Shown here: positions 1-64,000 of the stretch, in pieces
Layout: every line of letters begins with the position of its first letter
Position numbering within the stretch: the stretch's first letter is position 1
Origin: Rhodospirillales bacterium
GTDB lineage: Bacteria > Pseudomonadota > Alphaproteobacteria > Rhodospirillales > UBA2165
Assembly: GCA_965213765.1 (NCBI GenBank)
Contig: OZ243926.1
Span: 2,370,971-2,434,970, forward strand
Direction of reading: 5' to 3'
Length of the DNA: 64,000 nucleotides
Notes under the pieces: model-generated
What the model was told of the DNA's origin: nothing
Seen by the model: the letters and a program-made list of their open reading frames with translations, nothing else
The model's database searches: none
Position numbers and translations under genes: made by a program

Positions 1-3000
1 AGCCGGTCCTTGACCGCGGCGAGATAATCCTCGACTTCACGGCGGGTTTCGGTTGCTTCGTCGAGTTGGGAGAGCACCTTCCCGAGCGACCGGCGCGGGC
101 GGTCTTCAAGTGCAGGGTTTTCGGCCAATACCACCATGCGGGCACGGAGTTGTTCGTAGCCGTTCACATATATGGCATGGACACCGGCCCGTTCCGCCGC
201 CGCGAGATGATCGCTCCACTCCTGCCGCAATTCCGAATAGGCATCCCACGCGATATCCTCTTTCGTAGGCGTGGATGGTTCCTCCACGGACGGTGCCGAC
301 AGCACTGGCGGGGTTTGTACACCGGGCTCCCGACCGGCCGGCACGGCAACGGTTTCAAGCGGCGGTACGCCCTCGCGCGTCCCCTGGCGCCCCCCGGGCT
401 TAAGCCCTTGTTGTTCGGCTTCCTTCTTAATCCGAAGCACATGGCGCATGGTGGCCGCGCGCCGGTGGCGCCGCGCCCGGGTATGGAGGTTCTCGAATGC
501 GTCGAGGTCCCTGCGTCCGATACCGCCCTGCTCCGCCAGCAGGGATGCGAAGTCGTCCGGCCGGGCGCGGAAGGCTTCGGCCTGCTTCAGCAACACCGCA
601 TGGCGGGCGAGGGTCTCGCTGTAGGCTTCGCCGAGCGCCACCGCATCGCCTTCAATGCGGGTCCGTTCGCGGAGGAAGTCGTAGGCCGCCAGAACCTGCC
701 TGCGGCCGTCGGCGAACGAAGCGACCGCCTGGGTATGGCGCCAGCCGAAGGCGGTGCGCCGGACATCCCGCGCGATGCGGGCCAGCGCGTCGCCGGTCGC
801 CGCTGCGGGGTTATCACCCGCCCCGCCTCGGGATTGGCCGGGGGCTTCGCCCCGGACATCGCCCCGGGATTCACCAAGGGAACGGCTTTCGTCCTCCCGG
901 ACATTCTCCCGGATATCTTCCCATACGCCATCGGCCATGTAGTCGAGCGCCGCCTCCTTGGGCTGCGAGCGCGACCAGCGTTCGGCAAGGTATTCCCTGA
1001 TCTCGGTATCCGTCACCGCCGCTTCCCGGTCGTCATCGGCCCGCCGGTCGGCGATATCGAGGGCGAGCGGCGCCCGGTTGACATATATGTCCAGTGCCTC
1101 GCGATGGCGCGTAGCCGCCGGATAGATGGTTTCCCGCGAGGGCCGCGCATCGGCCAGCAGGAACGTCCGGTCCACGGTCAGCCCCTGGGCGGACGTGATG
1201 GTCAGCGCATAGCCGTGGTCGAGACGGATATTGCCGTACCAGTCGCGGATCTCGTCGTGGCGGAATGATACGGACCGCCCGTCCTCGGTGCGCGCCGTTA
1301 TCAGGACACCCGGCTCCGCGCCGGCCTCGGCTTTTTCAACCTTAAAGTCGTCGACCGTGACCACGGTGCCGTTGAACAGCTGCTTCTCCCAGTGCGTCGC
1401 GCCGATGCGCAGGCAATCGCCGCGCATGATCTCCAGCGGCGAGGTCGCCCGGTCGTCCTCCATGCCCCTGCTGACCATCACCGTCACCCCCAGGTCACCA
1501 AGCGAAGCTCGGTCAATTCGGGACGAAATGACCTTAACTGACCGCTCTCCACCCTGCCGGTCCGCGAACCGGCGTTCCCGCATCAGATGGGACAGCGCCC
1601 GCACCTCGGCCCGGGTGCGCGCCAGCACCACGGCGGACTTGCCGGGGTTGGCCCGCCGGTAGCGGTCCCAGTCGTCGACCAGGCGGGTCAGCGTGTTTTC
1701 CTCGTCATACCCCATATGGAACCGCCCGCGTAGATGATGGGCCTCAATGGCCGATGCCGCATCGCCGTCGCGCAGCGCCTCCGATGCCGCCACCTGCCAC
1801 GGCGTGAATACGGGCTTGTCCTCCATCGCCTCGTATTCGGCGACAATACGGGCGCGGTCCCGCTCCGCCATCGAACCCGCCAGGAGGAGTGCTTTCTCAG
1901 GCGTCTCGCCATGGACGTGAACCAGGATGTCCTCCAGGTCCGCCTTCTGGCGCCGTATGCGGTCCACCCGGACACTGCCGACGGCGTCACGGATCAGCCT
2001 CAGCCCCGGTCCCGCCCCGACGGGCTGCTGTTGCTGGGTATCGCCGGCGAAGACGATCTTCGCCCCATGACGTTCGGAGAGCTGGAGAATGTGATGCGCC
2101 TGGCGGGTCGACAGCATCCCCGCCTCGTCGACGATGATGGTGGTGTCTCCATCGATCTCGATCCCGCCCCGCGCGGCAAGGCGCAGCAGCTTGTCGACGC
2201 AGAACGGGCGCGCATCGACGTCGTTGCCGAGCGCCACCGCGGTGCGCCAGGCGACCGCCGTGGCGATGATGCTCCGCCCGTGTTCACGGTAGAGATCGGC
2301 GATGGGACGCAATGTCGTGGTCTTGCCCGAGCCCGCCGCCCCCTCGATGATGGCGACCCGGCCCGCCGATGGTGGGTCGGTCAGTCGCTTCGCTTTGTGA
2401 CCTGAGGTCAGTCGCTTCGCTTGGTGACCTGATGTAACATACCGGATCGCATTTATCTGTTCCGCGCTCAGCGGATAGCCCGCTTCCAGCAGCCCCGTCA
2501 CCTTTGCGTCGATAGCCCGGGCGGGCAGCGATTGTCCCGTGTCGTCGGCCATATCTTCAATGCCGCCCGGACGCACCGGGACGGCCATGCGCTCCGCCAT
2601 CTCCCTGACTTTCATCTCCATTTCCAGGTTGTGACGGGTTGAATACAGCCTTGTATGCGCCATGTCGGCCCGGCCCTCGGCCGAACGCGGCGGGCGGGTC
2701 AAGCGCACCACCTCCGGGCTCAGCAGGACACGCTCGATGCTGGTCGCCACCGCATCCCGGTTTAGCAGCCCGGCCGTGGCATTGCCCACCCGCTCGACGA
2801 TGTCGGGAAGACGGAATACCGCTTCCTCGCGGGTCAGGCGGTCGGGCAGGTCTTCCAGGACCTCCGTCAGCGCCCGGACCTGCTCTTGGGTCGTCTCTTC
2901 CGCCGTGCCCAGGAGCGAGGCGATCAACAATTCGCGCTCGACATACCCCTCCGCTTCGCGGCGCCAGCGGGCGTGGCGGATCTCCGGGTCGTTGTCCGGC

Positions 3001-3893
3001 GACTTGCCGGCCCGGGTGATCTTGTTGGCCGCCGCCGCACGCGGCGCGTTGCCCTGGACCGTGAACCCCATCTCCCGGGCCGCGTCGATAATCGCGGCGC
3101 GGCGCTTCGACCAGTGTCCCGTCAGGTCCCCGGGCATGCCGGCGATGCGGGTGAACCTCAGGTCACCAAGCGAAGCTCGGTCAATTCGGGACGAAATGAC
3201 CTTAACTGACCGCCCGTCCCTGCCATACTGCTCCATGAGGATGCCCAGGCGTTCCCGCAGGCTCCAGGCCAGCGCATTGCGGTAGACCGCCCCCGCCGCC
3301 TTCATCCAGCTGTAGGCCGGGTGCTGGTGCAATGCCCGGTACCTGCCGTCCCGGTGTGTCCGGGCGGCATTGAAGATCACGCAGTGGGTATGCAGCTGCG
3401 GGTCGTTGTCCCGGCTGGTTCCATGCTGGAACATGGCCGCCGATATGTCGGCGGGCAGCACCTCGATCTCGCCCGCCCTGCTGCGGATGCGGGTATAGGC
3501 GCAGTGACGCAGCACCGTCTCCTCGAGTGCTGTCCGTGCCGCATCGTTATGCGCCCGCTCGATCTCCGAACGCAGTTCCGGATCGGCGACGGCCCACAGG
3601 GCCGAGACGCTCTTGTCGGCGCTGAACGTCATGTCGAGACCCGCGGACCGCCGCTCGCTGCCGGCGTTCTGTGTGAGCTTGTCTCCGGTGTCCGGCGCGA
3701 AACCGTTATACAGCCGGTGGAAGTCCGCGCTGTCGACCCTGCTGCCGTCAACAAGACCGAACAGGCCCTTCGGATTGAACCAGACGCCGTCCGGTTCCTC
3801 TCCCGCCGTATAGTACTCGTTGGGATGCCGGAAGGAGCGCTGGTTCTCCAGGTAATAGGCCGCCGATGCGGCCTGGGCCAGGGTGGCTACCAT
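1..3893 (-). CDS. TrwC-family (MOBF) conjugative relaxase fused to a RecD-like helicase; the 3' end runs off the left window edge, which is why it is absent from the ORF track
   Basis: Own minus-strand translation from ATG 3893: MVATLAQAASAAYYLENQ... Relaxase motifs LDMTFSADKSVS and HGTSRDNDPQLHTHCVIFN; Walker A GAAGSGKTT near 2310-2340; IIVDEAGM Walker B. The frame stays open to position 1. Confidence 0.9.
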   Translation of the reverse strand, partial: MVATLAQAASAAYYLENQRSFRHPNEYYTAGEEPDGVWFNPKGLFGLVDGSRVDSADFHRLYNGFAPDTGDKLTQNAGSERRSAGLDMTFSADKSVSALWAVADPELRSEIERAHNDAARTALEETVLRHCAYTRIRSRAGEIEVLPADISAAMFQHGTSRDNDPQLHTHCVIFNAARTHRDGRYRALHQHPAYSWMKAAGAVYRNALAWSLRERLGILMEQYGRDGRSVKVISSRIDRASLGDLRFTRIAGMPGDLTGHWSKRRAAIIDAAREMGFTVQGNAPRAAAANKITRAGKSPDNDPEIRHARWRREAEGYVERELLIASLLGTAEETTQEQVRALTEVLEDLPDRLTREEAVFRLPDIVERVGNATAGLLNRDAVATSIERVLLSPEVVRLTRPPRSAEGRADMAHTRLYSTRHNLEMEMKVREMAERMAVPVRPGGIEDMADDTGQSLPARAIDAKVTGLLEAGYPLSAEQINAIRYVTSGHQAKRLTSGHKAKRLTDPPSAGRVAIIEGAAGSGKTTTLRPIADLYREHGRSIIATAVAWRTAVALGNDVDARPFCVDKLLRLAARGGIEIDGDTTIIVDEAGMLSTRQAHHILQLSERHGAKIVFAGDTQQQQPVGAGPGLRLIRDAVGSVRVDRIRRQKADLEDILVHVHGETPEKALLLAGSMAERDRARIVAEYEAMEDKPVFTPWQVAASEALRDGDAASAIEAHHLRGRFHMGYDEENTLTRLVDDWDRYRRANPGKSAVVLARTRAEVRALSHLMRERRFADRQGGERSVKVISSRIDRASLGDLGVTVMVSRGMEDDRATSPLEIMRGDCLRIGATHWEKQLFNGTVVTVDDFKVEKAEAGAEPGVLITARTEDGRSVSFRHDEIRDWYGNIRLDHGYALTITSAQGLTVDRTFLLADARPSRETIYPAATRHREALDIYVNRAPLALDIADRRADDDREAAVTDTEIREYLAERWSRSQPKEAALDYMADGVWEDIRENVREDESRSLGESRGDVRGEAPGQSRGGAGDNPAAATGDALARIARDVRRTAFGWRHTQAVASFADGRRQVLAAYDFLRERTRIEGDAVALGEAYSETLARHAVLLKQAEAFRARPDDFASLLAEQGGIGRRDLDAFENLHTRARRHRRAATMRHVLRIKKEAEQQGLKPGGRQGTREGVPPLETVAVPAGREPGVQTPPVLSAPSVEEPSTPTKEDIAWDAYSELRQEWSDHLAAAERAGVHAIYVNGYEQLRARMVVLAENPALEDRPRRSLGKVLSQLDEATETRREVEDYLAAVKDR
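1491..1545. repeat. Long form (54-55 nt) of a short palindromic repeat, inserted in frame in the relaxase gene
   Basis: caggtcaccaagcgaagctcggtcaattcgggacgaaatgaccttaactgaccgc is identical to 3159-3213. Nested ggtca/tgacc inverted motifs. Encodes RSVKVISSRIDRASLGDL on the coding strand. Confidence 0.9.
2379..2432. repeat. Two tandem 27-nt short-form copies of the same repeat, in the opposite orientation, in frame in the relaxase gene
   Basis: ggtcagtcgcttcgcttKgtgacctga x2. The reverse complement equals the two termini of the 54-nt element (tcaggtcaccaagcgaagc..ctgacc) with the central 30 nt missing. Encodes SGHQAKRLT SGHKAKRLT just upstream of the Walker A motif. Confidence 0.85.
3159..3213. 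repeat. Second long-form copy of the repeat, in frame in the relaxase domain
   Basis: 55/55 identity to 1491-1545. It sits between ..MEQYGRDG and RFTRIAGMPGDL.., a segment that reads as contiguous once the 18 codons are removed. Confidence 0.9.
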
Positions 3894-4347
3894 GCGACTG
3901 ACCGACCCGGGTCACATGGCCGGATTATGATTGTTTCGGCTCTCACAATTCGGGCCTTGGAAGTTCCTATATTTTACAGAGGCTTACCGAAACGGCTGTG
4001 CGGTATTCACAAACCGGGGCAAAGCTCATTACTTTCATCGAAGTCAGCGCACCGGGGTGCAGAGGTGTGCGCCAAGAAAGAAACTCCGTTCTCCTTTTGT
4101 TCGCATAGAGCATACGCATATAAGGGGAGACCGCAAGGGGTTTGGGGCCGCTTCCATGTTGGCGTGTTCGCTTGGCATTCGAAGCATCTCCTCGCAGTTG
4201 CACTCGGGGAAGGTTTGGAAGGCGGGCGGACCGTCGTGGCCGGCGTTATGGTTTGCCAAGACTCCTACGATTTGGAACGATGATCGGATAGCCGACGACC
4301 ACATCCGGGCCTGATCGCGGATACCGGAACCAGCGGGGAGACCGACG
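3894..4347. promoter_or_regulatory. Divergent intergenic region; putative oriT and promoters
   Basis: About 450 bp with visibly lower GC, between the divergently oriented relaxase gene and a small gene. Contains short inverted repeats (gacccgggtc near 3903; gcgcac..gtgcgc near 4049-4075). No nic site could be recognised. Confidence 0.35.
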
Positions 4348-4650
4348 ATGCCGGCAAGACGTTTCAACGAAGCGGATATCGACTTCGACGCAATAGACGG
4401 CGAATTGGCGAAACTCGCGCCGCCAAAGCTGAGCCTGGCGGATGTGCTGGAGCGGCTGCGCAAGCGGCTGGTCGAGCAACAGGCCAAGGGCGTTACGGTG
4501 GCTCAGATGCGTGAGGTGTTGAACGCAAACGGTATCGCTATCACGGAGCGCAGTCTGCGGACGTTCCTGACCAAGGGGGTGTTGCCGGGAAGGAAGGTTG
4601 CCGAGGCCGCACGGTCCATGGTCTCGGAAGAAGGCAAGGATCCGTTCTGA
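4348..4650 (+). CDS. Small hypothetical protein, possible relaxosome accessory or DNA-binding protein
   Basis: 100-aa ORF divergent from the relaxase gene, with coding-like composition and a GC-rich hairpin just downstream (about 4668-4690). Function is inferred from position only. Confidence 0.5.
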   Translation: MPARRFNEADIDFDAIDGELAKLAPPKLSLADVLERLRKRLVEQQAKGVTVAQMREVLNANGIAITERSLRTFLTKGVLPGRKVAEAARSMVSEEGKDPF

Positions 4651-4835
4651 ACCGGGCGCCGGCGGGGCGCTTCAGCGCCCGCGTTCGGCGATGGCGCGAA
4701 GCGCCGAGCGTGAGCCCGCATGGTTGGCGGCGGCGATGCATCGTTCGAAGAACGAGGAGCCGCCGGCGAGCGTAAGCTCGCACAATTGGCGGTGGCGCGA
4801 GGCGCCCCGTCATGGGCCGTGACTTTATGCACCTG

Positions 4836-4881
4836 GCAAAATAAAAGGCCGGCCTCCGCCGTGTGATGGCGGGGACCGGCC
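4836..4881 (-). terminator. Strong intrinsic terminator-like hairpin on the minus strand
   Basis: ggccggcctccgcc / ggcggggaccggcc 14-nt stem (one mismatch, one GU pair), 7-nt loop, followed on the minus strand by ttttatttt. Confidence 0.5.
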
Positions 4882-5562
4882 CTGGACGGTGCCGATTTTC
4901 AAGCTACCAGATTGGTAGCTGTCATCTGCCAGCGCATGCCGCTGGAGCGCCCTCTTTCGGATTGAGGATACGCGCTCTGGCGGCGGAGCGGGCCGGTCCG
5001 TGTTGCCCGGATAAGTCAATGCCTTGATTTTCCACGCTCTTCACGGCGCGCTGTAGCGGCGGGGCCTGGCGCGCTGTAGCGGCGGACTATTTCCGGCACG
5101 ACAGGGATACGCAAAATCAACAACCTGCGCAGCCCATCGCAGTCAGTCGCAGCCTCCGCTATGACCGCAGAGGAACTGCGTCAGGTGTGACGAAACGCCG
5201 CTCCGCGGTCCAGAAGGCTAAAAGCGTGCAGCGATGTTCATGGGGGCATCGACGCCGTCGAAGACGGCGGAGGGGAGCCGCCACGGTGATTAAGTGGCGG
5301 CTGGTGCGGACACTGCCATGGGTCGGCGTGTCGAACGCGGTGACGGCGGGCTCGTTGGGAGCGCCGTCACGAGTGCCGCGAGCGGTGCGCCGGGATCGGC
5401 GAACAACCGCGAGCGGCGAGCGACAGCGAGCCGGAGCACGAGCGCGGCGCGAAGCGCGCGCGAGGACGGCGTCGCCGCGCCACCGGTGTGCGAAGGAAGA
5501 AACGGGCCGCGCCGCCACCTCCCGTTGCCGGGGATGATGACGCGGCCCGCGAGGCGGTGCGG

Positions 5563-6495
5563 TCAGGCCGCACACCGGGCGACCGGGATACCGAGGGTGC
5601 GCGCCTTGTCGACGAGGTTCTCGGTGATGCCGGAGCCGGGGAACGCGATCACGCCCTTCGGCAGGAGGTTGAGCAGTTCGTCGTTGCGCCTGAACGGGGC
5701 GGCACGGCCGTGGCGGTCCCAGTCCGGCTTGCAGACAACCTGGTGGACACCGTTGCGCTCTGCCCAGCTTGCCGCGATCTTCTCGACGCCGGGACCGCCG
5801 CCATGGACAAGGACGATGTCGGCGCACTTCGCCTTCGCCGTGTCGAGGCGCGCGATCACCGCGGCCGGGTCGGCGACGTCCCTGCCGCCGGCGATGGCGA
5901 CGAGGGTGCCCTCGGGCAGGTGCGCTTGCGTCTCGCGGTCCTTCCTCGCGCGGATGAAGTCGCGGGCATCGATGCTGGCGGCGGTCAGCTTGCCGGTCTG
6001 CGAGACGTGGCTGCCGTGACGCGGGCGCCAGACCTCGCCGGTCTCGCCGCGGTACTGCTCGGCCACGGCGTCGCGCATGGTCTCGAAGGCGTCGCGGCGG
6101 TCGCCGAGGCTCCGCGCGCGGTCGGTGACGAGTTCGAGTTCGCGCGACTTGATCTCGGAGCCGTCCTGGGCGCGCTGGAGGTCGCGCAACTCCGGGCTGA
6201 GCCGGTCGACGGAGCGGTCGAGGCGGCGGACCTGGGCGTCGAGGCAGTTGACGAAGCCCCAGAGCAGGCTCTCGCGCTCGTCGGCCAACTGGAACCCGTC
6301 CGGGCAGGCGCCCCCGGCGATGATGCGGAAGGCCTCGGCGACGGCGTCGGTGGCGCTGTCGGGGTCCCATACCTCGCGGGGGTCGAACTCGTCCCGCTCG
6401 GGGGTTGCGCCGTAGAGGGCGGCGTTCTCGCAGATTGTCGCGGTGACGGACTGCCCGGCGGTCTCGATGGTGTCGATGTTCTCGATGGTGGTCAT
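5563..6495 (-). CDS. DUF2493 (SLOG/YspA-like) domain protein typical of conjugative elements
   Basis: Start MTTIENIDTIE preceded by an AAGGAG RBS. C-terminal IVLVHGGGPGVEKIAASWAERNGV..KPDW..HGRAAPFRRNDELL matches the recalled DUF2493 signature. Confidence 0.75.
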   Translation of the reverse strand: MTTIENIDTIETAGQSVTATICENAALYGATPERDEFDPREVWDPDSATDAVAEAFRIIAGGACPDGFQLADERESLLWGFVNCLDAQVRRLDRSVDRLSPELRDLQRAQDGSEIKSRELELVTDRARSLGDRRDAFETMRDAVAEQYRGETGEVWRPRHGSHVSQTGKLTAASIDARDFIRARKDRETQAHLPEGTLVAIAGGRDVADPAAVIARLDTAKAKCADIVLVHGGGPGVEKIAASWAERNGVHQVVCKPDWDRHGRAAPFRRNDELLNLLPKGVIAFPGSGITENLVDKARTLGIPVARCAA

Positions 6496-6868
6496 GACGA
6501 TCTCCTTGATGATCGGGTTGCAGCGATCGGAGCGTTGCGCCCCGAAGTGATGTCCTGTTGGGAACCGCGCGCGCAGCGGAAGCACCTGGCCTTGGAAGCT
6601 CTTGGGGCGGAGTGGTGCGGAAAGTCGTCGAGTGGTGCGGAAGATCGCTCCGCGATCTTCACGGTCGGCGGCTTTCACGGTCCGCCCTTAGAGCTTCTTC
6701 GGCCAGGCCGTAGGGAGCCCGGCGACCGGAGGACCCCGGAGGGGTTGCTGTAGCGAGCACGTGGATCACAATTGGACAGCACGAAGGATGGGCTATTTCT
6801 TTCCACCCGCACCGGCCCCATCGGCGGTTCGGCCTGGCACATCGTTGAAAGGGAGGCACGGCGGCGCC

Positions 6869-7204
6869 TCACGCATCGGACCGCTCCGCCAGAACCCCGG
6901 ACGCCCATTCCGCGGCGCGGGCCAGAACATCGCCGTGGCAGGGCAGCGGCTCGCACCAGCAAGCCAGCCAGCACCCGTCCAGTTCGGCCAGTTCTTCCAG
7001 CGGGACCTCGCCCGCGCGGATGCGCTCCCAGAGATGGACGCGGTAGCGGGCAATAACCTGCTCGCGGTCGCCGTCGGCTCCCAGCCTGAACGGATTGCGC
7101 CACTTGGTGCGGCGGTCGATCAGCACGGTGTTGTCGACGACGTGGGCATATTCGAACGCCTCGCGCAGCTTCGGCTCGTGCTTCAGGTTGATGATGGCTC
7201 TCAT
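6869..7204 (-). CDS. DUF4326 domain protein
   Basis: MRAIINLKHEP..RTKWRNPF..ARYRVHLW..LDGCWLACWCEPLPCHGDVL; GGAGGAG RBS upstream of ATG 7204. Confidence 0.7.
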   Translation of the reverse strand: MRAIINLKHEPKLREAFEYAHVVDNTVLIDRRTKWRNPFRLGADGDREQVIARYRVHLWERIRAGEVPLEELAELDGCWLACWCEPLPCHGDVLARAAEWASGVLAERSDA

Positions 7205-7363
7205 GGACTCCTCCTCGTGTCGGCTCGCCCGATCTTCCGCTCTCCTTTTCCTCCAGTTGGCGGGCACGATGACCGTGGCGGCGACGGCCGCCCGCGCCCG
7301 CATCGCGGCCCGCGCGCAGCGCCGGGCGAGATACCCGGCCGGGAAGAGGCTCCAGGTGGGCAG

Positions 7364-7394
7364 CAAAAAAAGGCCGGCGCGCGAGGCGCCGGCC
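7364..7394 (-). terminator. Rho-independent terminator downstream of ssb
   Basis: ggccggcgc gcgag gcgccggcc hairpin, with a plus-strand A-run that gives a T-run after the stem on the minus strand. Confidence 0.65.
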
Positions 7395-7422
7395 CAGTTG
7401 GGGAGGAACGATGACGGGTCGA

Positions 7423-7857
7423 CTAGAAAGGAATATCGTTGTCATCTGCCGTCGTGGCGGCCGGCGCGCTCTCGCCGTTCGCCGCCGGCGCACCATTTCC
7501 GTTCGGCTTGTCGAGGAACTGTACCCTGCCGCCGGGAACCAGCAGGATCTCGGTCGAGAACCGGTCCGAGTCCTCGCCGTCCTTGCGCCACTTGCGGGTC
7601 TGCAGCTTGCCCGAGACGTAGACCAAACGGCCCTTCTTGGCGTGCTTCTCCATCATCTCCACCAGGCCGTCCTGGAAGGTGACGACCCGGTGCCACTCGG
7701 TGCGATCCACTTTGTCGCCCGAATTTTTGTCCAGATAGCTTTCGTCGGTCGCGATCGAAACGTTGGCCACGCGGCCGCCGTTGGTGAGATGGCTGATGGT
7801 GGCGTCGGCGCCGAGGCGTCCGATCAACTGTGCGTTATTCAGTCCGAACATGATCAA
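7423..7857 (-). CDS. ssb: Single-stranded DNA-binding protein
   Basis: OB-fold N-terminus (LIGRLGADA..WHRVVTF), Gly/Ala/Pro-rich linker, and the canonical acidic tip DDNDIPF. Confidence 0.95.
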   Translation of the reverse strand: MIMFGLNNAQLIGRLGADATISHLTNGGRVANVSIATDESYLDKNSGDKVDRTEWHRVVTFQDGLVEMMEKHAKKGRLVYVSGKLQTRKWRKDGEDSDRFSTEILLVPGGRVQFLDKPNGNGAPAANGESAPAATTADDNDIPF

Positions 7858-7975
7858 TCTCCTATGATCCGGGTTATGACATCTGGTTGGTGAACGGGGT
7901 CAGGCCTCTCTCGACCCTTCCCCCTTCATCCTTCTCCAAGCCTTCCTCGTCCTCTTTTCAGCTGCCCGCGCCGGT

Positions 7976-8149
7976 TCAGTCCTGGGAGCCGAGAACCTCC
8001 CGGATCGCATGGGCCGGCAATCCGGCCGCGGCCAGCAATGTGCCGGCGTCGGGAAGCGGTGCGGCGAGGCCGGGATCAACATCTTTTGTGTCGGCGGGAT
8101 TGAAAGGGATGTCGTTGGACTCGGTCGGGCCATGAATGGAATCGAACAT
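7976..8149 (-). CDS. 57-aa hypothetical small protein (below the ORF-track cutoff)
   Basis: Own translation MFDSIHGPTESNDIPFNPADTKDVDPGLAAPLPDAGTLLAAAGLPAHAIREVLGSQD, with GGAGA 6 nt upstream of the ATG. Lies immediately upstream of ssb on the same strand. Confidence 0.35.
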   Translation of the reverse strand: MFDSIHGPTESNDIPFNPADTKDVDPGLAAPLPDAGTLLAAAGLPAHAIREVLGSQD

Positions 8150-8365
8150 CGGGCATCTCCGGTTGATGGGGTTGGGACGCCCCCCGGAGGGAACTCTCTT
8201 TTCCCTTGGGCGCGTCGCCCTTCTCTTCGCCTTCCCCTAACTCTCCCGCACGACGGTCGGGGCAGGCCGGAGAGTTGGCGACATGGCATGTCCGGGGGCA
8301 TCGCAGGGCGGCAGCCGTTGGCGCGCCGGATGTCCGATTGTGCCCGGCAGGGGCTGCGCGGGTTG

Positions 8366-8620
8366 TCAGCGCGCCGCGTCGTCGGCGTCCATGATGGCGA
8401 TGACGGCGTCGTCGAGGCCGCCCCTGGCGCCCATCAGAGTGTTCTCGGGATGGAGAAGCCGGTGGCGGAGCCCGGCGCGGTCGTCGCGGGACGCGCCGCG
8501 ATAGCATCCGGCGCGGATCAGTGCAGGGTGCCGCCGGTCGGGCCGCCGGCGCCGGCAGCGGGCGGCGAATGTGGTCCAGGCGGCGCGGTCGAGGCCGAGC
8601 GCCGTGAAGCTGAAAACCAT
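8366..8620 (-). CDS. Hypothetical protein
   Basis: 84-aa ORF co-oriented with its neighbours, with a weak RBS. No family recognised. Confidence 0.3.
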   Translation of the reverse strand: MVFSFTALGLDRAAWTTFAARCRRRRPDRRHPALIRAGCYRGASRDDRAGLRHRLLHPENTLMGARGGLDDAVIAIMDADDAAR

Positions 8621-8874
8621 GCTTCCGGGATCGATCCCGATGATGCTATCCTGATCCGTGGACGCCTTCTCCTTCTGTTGGTGTTTATCACCCTACCAAC
8701 ATGGCACATAGTGGGATGCCGTCTGGAGGAGGCGTCCACCACATCGGATCTGCGGCAGTTCGTCCTCGCCGGCGTGCGGATGGAAGCAATAAGCCGGGTC
8801 GTCGGGCAGGGTGCTGCCGGTCGGACCGGCCGCGCGGCAGGCCGCCCCCCGCGGAGGGCTGCGAGGGAATGCGG

Positions 8875-9243
8875 TCAGTCGGTCTCGGACACGGCGACGC
8901 GCAGCCGGCCGCCGGTGGGAGAGCGCGGCTGGCGGATAACGATGTCGATATCGCGGTTGAGAGCAATCAGGAGCCCCAGCAACCGCTCCAGCGAATACTC
9001 CCGGATATCTCCGCGGAGCAGACGGGAGATTTCGGGCTGGGAGAGGCCGAGCAGCCGTCCCGCTTCGGCCTGGGTGAGGTCGCGCTGCCGGATGATATCG
9101 TCGATGCGGGCGACCAGCTCGGCTTTCACGATGTGCGCGTCGGTGTCCGGGAGGTCGGGATCGGCGGAGATGTCGCCGCCGCCGGGTTCGATGGGAATGT
9201 CGGATACGGTCATGGGACGAGCCTCATTCATGGGTGTCGCCAT
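8875..9243 (-). CDS. XRE-family helix-turn-helix regulator (antitoxin-like)
   Basis: LTQAEAGRLLGLSQPEISRLLRGDIREYSLERLLGLL is a typical HTH_XRE / HigA2-like C-terminal domain. Confidence 0.8.
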   Translation of the reverse strand: MATPMNEARPMTVSDIPIEPGGGDISADPDLPDTDAHIVKAELVARIDDIIRQRDLTQAEAGRLLGLSQPEISRLLRGDIREYSLERLLGLLIALNRDIDIVIRQPRSPTGGRLRVAVSETD

Positions 9244-9403
9244 CGTGATGCGTTACAACCTCCAGCACGCCGGTACCGAAGTCCCGGAGCGGCTTGAGTA
9301 CATAGGGGACTGTGAGCATAATAAACCCACCCCCATATATTTACACTCCCCCTTCCCATATATGCTAACAGAATTTGAAACTTGTTCGTGGAGAACCGAT
9401 GAC

Positions 9404-9943
9404 ATGAAAAAACAACGGCTCATCCAATCGACATGGGATGAATTCTCGAGAAAATTTGCCAAGCGGCAAAGACTACCTCTAGGCACCGAGTTGCACCTGT
9501 ATGATGGCAGTGGCAGAAAGAAGCGCTCGGACTGGCAGGTCAAATGGAAAAAGGTCGATTCAGTACCCAAAGCCGCCGAGAACGAGACCGTGCACAGTTT
9601 GCTCCAAACGGCGACCAAATTGCTTTCGACCGACATCAAAGCTCGCCGTTTGAAAATCCGTTTGGTGTGCCCACAAGGGGTTCGGATACAGGGCAACACG
9701 CAGGTAGGGACTGTCCGCAAGTTACGTCGTCACCGCACAGGAGACGAGCTTGAGGAAGAAGCGCAACGAGAACTGGAAATTAAGCACCTTCGTCGAGAAA
9801 CGGGAAAGGTCGCAAGCAACGAGATCAATGAGGCTGAATACCTCCTTGAAGACCCTGAAGAGGTAGTTCCCCACGCTTACGTGTCGGCGCTGTGCGAGCG
9901 TTACGGACGCGAGCGTATCGAAGGAGCATTGGAAGCCGTCTGA
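9404..9943 (+). CDS. Hypothetical 179-aa protein in a low-GC pocket
   Basis: ATG 9404 with GTGGAGA upstream (MKKQRLIQSTWDEF...). It is the 3' part of the spurious 644-aa ORF 8009..9943. Divergent from the XRE gene. Confidence 0.6.
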   Translation: MKKQRLIQSTWDEFSRKFAKRQRLPLGTELHLYDGSGRKKRSDWQVKWKKVDSVPKAAENETVHSLLQTATKLLSTDIKARRLKIRLVCPQGVRIQGNTQVGTVRKLRRHRTGDELEEEAQRELEIKHLRRETGKVASNEINEAEYLLEDPEEVVPHAYVSALCERYGRERIEGALEAV

Positions 9944-10105
9944 GACGTGGTGGTGCTATATCCGGACACTGATTGGCCTTGTTCATTGGCTACCGACATT
10001 CTTGGTGGGAGCTCCTGCGGTGGGGCGGGACCGGTAGCCGGCCGGAGGGCCATACGCATGTCGGAACGGGCTGGAGTGTCCGTTGCCGGCAGACGACGGG
10101 CCGGC

Positions 10106-11158
10106 TCACCAGGGCGGTGCGATCATCGCCGCCATGGGACTCGCGTTGCACAGCACCTCGACCTCGTCCCGCGCCAGCTTCTCGAAGGCGAGGCAGAGCG
10201 CGACATCGGCCTCGCTGTCATAGGTGCCGAGATCCCGGCCGGTGGCGATCTCGATCACCGTCCAGGTGGGATCCCAGACCGGGATGCCTTGGAATGCGCC
10301 CGAGCTCTCCCGGTGCCTGCGCGAACAGGGCTCGCAGCGCGCCACCCCCGGCGATGGCGCATTGCAGGCGACGCATCGGCCTCGGGCCTTCCGGTCGGCA
10401 TAGCGGGCACGCTTGGCGGCGTATTCCGCCTCTCTGTCGCGGCGTTCCTCCTTGGCCACGGCGCAAGGGCCGCAGTAGGTGGCGCCGCCATAGGTAGGGG
10501 TTTGGCACTTGACGCACACCCCGGCGGCCCGTCGGGCATCGTAGCGGGCGCGGGCGACCTCGCGGCAGGCCCGGCACTCGGCCGCCCCGTGGGCCGGCTT
10601 GCCGCATGATGTGCATGCGGCGCGGGCGCGCCGCTCGGAATATCTGCGGCGGTCGGCGTCGCGCTTCGCCTTGAGGTTCCGGCGCCTGGAGCGGGTCTTG
10701 GCGCAGGGATCGCAATAGGCCTTGCCGCCGGGCGCGGGCGTCGCGCACTGGACACACAAACCAGCAGCCCTGCGTTCGGCATGGAGAGCGCGTTTCGCGG
10801 CCCGGCGGTCCTCGCGGCAGGTTTCGCACATCGACCGGCCCTCCTCGGGCGGGACATGCCCGCAGCGGACGCATAACCCGGCGGCCCGGCGGGTCTCGGC
10901 CCGCCGGAGGCTGCGCTTCCGACCGGCCAGGCGCCGGGCTTCCGGGTCGCGTCCGCCATATGGGATCCCCTCGGCCTTTGCCCTGGCGTGACGGGCGCGG
11001 TCCCCGGCCCGGTGCTTCCCGGCGCAGGGCTCGCAGGTCGTGCGCCCGGGTCGTGCGGGAGCTTTGCACTTGGTGCAGATACCGGCGGCCTTGCGCCGGG
11101 CGACACGCTCGCGGTCGCGGTCGCGCTGACGGCGAACCTTGGGGTCCCGATAGGCCAT
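10106..11158 (-). CDS. Protein with six tandem CxxC-X7-11-CxxC zinc-ribbon repeats plus a unique C-terminal domain
   Basis: Start MAYRDPKV with a GGAGG RBS. Repeats of the form RRAAG(L/V)C(V)xC..P....G...C.xC followed by Arg-rich linkers. Confidence 0.75.
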   Translation of the reverse strand: MAYRDPKVRRQRDRDRERVARRKAAGICTKCKAPARPGRTTCEPCAGKHRAGDRARHARAKAEGIPYGGRDPEARRLAGRKRSLRRAETRRAAGLCVRCGHVPPEEGRSMCETCREDRRAAKRALHAERRAAGLCVQCATPAPGGKAYCDPCAKTRSRRRNLKAKRDADRRRYSERRARAACTSCGKPAHGAAECRACREVARARYDARRAAGVCVKCQTPTYGGATYCGPCAVAKEERRDREAEYAAKRARYADRKARGRCVACNAPSPGVARCEPCSRRHRESSGAFQGIPVWDPTWTVIEIATGRDLGTYDSEADVALCLAFEKLARDEVEVLCNASPMAAMIAPPW

Positions 11159-11322
11159 TGGCCGCCTCCATGGATAAGAAAATGAGGAAGTGTGGACGCC
11201 CGGTCGCCGGCCCAGCCCTCCGCGCAGCTGCGGGATGTCCCGAAGCCCGGGAGCCGGGACAGGCTTCACCACGAGCCGGAGGCCGGACAACAGGATGTCC
11301 GTAGGCCGGGAAAGGGGGGCGG

Positions 11323-11649
11323 TCAGCCCTTCTGGCGGCGGTCGTGGAACAGGCCCGAGGCGATGTCGCCCCAAATTTGGACGCCGCCCCGGGTCTTCAG
11401 CCCGGTGCAGACGATGATCTCGGTGCGCGCGGGACGCAGTTCCTTCACCGCCTTCAGCGTCGCGGTGACCGCCTTCGCCTTGCGGCGCCTGCCGCCCTTC
11501 GGTGTGTCCGTGCAGCGGCGAATGTTGCCGTCCGCCATCGCCCGGTACCGCTCGATCACATAGCGGTCGTCGTCGGCCAAGCCGGGTCCGAAGATATGGG
11601 TTAGGAAAGTCGCCGCCGTGTTGCCGGGTATCGCCAGTGCTGCCGTCAT
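11323..11649 (-). CDS. Hypothetical protein
   Basis: MTAALAIPGNTAATFLTHIFGPG.. with a GGAGA RBS; co-oriented with the zinc-ribbon gene. Confidence 0.45.
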   Translation of the reverse strand: MTAALAIPGNTAATFLTHIFGPGLADDDRYVIERYRAMADGNIRRCTDTPKGGRRRKAKAVTATLKAVKELRPARTEIIVCTGLKTRGGVQIWGDIASGLFHDRRQKG

Positions 11650-11828
11650 GGGGCCGTCTCCATCTTGCCGATGAGGGAAAACGCGGCCGGACGCCCTCCC
11701 CCGGGCATCCAACCGCCGCCCCGCTCACGGCCGAGGCTCTCCTCTCGGCGGCGCGGGGCGAAGGTTTGCGCCCTGGGGGTCGTATTCCATGACGGCAACG
11801 GGCCGTCGGCGCTCGCGGCGGCAGCGAC

Positions 11829-11857
11829 TTGATTGATGTAGCACCCGGTGCTATATC
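11829..11857 (+). promoter_or_regulatory. Sigma-70-like promoter with an embedded palindromic operator for the toxin-antitoxin pair
   Basis: TTGATT, 17-nt spacer, TATATC. The spacer contains the perfect 7-1-7 palindrome tagcacc c ggtgcta (11839-11853). Confidence 0.5.
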
Positions 11858-11892
11858 GTCCGGCATGATGGAATGCGCTCGAGAGGTGCGTG

Positions 11893-12086
11893 TTGCGCAC
11901 GTTCAAGACCAAGCCTTTCGCGCGCTTCGCCAGTCGCGAGGGGATAACCTCCGGGGCGGCGAACTCGGGGCGCTGAAGGCGCTGGCGGACCGGTTGCTCG
12001 GACTGGACTGGCCGGGCCTGGAAGCGATGCTGGCGAACGGAACGATTAGCGAGGTGAATTGCGATGCCCAGACAATACGGGAGTGA
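11893..12086 (+). pseudogene. Decayed RelE/ParE-superfamily toxin (internal deletion plus frameshift)
   Basis: The frame starting TTG 11893 gives LRTFKTKPFARFASREGIT.. then a stop. A second frame gives ..ELGALKALADRLLGLDWPGLEAMLANGTISEV. About 50 central residues of the family are absent. Confidence 0.6.
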
Positions 12087-12381
12087 CGTGCTGGCGTCGG
12101 TGCATGAGACCGCGCTCGGAATGACGGAGGCGGGCGTCATGTCGAAACGGACGATGAAGGCGTTCGACGAGATGTGTCTGACACCGGTCGAGGACATGGC
12201 ACCGGAGCGGATTCGCGAGATCCGGCTGCGCGAGAACGCGAGCCAGGCGGTGTTCGCGCGCTACCTCAACGTGACGAAGGGTCTGGTTAGTCAATGGGAG
12301 CGTGGCGAGAAGCACCCGCGAGGCGCCTCCTTGAAGCTCCTGACGCTGGTGGCGAAGAACGGCCTCGGGGCGGTCGCCTGA
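12064..12381 (+). CDS. HTH antitoxin (MqsA/YiaG-like DNA-binding protein)
   Basis: ..MSKRTMKAFDEMCLTPVEDMAPERIREIRLRENASQAVFARYLNVTKGLVSQWERGEKHPRGASLKLL.. Overlaps the end of the toxin remnant. Confidence 0.8.
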   Translation: MPRQYGSDVLASVHETALGMTEAGVMSKRTMKAFDEMCLTPVEDMAPERIREIRLRENASQAVFARYLNVTKGLVSQWERGEKHPRGASLKLLTLVAKNGLGAVA

Positions 12382-12496
12382 CGGACATCGGCCGGCGGGT
12401 CGCCGTGTTGCGACAGTGTTGATACGCGACATGAAAAACCCTGCACACCGAAAATAATACAATAATTACAGCATATTATGGTCTAGAGAATCTCCT

Positions 12497-13015
12497 TCAT
12501 GAATGTTCAAGAAGCATCCGCCGAAATGGCTCAAGAGCACCGCGAAATCCGACGACGTCCTCATCGCGTCCCGCCTGCGCCTCCTCAAGGCTGCACCCAA
12601 GACGGGCCTCGCGGGTCCGGCGGTAGTGTTCCCGGTCATCCGGGTGTACATGGTCCAATACGTCCCTGGTAATCAACGGCAGGAGTACCGGGTAGAGTGC
12701 GGCCGGCACCCAGGCATTGAGGAAACTCGCAAGCGCCCAACTTCCGCGGTCGGGAAACAACAAGCCTTCGGACGGCCAGACCCGCTCGAGATAATTGGCG
12801 ATTTCCCAGCTGTCGCACACGACGGAATCGCCATGTTTCAACACCGGCGCCAACCGGTAATCGGTCCAACCCTCCAGAGCGGATTTGTCCAGAAACGTCG
12901 TACCGACGACCTCGTAGTCCAGCTTCTTATGCGCCAGGGCCAGTTTCGTGCGCCAGACGTAGGGGCTGAACCTGAAGTTGTCCCGGCCGAGAAAATCGCA
13001 GAGCGTGATTTGCAA
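12497..13015 (-). pseudogene. Glutathione S-transferase family gene, apparently 3'-truncated
   Basis: A GST N-domain plus part of the C-domain. It ends at ..LEPFRRMLLEHS, where family members normally continue for about 50 more residues. An AT-rich junction follows at 12382-12496. Confidence 0.6.
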
Positions 13016-13043
13016 GATGATGCTTCCGGTTCCGGGGTCCCGC

Positions 13044-14039
13044 TTACGCGAGAACCCTCCTTGTGGAAACCGCCATTCCCGGCCGCCGGTCTTCCTGGGG
13101 AGATTTGCCGAACTCGGTTTTGTAGGTACGGGAGAAATGCTCCAGGCTTCCGAAACCGCTCGCCACCGCCACTTCGATTAACGGCAGTTCGGATTGCAGC
13201 AGGAGGCGCCTGGCGTGGAGCAATCTGATATGACGGTAGTAGCGGACTGCGGATGTCTTTACGTGCTCCTTGAACATCCTTTCGAGTTGACGCTGAGAGA
13301 TACCCACCTGGGCGGCCAACCTGGATATTGGAATTGGGTCCTCTATGTTGCCTTCCATCAGATCCACAACCCGAAGAACGCGGGGGTTTGTAATTCCGAG
13401 ACGGAATCGGGTCGACGTTCTTTGGTTATTCTCCGCATTCCGGATTTCGCCCATGATGAACTGATCGGAAACCTCCGCGGCCACGTTGTGACCGAAATGG
13501 ACACTAATCAGATGAAGCACCAAATCCATTGCGGCCGTTCCACCCGCGCAGGTAAATCGATCACGGTCAATTTCGAACAGATTCCGGGTCGCCTCAACCC
13601 GCGGATAGGTCTCGATGAAACTGTCAAGAAACTGCCAATGGATGGTCGCCCGATATCCATCCAACAGGCCGGCTTCCGCGAGGAAGATGGAGCCCGCCCC
13701 CAGTGCGCCAAGATGGGCACCCTTGCTGTCCAGCATCCGCAGCCATGATTTTACGGGCGCCCTTACCGACAGGACCGGTTCGAACCCAACGCAGCAAATC
13801 GCATTGGGGAAATAGCCCGCCTCCTTCAGGGAACAGTCGGCAACGATGGACATTCCGTTGATGGCCTCCACCGGCTGGCCGTCCCGGGAAATGAAGGTCC
13901 ACTCAAAAAGCCTTTCGTCGCAGATCCGATTGGCCATTCGAAGGGGGTCGATGGCGTTTATGAACGGAACGATCGAAAACTTCTGAGCCAGATAGATCCC
14001 GATTTTGATGGGCCCGGTGGTGTCGGTCACTTTCAACAT
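13044..14039 (-). CDS. GlxA-family transcriptional regulator (DJ-1/PfpI-like domain plus AraC HTH)
   Basis: ..GAGSIFLAEAGLLDG..ATIHW.. N-terminal domain; C-terminal ISQRQLERMFK..VAVASGFGSLEHFSRTYK. Confidence 0.9.
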   Translation of the reverse strand: MLKVTDTTGPIKIGIYLAQKFSIVPFINAIDPLRMANRICDERLFEWTFISRDGQPVEAINGMSIVADCSLKEAGYFPNAICCVGFEPVLSVRAPVKSWLRMLDSKGAHLGALGAGSIFLAEAGLLDGYRATIHWQFLDSFIETYPRVEATRNLFEIDRDRFTCAGGTAAMDLVLHLISVHFGHNVAAEVSDQFIMGEIRNAENNQRTSTRFRLGITNPRVLRVVDLMEGNIEDPIPISRLAAQVGISQRQLERMFKEHVKTSAVRYYRHIRLLHARRLLLQSELPLIEVAVASGFGSLEHFSRTYKTEFGKSPQEDRRPGMAVSTRRVLA

Positions 14040-14101
14040 AAACGCATTTGTCCGAGAACGGTCGCTGGTTTACTGGTCGATCTTATCCCCGAACTTCTCC
14101 G

Positions 14102-15412
14102 CTAGCGCGTATCCATCGTCGACGGAAGCCAGGTTGCGATTTCCGGAAAAATCGTCAGAAGGACGACGCCGACGATCATAAGGCAAAAGAACGGGATGGT
14201 TGCCCGCGCAACCTTGAAGATGCTTATGCCCGTCAGCCCTTGGATAACGAACAAATTGAACCCGAGCGGCGGCGTAATTTGCGCCATTTCGACCACAATG
14301 ATTACGAAGATGCCGAACCAAATTAGGTCGAAGCCGGCCGACGTCACCAGTGGAAGCACAACGGTGGTGGTCAACACGATCATGGATATTCCCTCGATAA
14401 AGCAGCCCAGCACGATATAGAGCAGGCACAAAGCCGCCATGAGAGCAAAGGGGTGCAGGTTGAAGGCTCCGATCCAACTCGCGAGCGCCGCCGGCAGGCC
14501 CGAAAACGCCAAAGACGTCGTGAGGAATGCGGCGCCCGTGAGGATAAAGAAAATCATGCAGGTCAGCCTCGTCGCGCCGAGCAGACTTTCCGAAAACGTC
14601 TTCCAGTTAAGCGTACCCGTCCAGGCGGATAACAGGAGAGCGCCAATGACGCCGCCGGCGGCAGCCTCCGTCGCAGTGGCAATTCCGAGATAGATCGAAC
14701 CGATCACGGCGGCGATCAGCAGGACCACGGGGATCAATCCTTTCGAACGCCGCAATTTTTCCCGAAAACTGATTTTCAAATTATCCAAGGGGACGCCGCC
14801 GGTCTTAAAAACCGCCGACAAACCGATATAGCCCATGAACAATGCGATCAGCATGAGACCGGGAAACACCCCGGCCAGAAACAGCCTGACAATCGAGACG
14901 TCGGCGGCCACGCCGTAAACAATCATGATGATCGACGGCGGTATCAACAAACCCAACGTTCCCGACCCGGCCAAACTGCCGATGCTCAAATTTTGGTCGT
15001 AGCCCTGTTGCTTGAGCTCGGGCAGTGACATGCGGCCGATCGTGGCGACGGTCGCAGCCGAAGAGCCGCAGACCGCCGCAAAGATTCCACACCCGACCAC
15101 ATTCACATGCATCAGCCTTCCCGGCAGCCATCGCACCCAAGGGGCCACGCCTCGAAACAGGGTTTCCGAGAGCCGGGCCCGAAACAGGATCTCTCCCATC
15201 CATATGAAGAGGGGCAGGGCGGCCAACGTCCAGGAAGCCATGGTCCCCCACACCGACGTCGCCAGCGATTTCTCGACCGGCACCGTCCCGAAGAACGTCA
15301 GGCCGATCCAGCCGACCCCTAAAAGGGAAAGGGCGATCCACAGCCCGGATCCCAGAAACAGTGCGAGGAAAATGACCAGGGTCACTGCTATTTGAGTGAG
15401 TTCGGGGGTCAT
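14102..15412 (-). CDS. TRAP transporter large permease (DctM family)
   Basis: 436-aa polytopic membrane protein with typical DctM sequence (SSAATVATIG, GTLGLLIPPS). Confidence 0.95.
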   Translation of the reverse strand: MTPELTQIAVTLVIFLALFLGSGLWIALSLLGVGWIGLTFFGTVPVEKSLATSVWGTMASWTLAALPLFIWMGEILFRARLSETLFRGVAPWVRWLPGRLMHVNVVGCGIFAAVCGSSAATVATIGRMSLPELKQQGYDQNLSIGSLAGSGTLGLLIPPSIIMIVYGVAADVSIVRLFLAGVFPGLMLIALFMGYIGLSAVFKTGGVPLDNLKISFREKLRRSKGLIPVVLLIAAVIGSIYLGIATATEAAAGGVIGALLLSAWTGTLNWKTFSESLLGATRLTCMIFFILTGAAFLTTSLAFSGLPAALASWIGAFNLHPFALMAALCLLYIVLGCFIEGISMIVLTTTVVLPLVTSAGFDLIWFGIFVIIVVEMAQITPPLGFNLFVIQGLTGISIFKVARATIPFFCLMIVGVVLLTIFPEIATWLPSTMDTR

Positions 15413-15424
15413 GATCTTGCCCTG

Positions 15425-15955
15425 CTAATCCAGGTTTTCCACCGAGCCGCCCAGAAATTCGCTCTCGACCATATAGGGCGGCGTTTGTCCCCGAAGAGAG
15501 GCGATCACATCGTCCAACACGGCGATGGTCAACAGGAGTGAACCGAGACCAATGGAGATTTGAGGAATCCAGATGGGAATCACGATCAGGCCCTGGGATA
15601 GTTCCTCGAACCGCAAGGAGTCCCAAGCCATATCGAAGGCCGAGAAAGTCAGGAATCCGATGAAATAGAGCGCGACCACCATGACGCCCAGCTCCATGAG
15701 CCGGCGCGCCATTCCATCGAAAAGGTGGATTACGACCGTTACACGAATGTGGCTGCCGTGCCGGTAAGTATAGGCCAGAGGGAGGAAGCCGGTCGCGACA
15801 ACGCTCCAGGCGGTCAGATCATCGGCCCCTTTTACCTGAATGCCCAGCTCCCGGCCGATCACCTGGGCACAGATGAGCAACCCGATAATGACGATAAAAA
15901 AGGCGGCTAGGACCCCCCCGGCGAAATACAAGAAATCCAGGGTTCTTCTGACCAT
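15425..15955 (-). CDS. TRAP transporter small permease (DctQ family)
   Basis: 176-aa four-TM protein directly upstream of the DctM gene. Confidence 0.9.
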   Translation of the reverse strand: MVRRTLDFLYFAGGVLAAFFIVIIGLLICAQVIGRELGIQVKGADDLTAWSVVATGFLPLAYTYRHGSHIRVTVVIHLFDGMARRLMELGVMVVALYFIGFLTFSAFDMAWDSLRFEELSQGLIVIPIWIPQISIGLGSLLLTIAVLDDVIASLRGQTPPYMVESEFLGGSVENLD

Positions 15956-16020
15956 GCCGCCCTCTGGTTATGGCGCCCGGCCGCGGCGCAGGGAGTCCCG
16001 CCGCGGCCGGGTCAACCTTT

Positions 16021-17001
16021 CTACTTCCCTAGCGCATTATAGGCGGCGATGAATTTCTTGCCACGGTCTCCTGCTTTGGCCAGCCACTCATCGACCATTT
16101 GGCTGCCGATTTTCTCGAGTTGAGCCAGGAATGCCGGATTCGGCGGCTCAACCTTCATGCCGTTCTTCGCCAAATTGGCGGTCAGACCCGCCTGAACATT
16201 AGCGCTCATGATCCAGCCACGGGCTTCCGCCTTGGCGGCCGCGCGCGTCACCGCACGTTTCGTGTTGGCATCGAGCCCATCGAAAGCACGGGCGTTCATG
16301 ATGACCATGTTCTTATTGTTCATGGCATTTACGTCGTAGTAGTGGGACGTGAAATCCCAGGCCTTCGTATAGTTGCCGGTCGCCGCCGACGTGATCATCG
16401 CGCTGACGACACCGGTGGCAAATGCCTGCGGGACTTCAGCGGACTGAACCGTGGTCGGAACGGCGCCCATCAGTTCGGCGAAGCGGGCGGTCAATGCGTT
16501 GTAGGCCCGGAACTTTACGCCCTTGTAGTCGCTGGTCGACGTGATTGGTTTCTTGGCGTACAGACCCTGGCCCGGCCACGGCACCGCAAACAGCGCCATG
16601 AGGCCTTGGGATTTCAGTTTGGCTTCGATATGCGGCAAGGTCAGTTCATACACTTCCCAGGCCGTCGGCTGTCCCTTGGAAAGAAACGGTATGCCGTCGA
16701 CCTCGAAGAACGGATCTTCCTTCCCGTAAGCGGAGAGCAGAATCTCCCCCAACTGGACCTGACTCGTCTGCACACCGCGCTTGATCTCCGGCATCTTGAG
16801 AAGCGAGGCGCCGGTATGGAGCGTGATGTTCAGCTTGCCACCCGAATCACGGGCGACATCCTTTGCAAAACGGGCGATATTCTGGGTGTGGAAGTTATTG
16901 TCCTTGTAGGCGGTCGCCATATTCCATTTGGTTTGAGCGTCCGCGGCAACCGTGCTGAGCGCAACTACGGCGGCAGCGGACATAGAGAGAATTTTCTTCA
17001 C
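16021..17001 (-). CDS. TRAP substrate-binding protein (DctP family)
   Basis: GTG 17001 with a GGGAGG RBS; signal peptide VKKILSMSAAAVVALSTVAADA; DctP-like body. Confidence 0.9.
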   Translation of the reverse strand: MKKILSMSAAAVVALSTVAADAQTKWNMATAYKDNNFHTQNIARFAKDVARDSGGKLNITLHTGASLLKMPEIKRGVQTSQVQLGEILLSAYGKEDPFFEVDGIPFLSKGQPTAWEVYELTLPHIEAKLKSQGLMALFAVPWPGQGLYAKKPITSTSDYKGVKFRAYNALTARFAELMGAVPTTVQSAEVPQAFATGVVSAMITSAATGNYTKAWDFTSHYYDVNAMNNKNMVIMNARAFDGLDANTKRAVTRAAAKAEARGWIMSANVQAGLTANLAKNGMKVEPPNPAFLAQLEKIGSQMVDEWLAKAGDRGKKFIAAYNALGK

Positions 17002-17262
17002 TTGAGCCTCCCGGGTGAAGGATTGAAGTTCACAAATTGAGGAACGGCCTCCGTCGCAGTTCCAAGATTCCCCAACTTGATGGGCACCAATGTCGCAATT
17101 CATGCCTGCTATCGAGTTCAAAGTATCCGAGCCTGCCCTTCGGGAGACATGACACAATTCGCCATTAATTGGACGATAATCGACATCGAACAGGCGGCTG
17201 CGTCAAGTGGAATTGGCGGCTTGTGTTGCCGCGGCGCAGACCGGGCTTCGTAGCCTTCAGCG

Positions 17263-17518
17263 ATGCAAAATCCATTTCGCTATTTCAATAGTTCACCCGA
17301 GGTGACTCGCCTCGCGGTTCCCATGTATATCCGATATCCGTTGTCGCTCCGGCAGGTCGAAGACTTACTCTTCGAACGTGGCATCGATATTTGCCGCGAT
17401 ACAGTTCGATATTGGTGGGACAGGTTCGGACCTGTGTTTACGGCCGAGATCAGAGGGCGCCGCATTCAACACCGGTCGCATTCAAACCGGCGTTGGCATT
17501 TAGATGAGGTGTTCGTTG
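17263..17518 (+). mobile_element. IS6-family transposase, N-terminal fragment
   Basis: FRYFNSSPEVTRLAVPMYIRYPLSLRQVEDLLFERGIDICRDTVRYWWDRFGPVF..WHLDEVFV, then an abrupt break at 17519. Confidence 0.8.
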
Positions 17519-17600
17519 GGCGTTGTCAGAGCAACCAGCATCAACTTGAGCAATCTGAAGGCACTGTGGTTCTAGCCGGCAAGTTGCCGCCATTCGGCTA
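17519..17600 (-). mobile_element. Terminal fragment of a second IS6-type element (IR plus transposase C-terminus, inverted)
   Basis: ggcgttgtcagagcaac resembles the IS6 IR at 18447-18462. The reverse complement of 17557-17600 encodes ..AALAEWRQLAG-stop. Confidence 0.55.
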
Positions 17601-17656
17601 ACGCTGCGGAGCGATGGGTCAGAATGCGCCAACTCTCTTAACAAACCTGGACCACT

Positions 17657-17701
17657 TTCAGGGGGTCACTCCAGGCACATTTTTGCGCCGCCGTTGACAC
17701 A
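17657..17701. repeat. IS21-like terminal inverted-repeat remnant
   Basis: The reverse complement tgtgtcaacggcggcgcaaaaa matches tgtgtcaacggcggagcaaaaa at 58331-58352, next to the IstB stub. Confidence 0.5.
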
Positions 17702-17754
17702 TGAGACCGGGCGCACAATCATTGTACGGACGGGATCGAGGAACGGAGGGCGAC

Positions 17755-18114
17755 ATGCCGGCGAGGGCACGCATCAGGATTGTTTCGGCCTGCCTTTTCG
17801 CGGGCCTGATTGCCGGCAGCCCGGCATGGGCCGGCTGCATATCGCAGTCGCTCGGCGCCATCACCGTCCACAACTGCAACGGCAAGCTCACCACCTCGCA
17901 GACCGTGGGCGCTACCACGGTGCATAGTTTCGACGGCAGGATCGGCCTGTCGCAGAGGATCGGGGATACCGCCGTGCACAGCATCGACGGTAAGACCGGC
18001 ACGTCACAGACCGTTGGGACCACCACGGTGCATAATTTCGACGGCAAGGCCGGCTTCTCGCAGACCATCGGCGGCATCACCGTCCACAGCGGCCCGCTGT
18101 TCGACGGCCGCTGA
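17755..18114 (+). CDS. Small lipoprotein with five ~18-aa tandem repeats
   Basis: GGAGGG RBS; signal peptide with lipobox AGSPAWAG-C. Repeats xSQxxGxxTVHxxDGKxG: CISQSLGAITVHNCNGKL, TSQTVGATTVHSFDGRIG, LSQRIGDTAVHSIDGKTG, TSQTVGTTTVHNFDGKAG, FSQTIGGITVHSG. Confidence 0.7.
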   Translation: MPARARIRIVSACLFAGLIAGSPAWAGCISQSLGAITVHNCNGKLTTSQTVGATTVHSFDGRIGLSQRIGDTAVHSIDGKTGTSQTVGTTTVHNFDGKAGFSQTIGGITVHSGPLFDGR

Positions 18115-18116
18115 CC

Positions 18117-18462
18117 GTGGTTTCGCCGAGCCGGCTTCTATCCTGCCGCGCGGCCCTCAAAGAATTGAGTATGACGAGGCTTCAGGAGAGTGGCGGCCGG
18201 GCAAACAGCCGGGCGGAGAACTCGCATCAGCCGTTTCGACGGCGACAAGGAGCCATGGCGCGGTTCCGGGATATCAAGACTCTACGGAAATTCGCCGCGG
18301 TGCACGCCTCGATCCGCAACCACTTCAATCCAGAACGCCATCTCATTCGCCGGGACATGTTCAAGACCCGCTGCGCTGCCGCTTTGGCCGAACGGCGGCA
18401 ACCCGCCGGCTAAATTCACAATCCGCACCGGTTAACCCGCATCCGCGCCATTTGCTCTGACA
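18117..18462 (+). mobile_element. IS6-family 3' fragment (transposase C-terminus plus right IR)
   Basis: ..RAALKEL..NSRAENSHQPFRRRQGAMARFRDIKTLRKFAAVHASIRNHFNPERHL..AALAERRQPAG; IR ttgctctgacaatgcc at 18447-18462. Confidence 0.85.
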
Positions 18463-18481
18463 ATGCCGCAGACTGCGCTAC

Positions 18482-18970
18482 TCAAACATCGATCCATTCG
18501 TCGCCAAGGCGCAGACGATGACCTATGTCGTTTTGCCGCCCAAGGGTCTGTTCGATGAAGCAACCCTTCTTTGCAGCGTCGATGAGTTTCTTCAGGTCAT
18601 CAACCGAGGCCTCGGAATCGATGTCGATATCGAAATCGAATCCAACCGGCTCGGTCTCGTAGGGCGCCCGCCCCCGCATCGTGCCGCGCCAGTGGCATTT
18701 GCCGGTGATGCTGACGTCGTTGACGGCGACGTCGAGGCGATTTGAAAACGTCCGGATTTGAGTCATCAAACACGTGATGAGCCCGGCGAAATAGGCCAGC
18801 GGTGGCGGAGCGGTCTCCTCACCCCCGTGAACACGGCCTTCGTCCGTCGCGAATTCATAGACTTTGTCGCTATTGCCTGGATGAACCGTCACTTCGTTGC
18901 GCATTTTGCCGACCGCCCGGGCTCGGGTTTCGATTATTACGTCAAAAGACCTTGTCTCGTTTTCGGTCAT
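18482..18970 (-). CDS. OsmC-family protein
   Basis: 162 aa with ..GGEETAPPPLAYFAGLITC.. and ..KGCFIEQTL.., typical of OsmC/Ohr-like proteins. Confidence 0.8.
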   Translation of the reverse strand: MTENETRSFDVIIETRARAVGKMRNEVTVHPGNSDKVYEFATDEGRVHGGEETAPPPLAYFAGLITCLMTQIRTFSNRLDVAVNDVSITGKCHWRGTMRGRAPYETEPVGFDFDIDIDSEASVDDLKKLIDAAKKGCFIEQTLGRQNDIGHRLRLGDEWIDV

Positions 18971-18991
18971 TTCTTTGTTCCCGCCTCCGGT

Positions 18992-19546
18992 TTATTTGGC
19001 CCGGCTCGCCGCTGTCGGCGCCTTGAATTCCGTACCGGCGTCGAATGTCCATTCAGAGAATATGTCAGGCCCGACCTCAAACTCCCGGGTTTGCCACTTC
19101 TCCGTCATGATGTCCTCATCAGCGCAATATTCCAGCGCACCGCCCAGCGGACTGCGGAAATACCAAAAGCAAGCCGAGGAGATATAGTGGCGGCCCGGAC
19201 CAACCTGGGTCTTCCAACCGCGCCGGGTCAGAAACTGACCGCCCCCGATCACCTCATGAATGTCCCGGACCTTGAACGCGAGATGGTTGAACCTGGGCTT
19301 GCGGCCAGCGGTGTTCATGACAAACAGGTTGTGATGATTGCCGCGCCGGGCGGCGCGCAGGAAGACGCCCCGTTTCCGGTAACGGTCCGTCGCCCGGAAG
19401 CCGAGCCGGTCGCCGTAGAACGCTTCCACCACTCTGAAATCCGGCACCCCGAGGACGATATGGCTGATGGTCTGCGGCGTGGCACGCTCGTAAAATGTTG
19501 CCGCGCGGTCGACGCGGACGTCGTTGCCGGGCACGTTGAAGGGCAA
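18992..19546 (-). CDS. VOC (glyoxalase/extradiol dioxygenase) family protein, C-terminal-domain-like
   Basis: ISHIVLGVPDFRVVEAFYGDRLGFRATD..FNHLAFKVRDIHEV; TTG start. Confidence 0.7.
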   Translation of the reverse strand: MPFNVPGNDVRVDRAATFYERATPQTISHIVLGVPDFRVVEAFYGDRLGFRATDRYRKRGVFLRAARRGNHHNLFVMNTAGRKPRFNHLAFKVRDIHEVIGGGQFLTRRGWKTQVGPGRHYISSACFWYFRSPLGGALEYCADEDIMTEKWQTREFEVGPDIFSEWTFDAGTEFKAPTAASRAK

Positions 19547-19550
19547 TGGG

Positions 19551-19925
19551 TCAGGGCTTCAATATCTCGCGGTGGGACACGCGGAATCCGATCCCGAGGC
19601 CCATGTCGTCGATCGTGCGAAGGGTTTCGTCAGCGGATTGGGTAACCGGGCGGTCGCGGGACAGCTCGTCGGCAATGGTTTTCAATTCACTTCTTCTTTC
19701 GACGCCCCAAATGACCTCCCGGATTGTGGACCCTGCATGCATGGGCGGCGGGAGACGCCGGTTGCCGATGGTCCGGACATCGACCCCCGATCCGTCGGCG
19801 CAAACGTAGTTCGCGCCGAACTTTCCGGACTTCACCCGTTCCAATCCCCAATCGTCCAAGAATTTTCTCGCGCTCGCTACGTTCCGGACTCCGAAAGTAA
19901 CGGCGTCGATCCCGGTGATGCTCAC
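19551..19925 (-). CDS. VOC family protein, N-terminal-domain-like
   Basis: GTG 19925 with a GGAGAG RBS; ITGIDAVTFGVRNVASARKFLDDWGL. Confidence 0.65.
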   Translation of the reverse strand: MSITGIDAVTFGVRNVASARKFLDDWGLERVKSGKFGANYVCADGSGVDVRTIGNRRLPPPMHAGSTIREVIWGVERRSELKTIADELSRDRPVTQSADETLRTIDDMGLGIGFRVSHREILKP

Positions 19926-19935
19926 GACCTCTCTC

Positions 19936-20355
19936 CTATTTGCGATTTCGAAAGATGATGCGGGCCTCGCGGCGCCGCAATTTCCAGCCGTCGTCGGTGC
20001 GTGCGAAGTCTTCGTGATACTCCCCGACAACGAACGGGCCCTCCAACGGATAGGGCGGGTCCTCGTCACCGCCATAGAGGTAGAGGGTGTAATAGGTGAG
20101 ACCTTTGGCTGAGTCCCGGTCGATGATCTCGATTTCCGTTGGGGTCACGAAGTGCCGGGTCTTGTTGGGCGGCGTGGATTTTAGCCACTCGATAAAAGCG
20201 TCCACGAGAAGTTCTTCTCCCAAGCGTACGTACGTGGCATCCGGTGTCATCAGGCCGGCAAGTTCGTCGTGGCTCCGTGAATCCTGCAGCCGACCGAAAC
20301 GCACGGATACGGACTGGCAAGCGTCCTTGATGGCCAAAATCTCGTTCTGGTTCAT
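19936..20355 (-). CDS. SnoaL-like / NTF2-fold protein
   Basis: MNQNEILAIKDACQSVSVRFGRLQD.. 139 aa; fold-family call made from composition and pattern only. Confidence 0.55.
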   Translation of the reverse strand: MNQNEILAIKDACQSVSVRFGRLQDSRSHDELAGLMTPDATYVRLGEELLVDAFIEWLKSTPPNKTRHFVTPTEIEIIDRDSAKGLTYYTLYLYGGDEDPPYPLEGPFVVGEYHEDFARTDDGWKLRRREARIIFRNRK

Positions 20356-20371
20356 GGGGTGTCCTTTCGCA

Positions 20372-21274
20372 TTACAGCGCGCTCGCGCGGAGATCCAATT
20401 TGCGGCGCAGGCGATCACCCATCAGATTGAGGGACAGCACCGTCAGGAACAGAACCAACGCCGGCATAAATGTAATATGCGGATCGGTATTTATGTCCGT
20501 GAAACCCTTGGCGATCATCCCGCCCCAGGTGGGTGTGGGAGGCGGGATGCCGACGCCGAGAAAGGACAGCGAGCCCTCGATCATGATGATGATCGACATA
20601 AAGGCGAGAATGTAGGTCAACTGCGGCAGCAGAATATTGGGCAACAACTCGCGCAACAGGATACGCAGGTCGGACGCGCCCTGGGCGCGGGCGGCCACGA
20701 CAAACTCCCGCTCCGCATAGACCAGGGTCGACGCCCTCGCGATCCGCGTGTTGGCCGGGATCGACGTGATAGCCAGGACAGCGATCAGGTTGACCAGATC
20801 GGCACCGGCGAAAAACAAAATTCCCATCGCCAGCACAATGTTCGGAAAGGCAAGGATCACGTCCATGGTGCCGACGATCAGGGATTCAACGGATCCCCGG
20901 TAATAGCCCGCCAGCATGCCGAGAGTCAGACCGACGATCATGCCTATCACCGGCGCGAAGAAGCCCACGGTAAGCGAAATGCGGGCGCCATGGATGACCC
21001 GGGAAAAGATGTCGCGGGCCAATACGTCCGTGCCGAACCAATACTCGGCACTGGGCCGCGACTTTAGATCGGTGAATTCGCTCGCCGTTGGATCGCGCAG
21101 CGGCAATACATCAGCAAATACGGCGACAAACAAGAGAGCCGCGACCCATGCGGCCGGCATCCAGAACCAGACGCCGAGCCGGTTGGCCGGAGCCGTCGAG
21201 GTGCGGCTGATGAACGGTTCGGGAGATTGCGTTTGCGGAACCGTCGCCGAGGCGCTCGTGGGAACCAATGTCAT
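20372..21274 (-). CDS. Peptide/nickel-type ABC transporter permease (DppC/OppC-like)
   Basis: EAA-loop region ..AARAQGASDLRILLRELLPN..; ATGA overlap with the upstream permease gene. Confidence 0.9.
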   Translation of the reverse strand: MTLVPTSASATVPQTQSPEPFISRTSTAPANRLGVWFWMPAAWVAALLFVAVFADVLPLRDPTASEFTDLKSRPSAEYWFGTDVLARDIFSRVIHGARISLTVGFFAPVIGMIVGLTLGMLAGYYRGSVESLIVGTMDVILAFPNIVLAMGILFFAGADLVNLIAVLAITSIPANTRIARASTLVYAEREFVVAARAQGASDLRILLRELLPNILLPQLTYILAFMSIIIMIEGSLSFLGVGIPPPTPTWGGMIAKGFTDINTDPHITFMPALVLFLTVLSLNLMGDRLRRKLDLRASAL

Positions 21275-22242
21275 GGCCGGATCCTCGGATCCAATGCGCC
21301 GTAGGTAAGATCGACGACGAAGTTGATCAGCACATAGGCGACGGCGATTAGGGCGACGATACCTTGCACCATCAAGACCTCGCGCGCGTGAACAGACTCG
21401 ACCAAGAGCGAGCCAACCCCAGGCAGGGCAAATATGGATTCGACGATCACCGCGCCGCTGATCAGGTTGCCGAGCTGAATGCCCACGATAGTGATCATAG
21501 TGAACGAAGAGGGCCTGAGTGCGTGCCGGATCAGGACGTAACCAACCGCCAAGCCCTTGGCTTTGGCCAAAGAAATGAAATCCTGCTGAAGGGTCGAGAT
21601 CATGTCGTTGCGCAGGACCCGGCTGAGGATCGGCCACTCGATCAACGCAAGGGCCAAAGCCGGCAAGATGAAGGACCTGAGATTGCCGAAGAGATCATGG
21701 GTGAGCGGCACGTAGCCGGTTGCCGGAAACCACTTGAGCAGGACGGCAAATAGGAACATCAGAACGATAGCGACTATGAAGCTGGGCGCGGCCAGGAACG
21801 CGAAAGTCATGGTGGTTAAAACGCGGTCGGTGAGCCTGCCGGCTCTGTAGGCCGCGATGACGCCGGCGGGAATCGCAAATAGCAGGGCCAGCACTTGTGC
21901 CATTACCAGCAGCTGGAGCGATACGGGCAGTCGTAATGCGATCGCGTCACTGACCGGCTCTCCGGTTTGGTAGGACTTCCCCAGGTCGCCGCTCAGCGCG
22001 TCACCGATCCATGCCGCATAGCGAACCACAAGGGGCCGATCGAGGCCCAAATCCTCTCGTATCGCCTCCACCGTCGCCTGGTCGGCGACCGTGCCGTCGG
22101 CTCCTGATCCGGCAATGGCGTCAGCCACGTCGCCGGGCAACAGGTTGATGAACAGAAAGCTCAACGCCGTGACCGCGAGGGTGATCGGGATCAGATGGAG
22201 CAGTTTTCGGCGGACATAGATTGCCACTCGGCTTATTCCCAA
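21271..22242 (-). CDS. Peptide/nickel-type ABC transporter permease (DppB/OppB-like)
   Basis: ..RKLLHLIPITLAVTALSFLFINLLPGD.. and ..LAKAKGLAVGYVLIRHALRPS.. Confidence 0.9.
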   Translation of the reverse strand: MGISRVAIYVRRKLLHLIPITLAVTALSFLFINLLPGDVADAIAGSGADGTVADQATVEAIREDLGLDRPLVVRYAAWIGDALSGDLGKSYQTGEPVSDAIALRLPVSLQLLVMAQVLALLFAIPAGVIAAYRAGRLTDRVLTTMTFAFLAAPSFIVAIVLMFLFAVLLKWFPATGYVPLTHDLFGNLRSFILPALALALIEWPILSRVLRNDMISTLQQDFISLAKAKGLAVGYVLIRHALRPSSFTMITIVGIQLGNLISGAVIVESIFALPGVGSLLVESVHAREVLMVQGIVALIAVAYVLINFVVDLTYGALDPRIRP

Positions 22243-22294
22243 TCAGTCCGACAGCAACAGCAAGGGCCAGCCGCCCGGTCAGTTTTGCGGTCGA

Positions 22295-23931
22295 TTATTT
22301 ATCCAACCATGCATCATGGAGACGCGAGATCGTCAACTCGGGCTTGGCCAGTCCCTTCACATGGCGGCCGGCGATGATTGCAAAGTTGTTGTGACTGCGG
22401 AACAGCACCGGCTGGTGTTTGACGACCGCGCGAACGTAATCGCAATACGCCGCCTTGCGCTTCGCCGGGTCCCGGAATGACCGCCAGGCACCCTCCAATG
22501 CGGCGTCAATCTCAGGCACATTGATTTTGGTAACGTTGGAGCGGTTCTTTGAGTGAAAGGCCTGCGCCTGAAGACCGGGGTCGACGGCTTCGGAGATCCC
22601 CACCAGCCAAGCGTCCCATTTGCCGCTGCGCAGCTCTCGAAAATAGGTCGGTCCCGGCGGCACAACCTTGAGTTCGACCTCGACTCCCAAGCGCTTCCAG
22701 AAGGTCTGGTGTATTTGGGCACCAACGATGAAGTTCTTTGTCGCCATCGTAACCATCTTGATCTTTACCGGTTTTCCGTAGGCGCCAAGCAATGCCTTGG
22801 CCTTGCCCGGATTAAATTCGGGATACCCCGTGGTGTTGCCGCAGCTCCACGACGATGCGGGGCTAAACCAATCGGTCGACGGCCTGCCAAATCCGTCATT
22901 GGCGGCCTTGATATCGACCATCCTGTTGACGCCGTGGGCGAGCGCCTTGCGCACCCGCAGATCGGCGAGCGCACCCCGTGAGGTATTGAACTCGATGGTC
23001 GTCGTCCCAAGGCCTTGCGTACTCGGATGTCGTCAAGCGGCGGCCGGGAATTGTCGAACGCGACAATACCCGCGCCCTGGTCCACCTGAGCGAACACCTC
23101 GATCGTCGGATCTTTTTCGGCGAGTTTGGCGAGTTTGCCTGAATTAGTGATATAGAGATCAATGTCGCCGGCTCTCAGCGCGTTGAGCCGCGCTTCTTCT
23201 TTTTGCAGCAGCGGCATGACGATCTTGTCGAGATATTGTTTTTCAGGATGCCGGTAATTGGGATTGCGGACCAACGTCAGGGAAACGCCCTGATCCCACG
23301 AATCCAGCATGTACGGACCGGTGCCGACAGGCAGCTTGGAGACGAACGGTCCCAACCCTCGGGCATGTTCGGGAGCATTGACCCAAAAAAACTGAAATGG
23401 TCCCGTGAGCGCTGAGCGAAACGCCGGATGAGGCCGCGACATCCGAAACTCGACGGTGTGATCGTCGAGCGCAACGACGTTCTCGAGTGGCCCGATCTGA
23501 CCGCGGATGAAACCGATCATCGGTCCCTTCACGGCACGCTTGAAATGATCCTCGAAGGCACGCGCGGTAAATGGCTCATCATTGGAGAACCTGACCCCCT
23601 TGCGCAGGGTGACGGTGAAGGTTTTCTGATCCGGTGAAGCTTCGAATTTGGTGCCAAGAATAGGCGCCAGCTTGCCGTCGCCGTCGAGGGAGAAAAGATC
23701 CTCGAAAATCGCCCGTTGAACATTAAGCTTCGTCGGAAAGACGTTTGGGTTGGTCGCTGTGTCGAAGCCGTTGAAATTCCTATTCATGGCGACACGCAGT
23801 GTCCCGCCTTGCTTGGGCTCGGCAATCGCTTCCGCTGCCCAGGTGAAGATGGTCATACCCGCCAACAATGCGATGGTGTAGGTGAAGGAGCGGGCTTTAG
23901 GCCGGCACGGAAGCCTATTTTCGTTCCACAT
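22295..23931 (-). pseudogene. Family-5 (peptide/nickel) ABC substrate-binding protein, disrupted near 22950-23010
   Basis: The N-terminal 309 aa (ORF 22765..23931) and the C-terminal 219 aa (ORF 22295..22954) lie in different frames. The ..F(D/N)..R..L.D(I/L)RVRKAL motif is present twice, in divergent form, at the junction. Confidence 0.8.
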
Positions 23932-24040
23932 CGAACAGACCTTGTTTTTAGAATCGTATACGATTTTTCTTGTACGGTATGACGAAATGAATCATTGTGT
24001 CCAGCGAAAACTGTCCGAAACGAAACAGAGTCCTGTACAT

Positions 24041-24706
24041 ATGGTGACGCGTGCAAACACAATTCGGGAGCTGCTGGAGCATGAAATAATCTCCGGCGAA
24101 CGTATGCCGGGAGATCGTCTCGATGAGCCTCAGCTAACCCGCCGGTTCGATGTGTCGCGGACACCCGTCCGCGAAGCGCTGGTCGAACTCGCGGCTGAAG
24201 GACTCGTCGAGATGCAGCCGCATAGGAGCGCAGTGGTCGCAGAGGTAAGCGTCGGCCGGGTCATCGAAATGTATGAGGTGCTCGCCAAATTGGAGGGGCT
24301 CAGTGCCCGGCTAGCCACCCGGCGTATGAAGGAAGACGAACGGAAAGAATTCAAAGCTGTGCACGCGAGGATTGGGCTGATGGTCGAGGCCAATGACCGG
24401 GATTCCTTCCCGGCTCTCAATAGGGAATTCCACAACCTGATTCATCAGGGGGCTCACAACGATGTTCTCAGCGAACAGATAAACGGCCTCAATAAACGGC
24501 TCACGCCTTATCGCAGAATTTATCGCGAGGAGCCGCACGACCTACGAACTCCCCATGAGGAACATGATGGCGTCGTGACGGCGATTATGAATCGGGATGA
24601 GGCCGCCGCCGAGCGGATCTTCAGTGATCACACAGCGCTACGTGCCGAGGCCATGACTGATTTTGTCGCCGCGTTCAAGCGCCGCTTCGAGAGGCAGCCG
24701 GCATAA
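24041..24706 (+). CDS. GntR-family (FadR-type) transcriptional regulator
   Basis: ..LTRRFDVSRTPVREALVELAAEGLVE.. wHTH followed by an FCD-like C-terminal domain; divergent from the ABC operon. Confidence 0.9.
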   Translation: MVTRANTIRELLEHEIISGERMPGDRLDEPQLTRRFDVSRTPVREALVELAAEGLVEMQPHRSAVVAEVSVGRVIEMYEVLAKLEGLSARLATRRMKEDERKEFKAVHARIGLMVEANDRDSFPALNREFHNLIHQGAHNDVLSEQINGLNKRLTPYRRIYREEPHDLRTPHEEHDGVVTAIMNRDEAAAERIFSDHTALRAEAMTDFVAAFKRRFERQPA

Positions 24707-24960
24707 CGCCACGGACTCAACACCGGCGTCCGGAATCCAAGGCGTACGGTTTCGGGCCGGAAGCCTCCAACGGACACCGGATATCGCCTGTTCGCTTCTA
24801 GCCGGAAGCGTACAGGAGGCCTATCTGGTCGGATGGAAAAGGGAACCACAGAAAGCTCGTCGAACCGAAACCTGCCGGCGGCGGTTGCGTCTTGGAATAC
24901 CGCCCCTAAACCCATAGGCTCCATTCGAGCAGTGGGTGTGCGACGGGCAGCCGGGATCAA

Positions 24961-25179
24961 ATGGCGGCAATGCAGAGTTCGGAAAGTCCAAGTGACGATC
25001 GAGAGCATGACCGCGTACAGACGGGTGGCTCGCTGCATGATAATTTCGTTCGCCAGGTGCAGGAGCTTCTCGATAAGAGCGATATATCCGAGGAAGACCG
25101 CCGGACCATACTGGCAAACATGTCCTGCCCCTGCTGCTGCGGCGGCGGCGCTTCAGTGAACATCAAACTCGGCGATTAG
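24961..25179 (+). CDS. Possible small Cys-cluster protein (72 aa)
   Basis: ..DNFVRQVQELLDKSDISEEDRRTILANMSCPCCCGGGASVNIKLGD. Codon pattern looks coding, but the RBS is weak and no family was recognised. Confidence 0.3.
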   Translation: MAAMQSSESPSDDREHDRVQTGGSLHDNFVRQVQELLDKSDISEEDRRTILANMSCPCCCGGGASVNIKLGD

Positions 25180-25182
25180 GCA

Positions 25183-25425
25183 TCAGCCGCGCCGTTTGCC
25201 GCGTAGTGTCCCGGTCGCCTCGGCGTCCAATGCCAGGGTTTCCGGATCGACGATGACGCCGTAATTCCGTTCCGCGGATTCGATGGAGACATAACCCTGC
25301 CGGACATCTTCGGCGACGATATCGGCCGGGCGGTCCAACGGGTCGCCAAAACCGCCGCCGCCACCGGACCTGAGCCGGAACGCCTCACCCTCCTTTAACT
25401 GGGCGGTCAATACCTTGGCGTTGGG
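25183..25425 (-). pseudogene. Hydantoinase B / oxoprolinase C-terminal stub
   Basis: ..GEAFRLRSGGGGGFGDPLDRPADIVAEDVRQGYVSIESAERNYGVIVD.. The 5' part is cut off by the IS6 remnant at 25426. Confidence 0.7.
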
Positions 25426-25940
25426 AAAATCCGGCGTCGTCCGAGCAATTGGCGCGGATGCGGGTTAACCGGTGCGGATTGTGAATTTAGCCGGCGGATT
25501 GCCGCCGTTCGGCCAAAGCGGCAGCGCGGCGGGTCTTGAACATGTCCCGGCGAATGAGATGGCGTTCTGGATTGAAGTGGTTGTCGATCGAGGCGTGCAC
25601 CGCGGCGAATTTCCGTAGAGTCTTGATATCCCGGAACCGCGCCATGGCTCCTTGTCGCCGTCGAAACGGCTGATGCGAGTTCTCCGCCCGGTTGTTTGCC
25701 CGGCCGCAAACACCGGCCCGAAGCGGTTCCACCGGAAACGAATTGTCTCGCGCCAGATATCGATACCGCGTTCGAACGGCAGATCTTCAAACCTACCCCG
25801 GCGACAACGGATACCGGACATACATCATCACTGTGCGGCGAATGATCCCGGGCGAACTATTGAAATAGCGGAAGGGGTGTTTCATCACCGGAGGCTAAGT
25901 AGCCCGCCCGCCAACCTCAACCCGATTTAGTCCGACAATG
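25426..25940 (-). mobile_element. Internally deleted IS6-family element with both IRs
   Basis: IRs ggcgtcgtccgagcaa (25428-) and agtccgacaatgcc (-25940). N-terminal MKHPFRYFNSSP.. and ..FERGIDIWRETIRFRWNRFGPVF are fused out of frame to ..NNRAENSHQPFRRRQGAMARF.. About 300 bp is near-identical, inverted, to 18160-18462. Confidence 0.85.
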
Positions 25941-26106
25941 CCGGCTGTGCAGCATGTTCGGCACTCTCCTGTGATCCGCCCCGGAGACCGATCCCACTCG
26001 AATGTCGGCCCGGAATTCTCACGAACAGGGTAGGCGGGCGGGAAGCGAGTTCGCGACCGCGTGCATGCATTGGCTGGGGCGGGACCGCCGCCGCCCCGCC
26101 CGCGGT

Positions 26107-26400
26107 TTAGGCGTCGGTCGCGTCGAAATGCCGGATGATCGGTGGTTCGGCGAGGGCCTCCATGAGCCGCTCGCTGGTACCCCTCTCCCGTTGCCAGGCT
26201 AGGTATTCTTCGTATTGCTCGCGGGTTTCCCAGACTTCCATCACCACCACATTGTCGGCGTCGTCGCTGTTCCGCAGTGCGTCGACGCTCGTGCAGCCCT
26301 CGTAAGCGCGCGTCTCGGGCAGGATCGACCTGAAGAACGCAATCAACTCGTCCCCGGTGCCGGGCTTCGCCTTGACTTCGAGAATCACTCTTGCAGCCAT
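26107..26400 (-). CDS. Antibiotic-biosynthesis-monooxygenase (ABM) domain protein
   Basis: MAARVILEVKAKPGTGDELIAFFRSILPETRAYEGC..VVVMEVWETREQYEEYLAW. Confidence 0.8.
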   Translation of the reverse strand: MAARVILEVKAKPGTGDELIAFFRSILPETRAYEGCTSVDALRNSDDADNVVVMEVWETREQYEEYLAWQRERGTSERLMEALAEPPIIRHFDATDA

Positions 26401-26521
26401 TTCAATGTCACTCCCTGATTGGTTGTAAGGCGCCGGCATTGCCGGTCCGTAAGTTATGATGGTTTCGCATCCGTCGCGCAACCGGAAAACCATGGGCGCC
26501 CGATCGGGCACGGAAGCCGGT

Positions 26522-26577
26522 TGGCCTGCCCCCGGTTAGTGGTCCACCGCTTAAGTTAGAGTTTGGCGCCGGTTGAG
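26522..26577 (+). repeat. Solo IS-end-like repeat (copy 1)
   Basis: tggcctgccccc..gtggtccaccgcttaagttagagtttggcgccggttgag is about 90 percent identical to 51230-51284. The TG..-type terminus is reminiscent of IS3-family IRs. Confidence 0.45.
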
Positions 26578-26592
26578 TTGATTTTCAGGCCG

Positions 26593-26634
26593 GGCGTTGT
26601 CAGAGCAACTAGCGTCAACTTGAGTAATCTGAAG
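26593..26634 (-). mobile_element. IS6-type terminal fragment (IR plus 25 nt), left half of a split end
   Basis: ggcgttgtcagagcaactagcgtcaacttgagtaatctgaag matches the uninterrupted copy at 17519-17560. It is continued at 38091-38160. Confidence 0.6.
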
Positions 26635-26664
26635 TCGTTGGTTCAAATCCTACCCCCGCAACCA
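26635..26664 (+). other. tRNA 3'-end-like remnant (T-arm, acceptor strand, CCA)
   Basis: tcgttGGTTCAAATCCtacccccgcaACCA. No matching 5' half or cloverleaf could be built upstream. Confidence 0.45.
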
Positions 26665-26713
26665 CTTCAAGCTATTGAAAATGTTGAATTTTTCGAGGGC
26701 TTATTATATTCGG

Positions 26714-26742
26714 AATAGGTAATTTGGCAAGCTGGCAAACTA
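26714..26742. promoter_or_regulatory. Three phased TGGCAA repeats (candidate integrase arm-type sites, left arm)
   Basis: ttggcaag ctggcaaac tattggcaaac. The 21-mer ctggcaaactattggcaaaca recurs at 37940-37960. Confidence 0.4.
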
Positions 26743-26832
26743 TTGGCAAACAATTTGATTCGAACGGTATTCCTTCGGCCAGCGGGTGATGACCCAATGC
26801 ACCACCGCAATCGTTACCGTTCGGTTATCCTT

Positions 26833-27860
26833 TCAATTACCCACATCGTCGATTTTCAGGGTCGCGCCGAGGGCGATGTCGGTCAATCGAGAGAGGCCGC
26901 GCCACATGACGATGTTGCCGGGCGGCGGATCCTTGGCACGGTCGAGATAGCCGCCGAGCCTGGCGATCTTGATGAGGTAGAGCGAGAGCGTCCTGGCAGC
27001 AGGGGGATCGGCGGTGGAATCGGGTATCAGGCGATCGAGGATTTTCGTCTCCAACCCGGTCAGCACCAAGGCTGGTTCGAGGTTTGGCCTGGCGCGGTTG
27101 AGCATAGTCAGCCAGAACACGCGCCAGCTCAGGATACAGAACACCGCGAGCAGCCTGACCAACCGCTCGGCGGTTCGCAACCGGGCTTGTTCGGCCCGGC
27201 AGCCCGATTTCAGGATCTTGTGGAAGACCTCGATCTTCCAGCGCATGGCGTACCATTGCAGCTTCTCCACGGCGTCGTCGTGGCTGTCGACAGGCAGGTC
27301 GGTGATCAGCTTCCAGTCGATGCGGGGGCGACCGACCGGCTCTTCCGGCTCCCGGGCGTGCAACACCGTGAGCATGAGCGTCGGATAGCGCTTCTGTTTG
27401 GCGATCGGTGGCCGGACAGTCATGCGTCGGTAGGAGAGTTCAACCTGCGTGGAGCCAAGCTTGCCTTTGTCGTCGCGGACGGCGACCCGGTGCAGCCCGC
27501 GGACTTTCTCGTCGGTCATGATCGCTTCCACCGTGCGAGACCCGTCCTCGGCGAGCCTGTTGGCAAAGCGTCTGATGACGAAATGCGTGTCCAACTCCCG
27601 GGCCAGGCAGAACAACTCCCAGATGTCGCCTTCGCGGTCGCAGATGTGAACGCAGCGCGCGGGATCACCCAACAGTTCGGTGGATTGCCGGAGATTCTCC
27701 AGCCAGCGCATGCTCTCCTTGCCCTCGATCGGCACGCACGTTGGATTGATCTTCCTCTTGAGGGCGTTCGTCCCCTTGAACTTTTTCCGGGTCCAGAACT
27801 TTGCCGCGGAAATACCCAGTGGCAATCCGTCCGTCGTCACTGTCATCCAGCACAGGTGCG
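26833..27860 (-). mobile_element. IS4-family (Tn5-like) transposase, 5'-truncated
   Basis: ..DGLPLGISAAKFWTR.., ..CDREGDIWELF.., ..LQWYAMRWKIEVFHKILKSGCRAE.. The DNA-binding and first-Asp region is missing. Confidence 0.8.
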
Positions 27861-28010
27861 CCAGCCTGTTCGATCTGAACCGGACGGAAGAGGCGCTCGC
27901 GACCTGCGACCAGGCGATCGACCGGTTCGGGCAGGCGACACCACGCTCACCGCCAGCTTCCTTCCGGCCCGGCCGGTTCCGCCGTGCGCGAAGCCCAAAG
28001 ACCGGGCGCG

Positions 28011-28505
28011 CTAGCGCTGCCAGGTGCAATCGGCCCGGGTGACGAATAGATCGTTCGTCAGGTAATCGGCTTCGTATGAGCACGAACCCGTGACGCCTTC
28101 GAACCTGCCGGTCCCGCCCAGCATTTCGAGGCGTCCCGCGCCGCCTCCGCCCTGGGCGACGTCACCCGCGCTTCTCCTCGAATTCCAGAACTGCTTGTCG
28201 CCCGAGGGGTCCGTCGCGGTGCAGGACGCCCCGAGCTCGGTGCCCGCGGCCGAACTCTTTCCGTGTACGATGCACGTCACCCGGCTGGATCCCCCCTCGA
28301 TGAAGGGTCCGCCGCTGCTCCTGACGATGGTGCTCGTACCCTCCGAGGCGCCGCCGAAGATCGTTCCGCCCATGTGGGCGATCGTGGTGTAACCGCCGGT
28401 CATGCTCGAAACCGATGTGAAGCTGCCGGTTTCGGCGGCGGCCGGGCCGGCGCACACGATCCCGATGGAGATGAACAGCACCGTAATTCCCCTGCTGAAC
28501 GACAT
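28011..28505 (-). CDS. Secreted hypothetical protein
   Basis: MSFSRGITVLFISIGIVCAGPAAAETG.. signal peptide; Gly/Ser/Thr-rich with four Cys; GAGGA RBS. Confidence 0.55.
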   Translation of the reverse strand: MSFSRGITVLFISIGIVCAGPAAAETGSFTSVSSMTGGYTTIAHMGGTIFGGASEGTSTIVRSSGGPFIEGGSSRVTCIVHGKSSAAGTELGASCTATDPSGDKQFWNSRRSAGDVAQGGGGAGRLEMLGGTGRFEGVTGSCSYEADYLTNDLFVTRADCTWQR

Positions 28506-29082
28506 GGCGTTGGTCCTCGGTCTGTTGGAAGTGGTATGTCGATGGTAAACCAATAACCCGGATCCATCACGACGATTTCCGATGTGATTTTTTCGTTTTT
28601 GGCTCACGTCGCTCGATTTCCGGCACACATTTTCCAGTTTTGGGCGCAGCCAGGATTTTGGGGAGGACATAGTCGCGCGTTTTCAATTTATGCGGCATAT
28701 TTTGTGCCGCCTGGACGTGTTTGAGTGACCCCCGCCTGGGAGTTTCTGGATTTCCGGGTTTTCAGGGAAGAGGGCGCTTACGTGGGAGCGAGGGCCCGCC
28801 ATGCGGTGAAGAAGTCGTCTTTGTATGGATAGGCGTCGGGCACCATTGCATAGCCACGGTATTTCATATAGAAGGCGTGCCGTCGCTGGAGGCGCGATAT
28901 TTTATGCATTCGGCGGCTTTTTGGTCGTCGGCAATGGTTGGGGAAACCATGACGGGCATGTTGACGAAGCCGCTGGCCGGCCGGAATGACATGGCTTGCG
29001 GCGATTTTGTTGAGTCGCTCTGCTGCGGCGCAAGAAACTTGCGGCATCTCTTGACATTGGCGGCGGGTGAGGCGGATAAAAT

Positions 29083-29122
29083 GAGCCGCCGAGCCGCCGA
29101 GCCGCCGAGCCGCCGAGCCGCC
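29083..29122. repeat. Octanucleotide tandem repeat (GAGCCGCC)x5
   Basis: Five perfect head-to-tail 8-bp units read directly from the sequence. Confidence 0.95.
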
Positions 29123-29494
29123 GGCGATGAGTCCGTCCGGCCCGCGGCGGGGCCGGTTACGCCGATGGATATGCCCGCCTGAGTTTGCGCGAACCGTTGC
29201 GGACGGGCCGCATCCGGCCGCCAACCCGGTTCCTCCGCCAGCCTCGAACCCTCCTGCCATTGCAGGCCGGCAGTCCGATCAGCCGCCTCGACGACATTCT
29301 CCAAATGCCTTTCGGGCAGGCGCTGGCCCGCACCCCCGACGCTTCATCCTTACTGCCCGGCGGTAATGGGTTTGCGCTATATGCCGCCGCGCGGCGGAAG
29401 CGGAGCGCCTCGGCTCCGCGGATGGCGCGGCCTCCTGTCGGCAGCCTTCAGGGCCTGTCATGCCCTTGTCCCTGCGGCTCCTAAAGGTGGGCAG

Positions 29495-31345
29495 GCCAAC
29501 ATCACGTTTACCGACGCCACTATCACCATCAATGACGATGACGCGGCGCCGAGCGGCATCACGCTGAGCGTGGACACCAACGGTTCGACCTCGGGCACGC
29601 CGAGCACGGTGGCGGAGGACGCCGGGGCCACGGTGGTCACGGTAACGGCGACGGTGAACGGCACCACGCGTTACGTGGACGCCAAGACCGTGGCGGTGAG
29701 CGTGGATGACGGCACCGCGGAATCGCCCGCCGATTATGCGGCGGTGAGCGGCTTCAACATCACGATTGCCGCGGGCGCGGCCAGCCAGAGCGGCAGTTTC
29801 ACCGTGACGCCGGTGGACGACGACCTCGACGAGGCCAACGAGACGATCGACGTCACCGGCACGCTGACCGACATCACGATCACCGCCGCGACGGTGACGC
29901 TGACCGACACCGACGACCCGGTGAGCTTCTCGATCGCCGATGCCGAGGCCACCGAGGGCGGCAAGGTGGAGTTCACGGTGAGCCGCGAAGGGGCCGGGGA
30001 CAACGTGGCGTCGGTGAAGGTGACCACGGCCACGGACAGCGGCGATGGGGCCGATGCCGCCGATGCGGACGACTACACCGCCATCGCCACGGCGCAGACA
30101 TTGAACTTTGCCAAGGGCGTCGCCAGTCAGACGGTGGAGGTGCAGACCACGCAGGACGACCTGTTCGAGCCGGACGAGACGTTCAAGGCGGTCCTGAGCG
30201 CCCCGGCGCTTGGGGAGAACGACCCCGGCACCGGGGTGAGCATTGAGTCGGGCAAGGGCACGGCCACGGGGACAATCAAGAACGACGACACCGAGCCGTC
30301 GTTTGCGGTGGCGGACGCCAGCGCGTCGGAGGGCGATGCCATCACCTTCACGGTGACCCGCTCCGGGGCGATGGACAACGCGGTGTCGGTGAAGTGGAAC
30401 ACCAAGGCGGCGACCGGGGCGGGCGCGGCTTCGATCAGCGATTACACCGCTGTGACGGCGCCGGCGACGCTGACCTTCGCCAAGGGCGTGAGCAGCCAGA
30501 CCTTCACGGTCGCCACCACGGAGGACACGCTGGATGAGGGCAACGAGACCTTCCTGGTGGAGCTGACCGGGGCGGTGGGCGGCACGATTGCCACGGCCGA
30601 GGCCACCGGCACCATCAATGACGATGACGCGGCGCCGAGCGGCATCACGCTGAGCGTGGACACGAACGGTTCGACCGCGGGCACGCCGAGCACGGTGGCG
30701 GAGGACGCCGGGGCCACGGTGGTCACGGTGACGGCGACGGTGAACGGCACGACCCGCTACGTGGATGCCAAGACCGTGGTGGTGAGCGTGGATGACGGCA
30801 CCGCGGAATCGCCCGCCGATTATGCGGCGGTGAGCGGCTTCAACATCACGATTGCCGCGGGCGCGGCCAGCCAGAGCGGCAGTTTCACCGTGACGCCGGT
30901 GGACGACGACCTCGACGAGGCCAACGAGACGATCGACGTCACCGGCACGCTGACGCCCACCGATGACGACCTGCACGAGGGCAGCGAGACGATTGACGTT
31001 ACCGGTACCTCGAACGCGCTCACCATCACCAAGGCTTCGATCACCCTTGAAGACGACGACGCTCAACCGTCGTTTGCGGTGGCCGACGCGAGCGCGTCGG
31101 AGGGCGACGCGATCACCTTTACGGTGACCCGTAGCGGGGCGATGGACAACGCGGTGTCGGTGAAGTGGAACACCAAGGCGGCCACCGGGGCGGGCGCGGC
31201 TTCGACCACCGACTACACCGCGATGCCCACGGCGACGAAGCTGGATTTCGCCAAGGGCGTGGGCAGCCAGACCTTCGCGGTCGCCACCACCGAGGACACG
31301 CTGAACGAGGCCAACGAGACCTTCCTGATAGAGCTGACCGATCCC
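29495..31345 (+). pseudogene. Calx-beta repeat adhesin-like gene fragment (both ends missing) with a 1086-bp internal tandem duplication
   Basis: Repeated ..ADYAAVSG..ITIAAGAASQSGSFTVTPVDDDLDEANETIDV.. and ..DYTA....L.FAKGV.SQTF.V.TTEDTL.E.NETF.. units. No signal peptide. Blocks 29528-29868 and 30614-30954 are near-identical. Confidence 0.8.
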
Positions 31346-31485
31346 GTCGGCATCACGGTGAGCACGTTGCGGCCGGCCAGGAGCGCCTCGATGGCCGCTT
31401 CCTGGCCCGGCCGGAACCCGTCGAACCCAAATACATCCCTCAGCACCTGGCGTGCGGCGGCTGTCGGTTCCTCCAACGTGCGCAT
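31342..31485 (-). pseudogene. RecQ helicase N-terminal stub (about 48 aa)
   Basis: MRTLEEPTAAARQVLRDVFGFDGFRPGQEAAIEALLAGRNVLTVMPTG, then the homology stops where the Calx-beta fragment abuts. Confidence 0.6.
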
Positions 31486-31528
31486 CAGTGCCGAAACCGG
31501 GAGAGGTCAACCAGGGATCAGGCGGAGA

Positions 31529-31813
31529 TCACGCGCCCGCCGCCCTCTTCAACGCGGCGGACGGCCGGAATTTGAGAACCTTGGAGGCCTTGATCCGGAT
31601 CGCTTCGCCCGTCCGCGGATTGCGGCCCTTGCGCGCCGGACGCCTGGTAATGGTGAAGGTGCCGAAGTTGCCGATGGTGTAGCGGCCTTCCTTCTTCGAC
31701 TTCTTCAGCCCGGCCTCGATCTCGCCCAGGACAAGGTCGACCGTGCGCTTGGCCTCCGCCTTGCTCATGTTGCCCTTCGCGGCGATGTTCTCGATGAATG
31801 CGGCTCTGCTCAT
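31529..31813 (-). CDS. HU/IHF-family nucleoid-associated DNA-binding protein
   Basis: ..FGTFTITRRPARKGRNPRTGEAIRIKASKVLKFRPSAALK. Confidence 0.9.
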   Translation of the reverse strand: MSRAAFIENIAAKGNMSKAEAKRTVDLVLGEIEAGLKKSKKEGRYTIGNFGTFTITRRPARKGRNPRTGEAIRIKASKVLKFRPSAALKRAAGA

Positions 31814-32033
31814 GATGTGTGGCCTCTTTGTTTTCCGAACCGAAACTGTCTCACAAGGCCGCTACATATAGTGGCCTCATGCCTGTGTGTATACTATAAA
31901 CGGCTCCAGGTTGCATATGATCGCGGCTCCCTGTTCGAACCGCGCGGCTGGGCGGTAATGCAGGAAGCAGCCACGGCGGCGTTTCTCCAAGGAAGCCGCG
32001 CACCGGATTCGCGTGCTTGAAGAACTATAGCGG

Positions 32034-32375
32034 ATGCGCTATATGGTGGAGATGGACTGGACGGTCGAAACCGTGTCGGCCGTTGACGCCGAAATCGCGG
32101 CCTTGCCGGTAGCGTTGCGCGCGCGGTTGTTGCGGCTGCTTGAGACGGTGGAGAATGTCGGGCTGGAGACTCTTCGCGCACCGCATGTCAAACATCTCGA
32201 TGGGAAGCTCTGGGAGCTTCGGGTGCGGGCAGACGGCGGTATCGCACGAGGGATCTACGTAACGGCGGCGGGCCGGCGGGTGGTGGTGTTGCACGTCTTC
32301 GCGAAGAAATCGCGCAAGACGCCGCGCCGAGCGCTCGCGACCGCCAGGGAGCGGATGAAGCAGGTGATGACATGA
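32034..32375 (+). CDS. RelE/ParE-superfamily toxin (Gp49/HigB-like)
   Basis: ..HVKHLDGKLWELRVRADGGIARGIYVTAAGRRVVVLHVFAKKSRKTPRRALATARERM. Confidence 0.8.
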   Translation: MRYMVEMDWTVETVSAVDAEIAALPVALRARLLRLLETVENVGLETLRAPHVKHLDGKLWELRVRADGGIARGIYVTAAGRRVVVLHVFAKKSRKTPRRALATARERMKQVMT

Positions 32376-32656
32376 CGAAGCTGAGGGATCTGAAGGCGCG
32401 CTTGATGGAGGATCCGGAGTTCCGGGAGGAATACGTGCGCGTCGACGAGGAGTATGCGCTCATTGAGGCGTTGGTCCGCGCCCGCGCGGCGGCGAAGCTG
32501 ACGCAGGCGGAGCTTGCCCGGCGGCTCGGCACGACCCAGTCGGCGGTCGCTCGGCTGGAAGGCGGACGGGTGTCTCCGTCCTTCGCGACCCTTCGCCGCT
32601 ATGCCGAAGCGACCGGCACGCGGCTGACCGTGGGCCTTGTGCCGGCTGACGGCTGA
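32372..32656 (+). CDS. XRE-family HTH antitoxin (HigA-like)
   Basis: ATGA overlap with the toxin gene; ..KLTQAELARRLGTTQSAVARLEGGRVSPSFATLRRYAEATG. Confidence 0.85.
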   Translation: MTKLRDLKARLMEDPEFREEYVRVDEEYALIEALVRARAAAKLTQAELARRLGTTQSAVARLEGGRVSPSFATLRRYAEATGTRLTVGLVPADG

Positions 32657-33045
32657 GGCATTGCGCTCGGGCTGGCGGAGCGGCAGGGGCACGCCTGGAT
32701 GAAGCGGCTGGACGCCGGCGGCTACGATCTGGGCCGGGGCAAGCGCGTCCTGGCAAGGGACGGCCGGTTGGTGCGCCGCTACGGGATCACCGTGCCGAAA
32801 ACGATGCATGGATAGCCTCTCGCCTTGCTACGATGGCCGCCAGGCCGGGCCCGGATATTCATCGATCAGTAACTTCAACGCGATCCGGCCGGCTGAGTTG
32901 GATGTCGGATGACGCCTTCGGCTGATCCGACCTGGATCAGTTGCCCGATGTCGTCGCCACATCGACGATCTTGCCGGTCCGCGTCATGGTGCTCGGGAAT
33001 CCCACCCGCTCGCCACAGTGTCATCGGGAATAGCGGCTGGGCCGC

Positions 33046-33450
33046 TCACGATGCCGTCTCATCGGGTTGCTCATTCCGCTTTCGCCTTTGTTCGAGGCCC
33101 TGCATCGTGACCTCGTCCAGTTCCGGCTCGTCCCACTTCCCGGCCTCCATCGCCGCCCGTTCGAGCATGCCGAGGAACTCCATGTCGCCGGATTTAAGGT
33201 TGACGGTATAGAGGCGGTTGACGATCTGGCGCATCAGCTCGCGCATCTCGTCCTGTTCGATGTGCGCCACCTCCGTCCAGGGAATCCGCCGGCCGTTCGC
33301 ATCGATCACCACGACATCGGAGAAATCCCCGGTATGGGTCACCGGATGAATCCCGCCATGGAAGTCTTCGAGAATCGTATTGCGAACGCACATGACGGCC
33401 ATGGCCTTCGCCGGAAAGGATGCGACCGCGACTTCGTGTTCCCCCACCAT
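33046..33450 (-). CDS. Hypothetical protein (possibly frameshifted at the 5' end)
   Basis: 134-aa ORF. A second frame (33339..33575) reads into it, suggesting a longer ancestral gene. Confidence 0.4.
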   Translation of the reverse strand: MVGEHEVAVASFPAKAMAVMCVRNTILEDFHGGIHPVTHTGDFSDVVVIDANGRRIPWTEVAHIEQDEMRELMRQIVNRLYTVNLKSGDMEFLGMLERAAMEAGKWDEPELDEVTMQGLEQRRKRNEQPDETAS

Positions 33451-33651
33451 GCCCCGGCGCCCCGCTCCTTGCTATCCATCTGCCGTCCGAAAGCATAGCC
33501 GCCCGTCGGTTTCACGGCAACGTACGCCCAGGCAAGACGGCCGTCGACCGTGAGAGCGGCTGCGGCGGCGTCCACCGCATGGCTGGGACATTACGGGCTC
33601 CTGTGGAACGATATTTTACAAATCGGAATTTCCTAGTTTAGGGTCTTAGAT

Positions 33652-34104
33652 TTATTTCCCGTAGCGCGGCTTGCGACGCATTTTTGCCGCTCGCTCTACA
33701 CCGAGCTGCGGTAGGACAACCCATCGCAAATCCATTTTTCGGACGCGGGCAATGGCACTGAGCCATGCGGACTTATGGTCTTCGCGGTCCATGTCCAAGG
33801 GCTTGCCGACCTGCTCCCACGTCAGCAAATACGCTAGATTGCATCCGCCTATTTGCCGAGTGGCTCCAGCTGTCGGACCATATCGCCGGATCGGCAGGAT
33901 ATCCGCCCGACCTGAAATAAGGTGATGCCGGAAAACACGCTGCCGGATGCCCTGGGCGGCACTGCCGATGTACATCACCTCATTGCCTTCGGTGAACATG
34001 TAGACTCCCGGTTCTTCTGGGAATTTGTCAGCTACCAAGTCGCCAGCCTTGTGGGGCGTGGCGTCCAAGAGGGCTTGCACATAGTCGTCAACCGGAGCCG
34101 TCAT
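33652..34104 (-). CDS. GIY-YIG-like nuclease-domain protein
   Basis: ..EEPGVYMFTEGNEVMYIGSAAQGIRQRVFRHH.. resembles the GIY-(10-11)-YIG..R motif. Confidence 0.5.
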   Translation of the reverse strand: MTAPVDDYVQALLDATPHKAGDLVADKFPEEPGVYMFTEGNEVMYIGSAAQGIRQRVFRHHLISGRADILPIRRYGPTAGATRQIGGCNLAYLLTWEQVGKPLDMDREDHKSAWLSAIARVRKMDLRWVVLPQLGVERAAKMRRKPRYGK

Positions 34105-34147
34105 TCATCGTCTCCCAGCGACAGCGGGATGTTACAAATTGCGCCCA

Positions 34148-35329
34148 TCAGGATTCCCTCCGATCTTCCATTCGCTCCAGCATTTCGCTCAGGTCGGTCA
34201 GGGGAACCACCTCTCCGTCCCGCCGGGATTGTCGATCCGCACCTCCATAGACAACAGTCCTGGTGGCGATTTCCGGGAGCTCTTTCGCTACCCGGTTGAG
34301 CGAATCGAACCAGTCGGAAGCGACCGTCGCACCGGACTTAATCTCTATCGCCGCCATGCCGTGGCCGTTCTCATACAGCAGGTCGCACTCGATACCACGG
34401 CTGTCCCGGAAGAAGGACAGGTTGGATCGGCGGCCCCGATTGAAACGGTGCTTGAGCGCCTCCACCACGACGGCATTCTCGAACAGCGGCCCGCGAAGCG
34501 GGTGCGTGCCGATCTGTGCGGCGTGTTCAATACCGATGAGGTGACTCGCCAGCCCGACATCGTAGAAGTAGATCTTCGGCGACTTGACCAGCCGCTTGCG
34601 GATATTGGCATGAAACGGCGGGAGCCGGAACACGACATAGCTCGCCTCCAGAACCGTCAGCCAATGGCTTGCCGTGGTGTGGGACACCCCGGCATCCGCA
34701 CCCAGGGACGAGAGATTGACCAGTTGCCCTATGCGCCCGGCGCACAGGCGGACAAACCTGCGGAAGTGTTCAAGATTCCGGATCTCGCCGATCCTGCGCA
34801 CGTCGCGCTCGACGTAGGTCTCGAAATAGTCGCCAAGCGCCTGCCGAGGCTCGAGCTTCCGGTTGTGAATCCGGGGATAGAAGCCGGAATACAGGATGTC
34901 GTCGATGTTGTCGCTCGCGCCCGTCCGCCGCCGTTCGGCCAGCGAGAACGGCAGCAGGCGAAGCAAGGCCGTGCGCCCGGCAAGCGACTGGCTTATGGCG
35001 TCGGAGAGCCGGAATTGCTCGCTCCCGGTCAGAACGAACAAGCTGTTCCGCCCCGCCTCGTCCGCCAGAACCTGCAGAAAGGACAGAAGTTCGGGGACAC
35101 GCTGGATTTCATCAAGGATGGCCCCTTCGCCAAGCCGCGCAAGAAACCCCCGCGGATCGGATTCGGCGAATTCCCGCTGATCGGGCGCTTCCAGATTGAC
35201 ATAGTCGAGATGCGGGAAGGCAGCGCGGCAGAGCGTGGTCTTGCCGGATTGCCGCGGTCCGGTCACCGTGACGAAGGGGTATTGCTTGAACAGGCCGACG
35301 AGGCAGGGTGCGATCTCGCGCTCGATCAT
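34148..35329 (-). CDS. AAA-type ATPase with DUF4143 domain (COG1373-like)
   Basis: MIEREIAP..VTVTGPRQSGKTTL.. Walker A, ..ILDEIQRVPEL.. Walker B, DUF4143-like C-terminus. Confidence 0.85.
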   Translation of the reverse strand: MIEREIAPCLVGLFKQYPFVTVTGPRQSGKTTLCRAAFPHLDYVNLEAPDQREFAESDPRGFLARLGEGAILDEIQRVPELLSFLQVLADEAGRNSLFVLTGSEQFRLSDAISQSLAGRTALLRLLPFSLAERRRTGASDNIDDILYSGFYPRIHNRKLEPRQALGDYFETYVERDVRRIGEIRNLEHFRRFVRLCAGRIGQLVNLSSLGADAGVSHTTASHWLTVLEASYVVFRLPPFHANIRKRLVKSPKIYFYDVGLASHLIGIEHAAQIGTHPLRGPLFENAVVVEALKHRFNRGRRSNLSFFRDSRGIECDLLYENGHGMAAIEIKSGATVASDWFDSLNRVAKELPEIATRTVVYGGADRQSRRDGEVVPLTDLSEMLERMEDRRES

Positions 35330-35355
35330 GGCGCACAGTACCGGATGATCGCGCA

Positions 35356-35385
35356 ATTTGCAAATACTATTTGCAAATTGCAAAT
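35356..35385. promoter_or_regulatory. Clustered ATTTGCAAAT palindromes upstream of the ATPase gene (candidate operator)
   Basis: Perfect 10-bp palindromes at 35356-35365 and 35369-35378, plus an overlapping 9-bp variant at 35377-35385. They lie 27-56 nt upstream of ATG 35329. Confidence 0.4.
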
Positions 35386-35554
35386 CAAGGTGGCCGAGGA
35401 TAGCCCTTCCACCGAGGCGATGGCGCGGGGCCTTCCGGAGTTGACGTACGGTCCGCCAACCTCAAAGACGACCGCCATGCCATACAGGTAAGTTGATGGG
35501 CCGACCGCGGCCCGCTCAGACGCGGCTGACGGTCCAGACCACCCGGCCGACCAC

Positions 35555-36529
35555 ATGGGCGTCTTCGGCGAGGCAGGTATGGGCACCAACGCGATCATGC
35601 GCGAGACCGGCAAGTCCAAGACTTGCGTCTGGCGCTGGCAGGAGCGCTTTGCTGAAGAGGGCGTAGAGGGCCTGCTGCGCGACAAGACCAGACCCTCGCG
35701 AATTGCGCCGCTGCCGCCCGAGGTGGCCGGGCGGGTGGTGGAACTGACCTTCACCGAGCCGCCCGCCGAGGCCACGCACTGGACCGGAGCGATGATGGCC
35801 GAGGCAGTCGGGATCAGCGTCAGTTCGGTACACCGCATCTGGCGGGCCCACGGCCTGCGGCCGCACCGGGTGCGCCAGTTCAAGCTCTCCAACGATCCCG
35901 AGTTCGTCACCAAGCTGCGCGACGTGGTCGGGCTCTATGTCGATCCCCCCGCCCACGCCATCGTCCTCTCGGTCGATGAGAAGTCGCAGATCCAAGCCCT
36001 CGATCGCACTCAGCCCGGCCTGCCCCTGAAGAAGGGTCGGGCCGGCACCATGACCCACGACTACAAACGCAACGGTACCACCACCCTGTTTGCCGCCCTC
36101 AACGTGCTCGACGGCACCGTGATCGGGCGCTGTATGCAGCGCCACCGTCACCAGGAATTCCTCCGCTTCTTGAAGGCCGTCGAGCGTGAGGCGCCAGTCG
36201 GCAAGATGGTGCACGTGATCCTCGACAACTATGCCGCCCACAAGCATCCCAAGGTGCGCGCCTGGCTCGCCCGTCATCCGCGCTTCGTCTTCCACTTCGT
36301 GCCGACCTCGTGCTCCTGGCTCAACGCCGTCGAGGGATACTTCGCCAAGCTCTCCAGACGCCGTCTCAAGCGCGGTGTCTTCAGATCCGTGGTCGACCTG
36401 CAAACCGCCATCAATCGATTCATCGACGAGACCAATGATGACCCCAAGCCCTTCGTCTGGACCGCCGATCCCGACAAAATTATCGCCGCCGTCAAACGGG
36501 GGCATCAAATGTTAGATTCAATCCACTAG
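35555..36529 (+). mobile_element. IS630-family transposase, probably 5'-truncated element
   Basis: ..THWTGAMMAEAVGIS..SVDEKSQIQALDR..ILDNYAAHKHPKV..FVPTSCSWLNAVEGYF.. The usual N-terminal ~30 aa are missing, and no left-end partner was found for the right end ..ttagattcaatccactag. Confidence 0.85.
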
Positions 36530-36713
36530 CGCAGCTTCTGCTCGAGGATACACGGGTCGTATTGCCGGAATCCGTCCACCGGGATCTTCGCGTTTTCGTC
36601 GACCTGGTTCACGCGGACCAAACTCTCGATCCCACGACATTTGACGTTCCCTTCACCCGAGACGAGGCAACCGATCTTCTCCGCACGGTGTACGGGCTGA
36701 CATAGTCGGAGCG

Positions 36714-37901
36714 TCAATCCTCGACGAGTCTGGAACCGACGTCGTGATCACCCACGAGGTTCCCGCCGATGCTTTCTGTGATGCGCGCCGCAGCGGTCTG
36801 AATCGAGTCCCGCGCCAGATGCGCGTAGCGCGCCGTCGTTTGCACCTGGGTGTGCCCGAGCAGTTTCCCGATCATGGTCAGGCTCTCGCCGAGAGCCAGC
36901 GCACGCGAGGCAAAAGAATGTCTCAGATCGTGGATCCGCACGTCCTCGAGGCCCGCCTGCTTGCGGATGCGCTGCCAGGGGCGTTGCAGGTCGGTGAGGT
37001 GAGAGCCGGGGAGGCGGCCCGCGATGACCCAGGGATTGTCATCGTCACGGGGAATGGCTGACAACACCGCCCGGGCCTCGGGGCCCAGAGGTACGACCCG
37101 TCCGCCGGTCTTGGCGTCGGGAAGCTCGATGCAATCGTCCTTGACGTACTCCCAGCGCAGGAACTGGATCTCCGACAGCCGGCAGCCGGTCAGCAGCAAC
37201 AAGCGGAAGGCGGCGACCGCCGAGGGCATCTCTTCTTCGGCCTCGCGCAGGACCTGGCCCAGCCGTTCCGTCTCTTCCGGCGACAGGAAGCGCTCCCGCT
37301 TGTGCTCCTTGTAGCGCTTGACATGCCGGCAGGGATTGGAGCCGTCGGGTCGCCAGCCCCAGACTTCGGCAAGGGAGAACATTTTGGATAGCACTGCGAG
37401 CGTCCGGTTGGCCTGATAGGGTTTGTCCCGCAGGCCGTGATGCAGGGCGGCAATATCCTTGCGCTGCACCTCCGGAACCTGCAACTCACCGATCACGGGG
37501 TCGACAAACAGCCTCACCGAACGGCGGTACTCTTCCCGGGTGCTCGGCTTGCAGTGGACAGGGACATATTCCTCCAGGAACCTGCGTCCGAGATCAGCCA
37601 TGTTCCGCTCGGCTTCGCGCCGGGCGTCCGCGTCGCGGGGGTCGATGCCTTTCTTCGCGGAAGCCAATATCTCAAGCGCGCGGGCACGCGCCTGATCCGG
37701 GTTCAGAGGCCCATGCGGGCCGATGGTGAACCAGCACAGTTTCCCGGCGATGCGGGTCTGAACGACGTAGCTCTTGCGTCCCGAGCGCCGAACACGCAGG
37801 CCGAAGCCTGTGAGTTCTCCATCCCAATAGACGGTATCCGTCCCACCGGCCTTGACGGCATCGACGGAGCGCTTGGTGATACGGGGGATGCGGTTTGCCA
37901 C
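36714..37901 (-). CDS. int: Tyrosine recombinase, P4-type integrase with DUF4102 arm-binding domain
   Basis: GTG 37901 with an AAGGAG RBS; ..YWDGELTGFGLRVRRSGRKSYVVQ..; catalytic region ..LLLLTGCRLSEI.., ..HDLRHSFAS.., ..LLGHTQVQTTARYAH. Confidence 0.9.
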   Translation of the reverse strand: MANRIPRITKRSVDAVKAGGTDTVYWDGELTGFGLRVRRSGRKSYVVQTRIAGKLCWFTIGPHGPLNPDQARARALEILASAKKGIDPRDADARREAERNMADLGRRFLEEYVPVHCKPSTREEYRRSVRLFVDPVIGELQVPEVQRKDIAALHHGLRDKPYQANRTLAVLSKMFSLAEVWGWRPDGSNPCRHVKRYKEHKRERFLSPEETERLGQVLREAEEEMPSAVAAFRLLLLTGCRLSEIQFLRWEYVKDDCIELPDAKTGGRVVPLGPEARAVLSAIPRDDDNPWVIAGRLPGSHLTDLQRPWQRIRKQAGLEDVRIHDLRHSFASRALALGESLTMIGKLLGHTQVQTTARYAHLARDSIQTAAARITESIGGNLVGDHDVGSRLVED

Positions 37902-37939
37902 GGCATTGCTCCTTGACGGGGGAGGGAGCATGTATCATC

Positions 37940-37960
37940 CTGGCAAACTATTGGCAAACA
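37940..37960. promoter_or_regulatory. TGGCAA direct repeats (candidate arm-type sites or int operator, right arm)
   Basis: ctggcaaactattggcaaaca is identical to 26722-26742 and lies 39-59 nt upstream of the int start. Confidence 0.4.
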
Positions 37961-38090
37961 CTTTCAGGTAAACCACAGCGCATTCCTGCGTACGTCTGTC
38001 GTAGAAAGAATCAATAAATCCCTTGTAATACAACGTTTTATCATACTCCTGCGCACGTGTGCGCATCCTTGTCCACTAGGTGAAATGAAA

Positions 38091-38160
38091 TGAGTAATCT
38101 GAAGGCACAGTGGTTCTAGCCGTCGGGTTGCCGCCGTTCGGCCAAAGCGGCAGCACGGCA
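38091..38160 (-). mobile_element. Right half of the split IS6-type end (transposase C-terminal codons), then truncated
   Basis: tgagtaatctgaaggcacagtggttctagccgtcgggttgccgccgttcggccaaagcggcagc. The reverse complement encodes ..AAALAERRQPDG-stop. Colinear with 17547-17600. Confidence 0.6.
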
Positions 38161-38172
38161 TTGTCCCGATTG

Positions 38173-39474
38173 CTACAATGCGGTTCTCGGCAGCCACAAC
38201 GCTATCTGCGAAAACAGGAGCAGCAGAACCAGCAATACGGTCTGCGCCGCGACAAATGGGATCACGCCCTTATAGATCGTCATCAGCGGCACATCGTTCG
38301 CCATGCCTTTTAGGACAAAGACGTTGATGCCCATCGGCGGCGTTATAAGCGCGAGTTCGACCACAACGACGATCACGATGCCGAACCAAACGGGATCAAA
38401 GCCCAGGCCAATCACCAGCGGGAAAAAGACCGGGATCGTCAACAAGATCATGGCCAGCGTGTCCAGCACGGCACCCAGGACGATGTAAATCAGGAGGATG
38501 ACGATCATCATGCCCATGGGTGTCAGGGATAGCCCCGCCATGAAACTCTCGATCATCGTCGGAACTTGAGCCAGCGCCATAAAATTCTTGAAGATGATGG
38601 CGCCGATCAGGAGCGTAAAGATCATCGCCGTCGTGCGAACGGTATCGAGGAGCGCCGCCATGAAACTGGCGCGGCTCACGCGTCGGCCCAGCAGACCCAA
38701 CAGCCACGCGCCCACCGCGCCGATCCCCGCAGCCTCCGTGGGCGTAAACACGCCGAGATAAATACCGCCCAAAACAACGGTGAAGAGCGCAAGCGTGCCC
38801 CCGATCTTCCGGAAGGCGGCGCGCTTTTCGGCCGCCGTCGACGGCTCGCCCGGCGGCCCCATCGAAGGTCGAACCAGCGTTACCAGCCAAACCACAATAA
38901 GGAAAAGTACGACCAACAGAATTCCCGGAATAACCCCGGCCAAGAAAAGATCGCCGATGCTGGTCTCGGTCAGTATGCCGTAGAGCACCATGATGACGCT
39001 GGGTGGAATGAGGATGCCGATCGTGCCGCCTGCGGCGATCACCCCGGTCGCCAACTGGTCGCTATAGCCGTACCGCCGCATTTCCGGCAGGGCGACCTGG
39101 CTCATCGTGGCGGCGGTCGCGAGCGAAGACCCCGATATGGCACCAAACGCGCCGCAGGCGCCGACGGTCGCCATGCCCAATCCGCCGCGTCGGCCGCCCC
39201 ACCATGTGTTGAAAGCGCTGTAAAGATCGCCGCTCAGCCCGGCACTGGTCGCGAAGAAACCCATCAAAAGGAACAAAGGAATGACACTGAGTTCGAAGTT
39301 GAAGGCGGTTTCGAGCACCGTCTGTCCCAACAAGGCTAGGGCCGCATCCGGTGACAGGATGACCAGCATGCCGAGGAAACCGGCAAGCGCCATCGCGAAC
39401 CCGATATGCATGCCGAACGCCAGCAGCACGAACATAAGCCCGGTGACAAGCAGCGCGGCAAGCGGGGCGCTCAT
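38173..39474 (-). CDS. TRAP transporter large permease (DctM family)
   Basis: 433-aa polytopic protein, paralogous to 14102-15412. Confidence 0.95.
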   Translation of the reverse strand: MSAPLAALLVTGLMFVLLAFGMHIGFAMALAGFLGMLVILSPDAALALLGQTVLETAFNFELSVIPLFLLMGFFATSAGLSGDLYSAFNTWWGGRRGGLGMATVGACGAFGAISGSSLATAATMSQVALPEMRRYGYSDQLATGVIAAGGTIGILIPPSVIMVLYGILTETSIGDLFLAGVIPGILLVVLFLIVVWLVTLVRPSMGPPGEPSTAAEKRAAFRKIGGTLALFTVVLGGIYLGVFTPTEAAGIGAVGAWLLGLLGRRVSRASFMAALLDTVRTTAMIFTLLIGAIIFKNFMALAQVPTMIESFMAGLSLTPMGMMIVILLIYIVLGAVLDTLAMILLTIPVFFPLVIGLGFDPVWFGIVIVVVVELALITPPMGINVFVLKGMANDVPLMTIYKGVIPFVAAQTVLLVLLLLFSQIALWLPRTAL

Positions 39475-40019
39475 GGATCGATCCGTTCCTCAGGGGTCGG
39501 TCTTTGGAACAGCGTCAAGCCCGCCCGGTGGAGGTGGAACAATAGTCCGGCGACCATGGTCAAGCTGCAGGCGGCCATAACCAGCGCGGCCGCCCAGACC
39601 GGCAAGCCCAGTACCTGTGTTTCGTTCAACTCCCGGGTCTGATCGAGCGCCACCAGGAGCAGCTGCCAGCACATCAATGCCGCGATGGTAAGGCTTAGGA
39701 CATGGACGATGACATTGACCAATGCCTGAATCGTGTGGGGCATGATCCGCGTCAGGACGTCGACGCGGATATGGCCCTCCTCGAATGTCGTAAGGCCGAC
39801 GCCGAGAAAAACCAGCATCCCCATCAGCAGGAAGATGATCTCGACGGAACCGGTAATGGGCCGGTTGAATACGAACCGTCCGATGACGTCAATGAATGTG
39901 ACGTACATCATCAGGGCGAGAACCATCGCCGCCCCGATTGCCAGAATGTACGCGACACGCCCGACGAACCGGCCGACAGGGCCTTGTGCCGGTGATTTCG
40001 ATTCGTCGGGGGTATTCAC
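39471..40019 (-). CDS. TRAP transporter small permease (DctQ family)
   Basis: 182-aa four-TM protein with a 4-nt overlap with the DctM gene. Confidence 0.9.
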   Translation of the reverse strand: MNTPDESKSPAQGPVGRFVGRVAYILAIGAAMVLALMMYVTFIDVIGRFVFNRPITGSVEIIFLLMGMLVFLGVGLTTFEEGHIRVDVLTRIMPHTIQALVNVIVHVLSLTIAALMCWQLLLVALDQTRELNETQVLGLPVWAAALVMAACSLTMVAGLLFHLHRAGLTLFQRPTPEERIDP

Positions 40020-40050
40020 ATCGGTGCCGTTTTGACCGTATCGTTGGGCG

Positions 40051-41082
40051 CTACTCGTACTTTTTGACGGTTTTTCGAAGATCGGCCATCGATGCCTTTC
40101 CGTTCAGGCCGGCGGCGTTTGCTTTCTTGATCCAACCCTCCTCGAAGAAGGACGTGACAGACCGGAGTTTGGCGGTATCGGCATCGCCCAGAATGACGAT
40201 CTTGTTGCCGTTCGCGACGGCAGCCTGTTTCGCCTTCGCCTCAACGGCGTCCCAGCGCTGGCCGATCAACTTTGATCCCGACAGTCCGTTGTCGGAGAAC
40301 GCCTTTTGTTGGGCCGGCGTCAAACCGCTCCAGGCCTTTTTGCTCATGGCGATCCAGAAGGCCGTCGAATACAGGCCGTTGGGGATCACCAGGTGATGGG
40401 TGGTCATTTTCGTGAGCCGAAAACCGGCAAGGCCTTCCCACGGAAACTGGGTTGCGTCGACCGTGCCACGTTGAACCGCCTCGGTGACACCGCTCGGCGG
40501 AATGAATACCGGGGCGGCGCCGAGGCGTTTCAGTATCTCGATGCCGATACCGCCGGCCCTCACCTTCAGCCCCTTGAGATCGCCGAGGCCGTTGATCGGC
40601 TTGCGCGAATGATAAAGAAATGGCGCCGGCGTGAAGGCGCCGATCAGCTTGGCGTCGTGAAACTCCTTGTCGGCCTGGCCGGTGCGCATGTACCAGTCCC
40701 ACATGCCGGCTGAACCGGAAGTCGCGTTATTGACCGTAAAGGGAACTTCAATCCCCCGAAACAGCTGAAAACGCTTGGGCGTAAACGCCGCGACACCAAA
40801 GGCGATATCGGCGATTCCTTTCTTGACCAAGTCATACTGGCCGGGCGCCTTGGCCAGGGGCGCTTTCATCAGGTTGATCTTGACCGATCCGCCGGACGCC
40901 TTTTCGATTACGGCGGCCCATATCGGTATCGCCTTTTGCATGTGGTGAACCGGCGGCAGCCAATTCGCCATGCGAAGGTCTTTGGTTTGCGCGGCGGCGC
41001 CACCCGATCCGCCGATTGCGAGACCGGCGGCCGCCGCCAAGGCCAGCACGTAGTTGGGTCTAATTTTCAAGTATTTATTCAT
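40051..41082 (-). CDS. TRAP substrate-binding protein (DctP family)
   Basis: ATG 41082 with an AGGAGG RBS; signal peptide MNKYLKIRPNYVLALAAAAGLAIGGSGGAAA. Confidence 0.9.
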   Translation of the reverse strand: MNKYLKIRPNYVLALAAAAGLAIGGSGGAAAQTKDLRMANWLPPVHHMQKAIPIWAAVIEKASGGSVKINLMKAPLAKAPGQYDLVKKGIADIAFGVAAFTPKRFQLFRGIEVPFTVNNATSGSAGMWDWYMRTGQADKEFHDAKLIGAFTPAPFLYHSRKPINGLGDLKGLKVRAGGIGIEILKRLGAAPVFIPPSGVTEAVQRGTVDATQFPWEGLAGFRLTKMTTHHLVIPNGLYSTAFWIAMSKKAWSGLTPAQQKAFSDNGLSGSKLIGQRWDAVEAKAKQAAVANGNKIVILGDADTAKLRSVTSFFEEGWIKKANAAGLNGKASMADLRKTVKKYE

Positions 41083-41159
41083 TTCATACCTCCTATTGAG
41101 CATTTGTGTTAAGTCTCGCCGCTGTCGGAAGCGGTCGTTTCAAGGACTGGCAGCGAACT

Positions 41160-41822
41160 CTATTCCGCAGCGGCCGCGGCACCGATCACGGCTTGAATCG
41201 CGGCCTCCCATTCTTCCGGATAAAAGCCTTGCGGCCCCTGCGCGGAGCGAAATGTCACTCTGCCCTCCGTATCAACGACGAACAGCCGGTCGGGCCACGC
41301 GCGATAAGCCGCCTCGATCTGGTTGGTCATATCGTCGAGCAGCATCGGCATCTCGAGGTTGAGGGCAAGGACGCATGCCTCCGCCGCGTCGGCCCGCTCA
41401 TCGATGGTCGTCGGTTGATCGATGACGATGCCCAGCTTTGCATTCCGTTCAGAGCGGTAGCCGCCGTCGCTATCCTCCGGATGCGCTTCTTTGATATAGG
41501 CGCAGTAAAAATCGATCTGGTCCTTGTAGGACCGGTAGATATCGTTCAGGCGCACGGCCTGATCACGAAAGGGGGGTCACGTATATGAGCCCATCACCAG
41601 CGCGACGGGCCTGCCCCGCGTTGAGGAAAGCCGGAACATCTCTCCTGTCCGCCGGCCCTTTGCGTCGAGACGCTCGACCTCGAAGTCCGGCGCCTCCGAT
41701 CCGACCGCCGGTGTGCCTTTATCCCATTCGGCCTTTGCGGCCGCGTAAGAGTCGAACTCCTCCTTCGAAATGCCCCAGTTTACCCATGGCCGGGCTGGGA
41801 CTTTATTGTCGAGTTCGGCCAT
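41160..41822 (-). CDS. Iodothyronine-deiodinase-like thioredoxin-fold protein with an in-frame TGA (candidate selenocysteine) at 41577-41579
   Basis: ORFs 41577..41825 and 41160..41555 are in one frame across the TGA: ..GRPVALVMGSYT-TGA-PPFRDQAVRLNDIYRSYKDQIDFYCAYIKEAHPEDS..WPDRLFVVDTEGRVTFRSAQGPQGFYPEEW. Confidence 0.75.
41542..41568 (-). promoter_or_regulatory. Candidate bacterial SECIS stem-loop
   Basis: RNA UCGU-ga-UCAGGC-cgugc-GCCUGA-ACGA starting 8 nt after the UGA: a 4-bp lower stem, 2-nt bulge, 6-bp upper stem and a GU-containing 5-nt loop. Confidence 0.5.
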
Positions 41823-41936
41823 CACTTGTCTCCTCTTGTTGCCGCATCATTAATTTCCGTGTGTCAGTCGCAATGCGTTCCGAATTGCCGGTGCGATTGC
41901 CCCGGCCTCGACCCCATATCACTCTTATCGGAAAGT

Positions 41937-42725
41937 CTAATCATGGCCCCAACTCGATTCACGGATCCATTTGAGAAAAGCCGTGTCGAATTGCGGCCGG
42001 GAACTGACGCGATCGTACCAGGCTTCAACGTTGGGAAATGGGCTGAAGTCGAATTCACCGATTTTCTGCGTTGTGACCGTCGGGGCCCAGGACATGTCCG
42101 CCAGTGTATACACGCCGCCGACAATGTACTCGGAATTGGCCAGAATGCCGTCCATTTCCTGATAAATCTCGTTCATCAGTCTGGTCGCCTCGGCGGCATC
42201 CTCTTCGGTGAGGCTCGATCCGGGCGCACCATGTTTTGCGTGAAATTCCAGGTGGGCGGGATCGGTTTGCAGTTCCCGGTATCGATTATACTCTTCCTCC
42301 GATTTTTCCAGGAGCCTGGCGACGCGTTTATAATATTGAAGCGTCTTGATGCCCGGCAAATGAATCTCACCAGATAATTTGAGCCAACGGTCGATCTTCG
42401 GCTGATCCTCGTCGGCAACCGCGCGAAACCCCGGCTCGGGAAATTGGTCTTCGAGATACGCCATTATATCGTTCGATTCGACGACCACCGTGCCGTCGTG
42501 AACCAGCGCCGGCACCAAGCCTTTCGGATGAATGCCGAAATATTCTTCACTGATGTTTTCCTTGGTCTTGAGATTGATGTGATGGCTGACCCAGGGAAGC
42601 TCCTTCTCCTCAAGCAACAGCCGGACCCGCGCCGAGCAGTTTGAACGATCCGCGTGGTAGAGATGGATACCTTCGAAATCGAGGACGGATTTGTTGGTTG
42701 GCTCAACGATTGGCATGGGTGGCAA
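41937..42725 (-). CDS. Glutathione S-transferase family protein with an N-terminal S-N-C-S motif (Cys-type)
   Basis: ..IHLYHADRSNCSARVRLLLEEKELP..HPKGLVPALVHDGTVVVESNDIMAYL.. Lies upstream of, and co-oriented with, the deiodinase-like gene. Confidence 0.85.
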   Translation of the reverse strand: MPPMPIVEPTNKSVLDFEGIHLYHADRSNCSARVRLLLEEKELPWVSHHINLKTKENISEEYFGIHPKGLVPALVHDGTVVVESNDIMAYLEDQFPEPGFRAVADEDQPKIDRWLKLSGEIHLPGIKTLQYYKRVARLLEKSEEEYNRYRELQTDPAHLEFHAKHGAPGSSLTEEDAAEATRLMNEIYQEMDGILANSEYIVGGVYTLADMSWAPTVTTQKIGEFDFSPFPNVEAWYDRVSSRPQFDTAFLKWIRESSWGHD

Positions 42726-43095
42726 TCCTCCTAAAATCGATCCGGCAGATGCCTATGCATCTGCCAGGACAAAGTCCGCGCCGCCCCGGCACCCACGATG
42801 ACGTAGTCGAATTCCAATTCTTCAGTCATTAAGACCACCTGTTCCCGGATCGTGAGTTCATCTGCCGGAAGCCCCTGTCACTTTGCGAGGCATTGCCGGA
42901 CAGTGCCCCTCAACACTCCTACTGAGTGCGGAACCCTGTTTATTAAATGTGAACCACCTGTTCATTCTTATAGTGAAAGTAAATTCACGTTTATTTTTCA
43001 TTGATTGTCAAGTCCCGCGACTCTACTCTTGGCTAAGGACTGCCGGACAGCTCCAAGTTGGAACTGCCAACAAGCCCCATCCGAAAGCTTGAATT

Positions 43096-43761
43096 TTGAA
43101 CGCAAATATTAGTGATCCGAACGAATTTGAGACGGCAATGAACCAAGGCGTGAAACCTGCAACCCAGCGCCGAAGTCGAGCCCTGCGAGACGCGCTGATC
43201 GAATGCGGCATGGGTCTTCTCAACGAAATGGACCTCGATGACTTGACAATTCCCGCACTGACAAATGCCGCCGGGTGTTCCGTTGGCAGTTTCTACAAAC
43301 GCTTCGAAGACAAAGAGCTCTATTTCCTGGTGCTCAGGGATTCCGTGGTTGCCGAAAACCGCGCCAAGGCTTTCGCTGTTCTCGATCCTGATGAGCTCAA
43401 GAAGTTGCCGTTTCCGGAAGCAACCGACCGGATCGTAGACGCGTTTCTGCAAATTTCGAAAGGACGGGGACGAGGCGTATTGAGATCGGCCTTTGTCAGA
43501 CTCAATTCGGACCCGGCGATCTGGGAGCCGATGCGGGAGACCATTCGTCTGATAAACGAAAATTGTGTAGCGGGACTTGCCGATCGGGTTCCGGCGGATT
43601 CGAGGAATGCGGCCGCGACCAAGGTAAGGGTGGCCGTCCAAATGGTCGGTTCAACCATCACAAACACCTTCGTAAATGCCTGGCATCCGCTCGCGGTAGG
43701 TGAGAAGCCGCTCGCCTCTCACCTCAAAGTAATGGTGAGGGCCTATTTGGCAGCCGACTAA
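43096..43761 (+). CDS. TetR/AcrR-family transcriptional regulator
   Basis: ..LTIPALTNAAGCSVGSFYKRFEDKELYF.. HTH; divergent from the GST operon across an AT-rich spacer. Confidence 0.85.
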   Translation: MNANISDPNEFETAMNQGVKPATQRRSRALRDALIECGMGLLNEMDLDDLTIPALTNAAGCSVGSFYKRFEDKELYFLVLRDSVVAENRAKAFAVLDPDELKKLPFPEATDRIVDAFLQISKGRGRGVLRSAFVRLNSDPAIWEPMRETIRLINENCVAGLADRVPADSRNAAATKVRVAVQMVGSTITNTFVNAWHPLAVGEKPLASHLKVMVRAYLAAD

Positions 43762-43783
43762 CCAAGATACAGGGGATAGTCGT

Positions 43784-44860
43784 ATGAACTTCGAACGGGT
43801 CGGATTACTCCGTTGGGACAAGAAAAAAGCTCAACCCGGCTACACGATATTGGGTAACCTCTATTCGTCGCAGGTGCGCCTCATCGACATGAACGGCGCA
43901 GAGGTTCACACCTGGACATTGCCGGAACCCAGTCAACTTGGTTCGTACGGGCAGCTCCTGCCCGGCGGCAACCTTCTCGTTCCGATCGCATTGTTTCAGG
44001 GCCCTCCATTGCGGACAGCCAAAGGCGGCCGCATCGTCGAGCTCGATTGGAAAGGTAATGTCGTTTGGGAGTATACCGACACCTCCCAGCACCACGACAT
44101 TCGGCGGCTTCCCAATGGCAACACGGTCTACATTGGGTGGCGCGAGATGGCGGACGAGGACGCCGCCCGGGTCCAGGGGGGCGTTCCCGGGACCGAGATG
44201 GAAGGCAAAATTTACGAAGACTATTTTCGGGAAATCTCGCCCGAGGGTGAAACGGTATGGGAATTCGGAACTTCCGAACTGGAGATTGAGAACTATCCCA
44301 TTTCACCCGGCTCACGGCGCTCCGAGTTCGGCCACGCAAACACCATTTGTCCGCTCCCGGACGGCAATCTCCTCGTCAATTTCCGCAATCTCGATACGAT
44401 CGCGATCCTTGGCCGTGAGGAGCGCCGGTTCATTTGGGAAAAGCGTGATATCAGCTGGGGACGAGGCCACGATCCCCAGATGCTCGACAATGGCAACATC
44501 TTGTTCTTTGCGAACGGCGCCCATGACCTCACCTTACCGATGCGCTCCAGCATTATAGAACTGGACGGGAAAAGCGGTGACGAAGTCTGGCGCTACGAAG
44601 CCGACATCGCGTGGACGTTCTTCAGCCATATCATGAGCGGCGTTCAGCCTCAGCCCAACGGCAACCTCTTAATATGCGAGGCCGTCAACGGGCGGGTATT
44701 CGAGATTACGAAGAACGAGGATCATTGCGAGATCGTGTGGGAATACATCAATCCCCGCTTCGAGACGCCGATCATAACAACCAAAAGCAAATGCAACGCC
44801 ATGTTCCGCGCCTATCGCTATTCCCCTGACGGGCCCGAACTCGCGGGGCGTGGCCTATAA
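43784..44860 (+). CDS. Arylsulfotransferase (ASST)-like beta-propeller protein
   Basis: Recurrent LP(G/N/D)GN(L/T)L(V) blades: LPGGNLLV, LPNGNTVY, LPDGNLLV, LDNGNILF, QPNGNLLI. Family call made from memory of ASST proteins. Confidence 0.6.
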   Translation: MNFERVGLLRWDKKKAQPGYTILGNLYSSQVRLIDMNGAEVHTWTLPEPSQLGSYGQLLPGGNLLVPIALFQGPPLRTAKGGRIVELDWKGNVVWEYTDTSQHHDIRRLPNGNTVYIGWREMADEDAARVQGGVPGTEMEGKIYEDYFREISPEGETVWEFGTSELEIENYPISPGSRRSEFGHANTICPLPDGNLLVNFRNLDTIAILGREERRFIWEKRDISWGRGHDPQMLDNGNILFFANGAHDLTLPMRSSIIELDGKSGDEVWRYEADIAWTFFSHIMSGVQPQPNGNLLICEAVNGRVFEITKNEDHCEIVWEYINPRFETPIITTKSKCNAMFRAYRYSPDGPELAGRGL

Positions 44861-44877
44861 TCGAACGAGGACCCAGT

Positions 44878-46788
44878 ATGGTTAAGGCCTACCCACTACC
44901 CGATCCCGGCACCGCCACGAATGTGACGATGGCAGCCAATGCGAAGGTGGCCCAATCGCTTCCGCTGGCCGATCAATCGGACTTCGAGAAAGCCCGCAAA
45001 GGTCTCATCGCTTCGATCGACGGGCCGATCGAGACCGATGACGGCCGTACCGTCATGGATCCAGGCGCCTTTGCCTTTCTTGATGGTCCGGCGGCCGACA
45101 CGGTTAACCCTTCCCTCTGGCGTCAGGGGCAACTCAACGCCATCCATGGCCTGTTCGAAGTTGCGGACGGCATCTACCAGGTCAGGGGGTATGACATTTC
45201 CCTCATGACCTTGATCCGCGGCGAGACCGGCTGGATTATTGTCGATTGTCTGATCTCGATAGAAACCGCTAGAGCCGCCGTGAAGCTGGCGATGGACCAT
45301 CTGGGCGAACGCCCGATCAGCGCGGTGTTGATCACCCATACGCATGCCGACCATTTCGGCGGCAGCCGCGGCGTCTTGACGGACGATATGATCGCCGATG
45401 GCGACATCCCCATAATTGTTCCCGAGGGTTTCACACGATATTCCGTGAGCGAGGCGGTTCTGGCCGGCAACCAAATGGCACGCCGGGCGATGTATCAGTT
45501 CGGTCTCTTGGTGCCCCCGGGGCCCGCCGGCTTTGTAGATAGCGGGATCGGCAAGTCCAACGCGAAGGGCAATCGAAGCTTTGTGTTGCCGACCAAGGAA
45601 ATTTCGAAGACCGGCGAACGGCTGACGGTTGACGGCGTTGAGTTTGTCTTCCAGATGGCCTCAGGCACCGAGGCACCGTCTGAGTTCATATTCTACCTAC
45701 CTCAGCATAAGGCGTTGTGCATGGCCGAGGTCACCTGCCGTACCATGCACAATATTTTGACCTTGCGCGGCGCTGAGGTTCGCGACCCTCTCCAATGGTC
45801 GGCGTGCATCGACGAGTCGCTGAATATGTTTGGCGACGAAGTCGAAATCTATTTCGCCTGTCACAACTGGCCGGAATGGGGAAACGAGAACATCCGCGAG
45901 TACCTGGAAGAGCAGCGCGATATCTATCGCTATATCCATGATCAGACTCTCCGGCTGGCGAACACCGGCTATACACCTCGGGAAATTGCCGAGGAGGTAG
46001 AAGAGCCCGAGTTCATGAAGCAGTCCTTTTCCGTGCGCGGATATTACGGGACGCTGAACCACAATCTGAAAGCAACTTACCAAAAATATTACGGTTACTT
46101 TGATGGCAATCCCGCTCATCTCGAGCCCCACACGCCGGTTGAGGAGGGCAAGAGATACGTCCAGGCGATGGGCGGCAGCGACGCCGTTTTGGACCTCGCA
46201 TGGTCGGCATTCGAAGCGGGAGACTACCGCTGGGCCGCAACGATTCTCAATCACTTGGTCTTCGCTGAGCCTTCTAACGAAACAGCAAGAGCGATGCTGG
46301 CATCGACATATGAGCAGCTCGGTTTCCAAGCGGAGTCGGTCATTTGGCGCAACATCTATCTCTGTGGAGCTCACGAACTACGAGAGGGCGTAAAACCGCG
46401 TCAGAGAGTCGGTGGGGTCAACGAAGATATCGCGCGGGCTATGCCGATCGGTGACTTCTTCAATCTCCTCGCCGTCAAACTCGACCCGGCAAAGGCGAAG
46501 TCTGTCGACTGCGCCATCAATTTTGAACTCACGGACTCGGATGAGAGTGTCGTGGTGACTGTTGGAAAACAGGTCGAGAACCACAAGCTCAATGCGCGGG
46601 ATGATGACGCAGACCTGACCGTTTCACTAACTCGAACTACGCTCAACGATATCGCGTACGGCCGCAGTTCCATTGATGACGCCATGGAGAGTGGCTCGGT
46701 CAATGTGACCGGTAGTGTCGACACGTTTAAGGCCTACCTCGAAATGCACGATACATTCGATTTGTGGTTCAACGTCGTTGAGCCCTAG
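44878..46788 (+). CDS. Alkyl/aryl-sulfatase (MBL-fold, SdsA1/BDS1 type)
   Basis: ..ITHTHADHFGGSRGV.. metallo-beta-lactamase motif, with a dimerisation region and an SCP2-like C-terminus; 636 aa. Confidence 0.9.
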   Translation: MVKAYPLPDPGTATNVTMAANAKVAQSLPLADQSDFEKARKGLIASIDGPIETDDGRTVMDPGAFAFLDGPAADTVNPSLWRQGQLNAIHGLFEVADGIYQVRGYDISLMTLIRGETGWIIVDCLISIETARAAVKLAMDHLGERPISAVLITHTHADHFGGSRGVLTDDMIADGDIPIIVPEGFTRYSVSEAVLAGNQMARRAMYQFGLLVPPGPAGFVDSGIGKSNAKGNRSFVLPTKEISKTGERLTVDGVEFVFQMASGTEAPSEFIFYLPQHKALCMAEVTCRTMHNILTLRGAEVRDPLQWSACIDESLNMFGDEVEIYFACHNWPEWGNENIREYLEEQRDIYRYIHDQTLRLANTGYTPREIAEEVEEPEFMKQSFSVRGYYGTLNHNLKATYQKYYGYFDGNPAHLEPHTPVEEGKRYVQAMGGSDAVLDLAWSAFEAGDYRWAATILNHLVFAEPSNETARAMLASTYEQLGFQAESVIWRNIYLCGAHELREGVKPRQRVGGVNEDIARAMPIGDFFNLLAVKLDPAKAKSVDCAINFELTDSDESVVVTVGKQVENHKLNARDDDADLTVSLTRTTLNDIAYGRSSIDDAMESGSVNVTGSVDTFKAYLEMHDTFDLWFNVVEP

Positions 46789-46828
46789 TGCCGTGTCGAG
46801 AGTAGCCGATTGACTTGAGGAGGATTTG

Positions 46829-47656
46829 ATGGCCCTGGAACTCTATTATCTTGAGGAGACTGACTCGATTTGCTCGAATCGAGTTGTTGTAACCCTGTCC
46901 GAGAAGGGAATTGCCGACTGGGTTCCCCACAAGATGATCCTCATGAACAGGGATCAGTTCACCCCGGAATATCTAAAGCTAAATCCGAATGGCACGGTTC
47001 CGACACTTGTTCACGATGGTGCCGTCATCCGAGAATCTTCTCTGATTTGCAGCTATATTGACAATTTGAAGGCTGATCCGCCGCTGTCGCCCAGTGACCT
47101 GGTTGAGCGCTATCACATGGCCGAATTCATAAAGTTATTTGATGAGCGAGGATTTGCGGCCACCGGGATCATCAACTTCGTGACCAAGTTTCGCCTGACG
47201 ATCCCACGGGACAAATTGGAAGAACGCTGGAAGCACATTCCGGTCATTGATCGCCTTCATCGTCAGCAGTCCGTTATCAGGGAGGGTCTCGACTCCCTTT
47301 ATGTACTGCGTGCCATCGGTGCCTGGGAAACTATCTTCCGGCGGATGGAGGCGGCGCTGGCTGACGGAAGGCCTTATCTTATGGGTGACCAGTTCACGCT
47401 GGCGGAAACCAACTCGGCGACGTTCGTCAAGGTGATCGAAATGATTCGCTTCCTGGATTTCTGGCTTGAGCCCTACCCGAAGACCAGAGAATGGTGGGAC
47501 CGGGTTTCAAGCCGGCCGAGCATGCAGCAACTGGACACTTTTGCGAGTAACGCGGTCTCCGAGGATTCGCCCCATGCCAAGGCTGGGCGCGAGTGTGAAG
47601 CAGGCTTTCGCAATAAAATTGAAAAATACCGGGAGCAATTTGCGCACGCTTTGTAG
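46829..47656 (+). CDS. Glutathione S-transferase family protein with an N-terminal S-I-C-S motif (PcpC/LinD-like Cys-type)
   Basis: MALELYYLEETDSICSNRVVVTLSEKGI..DQFTPEYLKLNPNGTVPTLVHDGAVIRESSLI. Confidence 0.8.
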   Translation: MALELYYLEETDSICSNRVVVTLSEKGIADWVPHKMILMNRDQFTPEYLKLNPNGTVPTLVHDGAVIRESSLICSYIDNLKADPPLSPSDLVERYHMAEFIKLFDERGFAATGIINFVTKFRLTIPRDKLEERWKHIPVIDRLHRQQSVIREGLDSLYVLRAIGAWETIFRRMEAALADGRPYLMGDQFTLAETNSATFVKVIEMIRFLDFWLEPYPKTREWWDRVSSRPSMQQLDTFASNAVSEDSPHAKAGRECEAGFRNKIEKYREQFAHAL

Positions 47657-47764
47657 ATCGGGCTCGTTTACCGCGGTTCCTCAGGGGTCAGGCGTGCACC
47701 CTCCACCCGTGCCTTGCGGGCGCCGCCTGAACACCCCATTTCGTTTTCCGGACAATGATGCCGA

Positions 47765-47789
47765 AAAAGGCCTGGTTTTACGGCCTTTT
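47765..47789 (+). terminator. Hairpin terminator about 110 nt downstream of the GST gene
   Basis: aaaaggcc tggttttac ggcctttt: 8-bp stem with a T-rich 3' arm. Confidence 0.45.
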
Positions 47790-48485
47790 CTCCTTCGGAC
47801 CGGCGGCAAATCCCTTTCGTGTTCCGATCTAACACCGAGCCTTCCAAATACCGGACAATCACGGTCGGTTTGCACACTCTTTGTGGTAGCCGCCGCGGGC
47901 GGAACGTTGGCTTCACCAAGGTGGATCAGGATGGGGGAACGGGGAAACGGCTACAGCGCCCCGAATACGCCCGGCAATACAATTAGCACCAGAGCGCCCA
48001 ATGCCGCCATCTGGTACCCAATCATCCGGATCGGCGCGAAGATGGTCGTCATTCGAAGGCGAATGCACGTCGAGGTGTTTCGAGTCACACTCAATGGGCT
48101 GGGAGGGTTCCATATGGGGAATCCCGGCTTAAAGTAGGGAGCGTGTTAATTCTGTCGCGACTGAGCACTCGTAATTCGTCCCATTTTCTCATTGAATTCC
48201 GATGAACGCCATCCCTTCCGCGTATGTAGACGGCCATATCAGGGCCGCGGCGATAGACCGGGACCTTGCCGATATCTACGTCCGGCACACCCAGATCGGC
48301 GACCCCCTGATGGACGCAGCGGTTGAGGATCTGGCCGCGCTGCCCAGCCCGGAGGTGTCGCGGCTTATCAAGGCCGGCATGGATCAGGACGAATCCATGC
48401 TTCGAGATGCACCTCACCGGCCTAACATTATGGGATATTTGAATCAGTGCGGTTGTTGGGCTCAACACCGTATACGACAACGGCC

Positions 48486-48905
48486 TCACCCCGCGCCAAC
48501 GGGGTTCTCCAAGGTCATGAGTGCCATATCAATCTCGGCAAGACTGACGCTGACGCGTACCGTATCGCCGTCATTGAGGAATTGTGGTGGGTCTTGCTCG
48601 ATCCCGGTTCCGGGGGGCGTGCCGGTAGTGATGACATCGCCGGGTTCAAACGGATACCAGCGCAAAAAGTAGGCGGTCAATTCGGCAATCGCGTGTACGA
48701 AATCACTCGTCAACGCATCCTGCATGACCTGGTCGTTTATCGTCGAGGCTAGTCGTAGAGCGGTCGGGTCCGGGACATCCTCTTTCGTTACGATTGCCGG
48801 ACCAAGCGGACAGAAGGTTGCGAATGAGTTTCCTTGGCGATTGATGTTTCGTCTCCTACGCTCCTCCGTTTCGGCGGCGCCTCGGTTGCGGCGAGCCGCG
48901 CGTTT
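48486..48905 (-). pseudogene. Fumarylacetoacetate-hydrolase-family gene, 5'-truncated
   Basis: ..GNSFATFCPLGPAIVTKEDVPDPTALRL..NDQVMQDALTSDFVH..PFEPGDVITTGTPPGTG.. Only the C-terminal half is present. Confidence 0.7.
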
Positions 48906-49491
48906 ACTGTAGGCGACCAAGTTGACGCCCGGCCCGTGCCCAGCGGCCCCAGACGCGCAAATATTCCGGTAGCATCAGTTCAGCATTTCCGTCGGTGTCG
49001 AGGCCACGGAATATAATTTCGGCAATGCCCTTGTCGCGAACGATGGGGCTTTGAAGAAATTCCTTCCGCGCGACCCGCCGGTCACTGTCGACATCCATGG
49101 CGAAAAAGATCTTCCGTGCTTCGTCGGTGATGACCCGTTGCCACCCGTATTCGTTGGCCGACATCAGGCCGTCGCGGTTCATGTCGGCGGCGGCGAAGAA
49201 TCCCCGGGTGCCGCGTGGGTTGCCTCGAAAGTGACTGTTTTTGCTGTATTCATCGAGGCTGAGATGGCCGTCGCCATTTTCGTCGAGGCGTCGAACGATG
49301 CGATGGAACCCGGCAATGTCTTCCGCCGTAACGCCCTGCTCAAATTTTGCCTGCATGTGGGCCATGATCTGCACTGGCGACAATCCTTCCGCGCCCACGC
49401 CCACAGTCCAGGATACTGCGAGCGCCACAATACAGCCCGACAGGACGGTTCGGCACCAGCCTACCCGCGACGACTCTCTTGAGTATCGCAT
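48904..49491 (-). CDS. Secreted EF-hand calcium-binding protein
   Basis: Signal peptide, then four EF-hand loops: DENGDGHLSLDEY, DMNRDGLMSANEY, DVDSDRRVARKEF, DTDGNAELMLPEY. Confidence 0.8.
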   Translation of the reverse strand: MRYSRESSRVGWCRTVLSGCIVALAVSWTVGVGAEGLSPVQIMAHMQAKFEQGVTAEDIAGFHRIVRRLDENGDGHLSLDEYSKNSHFRGNPRGTRGFFAAADMNRDGLMSANEYGWQRVITDEARKIFFAMDVDSDRRVARKEFLQSPIVRDKGIAEIIFRGLDTDGNAELMLPEYLRVWGRWARAGRQLGRLQ

Positions 49492-49511
49492 GTATATTTC
49501 CCTCGATATCG

Positions 49512-50522
49512 CTATCCCAACGTGACTTGGTATTCGTAGGTTTCAGGGTCGATCAGGTCGTGCCAATCATCGACACCCCCGACGTTCGGTTGAAACGGAT
49601 TTTTGAGATCGCCGCCCTGCTCGAACATCCAGTAATAGCCACCGCGCGGATAATCCTCTATTTGCCAGGCATTCTGGTCGAGATCCGAAAACGTAAATCC
49701 ATAGGTGCCATGGCTGCCGCTGATTTTATGGATGACGTCAAAACCGAACCGCTCTTCGTGCTCGACGACGATCTCTCGCGCGGCATCGACAAATGCTGGT
49801 CCGGCCACATCGAAACCAATGTGATTGTGCATTTTGTGTTCGCGAATTTTGTTGTCGGTCTCGATGACGTCGATGACGGCGACGCTGTTGAGCCGCGCCA
49901 ACATGCGCTTGGGACCCAACTCGACCGTCTCGAAGCCGAACATTTCTTCATAGAAGTCGCGGGATTTCGAGATATCGACGACTTCGCAGGTGAGGTGCGA
50001 CATGAGCTTGAGATCGAGCACCGCGCGGCCGATTGTGTCGCTGCCCTCGCCCAGCGGTGGAAAAGAACACAGTGCGTGGGTCGTGTCGCAGACGTCGGTG
50101 AACCGATCAGCGTATCCACCGACGGGGTTTTCGAGAATTTCCCAGTAGTTGCCATCCTGGTCGCGCAGCATGAAGCACAAACCGTTTTCATCTTCGCTGA
50201 GTTCGCCGACTTCTTGGATGTTGAATACCGCCTGGTTTTCGAGGGAAAGTTCCCGCGCCTCCCTCACGGCCTCACCGGTTGGCACGTCAAAACCGAAATG
50301 CGCGTTCCGGAGCCACGGCCGATCGGCCTTTGCCAGCCCCTTTTCGCCCAGCGTCACGCCGACGATGGCGGTGTTGCTGCCGAGCCGTGCCACTAAGGTG
50401 CGTTTTGACGTCTTCAGCACATCGAGACCAAGAAAGTCGCGGTAGAAGCGCACCGATTCGTCGACATCCTTTAGTGTCGCATGCCCGTGCGACAGGAATG
50501 GCAGGTCCAACAATGGTTTCAC
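49512..50522 (-). CDS. Two-domain VOC (glyoxalase/dioxygenase) family protein
   Basis: ..FLSHGHATLKDVDESVRFYRDFLGLDV.. and ..MSHLTCEVVDISKSRDFYEEMFGFE. Confidence 0.8.
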   Translation of the reverse strand: MKPLLDLPFLSHGHATLKDVDESVRFYRDFLGLDVLKTSKRTLVARLGSNTAIVGVTLGEKGLAKADRPWLRNAHFGFDVPTGEAVREARELSLENQAVFNIQEVGELSEDENGLCFMLRDQDGNYWEILENPVGGYADRFTDVCDTTHALCSFPPLGEGSDTIGRAVLDLKLMSHLTCEVVDISKSRDFYEEMFGFETVELGPKRMLARLNSVAVIDVIETDNKIREHKMHNHIGFDVAGPAFVDAAREIVVEHEERFGFDVIHKISGSHGTYGFTFSDLDQNAWQIEDYPRGGYYWMFEQGGDLKNPFQPNVGGVDDWHDLIDPETYEYQVTLG

Positions 50523-50620
50523 GATGTATCCCCTTGGAAAAATTCAACAATCGCTACGTGTCGAGCCACATTTCGTGCAGGTGACTCATTTTGAAGACCG
50601 ATGTCTTCGGGCCCTTCACA

Positions 50621-50839
50621 TAGGTCTTCGAAAATTGCCCGCATCACGTTGAGCTTGGTTGGGAAGACGTTGGGATTGGTCGCTGCATCAAAACCATTGA
50701 AGTTGCGGTTCATGGCGACCCGTAGGGTGCCGCCGCGCTTGGCCTGGGCCCATGATTCGGCGGCGACGGTGAATATGATCCCGGTCGCCAAAACCGCAGC
50801 CGACAACGCCGACAACGCAGAGCGATAATTGCCGGATAC
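50621..50839 (-). pseudogene. N-terminal stub of a paralogous family-5 ABC substrate-binding protein
   Basis: ..AKRGGTLRVAMNRNFNGFDAATNPNVFPTKLNVMRAIFEDL parallels residues 38-79 of the gene at 23931. Confidence 0.7.
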
Positions 50840-50952
50840 AGGGGCTGTAAGGCGAAATATGGCAACCTCCCAATCAAAATCGTATACGAAATTTATTATA
50901 ATGTATGACAAAATTTTGAATAATGTCTACAGCAAATTTTGAGGCGGCTGAG

Positions 50953-51246
50953 CCTGAGCGATGGTGACACGCGCCAACAACATTCGAGATGCAACCTCAC
51001 CGCAGCGCTGTCGTGGCCGAAGCCAGTGTCGGTCAGGTCATTGAGATGTATGAGGTGCTGGCGGAGCTGGAAGGCCTGTGCGCTCGACTTGCTGCGCGCC
51101 GTATGACCGATGCCGAACGTGGCAGGTTGCGCGCGCAGCATGTTGCGATAGCGCGCTGCTTGGAGCGGGACGATCGCGATGCCTTCCCCGCACTCAATAA
51201 GGAATTTCACGACATGATCGACGCGGGTGTGGCCTGCCCCCATTAA
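50953..51246 (+). pseudogene. GntR paralogue remnant (HTH deleted, 3' end cut by an IS-end-like repeat)
   Basis: MVTRANNIR is joined out of frame to MQPHRSAVVAEASVGQVIEMYEVLAELEGLCARLAARRM.. Compare 24041-24452. Confidence 0.75.
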
Positions 51247-51284
51247 GTGGTCCAACGCTTAAGTTAGAGTTTGGCGCGGTTGAG
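51230..51284 (+). repeat. Solo IS-end-like repeat (copy 2)
   Basis: tggcctgcccccattaagtggtccaacgcttaagttagagtttggcgcggttgag; see 26522-26577. Confidence 0.45.
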
Positions 51285-51622
51285 GCTCTACCAAAAACAG
51301 TACCAGCCTGGATGTCAGAATCCGGCGGTTCGCATGGAAAAAAGTGGTGGTGGGCGCAGTCTGATGCGAACCCGTCTCCGGCGGATTTGCCGGTTAGCCA
51401 GGGAATATATAAAGGGAAATTGTCTAAGATATGGCTTGGACCCAGGTAGTTCTATGCCCGCAAGGCTCCGTCAAAAGGCGGAACTGGAATTCCATTCCCT
51501 GGTTCGAAACAGGGAATTTCTCCAGCATGTACAACAAAAAATGGGAGAATGTAATTTGAAACGTCGTAAATTGAATCAACATTCGGAGCAAGATTCCCTA
51601 TATGCACGCATAGGGCACAACA

Positions 51623-53440
51623 ATGCGTCTGCGGGAGTCGAGAGGGGCCAATAGTTTGTCAAACGACACCGATCTAAATCCCAAAATTAGCCGGCCGCTT
51701 GTACTGGTCTTGGCCTCGGCTGCCATCGCAGTTTCCGTGCTGGTGGGACAACTTTCCTCAAATTTTGTGGTTCGCCAAATAAAGTCCGAGACGAGTGATC
51801 GCCTTAACTTCTATGCGACACGTTTGGAATCGGCCGTCAACAAACTACGCCACCTACCCATTGCCATCGGAGAACATCCGGCCGTGAAGTCGGCGCTCAC
51901 TGCGCCAACATCGATGCATCCAGCCAACATCTATCTGCAGACGGTGAACTCAGCGGCTGGAGGAGAAGCCCTCTACATTCTTGACCCGACCGGCCTCACG
52001 GTCGCGGCGAGCAATTGGGACAAGTCGTATAGTTTTGTCGGCCATAACTACGGTTTTCGACCTTACTTTCGACAAGCTCTCCTCGGCGATGAGGGTTTGT
52101 TCTTTGCCGTCGGTGCGACGACAGGAAAGCCCGGAGTGTTCATCTCAAGACCAATCAGCAGTGCCGGCACGATCATAGGGGTGGCGGTTATCAAAATTGG
52201 AGTGGATGTACTGACGGAAGATTGGGATCTCCTAGAGGAAAATATTCTTGTCACTGACGGAGACGGGATCGTCTTCTTGTCGACAAATCCTGACTGGCGG
52301 TACAAGTCTATTCAACCGCTAACAGATACCGCTCTAGGCTCGCTCGCAGAAACGAGGAAATATGCCTCGGTAAGGATCGCTCCCCTAACATTTGCGGGTA
52401 AGAGCGGTGAGTTTTTTGGCAGGGTTGAGCTGCAGAATGAAGAATTCCAAGCGGCAAGTGTTGAACTGCCCTTCCTAAATTGGAAACTCCATTACCTCGC
52501 CAGTTTAGGCCCTGCCGAGACAGCAAGATGGATGGGAATTCTAATCGGGGTAGCTCTGTCCTTGGTGATCGGCACCGGACTCCTCTATCTGCGGGAACGC
52601 CGGATGAAATTGGCGAATGCGATAGCAGCAGAGGACGCGGCGAAGATTCGGGAAGCAAACCGGCTGCTGGAAGAGGAGGTTGCGGAACGGCGGAAGGTAG
52701 AATATGAGCTACGAGAGACACAGAGTGAACTCGTGCAAGCGGGGAAGCTAGCCGCTTTGGGACAAATGTCTGCAGCGATTGCCCACGAGGTCAATCAGCC
52801 GATCACGGCGATCAGGACATTTGTTTCGAGCGGACAAGTCTTGTTGAGTAGGTCCAAGACCGACGAGGTCGCAAACAATCTGAACCACATTGGTCAACTG
52901 ACCGAGCGGCTGGCATCTATCACGGGCCAGCTCAAATCATTCTCCAGGAAAACGCCAGGGGTCTTTGCGCCGGTTGAGACCGTCTCCTGCATTGAGACAG
53001 CCATTAGCCTCGTAGAGCCACAGGCGAAGATTGACGGAACGACAATCGAGATGGTGGAGCCTATTGATCAGGTGCAAATATTGGGGGACGAGGTTCGGGT
53101 CGAACAGATTGTAATAAACCTGCTGCGAAACTCTCTCGATGCTGTTCGAGAATGCGATGAGAAACGAATTTTGCTGCGCCTCAGGCAGGAAGGTCCGACT
53201 GCGTTTGTAGAAGTATCAGATAGCGGGCCGGGATTGGATTTGGAGAATTTGGCTCAGGTGTTCGATCCATTTTTTACCACCAAGTCGACAGGTGAAGGGA
53301 TCGGGCTTGGCCTCACGGTCTCGTTTACATTGGCCAAGGAAATGAACGGCAAGCTTACCGCGGCGAACCACCCGAGCGGCGGCGCATGCTTCACCCTGAC
53401 GCTACCCGTCGCCGAACCCACCAACCAGGCAGCCGAATGA
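51623..53440 (+). CDS. Sensor histidine kinase, DctB-like
   Basis: Two TM segments flank a periplasmic domain; ..GKLAALGQMSAAIAHEVNQPITAI.. H-box; N, G1 and G2 boxes (..DSGPGL.., ..GEGIGLGL..). Confidence 0.85.
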   Translation: MRLRESRGANSLSNDTDLNPKISRPLVLVLASAAIAVSVLVGQLSSNFVVRQIKSETSDRLNFYATRLESAVNKLRHLPIAIGEHPAVKSALTAPTSMHPANIYLQTVNSAAGGEALYILDPTGLTVAASNWDKSYSFVGHNYGFRPYFRQALLGDEGLFFAVGATTGKPGVFISRPISSAGTIIGVAVIKIGVDVLTEDWDLLEENILVTDGDGIVFLSTNPDWRYKSIQPLTDTALGSLAETRKYASVRIAPLTFAGKSGEFFGRVELQNEEFQAASVELPFLNWKLHYLASLGPAETARWMGILIGVALSLVIGTGLLYLRERRMKLANAIAAEDAAKIREANRLLEEEVAERRKVEYELRETQSELVQAGKLAALGQMSAAIAHEVNQPITAIRTFVSSGQVLLSRSKTDEVANNLNHIGQLTERLASITGQLKSFSRKTPGVFAPVETVSCIETAISLVEPQAKIDGTTIEMVEPIDQVQILGDEVRVEQIVINLLRNSLDAVRECDEKRILLRLRQEGPTAFVEVSDSGPGLDLENLAQVFDPFFTTKSTGEGIGLGLTVSFTLAKEMNGKLTAANHPSGGACFTLTLPVAEPTNQAAE

Positions 53441-54816
53441 ACGACCGGAAAAATTCGTCCGTCATCTTTGTTGACGACGAGGAACCCATGAGGGTTTCCG
53501 TAAAACAGTGGCTCGAACTGGCAGATTATTCTGTCACGACGTATGCGGATGGTGCCGCTGCCCTCGAATCCTTTAAACCGCAATCCATCGATGTGCTCGT
53601 CACGGATTTAAAGATGCCGGAAGTTGATGGTTTTGATGTTCTGGAGCGCGTCCTCGCCATAGATGCCGAACTACCTGTGATCGTGGTTACGGCACATGGT
53701 GATGTTGATGCGGCTGTAACGGCGATGAAGCAGGGCGCGTATGACTTCATCGAGAAACCATTTTCTCCAGAGCAACTGGCCGAAAGCGTTTTGCGCGCTT
53801 CCGAGAAGCGACATCTGGTATTGGAGAATAGATCCCTCAGGCAAAAATTGACTGGGTCGGATGTGTTGCAGTCCCGTCTGATTGGCAATTGCAAGGCAAT
53901 TGGTAATCTTCGCAGCACGATTTCAGACTATGCTGAAACCGGCGCCAACATTTTGATTCTCGGAGAAACAGGAACCGGCAAAGAAATCGTTGCGAGGTGC
54001 CTGCACGATCTCGGCCCCAACCCAAATGAGAACTTCGTTGCGGTGAACTGTGGCGCAATTCCGGAACATCTGTTCGAGAGCGAGTTTTTTGGTTATCGGG
54101 CCGGAGCATTTACAGGCGCTCATGATACTCGCGCCGGCCACTTTGAGCATGCCGGCAACGGAACCCTTTTCTTCGATGAGGTGACAAGCCTACCCCTTCA
54201 TCAGCAGGTCAAGATTCTGCGTGTATTGGAAGAAGGCCGGGTTACGCCTCTGGGGTCCAGCACCGAAATTCCGGTATCGGCACGATTCTTGAGCGCGGCA
54301 AACGGGAATCCGCTGGACGGAATTGCGGCCGGATCATTTCGACAGGACCTCTATTTCCGTATTAATACTCTCGTCCTGAATGTGCCGCCCTTGCGGGAGC
54401 GCGACGACGACATAATACTCCTCTTTGACCACTTCCTTGCCGAGGCCGAGGTTCGATTTGGCCGGGAGGCCCCTAAGCTCAGGGACCAAGATTTGGCGCT
54501 ACTCAAAGAGCATCATTGGCCTGGAAATGTGCGCGAACTCAAAAATGCTGCGGAAAGGTTTTTGTTCGCCAATAACCACGGTTACAGCCGATTGGCCCAG
54601 GTTATAACCGGGGCGGACGGCCTAAAACCTGAGGCCGCCGCGTCTGACCCAAGCGGAAGCTTGACCGATCAGACACAGGCATTTGAACGCCAGACGATTG
54701 AGGCGTGCCTGAAGAAGCACGGCGGAAATATGTCGGCGGTGATGGAAGAACTCAAGTTGCCCCGACGCACCCTGAACGACAAAATGAAGCGTCACGGATT
54801 GTCTCGAACGAGCTAG
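53437..54816 (+). CDS. Sigma-54-dependent response regulator, DctD/NtrC-like
   Basis: REC domain (..VLVTDLKMPEVDG..), AAA+ domain with GETGTGKE and GAFTGA, C-terminal Fis-type HTH. ATGA overlap with the kinase gene. Confidence 0.9.
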   Translation: MNDRKNSSVIFVDDEEPMRVSVKQWLELADYSVTTYADGAAALESFKPQSIDVLVTDLKMPEVDGFDVLERVLAIDAELPVIVVTAHGDVDAAVTAMKQGAYDFIEKPFSPEQLAESVLRASEKRHLVLENRSLRQKLTGSDVLQSRLIGNCKAIGNLRSTISDYAETGANILILGETGTGKEIVARCLHDLGPNPNENFVAVNCGAIPEHLFESEFFGYRAGAFTGAHDTRAGHFEHAGNGTLFFDEVTSLPLHQQVKILRVLEEGRVTPLGSSTEIPVSARFLSAANGNPLDGIAAGSFRQDLYFRINTLVLNVPPLRERDDDIILLFDHFLAEAEVRFGREAPKLRDQDLALLKEHHWPGNVRELKNAAERFLFANNHGYSRLAQVITGADGLKPEAAASDPSGSLTDQTQAFERQTIEACLKKHGGNMSAVMEELKLPRRTLNDKMKRHGLSRTS

Positions 54817-54944
54817 CTCATTCAAGCAATCATTTGCCAGAATTATTTGTCATGGGCAATATTTTGCTCGTCTCAACCGATGCCCGTAGCCTGGGCTGTA
54901 GATTTCGTTCAACAAATTCAATTGGTTATTATTTTATGCGGAAT

Positions 54945-54960
54945 TGGCATCGGCATTGCA
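54945..54960 (+). promoter_or_regulatory. Sigma-54 (-24/-12) promoter for the TAXI-TRAP operon
   Basis: TGGCAT-cggca-TTGCA matches TGGCAC-N5-TTGCW; about 80 nt upstream of ATG 55040. Confidence 0.7.
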
Positions 54961-55039
54961 TTGCCTACCTGCGACGGGCCTAAAACACAATTACAGCCCG
55001 GGATCATTCAAACAGTAGGCTAACGCTAGGAGACATCTC

Positions 55040-56050
55040 ATGAAGCCGTTACATGCCGTCAAATTAATTTCGCTGCTCAGTGGCATCACCCTATTGAGCC
55101 TTACCGCTACCTCAGTTGCCGCGAAAGACTACATCCTTAACACCGCGTCTACGGGCGGAACCTATCATCCGGTGGGCACCGCCATCGCCACCTTGTCCAA
55201 GGTGAAGCTTCTGCCGAAGAAGAAGTTCAGCCTGACCGCTGTAAACTCCGCCGGTTCGGGTGCCAACGTCCAGGCCTTGGGCGCTAACACGGCACAGTTT
55301 GCAATTCTACAGGGTCTGTTCGGTTCCTACGCTGTGACCGGTACCGGCCCGGTGTCGGCGCCCCAGAAGAACCTGCGCTCGGTCACCATGCTTTGGCAGA
55401 ACGTCGAGCAGTTCGTGTTGTCAAATCAACACGTCAAGAAGGGCACGGTCAGCGACCTTGTAACCCTGAAGGGCATGTCCATGGGGATGGGTCGGCAAAA
55501 CTCCGGCACCATCGGTTCCAACCGAGTACTAATGTCCGGCCTCGGCGTCGACATCGCCAAAGACTATAAGCTGGTTTACGCGGGCTACGGTCCAACCGCC
55601 GATGCCCTGGCCAACGGACAGGCTGTCGGCGCTGGCATCCCCGCCGGGCCACCGACCGGTGCGATCACCAAGCTGATGGCGTCCAACGCCGCAAAGTTCA
55701 CGCTGCTCAACGTTACCCCCGATGAAGCCAAAAAAATGGACGGCGGACGCAATCTGTGGGTGCCCTACACCATTAAGGCCGGCACCTATCCGGGTCAGAC
55801 CAAAGACGTGCAAACCATCGCCCAACCGAACTTCCTCGGCGTGAACGCCGATGTGAATTCGGAGCACGTCTATCTGCTGATCAAGGCAATCTACGAGAAC
55901 CTGCCGTTCCTGCAGGCCATCCATCCGGCCACCAAGGCAATGGACGTGAAGAGGTCCATGGCCGGCTTGCCGGCGCCGTTGCACCCCGGTGCGGCGCGCT
56001 ACTACAAGGAAGTGGGACTTTCCATTCCCGCCCACCTGATGGCCAAGTAG
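55040..56050 (+). CDS. TAXI-family TRAP solute receptor
   Basis: Signal peptide; ..TASTGGTYHPVGTAIA.., ..AGTYPGQ.., ..PLHPGAARYYKE.. hallmark segments. Confidence 0.9.
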   Translation: MKPLHAVKLISLLSGITLLSLTATSVAAKDYILNTASTGGTYHPVGTAIATLSKVKLLPKKKFSLTAVNSAGSGANVQALGANTAQFAILQGLFGSYAVTGTGPVSAPQKNLRSVTMLWQNVEQFVLSNQHVKKGTVSDLVTLKGMSMGMGRQNSGTIGSNRVLMSGLGVDIAKDYKLVYAGYGPTADALANGQAVGAGIPAGPPTGAITKLMASNAAKFTLLNVTPDEAKKMDGGRNLWVPYTIKAGTYPGQTKDVQTIAQPNFLGVNADVNSEHVYLLIKAIYENLPFLQAIHPATKAMDVKRSMAGLPAPLHPGAARYYKEVGLSIPAHLMAK

Positions 56051-56141
56051 CCGGACACGTATCAGGAAGTTGCGGTGGCCGGCTGGCGGCCGGCCATCGC
56101 AACCATTCGCTACCGCCTGACATCTCTTTAAGATACGAGCC

Positions 56142-58322
56142 ATGACCGAATCTGCGCCACGCGGCCAGGATCAGGCCCGTCCTACGTCCCCGCAAAATGT
56201 TGACGGGAAGGGGGCGCCTATATTGCGGTTGTTTGATTTCGACCGCGCCATCAAAACGCCGGGACTGTCGACGCTGATCGTCGCACTGAGTTGTCTGTTC
56301 GGCGTCTGGCATATTCTCACAAATCTCATCCTGAACGAACCGGGAATGTGGCAGAACGCCATTCACTTCGCCGGGTTCGCCTTTTTGGCCGCTATTTCTC
56401 ACCCACTCTTGCGCCGCACCTCCAGGGGCTGGCCGGCAGCCATTGAATGGGCCTTTGGAACCTTGATTGCGCTGAGCGCCCTTTGGATCGCCTACAACGA
56501 ATCAGGGCTCTATGAGCGCACGCTCGCCAAGACCGGCCAGGAATGGCAGTTTTCGGGCCTAGACTGGATCACTGGGATGATCGTGATCGTCGGCGCTGTC
56601 GAACTGACTCGCCGAATGACCGGTTGGATCATTCCTGCGCTGGTGATTTTAGCACTCGCCTACAACATATTTCTCGGTGAGTACCTGCCAGGCGTGTTTC
56701 GGGCAGCAAGCCTGCCGGTCTCCGACGTCATGTTCCGTTCGCTCTACAATGACGAAGGAATGTTCGGGATCATCACCACCATCTCGTCAGCCAACATCAC
56801 ACTATTCATGATCTTCGGCGCCTTTCTGGCGAAATCCGGTGCGTCGGACTTTGTGATCGAAGTCGCCAGAGTTATTGCCGGACGCTTCAGAGGTGGTGCT
56901 GCCTTCGTCGCGGTCATCGCCTCGGCCCTGACCGGCACCATTTCAGGTTCAGCGGTCGCCAATACGGCGTCCACCGGCGTTATTACCATCCCGCTGATGA
57001 AGTCCAATGGATTTCAGGCGAAATTTGCCGCCGGTGTCGAGGCCTCAGCCTCCACCGGCGGACAACTCATGCCGCCGATCATGGGGGCGGGCGCCTTCGT
57101 CATGGTGTCCTATACGGGCATCCAATACGGCACGATCGTGCTGTTCTCCATCGTGCCGGCGATCCTCTATTTCCTGTCGGTCGCCTTCGTGATTCGTATC
57201 GAAGCGATGAAATCCAACATCAACGTCGTCGATGTGACCAAATTCGATCGGACAAAAATCGCCGCCGGTGCGCTTAATTTCGTCCTACCACTTGGTGTGC
57301 TGACATACCTGCTGGTCACCGGCCGGACCCCGAGCTACGCCGCCTGTGTCGCCATTGCCACCCTGGTGGTGGGCAGCTGGCTGACCCCCAATAAGATGGG
57401 GCCGGAAAAGATCGCCCGGGCCCTGACCCTCGGCATTCGCACTTCGATTATGACCGCCGTATTGCTGGTAACCGTCGGCCTGATCAATAACGCGGTGACC
57501 ACGTCCGGCCTCGCCAACACGTTCGCCCTGATGATCGCCGAATGGTCGCAAGGCTCGCTGATCGTCGCCCTGGTCCTGGTGGCACTGGCCTCGTTGGTCC
57601 TCGGCATGGGTCTGCCGGTAACCGCCGCCTATATCGTGCTCTCCATCCTTTCGGCCCCCGCCATTGCCGGAATGCTGGCCGACAGCATTGTCGTGGATCT
57701 TTTGGCGGCGGGTATCGCTGATCCTGCCAAGGCGGCCATGTTCAGCCTTGTTGACTCGCCCCACGCGGCCAAGGTAGCGGCCGGGATGAACTTGGCAGAG
57801 GCGCGGCAACTGGTCGATGCCATTCCGTTCGAACTCGCCATCGTTATCCGCCCGGCCTTGGTTGATACCGACTTGATGACGACCTTCCTGCTGACGGCGC
57901 ATCTGATCGTTTTCTGGCTGAGCCAGGATTCCAACGTCACACCGCCGGTCTGCTTGGCCGCGTTTACCGCCGCCGGCATCGCCGGGTCCAAGCCGATGGC
58001 CACGGGCGTCTCTGCATGGAAGATTGCCAAGGGCCTCTATATCGTGCCGGTGTTGTTCGCCTACACGCCCCTGGTCGGTGGAACCGTCGCCGAAATCATG
58101 CAGGTTGGGATATTTAGTCTGTTCGGCATCTATGCCTCGAACGCGCTCATCCAACGCTACGCGGAGGGCCCCCTATCGGTGGCGAGCCTCCCGCTTCTCG
58201 TCGCTGGTGCGGCACTGAGCTTTTGGCCACTGGCTCTGTCAGCCAATCTCCTAGGCGCCTCAATGGTCACCCTGGCCGTGATCATCACGCGCAGAGCCTC
58301 AAGGCAGCGCGTCGACAACTAA
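56142..58322 (+). CDS. TRAP transporter fused 4TM/12TM permease (TAXI type)
   Basis: 726-aa polytopic protein immediately downstream of the TAXI receptor gene. Confidence 0.9.
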   Translation: MTESAPRGQDQARPTSPQNVDGKGAPILRLFDFDRAIKTPGLSTLIVALSCLFGVWHILTNLILNEPGMWQNAIHFAGFAFLAAISHPLLRRTSRGWPAAIEWAFGTLIALSALWIAYNESGLYERTLAKTGQEWQFSGLDWITGMIVIVGAVELTRRMTGWIIPALVILALAYNIFLGEYLPGVFRAASLPVSDVMFRSLYNDEGMFGIITTISSANITLFMIFGAFLAKSGASDFVIEVARVIAGRFRGGAAFVAVIASALTGTISGSAVANTASTGVITIPLMKSNGFQAKFAAGVEASASTGGQLMPPIMGAGAFVMVSYTGIQYGTIVLFSIVPAILYFLSVAFVIRIEAMKSNINVVDVTKFDRTKIAAGALNFVLPLGVLTYLLVTGRTPSYAACVAIATLVVGSWLTPNKMGPEKIARALTLGIRTSIMTAVLLVTVGLINNAVTTSGLANTFALMIAEWSQGSLIVALVLVALASLVLGMGLPVTAAYIVLSILSAPAIAGMLADSIVVDLLAAGIADPAKAAMFSLVDSPHAAKVAAGMNLAEARQLVDAIPFELAIVIRPALVDTDLMTTFLLTAHLIVFWLSQDSNVTPPVCLAAFTAAGIAGSKPMATGVSAWKIAKGLYIVPVLFAYTPLVGGTVAEIMQVGIFSLFGIYASNALIQRYAEGPLSVASLPLLVAGAALSFWPLALSANLLGASMVTLAVIITRRASRQRVDN

Positions 58323-58330
58323 TTTGCTCT

Positions 58331-58670
58331 TGTGTCAACGGCGGAGCAAAAAGGGACCACTGGAGCGGCGTAAAAAGGGGGCCACTCGGTATTTGAGGCT
58401 TGTCCCGGTAGCCCCATAGGAGGGACCCGCGGGCGGCGCGGCGTGCCTCTCAGCTGGCTGAGGCGGTGGCGCGCGTGGGAGGGACCTGTGGACCCACGGG
58501 GGCAAGCGAGGCGAGGTAGGTCAGGCTGATTTTTCGGGTTTTCTGCGGTTTTTGCTCTGGTTGAGCCGGTAGCTCTCGCCGTTCATCTCGAGAATATGGA
58601 CGTGGTGGGTAAGGCGATCGAGAAGCGCGCCGGTGACCCGAAGCGCAATTGGGGACCTGGCCCCGAACAG
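58331..58670 (-). mobile_element. IS21-family 3' remnant (IstB C-terminal ~50 codons plus terminal repeats)
   Basis: Own translation ..FGARSPIALRVTGALLDRLTHHVHILEMNGESYRLNQSKNRRKPEKSA-stop (stop at 58521-58523). Terminus tgtgtcaacggcgg with repeated aaaaaggg(a/g)ccact motifs. Confidence 0.6.
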
Positions 58671-58930
58671 CCATCATGACCTTCCCCGATCCCCGTACAA
58701 TGGATTGGTGGCCGGAATAACCGCCCAGAGACTTTTGGCAATTCGGGGCCGGAAACCCGCCGAGCGACGGTCTCTCGGCGGCGGTCCGGCCTAAGTGGCC
58801 GCTTCTGGCCATGTGTGGGCGGCTCCCTGTCGGCAAGGGTTATTTGGAGCTTATGCAGAGCCGGTCGGTGCTGCCATGGGTGCAGAGCGCTCTTGTCTGT
58901 GCCGCAACGTGGTCGGTCAGCTCTGAGAGG

Positions 58931-60418
58931 CTACCTCTTGGCCTGCGGAGACTGAAATTGAATGGAGTCTTGGCCAGCCTGGGCGGCAATAGCAGAGAAC
59001 TCGTTGCGATTCAGAAGTTCTCGAACCAGCTTTATCATTGGCCTTTCACCGGTCGTATACATTCGGGGCGGTCCCGCCTCGTACATCTCTTCGATTTCCC
59101 CCAAGGGCGCGATATAGCGGAGTATGAGATCATCGTCTGACAAATCCGGTCCACCGAGCTTCTGCCTCACTTCGGAGATCCCCAACTCCTCAACTTCCCA
59201 GTTCTCAAATCGTTTTGCACGCGGAGCGCTGAGGATTCGGTCCTTCACCTCAGGATCGATGTCCGCGGCGGCCTCTTTTCCCCAGTGTCCCATTACGAGT
59301 TGAATAATTTCATCTGTGATCTGCTTATATCGCTCACCTGAAATCACGTTCAGCGCGGATTGTGAACACACGAACTGTGAAAACGGCGTAACCATGATCG
59401 GGTAGCCGAGTTCCGCCCTGACTTTGCCCACCTCAACCAGCACCTCCTCCAGCCGGTCGACGACGCCGATCTGGTTGAGCTGGTGCTTGAGGTGTGAAAT
59501 GACACCCCCTGGTACGTGGTGGACATACTGACCGAGGTCGTATTCAAGGGGAGCGCCGATCGCCAATCCCTCTCGTTCCGCGATTTCCATGAAGTGTTCG
59601 GAAACCGGCTCCAGTTTCGAGACATCGATGGTCGGCTCCAGACCGAGCAGGCGTGCGTTATTCCCGACATTGAAGACCGAGGGCTGTGAGGAACCGTCGG
59701 CCAGTGGAGGAATTGCGGTATGGACAGTTTCGACGCCCAATTCCATCGCCTCCGCATAACACGCCTGCATAAGGCCTGTATTGCAGTGACCATGAAACTC
59801 GATCGGGACATTGCCGGCATTTGACAATACGCTTGGTACAAGCGTTTTGGTCCGCTCGGGAGTCAAAAGCCCCGAAGGATCCTTGATAAAGATCGCGTCG
59901 GGATTAAACGCCGCTGCTTGTGCCGTCTTGGCCGCGTAGTAATCGTCGGTGTGTTTTGGGGAAAGTGAATAGACCAGACCAATAACGATCTGCATTCCTT
60001 CTGTGCGTATCATCTCCAAGACGGCCGGCATCCGGTTTTCGAAATCGTTGGACGACTCGATTATTTGGCAACGATTGATGCCGTGGGCAGCCAGCCGTTC
60101 GACATAAACTTTGAGAACGGAATATGGCGTGATGTCGAACACGGTGACGGTTGGGGCCATCATGAAGGCGGTCGGCGTCGTCCGGATCTTCTCCGCCATG
60201 AGACTCATTCGATCCCATGGATTTTCCTTTAATTCCCGGATGCACTTCCTGAGATGACCTGCGCCACACACTTCAATTGATTTGAAGCCGACATCGTCAA
60301 GCTGCTCGCCCACGGGGACCATCATTCCGGTCCGCATCCCCATTGCCCAAAGGCTATGATGACCATCCCTCAGCGTCGTATCGACGAACTTGATTTGCCT
60401 CAAATCTCCAACTCCCAA
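58931..60418 (-). CDS. Carboxyltransferase subunit (5S / oxaloacetate-decarboxylase-alpha-like, HMGL fold) lacking a biotinyl domain
   Basis: ..IKFVDTTLRDGHHSLWA.., ..EFHGHCNTGL.. TTG start abuts the biotin-carboxylase stop. Confidence 0.85.
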   Translation of the reverse strand: MGVGDLRQIKFVDTTLRDGHHSLWAMGMRTGMMVPVGEQLDDVGFKSIEVCGAGHLRKCIRELKENPWDRMSLMAEKIRTTPTAFMMAPTVTVFDITPYSVLKVYVERLAAHGINRCQIIESSNDFENRMPAVLEMIRTEGMQIVIGLVYSLSPKHTDDYYAAKTAQAAAFNPDAIFIKDPSGLLTPERTKTLVPSVLSNAGNVPIEFHGHCNTGLMQACYAEAMELGVETVHTAIPPLADGSSQPSVFNVGNNARLLGLEPTIDVSKLEPVSEHFMEIAEREGLAIGAPLEYDLGQYVHHVPGGVISHLKHQLNQIGVVDRLEEVLVEVGKVRAELGYPIMVTPFSQFVCSQSALNVISGERYKQITDEIIQLVMGHWGKEAAADIDPEVKDRILSAPRAKRFENWEVEELGISEVRQKLGGPDLSDDDLILRYIAPLGEIEEMYEAGPPRMYTTGERPMIKLVRELLNRNEFSAIAAQAGQDSIQFQSPQAKR

Positions 60419-61801
60419 CTAGGACTCATCGTGGTCCTGCCGTTGCGTCAACATGTCATCAATCGTGCGAGTGTTGTGCTGTTGTTGAACAAATTTCTCG
60501 TCCGCAAGCAGCGACAAAAGGAACTCTCTATTTGTCGCAATTCCCTCGACGACGAGATCCTCAATCGCGCCTGAGAGCTTCTTGATTGACTGGAACCGGT
60601 CCGGCGCAAGCACGATAATCTTGGCAATCATAGAGTCGTAGAAGGGCGGTACAAGGCTTCCGCTCTCGCAGTAGGTATCAACCCGAATGCCGTCGCCGGC
60701 CGGGGCTTGCCAGGCAGTTATCCTGCCTGGCGAAGGACGAAAGTTCTCCTCCGGCACTTCAGCGGTGATCCTCGCTTCGATGGCATGGCCGGAAAGCACC
60801 ACCGCGTCCCTGGAAATGCCGAGAGTCTCCCCCCGGCCCACACGAATTTGTTCGGCCACGATATCGACTCCGGTCACCATTTCCGTCACGGGATGTTCGA
60901 CTTGTAGCCGGGTATTCATTTCGAGGAAATAGAAGTTCTCCTCTTTCTTGTCATAGAGAAATTCAATGGTGCCAGCATTTACATACTTAACGTTCTCGGT
61001 GATACCGATCGCCGCTGCCCGCATGCGGTCGAGCACTGCATCTGGAATATTCGTCGCTGGAGCCTCTTCAATGACCTTTTGGTGGCAACGCTGAAGCGAA
61101 CAATCCCGTTCCCCAAGATGGACCACGTTGCCGGATTCATCACCGAGGACCTGAACCTCGACATGGCGGGCATCCTCGAGGAACTTTTCGACATAGAGCG
61201 TGGCGTCACCAAAAGCAGCCTCGGCTTCGGTTGCTGTCATTACCAAGGCGCTTTCCAATTCGGCTTCGCTCCGCACGACTTTCATACCGCGGCCACCGCC
61301 GCCGGAGGCCGCCTTGATCAGGATCGGATAACCTATTTCGGCAGCTGCCGATCGCGCCTCATCAGGCTCAGCGACCTTTTTCGAGCCGGGCAACAGAGGT
61401 ACGCCGCTCTCTTCGGCGATATTGCGTGCCGCCAGCTTGTTTCCGAGGAGTTCGATCGTGTCGGCGTCGGGTCCGATAAACGAAACACAATTCTCTGCGC
61501 AAAGGCTCGCGAGGGAGGACTGCTCCGAGAGGAAACCATAGCCCGGATGGATTGCGTCGCATTCGGCACCGAGCGCCGCCTGTACGATCAGATCGGGCCT
61601 AAGATAACTGTCTCGCGCCGGCCCCGGTCCGATGCAGACCGCGCGGGTTGCCTGCCGAGCCGGCAGACTATCCCTGTCGGCAGCGGACACGGCGAGAATG
61701 GATTCTATCCCCTGAGAGTCGCAGGCCCGAATAATGCGAGCGGCGATTTCCCCGCGATTGGCCACCAAAATTCGGTTGATTGGACGTCTAAGGCCGATCA
61801 T
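60419..61801 (-). CDS. accC: Biotin carboxylase subunit
   Basis: ..ILVANRGEIAARIIRAC.., ..YPILIKAASGGGGRGMKVV.., ..EMNTRLQVEHPVTE. Confidence 0.95.
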   Translation of the reverse strand: MIGLRRPINRILVANRGEIAARIIRACDSQGIESILAVSAADRDSLPARQATRAVCIGPGPARDSYLRPDLIVQAALGAECDAIHPGYGFLSEQSSLASLCAENCVSFIGPDADTIELLGNKLAARNIAEESGVPLLPGSKKVAEPDEARSAAAEIGYPILIKAASGGGGRGMKVVRSEAELESALVMTATEAEAAFGDATLYVEKFLEDARHVEVQVLGDESGNVVHLGERDCSLQRCHQKVIEEAPATNIPDAVLDRMRAAAIGITENVKYVNAGTIEFLYDKKEENFYFLEMNTRLQVEHPVTEMVTGVDIVAEQIRVGRGETLGISRDAVVLSGHAIEARITAEVPEENFRPSPGRITAWQAPAGDGIRVDTYCESGSLVPPFYDSMIAKIIVLAPDRFQSIKKLSGAIEDLVVEGIATNREFLLSLLADEKFVQQQHNTRTIDDMLTQRQDHDES

Positions 61802-62348
61802 CGGGCGTGATCAGCATTAGTATCTGGTCGTGCTCAACCATTGCATTGTCTTCTACGAGCACTCGCTCCAGAGTTCCCGACACCTCGGCGGTGATTGCCG
61901 TGAAGACTTTCATCACTTCGATGAGGCAGAGCGTATCGCCTTCTTCCACTCGCTCGCCCTCCTCCACAAATGGAGGCGCACTGGGCTCGGGTCGGCGATA
62001 GAATATTCCCACTGTCGGCGACTTGACGGAAACACCGGAACCGGTATCGACCGTATCGACGGCGGGAGCAGGTGTCGTAGGCATGGGCGAGGAGTCGGAT
62101 GTTCCCGCGGCCTCGGAGGCCTGTACGGGAGGTGGTGACGGGTCTTGGCCGGCGGACGTTGGTGTGGTCGAAAATTGAGATAACTCAGTTGGATCGAATG
62201 CGCCGCCCTCGCCCCCTCTTTTCAACGAGAGTTTCAGCCCCTTCCATTCAATATGAATTACATCGAATGGAGCGCTGTCTATGACCTTCAGTAGTTGCTC
62301 AATGTCGGATCGTGTCAGTTCCATTTGAGATTCAATTCTTGTAGCCAC
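61788..62348 (-). CDS. Biotin carboxyl carrier protein with a long Pro/Ser/Thr-rich linker
   Basis: C-terminal ..GDTLCLIEVMKVFTAITAEVSGTL.. biotinyl-lysine motif (E-V-M-K-V variant of EAMKM). Confidence 0.85.
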   Translation of the reverse strand: MATRIESQMELTRSDIEQLLKVIDSAPFDVIHIEWKGLKLSLKRGGEGGAFDPTELSQFSTTPTSAGQDPSPPPVQASEAAGTSDSSPMPTTPAPAVDTVDTGSGVSVKSPTVGIFYRRPEPSAPPFVEEGERVEEGDTLCLIEVMKVFTAITAEVSGTLERVLVEDNAMVEHDQILMLITPDDRP

Positions 62349-62383
62349 GGTTTCCTATGTCCAGGAACGTTTCGCTGATGCAC

Positions 62384-63379
62384 CTATGAATTTTTCTCGG
62401 CCAACAGACAAGCCACCTGATGACCGGGCGCGGTAAACTCGAGCCCGGGCGCTTGTGATCGGCAGTCCTGCGTCGCGATCGGGCACCTTGGGTGAAAACG
62501 GCATCCCGTCGGCGGCGAGAGGGGAGAAGGCAATTCGCCTTCCAGTCCTGGTTCGTCTGTCAGGCGCTTGTCCAACCCGGGAACCTCGGCGAGCAAGGCC
62601 TTTGTGTAGGGATGTTGAGGGTTTTCGAGCAGTTCCTTGGTAGGCGCGAGTTCAACGATTTGTCCCAGGTACATGACGGCGATCCTGTCGGACACATGCT
62701 CAACGACGCTGATATCGTGGCTGATAAAGAGGTACGACAGGTTCAGCTCATCCCGCAGAACCAGGAACAAGTTGATGATCTGGGCCTGAATGGACACGTC
62801 GAGAGAGGCAACCGCTTCGTCACAGATCACGACGCTTGGATCTACTGCTAAGGCTCTGGCGATGCATATCCTTTGCCGCTGCCCGCCGGAGAATTGATGC
62901 GGGTACCGGTTTAGGGCGTCTTCTCGCAGACCCACACGCTTTAGAGCTTCGATTGCAAACCCGCGGGCCTCGGAGCGTTTGATCAACCCATGTGCAATTG
63001 GGGCTTCGGCAATCGTGTCAACGATACGCTGACGAGGATCCAAAGCGGCGGCCGGGTTCTGAAAAACCATCTGCACGCCAAGACCGGAACCGTCCTTTTG
63101 CCGGGTCTTGTTCACAATCGGGCGGTCGTTGAAAAAAACCTCGCCTGAGTCCTGTGGGAGGATGCCGGCAACGATCCGGCCAAGCGTGGACTTGCCGCAG
63201 CCCGACTCGCCAACGAGGCCCACCACCTCGCCCTGTGCGATTTCGAGATCAACACCGTCGACCGCACGAAGGGCGCGGGCTGAGGATTTTGCGCCAAACG
63301 CAGTTGCAATCCTGTCCGCCAAATCCGGCTTGGTAACAAAGCTGCGGTGCACGGATCTGAGCTCAATGACGTTTGACAT
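62384..63379 (-). CDS. Peptide ABC transporter ATP-binding protein (DppF/OppF-like)
   Basis: GESGCGKST Walker A, FSGGQRQR signature, C-terminal oligopeptide-type extension with Cys residues. Confidence 0.9.
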
Positions 63380-63380
63380 T

Positions 63381-64000
63381 TCAAGCCGCCTCATTGAGTG
63401 GTGAAACACAGCGGACTGCGTGTTCGGCCGATGTTGAAATGAGCTCAGGCAGCACGTCGCATGCCGCCGAGGCCTGCGCGCAGCGCGGTGCAAAAGCACA
63501 GCCAACCGGCAGGTTCGATAATTGCGGCAGCCCCCCAGGGATGGAGCGCAACCTCTCGCCGCGTTTTGAATTTGTCGGCATGCTCGCGATCAGCCCTGCC
63601 GTATATGGGTGAGAGGGTGTTTTCAGGAGCCTATTTGTTAGCCCTTGTTCCACGATACGCCCGGCATACATCACGGCAACCCGATGCGCGATCTGGGCGA
63701 CGACGCCAAGATCATGCGAAACCCAAATGAGTGCCGTCCCGGCGTCCTTACATAGTCGCCGTACGTCGCGCAGGATCTGCGCCTGGATTGTGACGTCCAA
63801 TGCCGTGGTGGGTTCATCCGCGATGATCAAATCTGGTTCGTTCAAGAGCGCGGTGGCGATGACCACACGCTGCCGCATGCCGCCCGAAAACTGATGGGGG
63901 TAGGACTGGAGTCGTTCTTCCGGGCTGCTGATGCCAACCCTGACCATTGCCTCTAGAACGATGCGCTTCGCGGCGTCTTTCGAGATGTCGCGGTGGGCCT
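63381..64000 (-). CDS. Peptide ABC transporter ATP-binding protein (DppD/OppD-like), 5' end beyond the right window edge
   Basis: ..[38 protein letters not shown].. The frame remains open to 64000. Confidence 0.9.

Follow-up and report, generated by a model that had tools for sequence, protein, structure and literature searches.

Zhang, Fomenko and Gladyshev described the bacterial deiodinase-like protein (PF00837) as a selenoprotein family in 2005 (Genome Biol 6:R37; PMC1088965), and it was listed again in a 2026 review (PMC13188914), in which its motif was tabulated as UxxC. In animals this bacterial family corresponds to the thyroid-hormone deiodinases, and the literature searched contained no characterised bacterial member. 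The gene analysed here is located on the minus strand of a 64,000-nucleotide (64 kb) stretch of DNA, hereafter the window, and it is a further member of this known family and nothing different in kind; since the bacterial deiodinase-like protein was described in 2005, the gene does not represent a new kind of selenoprotein. It was found to have in common with the family the PF00837 domain, an in-frame UGA at the deiodinase active-site position and a marine origin, together with a bacterial SECIS-type hairpin directly downstream, whose small apical loop contains a G, and the occurrence of both Sec and Cys forms. The motif was found to be U-P-P-F in the window and in all 80 genome loci, without a Cys at +3, whereas the review (PMC13188914) gives UxxC. 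The usual 'DGW' of the family is replaced by an 'EDSDGGY' stretch in the window subfamily and, unlike the wider deiodinase-like family, this subfamily is set in a GST/TRAP/sulfatase cluster.

The vertebrate deiodinases DIO1-3 (mouse Dio3, 4TR3; mouse Dio2, 9H48) contain a catalytic domain colinear with the window protein; the identity is only about 24-30%, but Sec falls on the same column and the relay residues (Ser-x-Thr-Sec, Tyr, Glu, His) are shared. An N-terminal membrane anchor is present in DIO1-3 and absent from the window protein, and the SECIS of DIO1-3 is located in the 3'-UTR whereas that predicted for the window gene is located inside the CDS and is of bacterial type. The NCBIfam entry NF038285 'deiodinase family protein' (deiodinase_rel) was found to be homologous in its C-terminal domain (172.2 bits, E 2e-50), but the window protein fell below the curated cutoff of 250 and matched only profile positions 175-340 of 347, so NF038285 includes about 170 further residues at its N-terminus, which the window protein lacks. 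The peroxiredoxins and the ResA/TlpA thiol-disulfide oxidoreductases have in common with the window protein a thioredoxin-like fold in which the nucleophile is placed at the N-terminal end of helix 1, and score lower than the deiodinases. They contain PxxxTxxC or PxxxT/SxxC (peroxiredoxins) and CxxC (ResA/TlpA), whereas the window protein contains T-U-P-P-F, with the Thr adjoining the Sec.

Reading frame, product and family assignment

The features of the predicted gene were found to be as follows.

41160..41822, minus strand: predicted CDS of the deiodinase-like selenoprotein, 220 codons with Sec at codon 82 (frame, PF00837, Dio3 alignment and selection)
41822..41820, minus strand: ATG start codon of the selenoprotein gene
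41162..41160, minus strand: TAG stop codon of the selenoprotein gene
41577..41579, minus strand: in-frame TGA, predicted Sec codon, residue 82 in the motif GSYT-U-PPF (aligned with Sec170 of Dio3; TGA in the orthologues)
41830..41834, minus strand: Shine-Dalgarno-like AGGAG, 7 nt 5' of the ATG (read from the sequence)

Translation of the minus strand from 41825 to 41157 was found to give one frame with a sole internal stop, the TGA at 41579..41577, around which the peptide reads ...GRPVALVMGSYT-TGA-PPFRDQAVRLNDIY... The ORF listing contained 41577..41825 (minus, 82 aa) and 41160..41555 (minus, 131 aa) on the two sides of this codon. An earlier note on this DNA had claimed that read-through of the TGA joins the two ORFs in a single frame with a 220-aa product from the ATG at 41822, and both the joining and the quoted peptide were reproduced by translation. 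The joined product contains 220 residues (about 24.6 kDa, pI 4.6), and its Met start was found to be the same in close relatives (MA[DE]xDNKVP...). No hydrophobic segment was found in the protein; the maximum Kyte-Doolittle mean over 19 residues was only 1.2, and a membrane anchor is therefore not predicted. The minus strand from 41822 to 41160 is very probably one gene, encoding a soluble deiodinase-like selenoprotein of about 25 kDa with a thioredoxin/peroxiredoxin-like fold that belongs to PF00837. This high confidence applies to the reading as a selenoprotein gene, and the substrate is graded separately below.

The joined product was found to match the Pfam family T4_deiodinase (PF00837) with 77.7 bits (E 1e-21; gathering cutoff 27), residues 40-207 being placed on profile positions 75-231 of 237. 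A phmmer search of the PDB gave mouse Dio3 (4TR3, E 2.9e-16, residues 40-205), and the TGA codon falls on the Sec170 column of Dio3 in this alignment. The colinearity with vertebrate deiodinases that the earlier note had claimed was thus borne out, as was the placement of the TGA exactly on the selenocysteine. A secondary Pfam match to AhpC-TSA (PF00578, 41 bits) covered residues 40-102 only. The residues S79, T81, Y109, E112 and H114 were found to be invariant in the family alignment and correspond to the deiodinase relay residues named in PMC11592359, and Cys150 was found to be nearly invariant. An orthologue with 58% identity (P0002) was modelled with pLDDT 93, and the best PDB matches of this model, which is that of P0002 and not of the window protein, were Dio3 4TR3 (E 8e-12) and Dio2 9H48 (TM 0.81) at ranks 1 and 2, followed by ResA/TlpA and peroxiredoxins at lower ranks.

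His219, Arg275 and Cys239 of Dio3 were found to be replaced by P137, Q195 and M158 in the window protein, and Trp207 by the 'SDGGY' stretch. These four Dio3 residues are reported to serve as substrate clamp or in auxiliary roles, in part in PMC11592359 and in part by Schweizer et al. 2014. Since these residues are not conserved, thyronine binding is not expected in the window protein, and, as far as its residues tell, it does not count as a thyroid-hormone deiodinase of the animal type.

The in-frame TGA and the hairpin downstream

The homologous codon was found to be TGA in 82/82 gene copies from 80 GTDB species representatives (about 10 phyla, 39-54% identity) and in all closer relatives fetched (about 11; L081-L090, L094, L095; 68-99% identity). 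Cys was found at the aligned position in the homologues P0030, P0031, P0044, P0060 and P0062, and the Cys codons TGT or TGC in L091-L093, which answers the earlier question of whether relatives contain TGA or TGC at this codon. The Sec forms far outnumber the Cys forms among the relatives, in a match ranking that favours kin of a Sec-type query; this suggests a chemistry that specifically needs selenium. Among close relatives, dN/dS was 0.04-0.3 (pS 0.5-0.77) on the 5' side of the TGA and 0.03-0.18 on the 3' side, values indicative of purifying selection on both sides and in agreement with the earlier remark that the downstream frame shows no decay. In the 12 codons after the UGA, pS was found to be only 0-0.33, and the synonymous sites are thus strongly constrained.

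The earlier expectation that standard gene callers would mis-split the gene was borne out in the window and in the orthologue loci. In all loci examined, the gene was found to be split into ORFs of 81-86 aa and 131-133 aa, and about 110 of the best 120 database matches were C-terminal fragments starting just after the TGA. The gene is thus systematically mis-annotated, as two hypothetical ORFs or as a wrong-code translation, in every public assembly examined, and about 90% of the relatives in the database comprise the C-terminal part only. The conserved codon and motif together with the hairpin model R1, described below, provide a simple means of correcting such annotations and of marking genomes that use Sec.

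SelB-dependent bacterial SECIS elements of the E. coli fdhF type are hairpins within the ORF that follow the UGA directly on its 3' side. The window hairpin was found to be placed likewise, and its parts are as follows.

41542..41568, minus strand: SECIS-like hairpin within the CDS (MFE structure, covariation, loop G, synonymous constraint and model R1)
41568..41565 with 41545..41542, minus strand: lower stem UCGU/ACGA (MFE structure)
41564..41563, minus strand: GA bulge (MFE structure)
41562..41557 with 41551..41546, minus strand: upper stem UCAGGC/GCCUGA, 6 bp (MFE structure and covariation)
41556..41552, minus strand: apical loop CGUGC, 5 nt, with the conserved G at 41555 (MFE structure; loop G invariant)

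The hairpin begins 8 nt after the UGA, and the structure that had been proposed by eye, with its UCGU/ACGA and UCAGGC/GCCUGA stems, GA bulge and CGUGC loop, was found to equal the MFE structure. Counted from the UGA, its apical loop starts at a distance of 20 nt; in the 2005 consensus of Zhang and Gladyshev it is said to lie 16-37 nt after this codon. The small loop with a conserved G (GU) is a further likeness to bacterial SECIS elements, whereas the hairpin sequence is unrelated to that of the fdhF element and is matched by no Rfam model, neither in a gathering-threshold scan of the whole window nor in a permissive scan of 41450..41650. The stability of the hairpin alone was found to be unremarkable (z-score -1.29; 24/200 shuffles fold equally well).

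On a codon-anchored, ungapped alignment, 75% of the cells were found to be paired, against 21-39% with the partner slid, and the observed values were reached by 0/500 shuffles; with a second count included, the figures are 75-82% paired, 20-39% with the partner slid and 51-66 double-change cells. The pair 19-33 was found as CG in 37 sequences, GC in 18, AU in 8 and UA in 3, and the loop G25 was invariant in 59 sequences. Support for the lower stem was poor over the family as a whole (37-70% paired, with hardly any double changes). A covariance model (R1) built without the window sequence gave a single site in the 64 kb window, 41532..41579 with 65.8 bits (E 5e-17), the next hit being at 10.5 bits, and it scored the TGA relatives at 54-70 bits and the Cys forms at no more than 17 bits. 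Two hairpin registers were found in the family, a stem at +18..+34 with a CGUGC loop and a stem at +14..+30 with a GGU or GGC loop. The hairpin was weak or absent in 2/3 Cys forms, and the Cys-containing L093 was found to keep a hairpin in the alternative register. On this comparative evidence the hairpin appears to be far beyond chance, and the idea that it fits a bacterial SECIS was upheld by its small G-containing loop, by its conservation with compensatory changes where the TGA is present and by the covariation of the upper stem. Each of the checks proposed in the earlier note that could be run favoured the selenoprotein reading.

The genes selA, selB and selD and a tRNA-Sec were sought in the 64 kb window and none was found; ARAGORN found no tRNA in the window, and the window ORFs of selA, selB or selD size were all found to be other proteins. 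In the orthologous locus L039, the selenoprotein gene was found to be followed by selA (TIGR00474, 604 bits), selB (TIGR00475, 440 bits) and tRNA-SeC, whereas in L031 the genes selA, selB and tRNA-Sec are divergent from the orthologue; L034, L036 and L012 likewise contain these three genes beside it. The source genome presumably contains a working Sec machinery. Because of the near-exclusive use of Sec and of the operons with selA-selB-selC, this gene may in some genomes be a main reason for keeping the Sec machinery.

Were the TGA a genuine stop, the locus would be either a pseudogene with a nonsense mutation or two small genes of 81 aa and 131 aa (the latter from GTG 41555). All gene callers annotate it so, TGA serves as a stop elsewhere in the window, and the Sec machinery is absent from the 64 kb; however, the orthologues from about 10 phyla, at 39-99% identity, all have this TGA, and it is too old and too universal among them for an accidental nonsense mutation. 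The two halves were always found to be adjacent and in frame and to make up one thioredoxin-fold domain, with the active-site motif GSYT-x-PPF straddling the TGA and with signs of purifying selection on both halves, whereas neither the catalytic residue nor the initial beta strands of the fold would be part of the 131-aa fragment. A genuine stop thus appears to be effectively refuted already by the comparative data and is held to be very improbable. The translation of the UGA as another residue, either Trp or Gly by an alternative code or Cys or Trp by near-cognate read-through, would agree with the W shown at the Sec position in the database entries P0002, P0007, P0019, P0020 and P0057 and with the rarity of TGA stops in the native parts of the genome. 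The W entries are most simply taken as the same TGA translated under genetic code 4, and the codon was TGA and never TGG in the 82/82 copies, a count that covers the 80 genome loci and not the DNA of the five W entries. An alternative genetic code was ruled out, as TGA terminates 5/27 validated genes of the window, among them dctQ, and none of the 27 was found to contain an internal stop. At the aligned position, homologues have Cys and mammalian deiodinases have Sec, the hairpin covaries and contains a G in its apical loop at the right distance, and orthologues are located in operons with selA, selB and tRNA-Sec, so that a residue other than Sec is likewise highly unlikely.

Under the selenoprotein reading, the UGA at codon 82 would not act as a stop and the hairpin would act as a bacterial SECIS, which would recruit SelB.GTP.Sec-tRNA(Sec) to the ribosome, followed by the insertion of Sec and the continuation of translation to the TAG at 41160.

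Gene neighbourhood and possible function

The genes surrounding the selenoprotein gene were found to be as follows.

41937..42725, minus strand: glutathione S-transferase (GST) gene, directly upstream (GST_N and GST_C domains; maiA/GstA-like below threshold)
38173..41103, minus strand: TRAP transporter genes, directly downstream (Pfam DctP, DctQ and DctM)
40051..41103, minus strand: dctP, likely start 41082 (Pfam DctP; TRAP_S1)
39471..40019, minus strand: dctQ (Pfam DctQ)
38173..39474, minus strand: dctM (Pfam DctM)
43784..47656, plus strand: divergent neighbour block, kept together with the selenoprotein gene in L081, L094 and L095
43784..44860, plus strand: arylsulfotransferase-like gene (domain annotation)
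44878..46788, plus strand: alkyl sulfatase gene (domain annotation)
46826..47656, plus strand: second GST gene (domain annotation)

A terminator-like hairpin was found at 42767..42742, upstream of the GST gene, and none between the GST and selenoprotein genes; the transcription unit probably begins with the GST gene at 41937..42725. The gene dctQ was found to end in TGA, with an ATGA overlap onto dctM. The genes at 43784..47656 may be functionally linked to the selenoprotein. The GST/selenoprotein/TRAP arrangement was found to be conserved in L081, L094 and L095, and in L085 and L086 the selenoprotein gene is followed by a TRAP system, with GST, TRAP, FAD-hydroxylase, extradiol-dioxygenase and FAA-hydrolase genes among the neighbours. 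Sulfatase or sulfotransferase neighbours were found in the window, L085, L086, L087 and L003, and a near-identical cluster was found in a Sarcotragus foetidus sponge metagenome. One Dehalococcoidia genome was found to contain three copies of the gene. Across the 85 loci compared, phmmer and flanking-ORF clustering gave no family-wide conserved neighbourhood beyond sel genes in 5-6 loci, and the TRAP/GST context was found to be confined to the window's own subfamily.

The lineage of the window is associated with a marine sponge. A DNA match to the gene was not found in the plasmid collection, and at the protein level the collection gave only a 'deiodinase-like protein' with 27% identity on a Mycolicibacterium plasmid.

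In the proposed mechanism, Sec82 would be a redox nucleophile aided by Ser79, Thr81, Tyr109, Glu112 and His114, and the oxidised selenium (selenenyl halide, selenenic acid or selenenylsulfide) would be recycled by thiols, for which Cys150 and glutathione supplied via the co-transcribed GST are candidates. The context of GST, TRAP, sulfatase, sulfotransferase and aromatic-ring catabolism genes weakly suggests a selenium-dependent reductive dehalogenase. Tentatively, the protein is proposed to strip a halogen reductively from a small phenolic acid that is halogenated, possibly also sulfated, and enters the cell through the TRAP system encoded next to it, and a role as peroxidase or other thiol oxidoreductase is about as likely.

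In the latter case, the selenoprotein would be a generic peroxiredoxin-like peroxidase or thiol-disulfide oxidoreductase and not a dehalogenase, in which a peroxide or a disulfide would oxidise Sec82 and glutathione or thioredoxin would afterwards reduce it. This is quite possible, if short of probable. The secondary AhpC-TSA match of 41 bits, the ResA/TlpA and peroxiredoxin structures as next-best matches of the P0002 model, the widely varying neighbourhood, as for a stand-alone antioxidant, and a 1-Cys peroxiredoxin found near the gene in L089 all agree with it, and a redox role is assumed for most of the selenoproteins of thioredoxin fold in bacteria (PMC1088965, PMC13188914). However, sequence and fold are nearer to the deiodinases than to any peroxiredoxin, the T-U order departs from the PxxxTxxC spacing, the deiodinase proton-relay residues are invariant, the excess of Sec over Cys, in a ranking that favours Sec-type kin, is unusual for redox families, and the gene of the window subfamily is located with aromatic-catabolism, GST and TRAP genes. 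The dehalogenase reading is in turn opposed by the loss of the thyronine-binding and auxiliary residues of Dio3, by the neighbourhood, which is not conserved across the family, and by the literature searched, which held no characterised bacterial member.

A more specific form of the dehalogenase reading, which is speculative and rather unlikely, would make the window subfamily a cytoplasmic selenium-dependent reductive dehalogenase that opens the catabolism of halogenated, possibly sulfated, phenolic acids of the sponge host or its community. The route would start with uptake by the TRAP system, followed by desulfation by the neighbouring sulfatase or sulfotransferase, removal of the halide by Sec82, recycling of Sec82 by glutathione and GST, and then ring hydroxylation and extradiol cleavage. 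Its support is circumstantial and consists of the neighbours, the cluster in the sponge metagenome, the near-exclusive Sec and the three-copy Dehalococcoidia genome. If it were true, the chemistry of the deiodinases would go back to an ancient mechanism of dehalogenation in bacteria, which animals later recruited for thyroid hormones. The catabolic context in a sponge-associated lineage offers a concrete and testable substrate hypothesis.

Other read-through candidates in the window

A plain TGA read-through scan of the window gave 198 candidates and is noisy in GC-rich DNA. After a filter on codon-position GC, 14 read-through candidates were left, with the gene described above among them. The non-target candidates that were checked against mapped genes or with Pfam, a check that covered those other than the candidates at TGA 1539 and 2640 in the GC-rich first 12 kb, were found to be antisense to real genes or downstream of normal stops, as in the following examples.

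18482..18970: OsmC gene, with an antisense candidate
18992..19546: glyoxalase gene, with an antisense candidate
5563..6678: YspA-like gene, with a candidate past its normal stop

Reading frame and deiodinase homology

Two minus-strand ORFs, 41577..41825 (82 aa) and 41160..41555 (131 aa), were found in the ORF listing of the window. Translation of minus-strand 41825..41157 gave one frame whose sole internal stop was the TGA at 41579..41577, and the peptide around it reads ...GRPVALVMGSYT, TGA, PPFRDQAVRLNDIY... The joined product contained 220 residues from the ATG at 41822, with AGGAG 7 nt 5′ of it. The earlier note's observation of one gene joined through the TGA and mis-split by gene callers was thus confirmed, and the same split (81-86 aa and 131-133 aa) was found in every closer relative (genome loci L081-L090, L094 and L095). 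The protein was computed to have a mass of ~24.6 kDa and a pI of 4.6, and no hydrophobic segment was found in its 220 residues.

In a Nei-Gojobori analysis of seven sequences from the window's subfamily, dN/dS was 0.04-0.3 on the 5′ side of the TGA, where synonymous sites were near saturation (pS 0.5-0.77), and 0.03-0.18 on the 3′ side, in keeping with the earlier statement that the downstream frame shows no decay. Members of the subfamily also share their start codon and an N-terminal motif, MA[DE]xDNKVP...WGISKEEF. Both halves of the gene are probably translated in one frame. The genetic code of the window is standard, TGA being the stop of 5 and an internal stop of none of the 27 Pfam-validated window genes.

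With the stop replaced by Cys for Pfam scoring, the product was found to score 77.7 bits for T4_deiodinase (cutoff 27) and just 41 bits for AhpC-TSA. A phmmer search of the PDB matched mouse Dio3 (4TR3, E 2.9e-16, residues 40-205) and Dio2 (9H48, E 5.7e-9), and the catalytic Sec column of the deiodinases was found to be the TGA codon; the colinearity with vertebrate deiodinases given in the earlier note was borne out by this alignment and the Pfam score. For the AlphaFold model of orthologue P0002, a database protein 58% identical to the target (pLDDT 93), Dio3 and Dio2 were the two top PDB matches, above ResA/TlpA proteins and peroxiredoxins. The score for NCBIfam NF038285 was 172 bits, under the cutoff of 250, and the N-terminal half of this family was absent from the target protein.

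The catalytic proton relay in the Dio2 structure paper contains Ser-x-Thr before the Sec, followed by Tyr, Glu and His (PMC11592359). The corresponding residues S79, T81, Y109, E112 and H114 were found to be invariant in the alignment of full-length homologues, whereas Dio3 residues His219, Arg275 (the substrate clamp), Cys239 and Trp207 were not conserved, their columns being occupied by P137, Q195, M158 and an 'SDGGY' stretch, respectively. Cys150 (motif AEAC; codon at window 41373-41375) was kept in at least 90% of the 63 relatives compared; mammalian deiodinases have no counterpart of this residue, which may be the resolving cysteine.

Conservation of the TGA codon and the downstream hairpin

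A large protein database search found 157 relatives of the target protein. About 110 of the 120 relatives listed were fragments of 122-166 aa starting just past the TGA position, with identities from 98% down to 40%. The full-length entries P0030, P0031, P0044, P0060 and P0062 contained Cys at this position, and the remaining few showed 'W' in the protein record; translation of this TGA with code 4 is the simplest explanation, because TGG was found at the codon in no genome locus.

One genome per GTDB species was scanned, homologues being located through YI[KRQ]EAHP, a motif that takes no account of the TGA codon. The 80 loci (39-54% identity to the target) were found in Alphaproteobacteria, Burkholderiales, Myxococcota and other delta-type lineages, Chloroflexota, Acidobacteriota, Planctomycetota, Armatimonadota, Actinomycetota, Poribacteria and Opitutales. 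The GSYT-x-PPF codon was TGA in 82/82 gene copies of these loci, as well as in eleven closer relatives (L081-L090, L094, L095), so that relatives were found to carry TGA where the earlier note had weighed TGA against TGC. An accidental TGA is therefore ruled out.

Locus L049 (Dehalococcoidia MAG, chromosome OZ240228.1) contained three TGA-containing copies within 6 kb, at 10130, 10899 and 15909, two of them in tandem and the third, which may be truncated, diverging past the EAHP motif. L017 and L019 are two paralogues of one alphaproteobacterial MAG. The 86% identical copy at L087 2733-3396 had lost its frame 5′ of residue ~60, with an IS110-family transposase just upstream; disruption of the gene or a fault in the assembly would account for this.

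The minimum-free-energy fold of the region was the hairpin that the earlier note had described 8 nt past the UGA, with a UCGU/ACGA lower stem, a GA bulge, a UCAGGC/GCCUGA upper stem and a CGUGC loop. Its stability was not in excess of shuffled sequence (z -1.29), so its significance must rest on comparison with relatives. An alignment of 79 distinct 48-nt segments from the TGA was ungapped, being codon-anchored, and was fitted to no structure. The window's structure paired 75% of its cells, against 21-39% with the 3′ partner slid by 1-3 columns, and 66 double-change cells were found; the observed values were reached by 0/500 shuffles. The upper stem contained CG 37, GC 18, AU 8 and UA 3 at pair 19-33, followed by UA 28 and CG 17 at pair 18-34; comparative support for the lower stem was weak.

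The window's register (stem +18..+34, a 5-nt CGUGC- or CGGGC-type loop with an invariant G at its second base) was used by 60/79 sequences, mostly Proteobacteria and Chloroflexota. Sequences from Acidobacteriota, Planctomycetota and delta-type lineages contained a register 4 nt upstream (stem +14..+30, GGU or GGC loop), also with compensatory changes (e.g. GCGGGA/UCCCGC versus UGCCCA/UGGGCA). The peptide at the hairpin differs by register (AVRLN versus VPALN or AGHLE). Over the 12 codons past the TGA, synonymous divergence in the window's subfamily was 0-0.33, against 0.5-0.77 elsewhere, the signature of an RNA constraint superimposed on the codons.

A covariance model built from 59 distant sequences, with the window left out, found one site in the 64 kb, 41532..41579 (-), at 65.8 bits (E 5e-17), the next match scoring 10.5 bits. 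TGA relatives scored 54-70 bits and shifted-register loci 24-36 bits; of three Cys-form genes, two scored 17 and 13 bits and one did not reach the threshold. The Cys-form (TGT) locus L093 589-636 retained 6/7 pairs of the shifted-register hairpin and may be a recent Sec-to-Cys conversion. No Rfam family matched the hairpin. Kept and covarying where TGA is present, the hairpin appears to behave as a SECIS, and the reading of the gene as a deiodinase-like bacterial selenoprotein is supported.

Selenocysteine machinery, gene context and candidate function

No tRNA, selA, selB or selD and no further credible read-through gene were found within the 64 kb window. In several Alphaproteobacteria, selA-selB-tRNA-Sec was found directly adjacent to the deiodinase-like gene. 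At L039 10001-14094 the gene was followed by selA (TIGR00474, 604 bits), selB (TIGR00475, 440 bits) and tRNA-SeC, which together appear to form one operon; at L031 6238-10594, tRNA-SeC, selB and selA were divergent from it, and linkage was similar at L034, L036 and L012. The gene may be a principal client of the Sec machinery in those Alphaproteobacteria.

The target gene was found to be flanked by:

41937..42725, same strand, GST
38173..41103, same strand, dctPQM

No terminator-like site was found between these genes. An arylsulfotransferase-like gene, an alkyl sulfatase and a second GST were divergent from them. The whole module was found to recur in the near-identical genomes L081 and L094 and on LXNI01002839.1 (L095, GCA_001752985.1), from a metagenome of the Mediterranean marine sponge Sarcotragus foetidus, the selenoproteins of L094 (on a 4.34 Mb contig) and L095 each having only 2 amino-acid differences from that of the window; this recurrence points to a sponge-associated bacterium as the source. 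In relatives with 68-71% identity, further catabolic genes came after the gene: it was followed in L085 by an extradiol-dioxygenase-like gene, a GST, an FAD aromatic hydroxylase and a TRAP system, and in L086 by a GST, hydroxylases, a TRAP system, a glyoxalase-type dioxygenase and an FAA hydrolase. No conserved neighbourhood was found across the wider deiodinase-like family.

Sec was nearly exclusive among relatives of the target protein. Because of this, the conserved relay residues and the gene context, the most specific hypothesis, tentative and rather improbable, is a Sec-dependent enzyme, recycled by thiols, that reductively dehalogenates a phenolic acid; a peroxidase or thiol-oxidoreductase role is equally defensible.

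Analysing Sargasso Sea data, Zhang, Fomenko and Gladyshev (2005) reported the bacterial 'deiodinase-like protein' (PF00837) as a new selenoprotein family that has both Sec and Cys members and SECIS elements of the bacterial type (PMC1088965); the target gene is therefore a correct rediscovery, a further member of a family known since 2005. A 2026 review places the family among prokaryotic selenoprotein families with function unknown (PMC13188914), and the literature search found no bacterial member that had been studied experimentally. The result is of value for correcting annotation and because it offers a testable lead on what this uncharacterised family does.

Other features of the window

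The segment 26635-38090 (11.46 kb, 63-65% GC), directly downstream of dctM, was absent from L081, otherwise 99-100% identical, and is apparently a genomic island of recent insertion. It contained:

36714..37931, tyrosine integrase
35555..36529, DDE_3 transposase
32144..32653, HTH protein
29366..32020, 884-aa Calx-beta protein

The segment 1-12000 (66.5% GC) may be foreign or mobile DNA; ten of the eleven long ORFs tested from it were without a Pfam match:

5563..6678 (-), YspA/SLOG-type domain, the sole match
66..1268, 1734..2405, 2662..3285, 3321..4283, 5159..6370, 6675..7496, 8009..9943, 9947..10609, 10106..11866 and one frame alternative, no match

TAG is usually the rarest stop in bacteria, and stop-codon usage in the window was unusual. 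The 27 Pfam-validated genes contained TAG 15, TAA 7 and TGA 5 as stops, and TAG-rich usage was also found in relatives L081, L082, L085 and L089. In the greedy ORF set, TGA stops were rare in the apparently native segments 12000-26634 and 38091-64000 (~56-58% GC; 1/15 and 0/7), and TGA was the majority stop in the GC-rich island and the first 12 kb.

Two more TRAP systems were found, within 12000-17200 and 55000-58400:

16021..17157, DctP, and 14102..15412, DctM, adjoining an AraC/DJ-1 regulator
55040..56050, NMT1-type binding protein, and 56142..58322, fused DctQM, downstream of a sigma-54 two-component pair

Follow-up and report, generated by a model that had tools for sequence, protein, structure and literature searches.

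A mobile gene cluster joining a sulfate-ester cassette to a deiodinase-like selenoprotein gene in a Rhodospirillales bacterium

The cluster described here, located in a window of 64,000 nucleotides (the whole stretch of DNA that was analysed), appears to be mobile and joins a conserved sulfate-ester cassette to a predicted selenium-containing relative of the thyroid-hormone deiodinases, with partners that recur in a few unrelated bacteria. At its core, a TetR-family regulator is grouped with an ASST-like protein for predicted sulfuryl transfer, a type-III alkylsulfatase and Cys-type GSTs built like LigF and BbdI. The other arm, which is divergent from TetR, holds GST1, a deiodinase-like selenocysteine protein of the thioredoxin fold and a DctPQM importer (Table 1). 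We give roughly even chances to the interpretation that the cluster is horizontally mobile, is under TetR control and serves to take up anionic organic sulfate esters, probably aromatic or benzylic ones, and to process them in the cytoplasm. In agreement with an earlier sequence-only reading, no description of this gene combination was found in the literature. Deiodinase-like proteins of bacteria were recognised by bioinformatics as early as 2005 and are still catalogued as being of unknown function (PMC1088965, PMC13188914); the recurrence of the partners provides the first testable lead to that function.

Table 1. Features of the cluster and its flank (window coordinates)
Feature	Coordinates	Strand	Evidence and remarks
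DDE_3 transposase	35555-36529		Pfam
Tyrosine integrase, cluster flank (genomic island context)	36714..37931	-	Phage_integrase + Arm-DNA-bind_3
DctM, TRAP transporter large permease	38173..39474	-	Pfam DctM 332 bits
DctQ, TRAP transporter small permease	39471..40019	-	Pfam DctQ 87 bits; 4-nt overlap with DctM
DctP, TRAP solute-binding protein	40051..41103	-	Pfam DctP 99.6 bits
Deiodinase-like selenoprotein gene (predicted)	41160..41825	-	In-frame TGA 41577-41579; T4_deiodinase 77.7 bits
Candidate bacterial SECIS stem-loop	41542..41568	-	9 nt after UGA; loop CGUGC
GST1, Cys-type, LigF-like length	41937..42725	-	GST_N + GST_C; S28-N-C30-S31
AT-rich divergent control region	42726..43095	.	Conserved part 42965-43095 and palindromes; putative operators
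TetR-family regulator	43096..43761	+	TetR_N 22.8 bits (cut-off 24)
ASST-like six-bladed beta-propeller	43784..44860	+	Arylsulfotrans + Arylsulfotran_2; no signal peptide
Type-III (MBL-fold) alkylsulfatase	44878..46788	+	Alkyl_sulf_dimr, Alkyl_sulf_C, Lactamase_B
GST2, Cys-type	46826..47656	+	GST_N + GST_C; S14-I-C16-S17

The six genes of the sequence-only reading were all recovered at the positions given there and every one of their family assignments survives profile search. The left unit does contain GST1 and the deiodinase-like gene, as had been proposed, but its extent was drawn too short, as it continues through the DctPQM genes (38173-41103), beyond which lies the integrase. The right arm (TetR, ASST-like, alkylsulfatase and GST2) forms a discrete 4.7-kb cassette with intergenic gaps of 22, 17 and 37 nt, and the left-arm gaps are 111 and 56 nt. 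Because matches to promoter and terminator consensus sequences were in no excess over shuffled sequence, co-transcription of the arms is suggested by spacing only. The region between the arms, previously noted as AT-rich, has 50.3% G+C compared to 60.1% for the window, a value that only 2.6% of stretches of 370 bp reach or undercut. Its TetR-proximal part is conserved and holds a candidate operator, GTGAA-N6-TTCAC, at 42973-42988; this and a palindrome with an 11-bp stem at 42742-42767 are putative operators. At all of the related loci that were examined, a TetR orthologue (35-86% identity) or positional equivalent adjoins the ASST-like gene, and the regulators of L100 and L179 match TetR_N. 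The locus as a whole is a mosaic beside an integrase and a gene fragment.

The genes of the cluster co-occur elsewhere, with three genes of the cassette found together in six other lineages and partners of the deiodinase-like gene at several loci. Among the lineages with an ASST-like protein at least 53% identical (L007, L008, L009-L011, L100, L179 and L181), the ASST-like, alkylsulfatase and TetR-like regulator genes are adjacent in six of six, and four also have orthologues of GST1, GST2 or both. In one of these lineages, L007 2974-7671 is 88.8% identical in nucleotides to 42965-47662 of the window, with sharp ends on both sides.

The ASST assignment withstands both profile and structure comparisons. 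The protein scores above the cut-offs of Arylsulfotrans (37.1 bits against 24.2) and Arylsulfotran_2 (37.0 bits against 27), the top Foldseek matches of its AF2 model (pLDDT 92.6) are Cpz4 and E. coli AssT (pair E 1.5e-14 and 1.2e-10), and residues H184, R201 and H229 align to AssT H356, R374 and H436. It shares the beta-propeller fold of these PAPS-independent arylsulfate sulfotransferases of E. coli and Streptomyces, but the predicted protein is only 13-17% identical to them and, unlike AssT, is a 358-aa minimal propeller with neither the N-terminal domain nor an export signal. The sulfatase is an unambiguous member of the type-III alkylsulfatase family (E 1e-183 to 1e-167 against SdsAP, Pisa1, YjcS and SdsA1), with the three-domain Pfam architecture and a visible THTHADH metal motif. 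Of the earlier label “alkyl/aryl-sulfatase”, the MBL-fold alkylsulfatase part stands and the aryl part is not supported, as the known substrates of the SdsA1/Pisa1 family are alkyl, not aryl, sulfates. Unlike SdsA1, SdsAP and Pisa1, the window enzyme has no signal peptide, and in the cassettes it never occurs apart from an ASST-like protein and in most cases has Cys-GSTs as companions too. Related cassettes resemble Pseudomonas alkyl-sulfate catabolism in that genes for a GMC oxidoreductase, for an aldehyde dehydrogenase and for a TetR regulator are added, a set that fits the alcohol-oxidation steps that come after SDS hydrolysis. The window, unlike the Pseudomonas system, holds no alcohol- or aldehyde-oxidising genes; with no ring-cleavage, GMC or aldehyde-dehydrogenase genes in it, a complete pathway is not encoded here.

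The sulfate-ester theme extends to more distant ASST-like genes, whose recurrent neighbours are type-I sulfatase (7 loci), GMC oxidoreductase (6), PAPS_reduct (5) and ATP-sulfurylase (5), and a PAPS-type sulfotransferase lies within the cluster in L010 and L100. The PAPS_reduct and ATP-sulfurylase genes beside these distant relatives, a SulP sulfate permease near the Marinobacterium cassette, conservation of the sulfohistidine-equivalent His and the thiol or selenol nature of all partners favour a reductive desulfation serving sulfur assimilation. The ASST-like protein would pass a sulfuryl group from the ester to a thiol or selenol, leaving an S- or Se-sulfonate that the Cys-GSTs, together with the selenoprotein and its thioredoxin fold, would reduce to sulfite in PAPS-reductase-like chemistry. 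We consider this very unlikely, as the scheme is purely inferential, we know of no precedent for the reaction and the hydrolytic sulfatase of the cassette would free sulfate directly.

Both S-x-C-S motifs reported earlier are confirmed, as SNCS at residues 28-31 of GST1 and SICS at residues 14-17 of GST2, and neither the Ser nor the Cys varies among the 23 copies from orthologues that are aligned at this position. GST1 belongs with the sulfate-ester cassette and not with the deiodinase-like gene. Its orthologues (59-80% identity) occur in L008, L009-L011, L181, L006 and L013, with that of L008 divergent from TetR in the same arrangement as in the window, and GST2 orthologues (58-96%) adjoin ASST-like genes in L007, L008, L009-L011, L181 and L153. 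Their scores of 69 and 51 bits fall far below the cut-off of the zeta-GST equivalog model, which is 171. Among solved structures, LigF alone aligns full-length to both GSTs (E only ~1e-11 to 1e-14). Further likenesses to the beta-aryl-ether cleavage system LigDEFG of Sphingobium are the SDR adjoining the GSTs in L153 and L006, which recalls LigD, and the thiol-dependent enzyme that glutathione removal would require, as with LigG; unlike that system, the window has no SDR and its sulfate-ester enzymes have no Lig counterpart. The parallel drawn between GST2 and PcpC was overstated, amounting to 23% identity to a presumed PcpC sequence. The idea of a Cys-GST dehalogenase does have an experimentally grounded relative in BbdI of Aminobacter pBAM2 (S-A-C-S), described as a glutathione-dependent thiolytic dehalogenase (PMC8460812); over the first 120 residues of GST2, the two proteins are 42% identical. 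The bbd cluster of Aminobacter sp. MSH1 pBAM2, for 2,6-dichlorobenzoate catabolism, is likewise carried on a mobile element, where Cys-type GSTs (~255 aa, S-x-C-S) accompany a regulator and a TRAP importer of the DctPQM kind. It differs from the window cluster in having no ASST-like gene, sulfatase or deiodinase-like gene, in its additional Rieske oxygenase, VOC dioxygenase, FAA hydrolase and glutathione reductase, and in its GSTs, which along most of the sequence share no more than 27-31% identity with those of the window.

The TRAP system also belongs to the cassette, judging by L100, where copies of DctP and DctM (51% and 65% identical to those of the window) follow the ASST-like gene. The best solved relatives of DctP are 4p56, 7nr2 and 5i5p, which we take to be aromatic-acid binders.

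Readthrough of one in-frame TGA in the deiodinase-like gene gives the motif GSYT-U-PPF, and the product scores well above the T4_deiodinase cut-off of 27 bits. The earlier proposal of a candidate selenoprotein is strengthened by the homologous loci, 88 of 92 of which have TGA at the Sec position (Cys in the other four), and by the conserved stem-loop after the UGA. The latter folds at z = -2.5 relative to shuffles and homologues retain its CAGGCC-GUGCG-CCUG-type stem, in which inspection by eye of the listed sequences shows compensating changes, though it has no match in Rfam. Together these features point to a genuine selenoprotein gene. An alignment with mouse Dio3 (4tr3) has E 2.9e-16, and the product shares with the vertebrate iodothyronine deiodinases the Pfam family and the motif that holds Sec; unlike them, it is soluble, with no membrane anchor, and several Dio3-aligned positions differ, where Dio3 has presumed substrate or relay residues.

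The association of the deiodinase-like gene with the cassette is sporadic, the gene being an occasional addition. The family has heterogeneous neighbours, the commonest an SDR (16 of 84 loci). An ASST-like gene was found at none of 80 genomic deiodinase-like loci and an alkylsulfatase at two, a deiodinase-like gene was found at one of 80 metagenomic ASST-like loci, and there is none in L148 and L155, although their ASST-like genes are closely related to that of L153. A fortuitous mosaic, in which mobile elements placed an unrelated redox gene (e.g., a peroxiredoxin-like antioxidant) beside the sulfate-ester cassette with no common pathway, would account for several observations: an FAA-hydrolase fragment, the integrase and the transposase border the cluster; the left arms of the window and L007 differ despite a cassette that is 89% identical; integrase-bearing elements also carry deiodinase-like genes in L001-L004; AhpC-TSA is a further match (E 2e-10) for the N-terminal portion of the protein; and most members of the family have none of the cassette genes as neighbours. 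We nevertheless hold it to be improbable. In the window, the gene lies between GST1 and DctP, both with cassette-associated orthologues elsewhere, at the left-arm gaps of 111 and 56 nt. In L153, a single operon next to LysR carries on one strand the deiodinase-like gene (TGA), a GST2-like gene (58%), an SDR and an ASST-like gene (42%). The deiodinase-like gene of L006 (74%) occurs with a GST1 orthologue (63%), a GST2-type GST, and an SDR and ASST-like gene that are 80% and 68% identical to the L153 copies, the latter with two in-frame stop codons. Further, a GST1 orthologue (59%) lies next to MarR and the deiodinase-like gene (56%) in L013, and in L043 and L051 the deiodinase-like gene, next to LysR, is directly upstream of an alkylsulfatase homologue. 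With only 415 deiodinase-like stretches in the 596 Gb of genomes searched, rough arithmetic makes chance adjacency to these partners very unlikely, and as the proteins are only 42-74% identical, these independent recurrences are not copies of one recent event.

As two more independent loci (L153 and L006) also combine a deiodinase-like gene with GST and ASST-like genes, the functional linkage and sulfate-ester theme of the sequence-only reading are supported, but nothing in the data shows the halogenated substrates it also proposed. Halogenated, sulfated aromatics are a plausible substrate class, such as bromophenol or halotyrosine-derived sulfate esters (e.g., red-algal lanosol-type benzyl/aryl disulfates), with the Cys-GSTs and Sec enzyme dehalogenating reductively or thiolytically. 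Consistent with such a pathway are a true T4_deiodinase-family product that keeps T-U-PPF and EAHP, GSTs that share the S-x-C motif and overall length with BbdI (PMC8460812), and the protocatechuate-4,5-cleavage-type genes that the Planktomarina cassette abuts. The nearest deiodinase-like relatives (L005 and L006; 68-74% identity) sit in clusters with a FAD_binding_3 hydroxylase, an extradiol-type VOC dioxygenase, an FAA hydrolase and a TRAP system, and the presumed aromatic-acid binding of the DctP relatives agrees. Against it, most cassette loci have no deiodinase-like gene, GSTs of this build also include the beta-etherase LigF, the Dio3-aligned positions differ and the PcpC comparison used a presumed sequence. 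We therefore regard the degradation of halogenated, sulfated phenolics as unlikely.

Under the preferred reading, the processing of organic sulfate esters, the TRAP system would bring in the anion and the sulfate ester would be removed by sulfatase hydrolysis, by ASST-like sulfuryl transfer via the conserved His, or by both. The Cys-GSTs may then use glutathione to expel sulfate or halide as a leaving group, and the selenolate of the selenoprotein would either remove a halogen reductively, as in deiodinases, or resolve a glutathione or sulfuryl adduct. Both arms would be repressed by the TetR protein until substrate or an intermediate binds it. As the sequence-only reading pointed out, the three kinds of chemistry brought together in the cluster are those that thyroid hormones undergo in deiodination, sulfation and desulfation.

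The best-supported reading of the cluster is that of a mobile, TetR-controlled module for the import and cytoplasmic processing of an anionic organic sulfate ester. The sulfate group would be removed by hydrolysis and sulfuryl transfer, the Cys-GSTs would perform a glutathione-dependent substitution, and in the window genome a selenolate enzyme would take part in a reductive step, in which the selenolate may attack a carbon-halogen bond, a sulfuryl adduct, or a glutathione conjugate at its sulfur. Each of the gene families is already known, and in kind the cluster is a catabolic or detoxification gene island. All six ORFs of the sequence-only reading are present where it placed them, and Pfam supports its calls for the deiodinase, the GSTs, the arylsulfotransferase (ASST), and the sulfatase, with the regulator a borderline case (TetR_N at 22.8 bits, just under the cut-off of 24). 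The extent it gave the cluster ended too early, as the left unit continues through DctP, DctQ, and DctM.

Features of the cluster and its flanks, in window coordinates
Feature	Position	Strand	Remark
ORF with Calx-beta repeats	29366-32020		884 aa
DDE_3 transposase	35555-36529
Tyrosine integrase	36714-37931	-	Arm-DNA-bind_3 and Phage_integrase; directly after DctM
DctP, DctQ, DctM	38173-41103	-	contiguous TRAP transporter
Deiodinase-like gene	41160-41825	-	ORFs 41577-41825 and 41160-41555
GST1	41937-42725	-
Divergent intergenic region	42726-43095
Candidate operator	42742-42767		perfect palindrome, 11-bp stem; directly upstream of GST1
Candidate operator	42973-42988		inverted repeat GTGAA-N6-TTCAC; in block upstream of TetR conserved in window, L007, and L008
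TetR	43096-43761	+
ASST-like gene	43784-44860	+
Alkylsulfatase	44878-46788	+
GST2	46826-47656	+
No convincing gene	47663 onward		~800 bp
FAA-hydrolase ORF	48486-48920	-	C-terminal half of domain only
EF-hand and VOC/glyoxalase ORFs	48904-50522	-	195 aa and 336 aa
Second transporter locus	51623-58322		TAXI-type TRAP

Window positions 42965-47662 align with positions 2974-7671 of L007, the closest related locus, at 88.8% nucleotide identity, with abrupt ends on both sides. Because the homology ends this sharply, the block from TetR to GST2 behaves as a 4.7-kb cassette with an exchangeable left arm, which is a TAXI-TRAP system in L007 and GST1, the deiodinase-like gene, and DctPQM in the window. 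The conserved neighborhood expected for the cluster held for the right arm in the six further lineages examined, whose ASST-like proteins are 53-97% identical to that of the window (L007; L008; L009-L011; L100; L179, which is Marinobacterium sp. YM272; and the Planktomarina-labelled L181/L182). All six have an alkylsulfatase and a TetR-like regulator at most ~3 kb from the ASST-like gene, and orthologues of GST1 and/or GST2 (67-96% identity) occur in four, with GST1 divergent from TetR in L008 as it is in the window. Common additions to the cassette are a GMC oxidoreductase, a PAPS-type sulfotransferase, an aldehyde dehydrogenase, a type-I sulfatase, and TRAP or TAXI transporters. The transporter 3' of the ASST-like gene in L100 is an orthologue of the window DctPQM (51% and 65% identity); GST1 and the TRAP system belong with the sulfate-ester cassette, not with the deiodinase-like gene. 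Farther out in the ASST-like family (39-50% identity), the genes that recur nearby are type-I sulfatase, PAPS_reduct, ATP-sulfurylase, GMC oxidoreductase, and TRAP genes, and their presence, combined with the conservation of the cassette, makes the sulfate-ester theme robust.

The cassette was found in marine bacteria, and 259 blocks of the contig collection have an index entry for the ASST-like protein of the Planktomarina-labelled lineage. Being widespread in marine bacteria, the cassette may mark an unrecognized route for the turnover of marine organic sulfate esters. In L181 (1049-4407), genes of the PIG-L, RraA-like, PrpF, and Amidohydro_2 families occur directly upstream of the GMC-GST-alkylsulfatase/ASST-like cassette, a set typical of the 4,5-cleavage pathways for protocatechuate or gallate. 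The window, when searched with the GMC oxidoreductase, aldehyde dehydrogenase, PAPS sulfotransferase, TauD, SDR, and FAD-monooxygenase of the related loci, returned no homologues. As the window has no ring-cleavage or alcohol-oxidizing enzymes, the module would be at most peripheral or detoxifying here.

The sulfatase is unambiguously assigned by its domains and alignments as a type-III (MBL-fold) alkylsulfatase, matching Lactamase_B, Alkyl_sulf_dimr, and Alkyl_sulf_C (MBL, dimerization, and SCP2-like C-terminal domains), carrying the HxHxDH metal motif as THTHADH, and aligning over its full length with SdsAP, Pisa1, YjcS, and SdsA1 (E 1e-183 to 1e-167). The ASST-like protein matches Arylsulfotrans (PF05935, 37.1 bits, cut-off 24.2) and Arylsulfotran_2 (PF14269, 37.0 bits, cut-off 27), and its predicted structure is a confident six-bladed propeller (pLDDT 92.6) whose nearest structural matches are the PAPS-independent sulfotransferases Cpz4 (9kf4) and E. 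coli AssT (3elq). In a profile alignment, H184, R201, and H229 correspond to AssT H356, R374, and H436 and are invariant in 33 homologues; H436 is the transiently sulfurylated catalytic histidine of AssT. The window protein is shorter (358 aa vs 571 aa for AssT), only the propeller aligns, and the N-terminal domain of AssT is absent, nor is an N-terminal hydrophobic segment or export signal visible in the sequence. By profile and predicted fold it is a member of the arylsulfate sulfotransferase family, with phenol-to-phenol sulfuryl transfer as its putative activity.

The intergenic region, described beforehand as an AT-rich shared control region, is indeed at 50.3% G+C against 60.1% for the window, a value that falls among the lowest 2.6% for windows of 370 bp, and two candidate operators are found within it. 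Scans for promoter and terminator consensus sequences gave matches no more frequent than in shuffled sequence. Of the regulators in the equivalent position, those of L100 and L179 match TetR_N, and the L008 orthologue has no match to any Pfam family. The TRAP genes (DctP 99.6, DctQ 87.1, and DctM 332 bits) begin 56 nt after the deiodinase-like gene, with DctQ and DctM following DctP. The closest solved relatives of DctP are 4p56, 7nr2, and 5i5p, which are presumably aromatic-acid binders.

GST1 and GST2 are only 28% identical, and GST_N and GST_C were matched in both. The S-x-C-S motif noted earlier near their N-termini is confirmed as SNCS in GST1 and SICS in GST2, the Ser and Cys being invariant in 23 of 23 orthologue copies aligned there. 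The motif is shared by the GSTs of the bbd cluster on pBAM2, a plasmid of Aminobacter sp. MSH1 (SACS in BbdI and STCS in the other), to which the window GSTs are 27-31% identical for most of their length, rising to 42% between the first 120 residues of GST2 and BbdI. BbdI is described as a glutathione-dependent thiolytic dehalogenase (PMC8460812). The parallel that had been drawn with PcpC is a lead only: identity is 23-27% to a presumed PcpC sequence, and a tblastn search of plasmids with that same query gave relatives that are all <33% identical. The NCBIfam search with GST1 and GST2 returned no dehalogenase-specific GST model. A zeta-class GST/maleylacetoacetate isomerase identity (TIGR01262) was rejected at 69.4 bits for GST1 and 50.8 bits for GST2 against 171 for the equivalog, the resemblance being confined to the N-terminal domain. 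The LigF beta-etherase (4xt0) is the only solved chain aligned end to end (GST1 residues 37-250 and GST2 residues 19-236), at weak E-values of 1e-14 and 3e-11, respectively.

Judged from its sequence, the deiodinase-like gene is a genuine selenoprotein gene. The two minus-strand ORFs form a single frame split by one TGA (LVMGSYT, the TGA, then PPFRDQ), and the product retains the family motifs GSYT-TGA-PPF (G-S-x-T-U-P-P-F) and YIKEAHPED (E-A-H-P). It matches T4_deiodinase (PF00837) at 77.7 bits against a cut-off of 27 over profile positions 75-231 of 237 and aligns with the catalytic domain of mouse Dio3 (4tr3) over 166 residues (E 2.9e-16). Across 92 homologous genes, the selenocysteine position is TGA in 88 and TGT or TGC (Cys) in four; Cys-bearing homologues of the protein are P0030, P0031, and P0044. 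A stem-loop 9 nt 3' of the UGA (loop CGUGC, z = -2.5) has a stem conserved across loci with compensating changes. Rfam gave no match over 36000-52000, this SECIS-like hairpin included, and the window contains no tRNA genes. Homologues in databases are mostly fragments of ~131 residues that start right after the TGA, and some metagenome gene calls render the codon as Trp (GSYTWPPF in P0002, P0007, P0019, and P0020); such full-length "Trp" entries in protein databases are selenoproteins that were translated wrongly. The product scores 172 bits against 250 for the NCBIfam hypothetical equivalog deiodinase_rel (NF038285), with only model positions 175-340 of 347 matched, and the N-terminal half of that model is absent from the window protein.

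In the alignment with Dio3, the segments PQHRS, PGCAL, and GGRGPDG lie opposite DQPTT, LEMPM, and SAQGPQG of the deiodinase-like protein. The Dio3 segments hold residues for binding of the iodothyronine amino-acid moiety or for proton relay, and the differences may point to different substrates for the two proteins. The prediction of bacterial deiodinase-like selenoproteins dates from 2005 (PMC1088965), and a 2026 review lists them among selenoproteins with functions largely unknown (PMC13188914).

Conservation of the neighborhood is sporadic on the side of this gene, which is an occasional partner of the cassette. Of 80 genomic loci with deiodinase-like relatives (40-68% identical), two include an alkylsulfatase homologue and none an ASST-like gene, and a deiodinase-like gene occurs in one of 80 metagenomic ASST-like loci. 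A general partner was sought across 84 deiodinase-like loci and the neighbors were only heterogeneous, with an SDR the most common (16 of 84). The few exceptions repeat elements of the window. In L153, a LysR gene is followed divergently, on one strand, by a deiodinase-like gene (TGA), a GST2-like gene (58%), an SDR, and an ASST-like gene (42%). L006 has GST, SDR, GST, ASST-like, and GST1 (63%) genes on one strand, then an IS element and a deiodinase-like gene (74%); its SDR and ASST-like copy are 80% and 68% identical to those of L153, and two in-frame stops interrupt the ASST-like copy in this 7x assembly. In L013, GST1 (59%) is followed divergently by MarR and a deiodinase-like gene (56%), and in L043 and L051 a LysR gene is followed divergently by a deiodinase-like gene with an alkylsulfatase-family gene immediately downstream. 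Deiodinase-like stretches are rare (415 in 596 Gb of genomes), and the proteins in these recurrences share only 42-74% identity, which makes chance or one recent transfer unlikely. In the window, the gene sits between two cassette-associated genes.

Of the deiodinase-like loci that have long context, L005 and L006 hold the closest relatives, and the neighbors there are a FAD-dependent aromatic hydroxylase, an extradiol-type dioxygenase, an FAA hydrolase, a TRAP system, and a GST. For the L005 VOC protein, the best matches are an uncharacterized Novosphingobium protein (3b59) and extradiol dioxygenases, not PcpA, and a Pcp-like hydroquinone pathway beside these close relatives was therefore dropped. 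Two deiodinase-like TGA genes occur close together in each of L014 (10225 and 9582, on opposite strands) and L024 (469 and 1149), both Rhodospirillaceae/alphaproteobacterial MAG loci. On four different metagenome contigs (L001-L004, 770-10400), a 72%-identical deiodinase-like gene is found with an integrase, a Prim-Pol protein, and IS elements, so the gene itself is mobile; an SBP_bac_5 binding protein adjoins.

The substrate class put forward by the sequence-only reading, halogenated and sulfated aromatics, fits the aromatic context of several related loci and the activity of BbdI, but none of the observations demands a halogen, and the sulfatase family is known to act on alkyl sulfates rather than aryl ones. 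It is possible, though we think it improbable, that the selenoprotein acts catalytically in a glutathione-linked pathway that handles organic sulfate esters or organohalides. Its selenolate would then either strip halogen from a halophenolic intermediate or cleave the glutathionyl or sulfuryl adduct that the Cys-GSTs and the ASST-like enzyme produce. Should this be true, a selenoprotein family without a function since 2005 would gain its first physiological role, and a bacterial catabolic antecedent would be suggested for the deiodination, sulfation, and desulfation trio of thyroid-hormone metabolism. The window locus, along with L153, L006, L013, and L043/L051, names partner enzymes, a regulator, and a transporter, making the function of bacterial deiodinase-like proteins experimentally approachable. 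A literature search found no description of the ASST-like/alkylsulfatase/Cys-GST cassette, its function, or a link to deiodinase-like selenoproteins, in agreement with the earlier remark that no described bacterial operon of this composition was known, and found nothing relevant on bacterial deiodinase-like dehalogenases.

The integrase and transposase beyond DctM, along with the lower G+C of the cluster (56.8%), suggest a genomic island. On the other side, the ORF that follows the stretch beyond GST2 is a gene fragment marking a rearrangement scar, as only the C-terminal half of its FAA-hydrolase domain was matched. Taken with the integrase, the transposase, and the G+C, this fragment places the cluster on an island that is mosaic and was probably acquired. 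An exact-sequence look-up of the ASST-like protein and a megablast search of plasmids with 38000-48000 both gave no match. The next two ORFs encode an EF-hand protein whose N-terminus is hydrophobic and a VOC/glyoxalase protein of two domains, the latter with no similarity to the dioxygenases beside the deiodinase-like genes of L005 and L006. Farther along, a Cache-domain histidine kinase and a sigma-54 response regulator precede a TAXI-type TRAP system (an NMT1_3 binding protein and a fused DctQM), which constitutes a second, separately regulated transporter locus. At the opposite end, beyond the transposase, lies a large ORF with five Calx-beta repeats.
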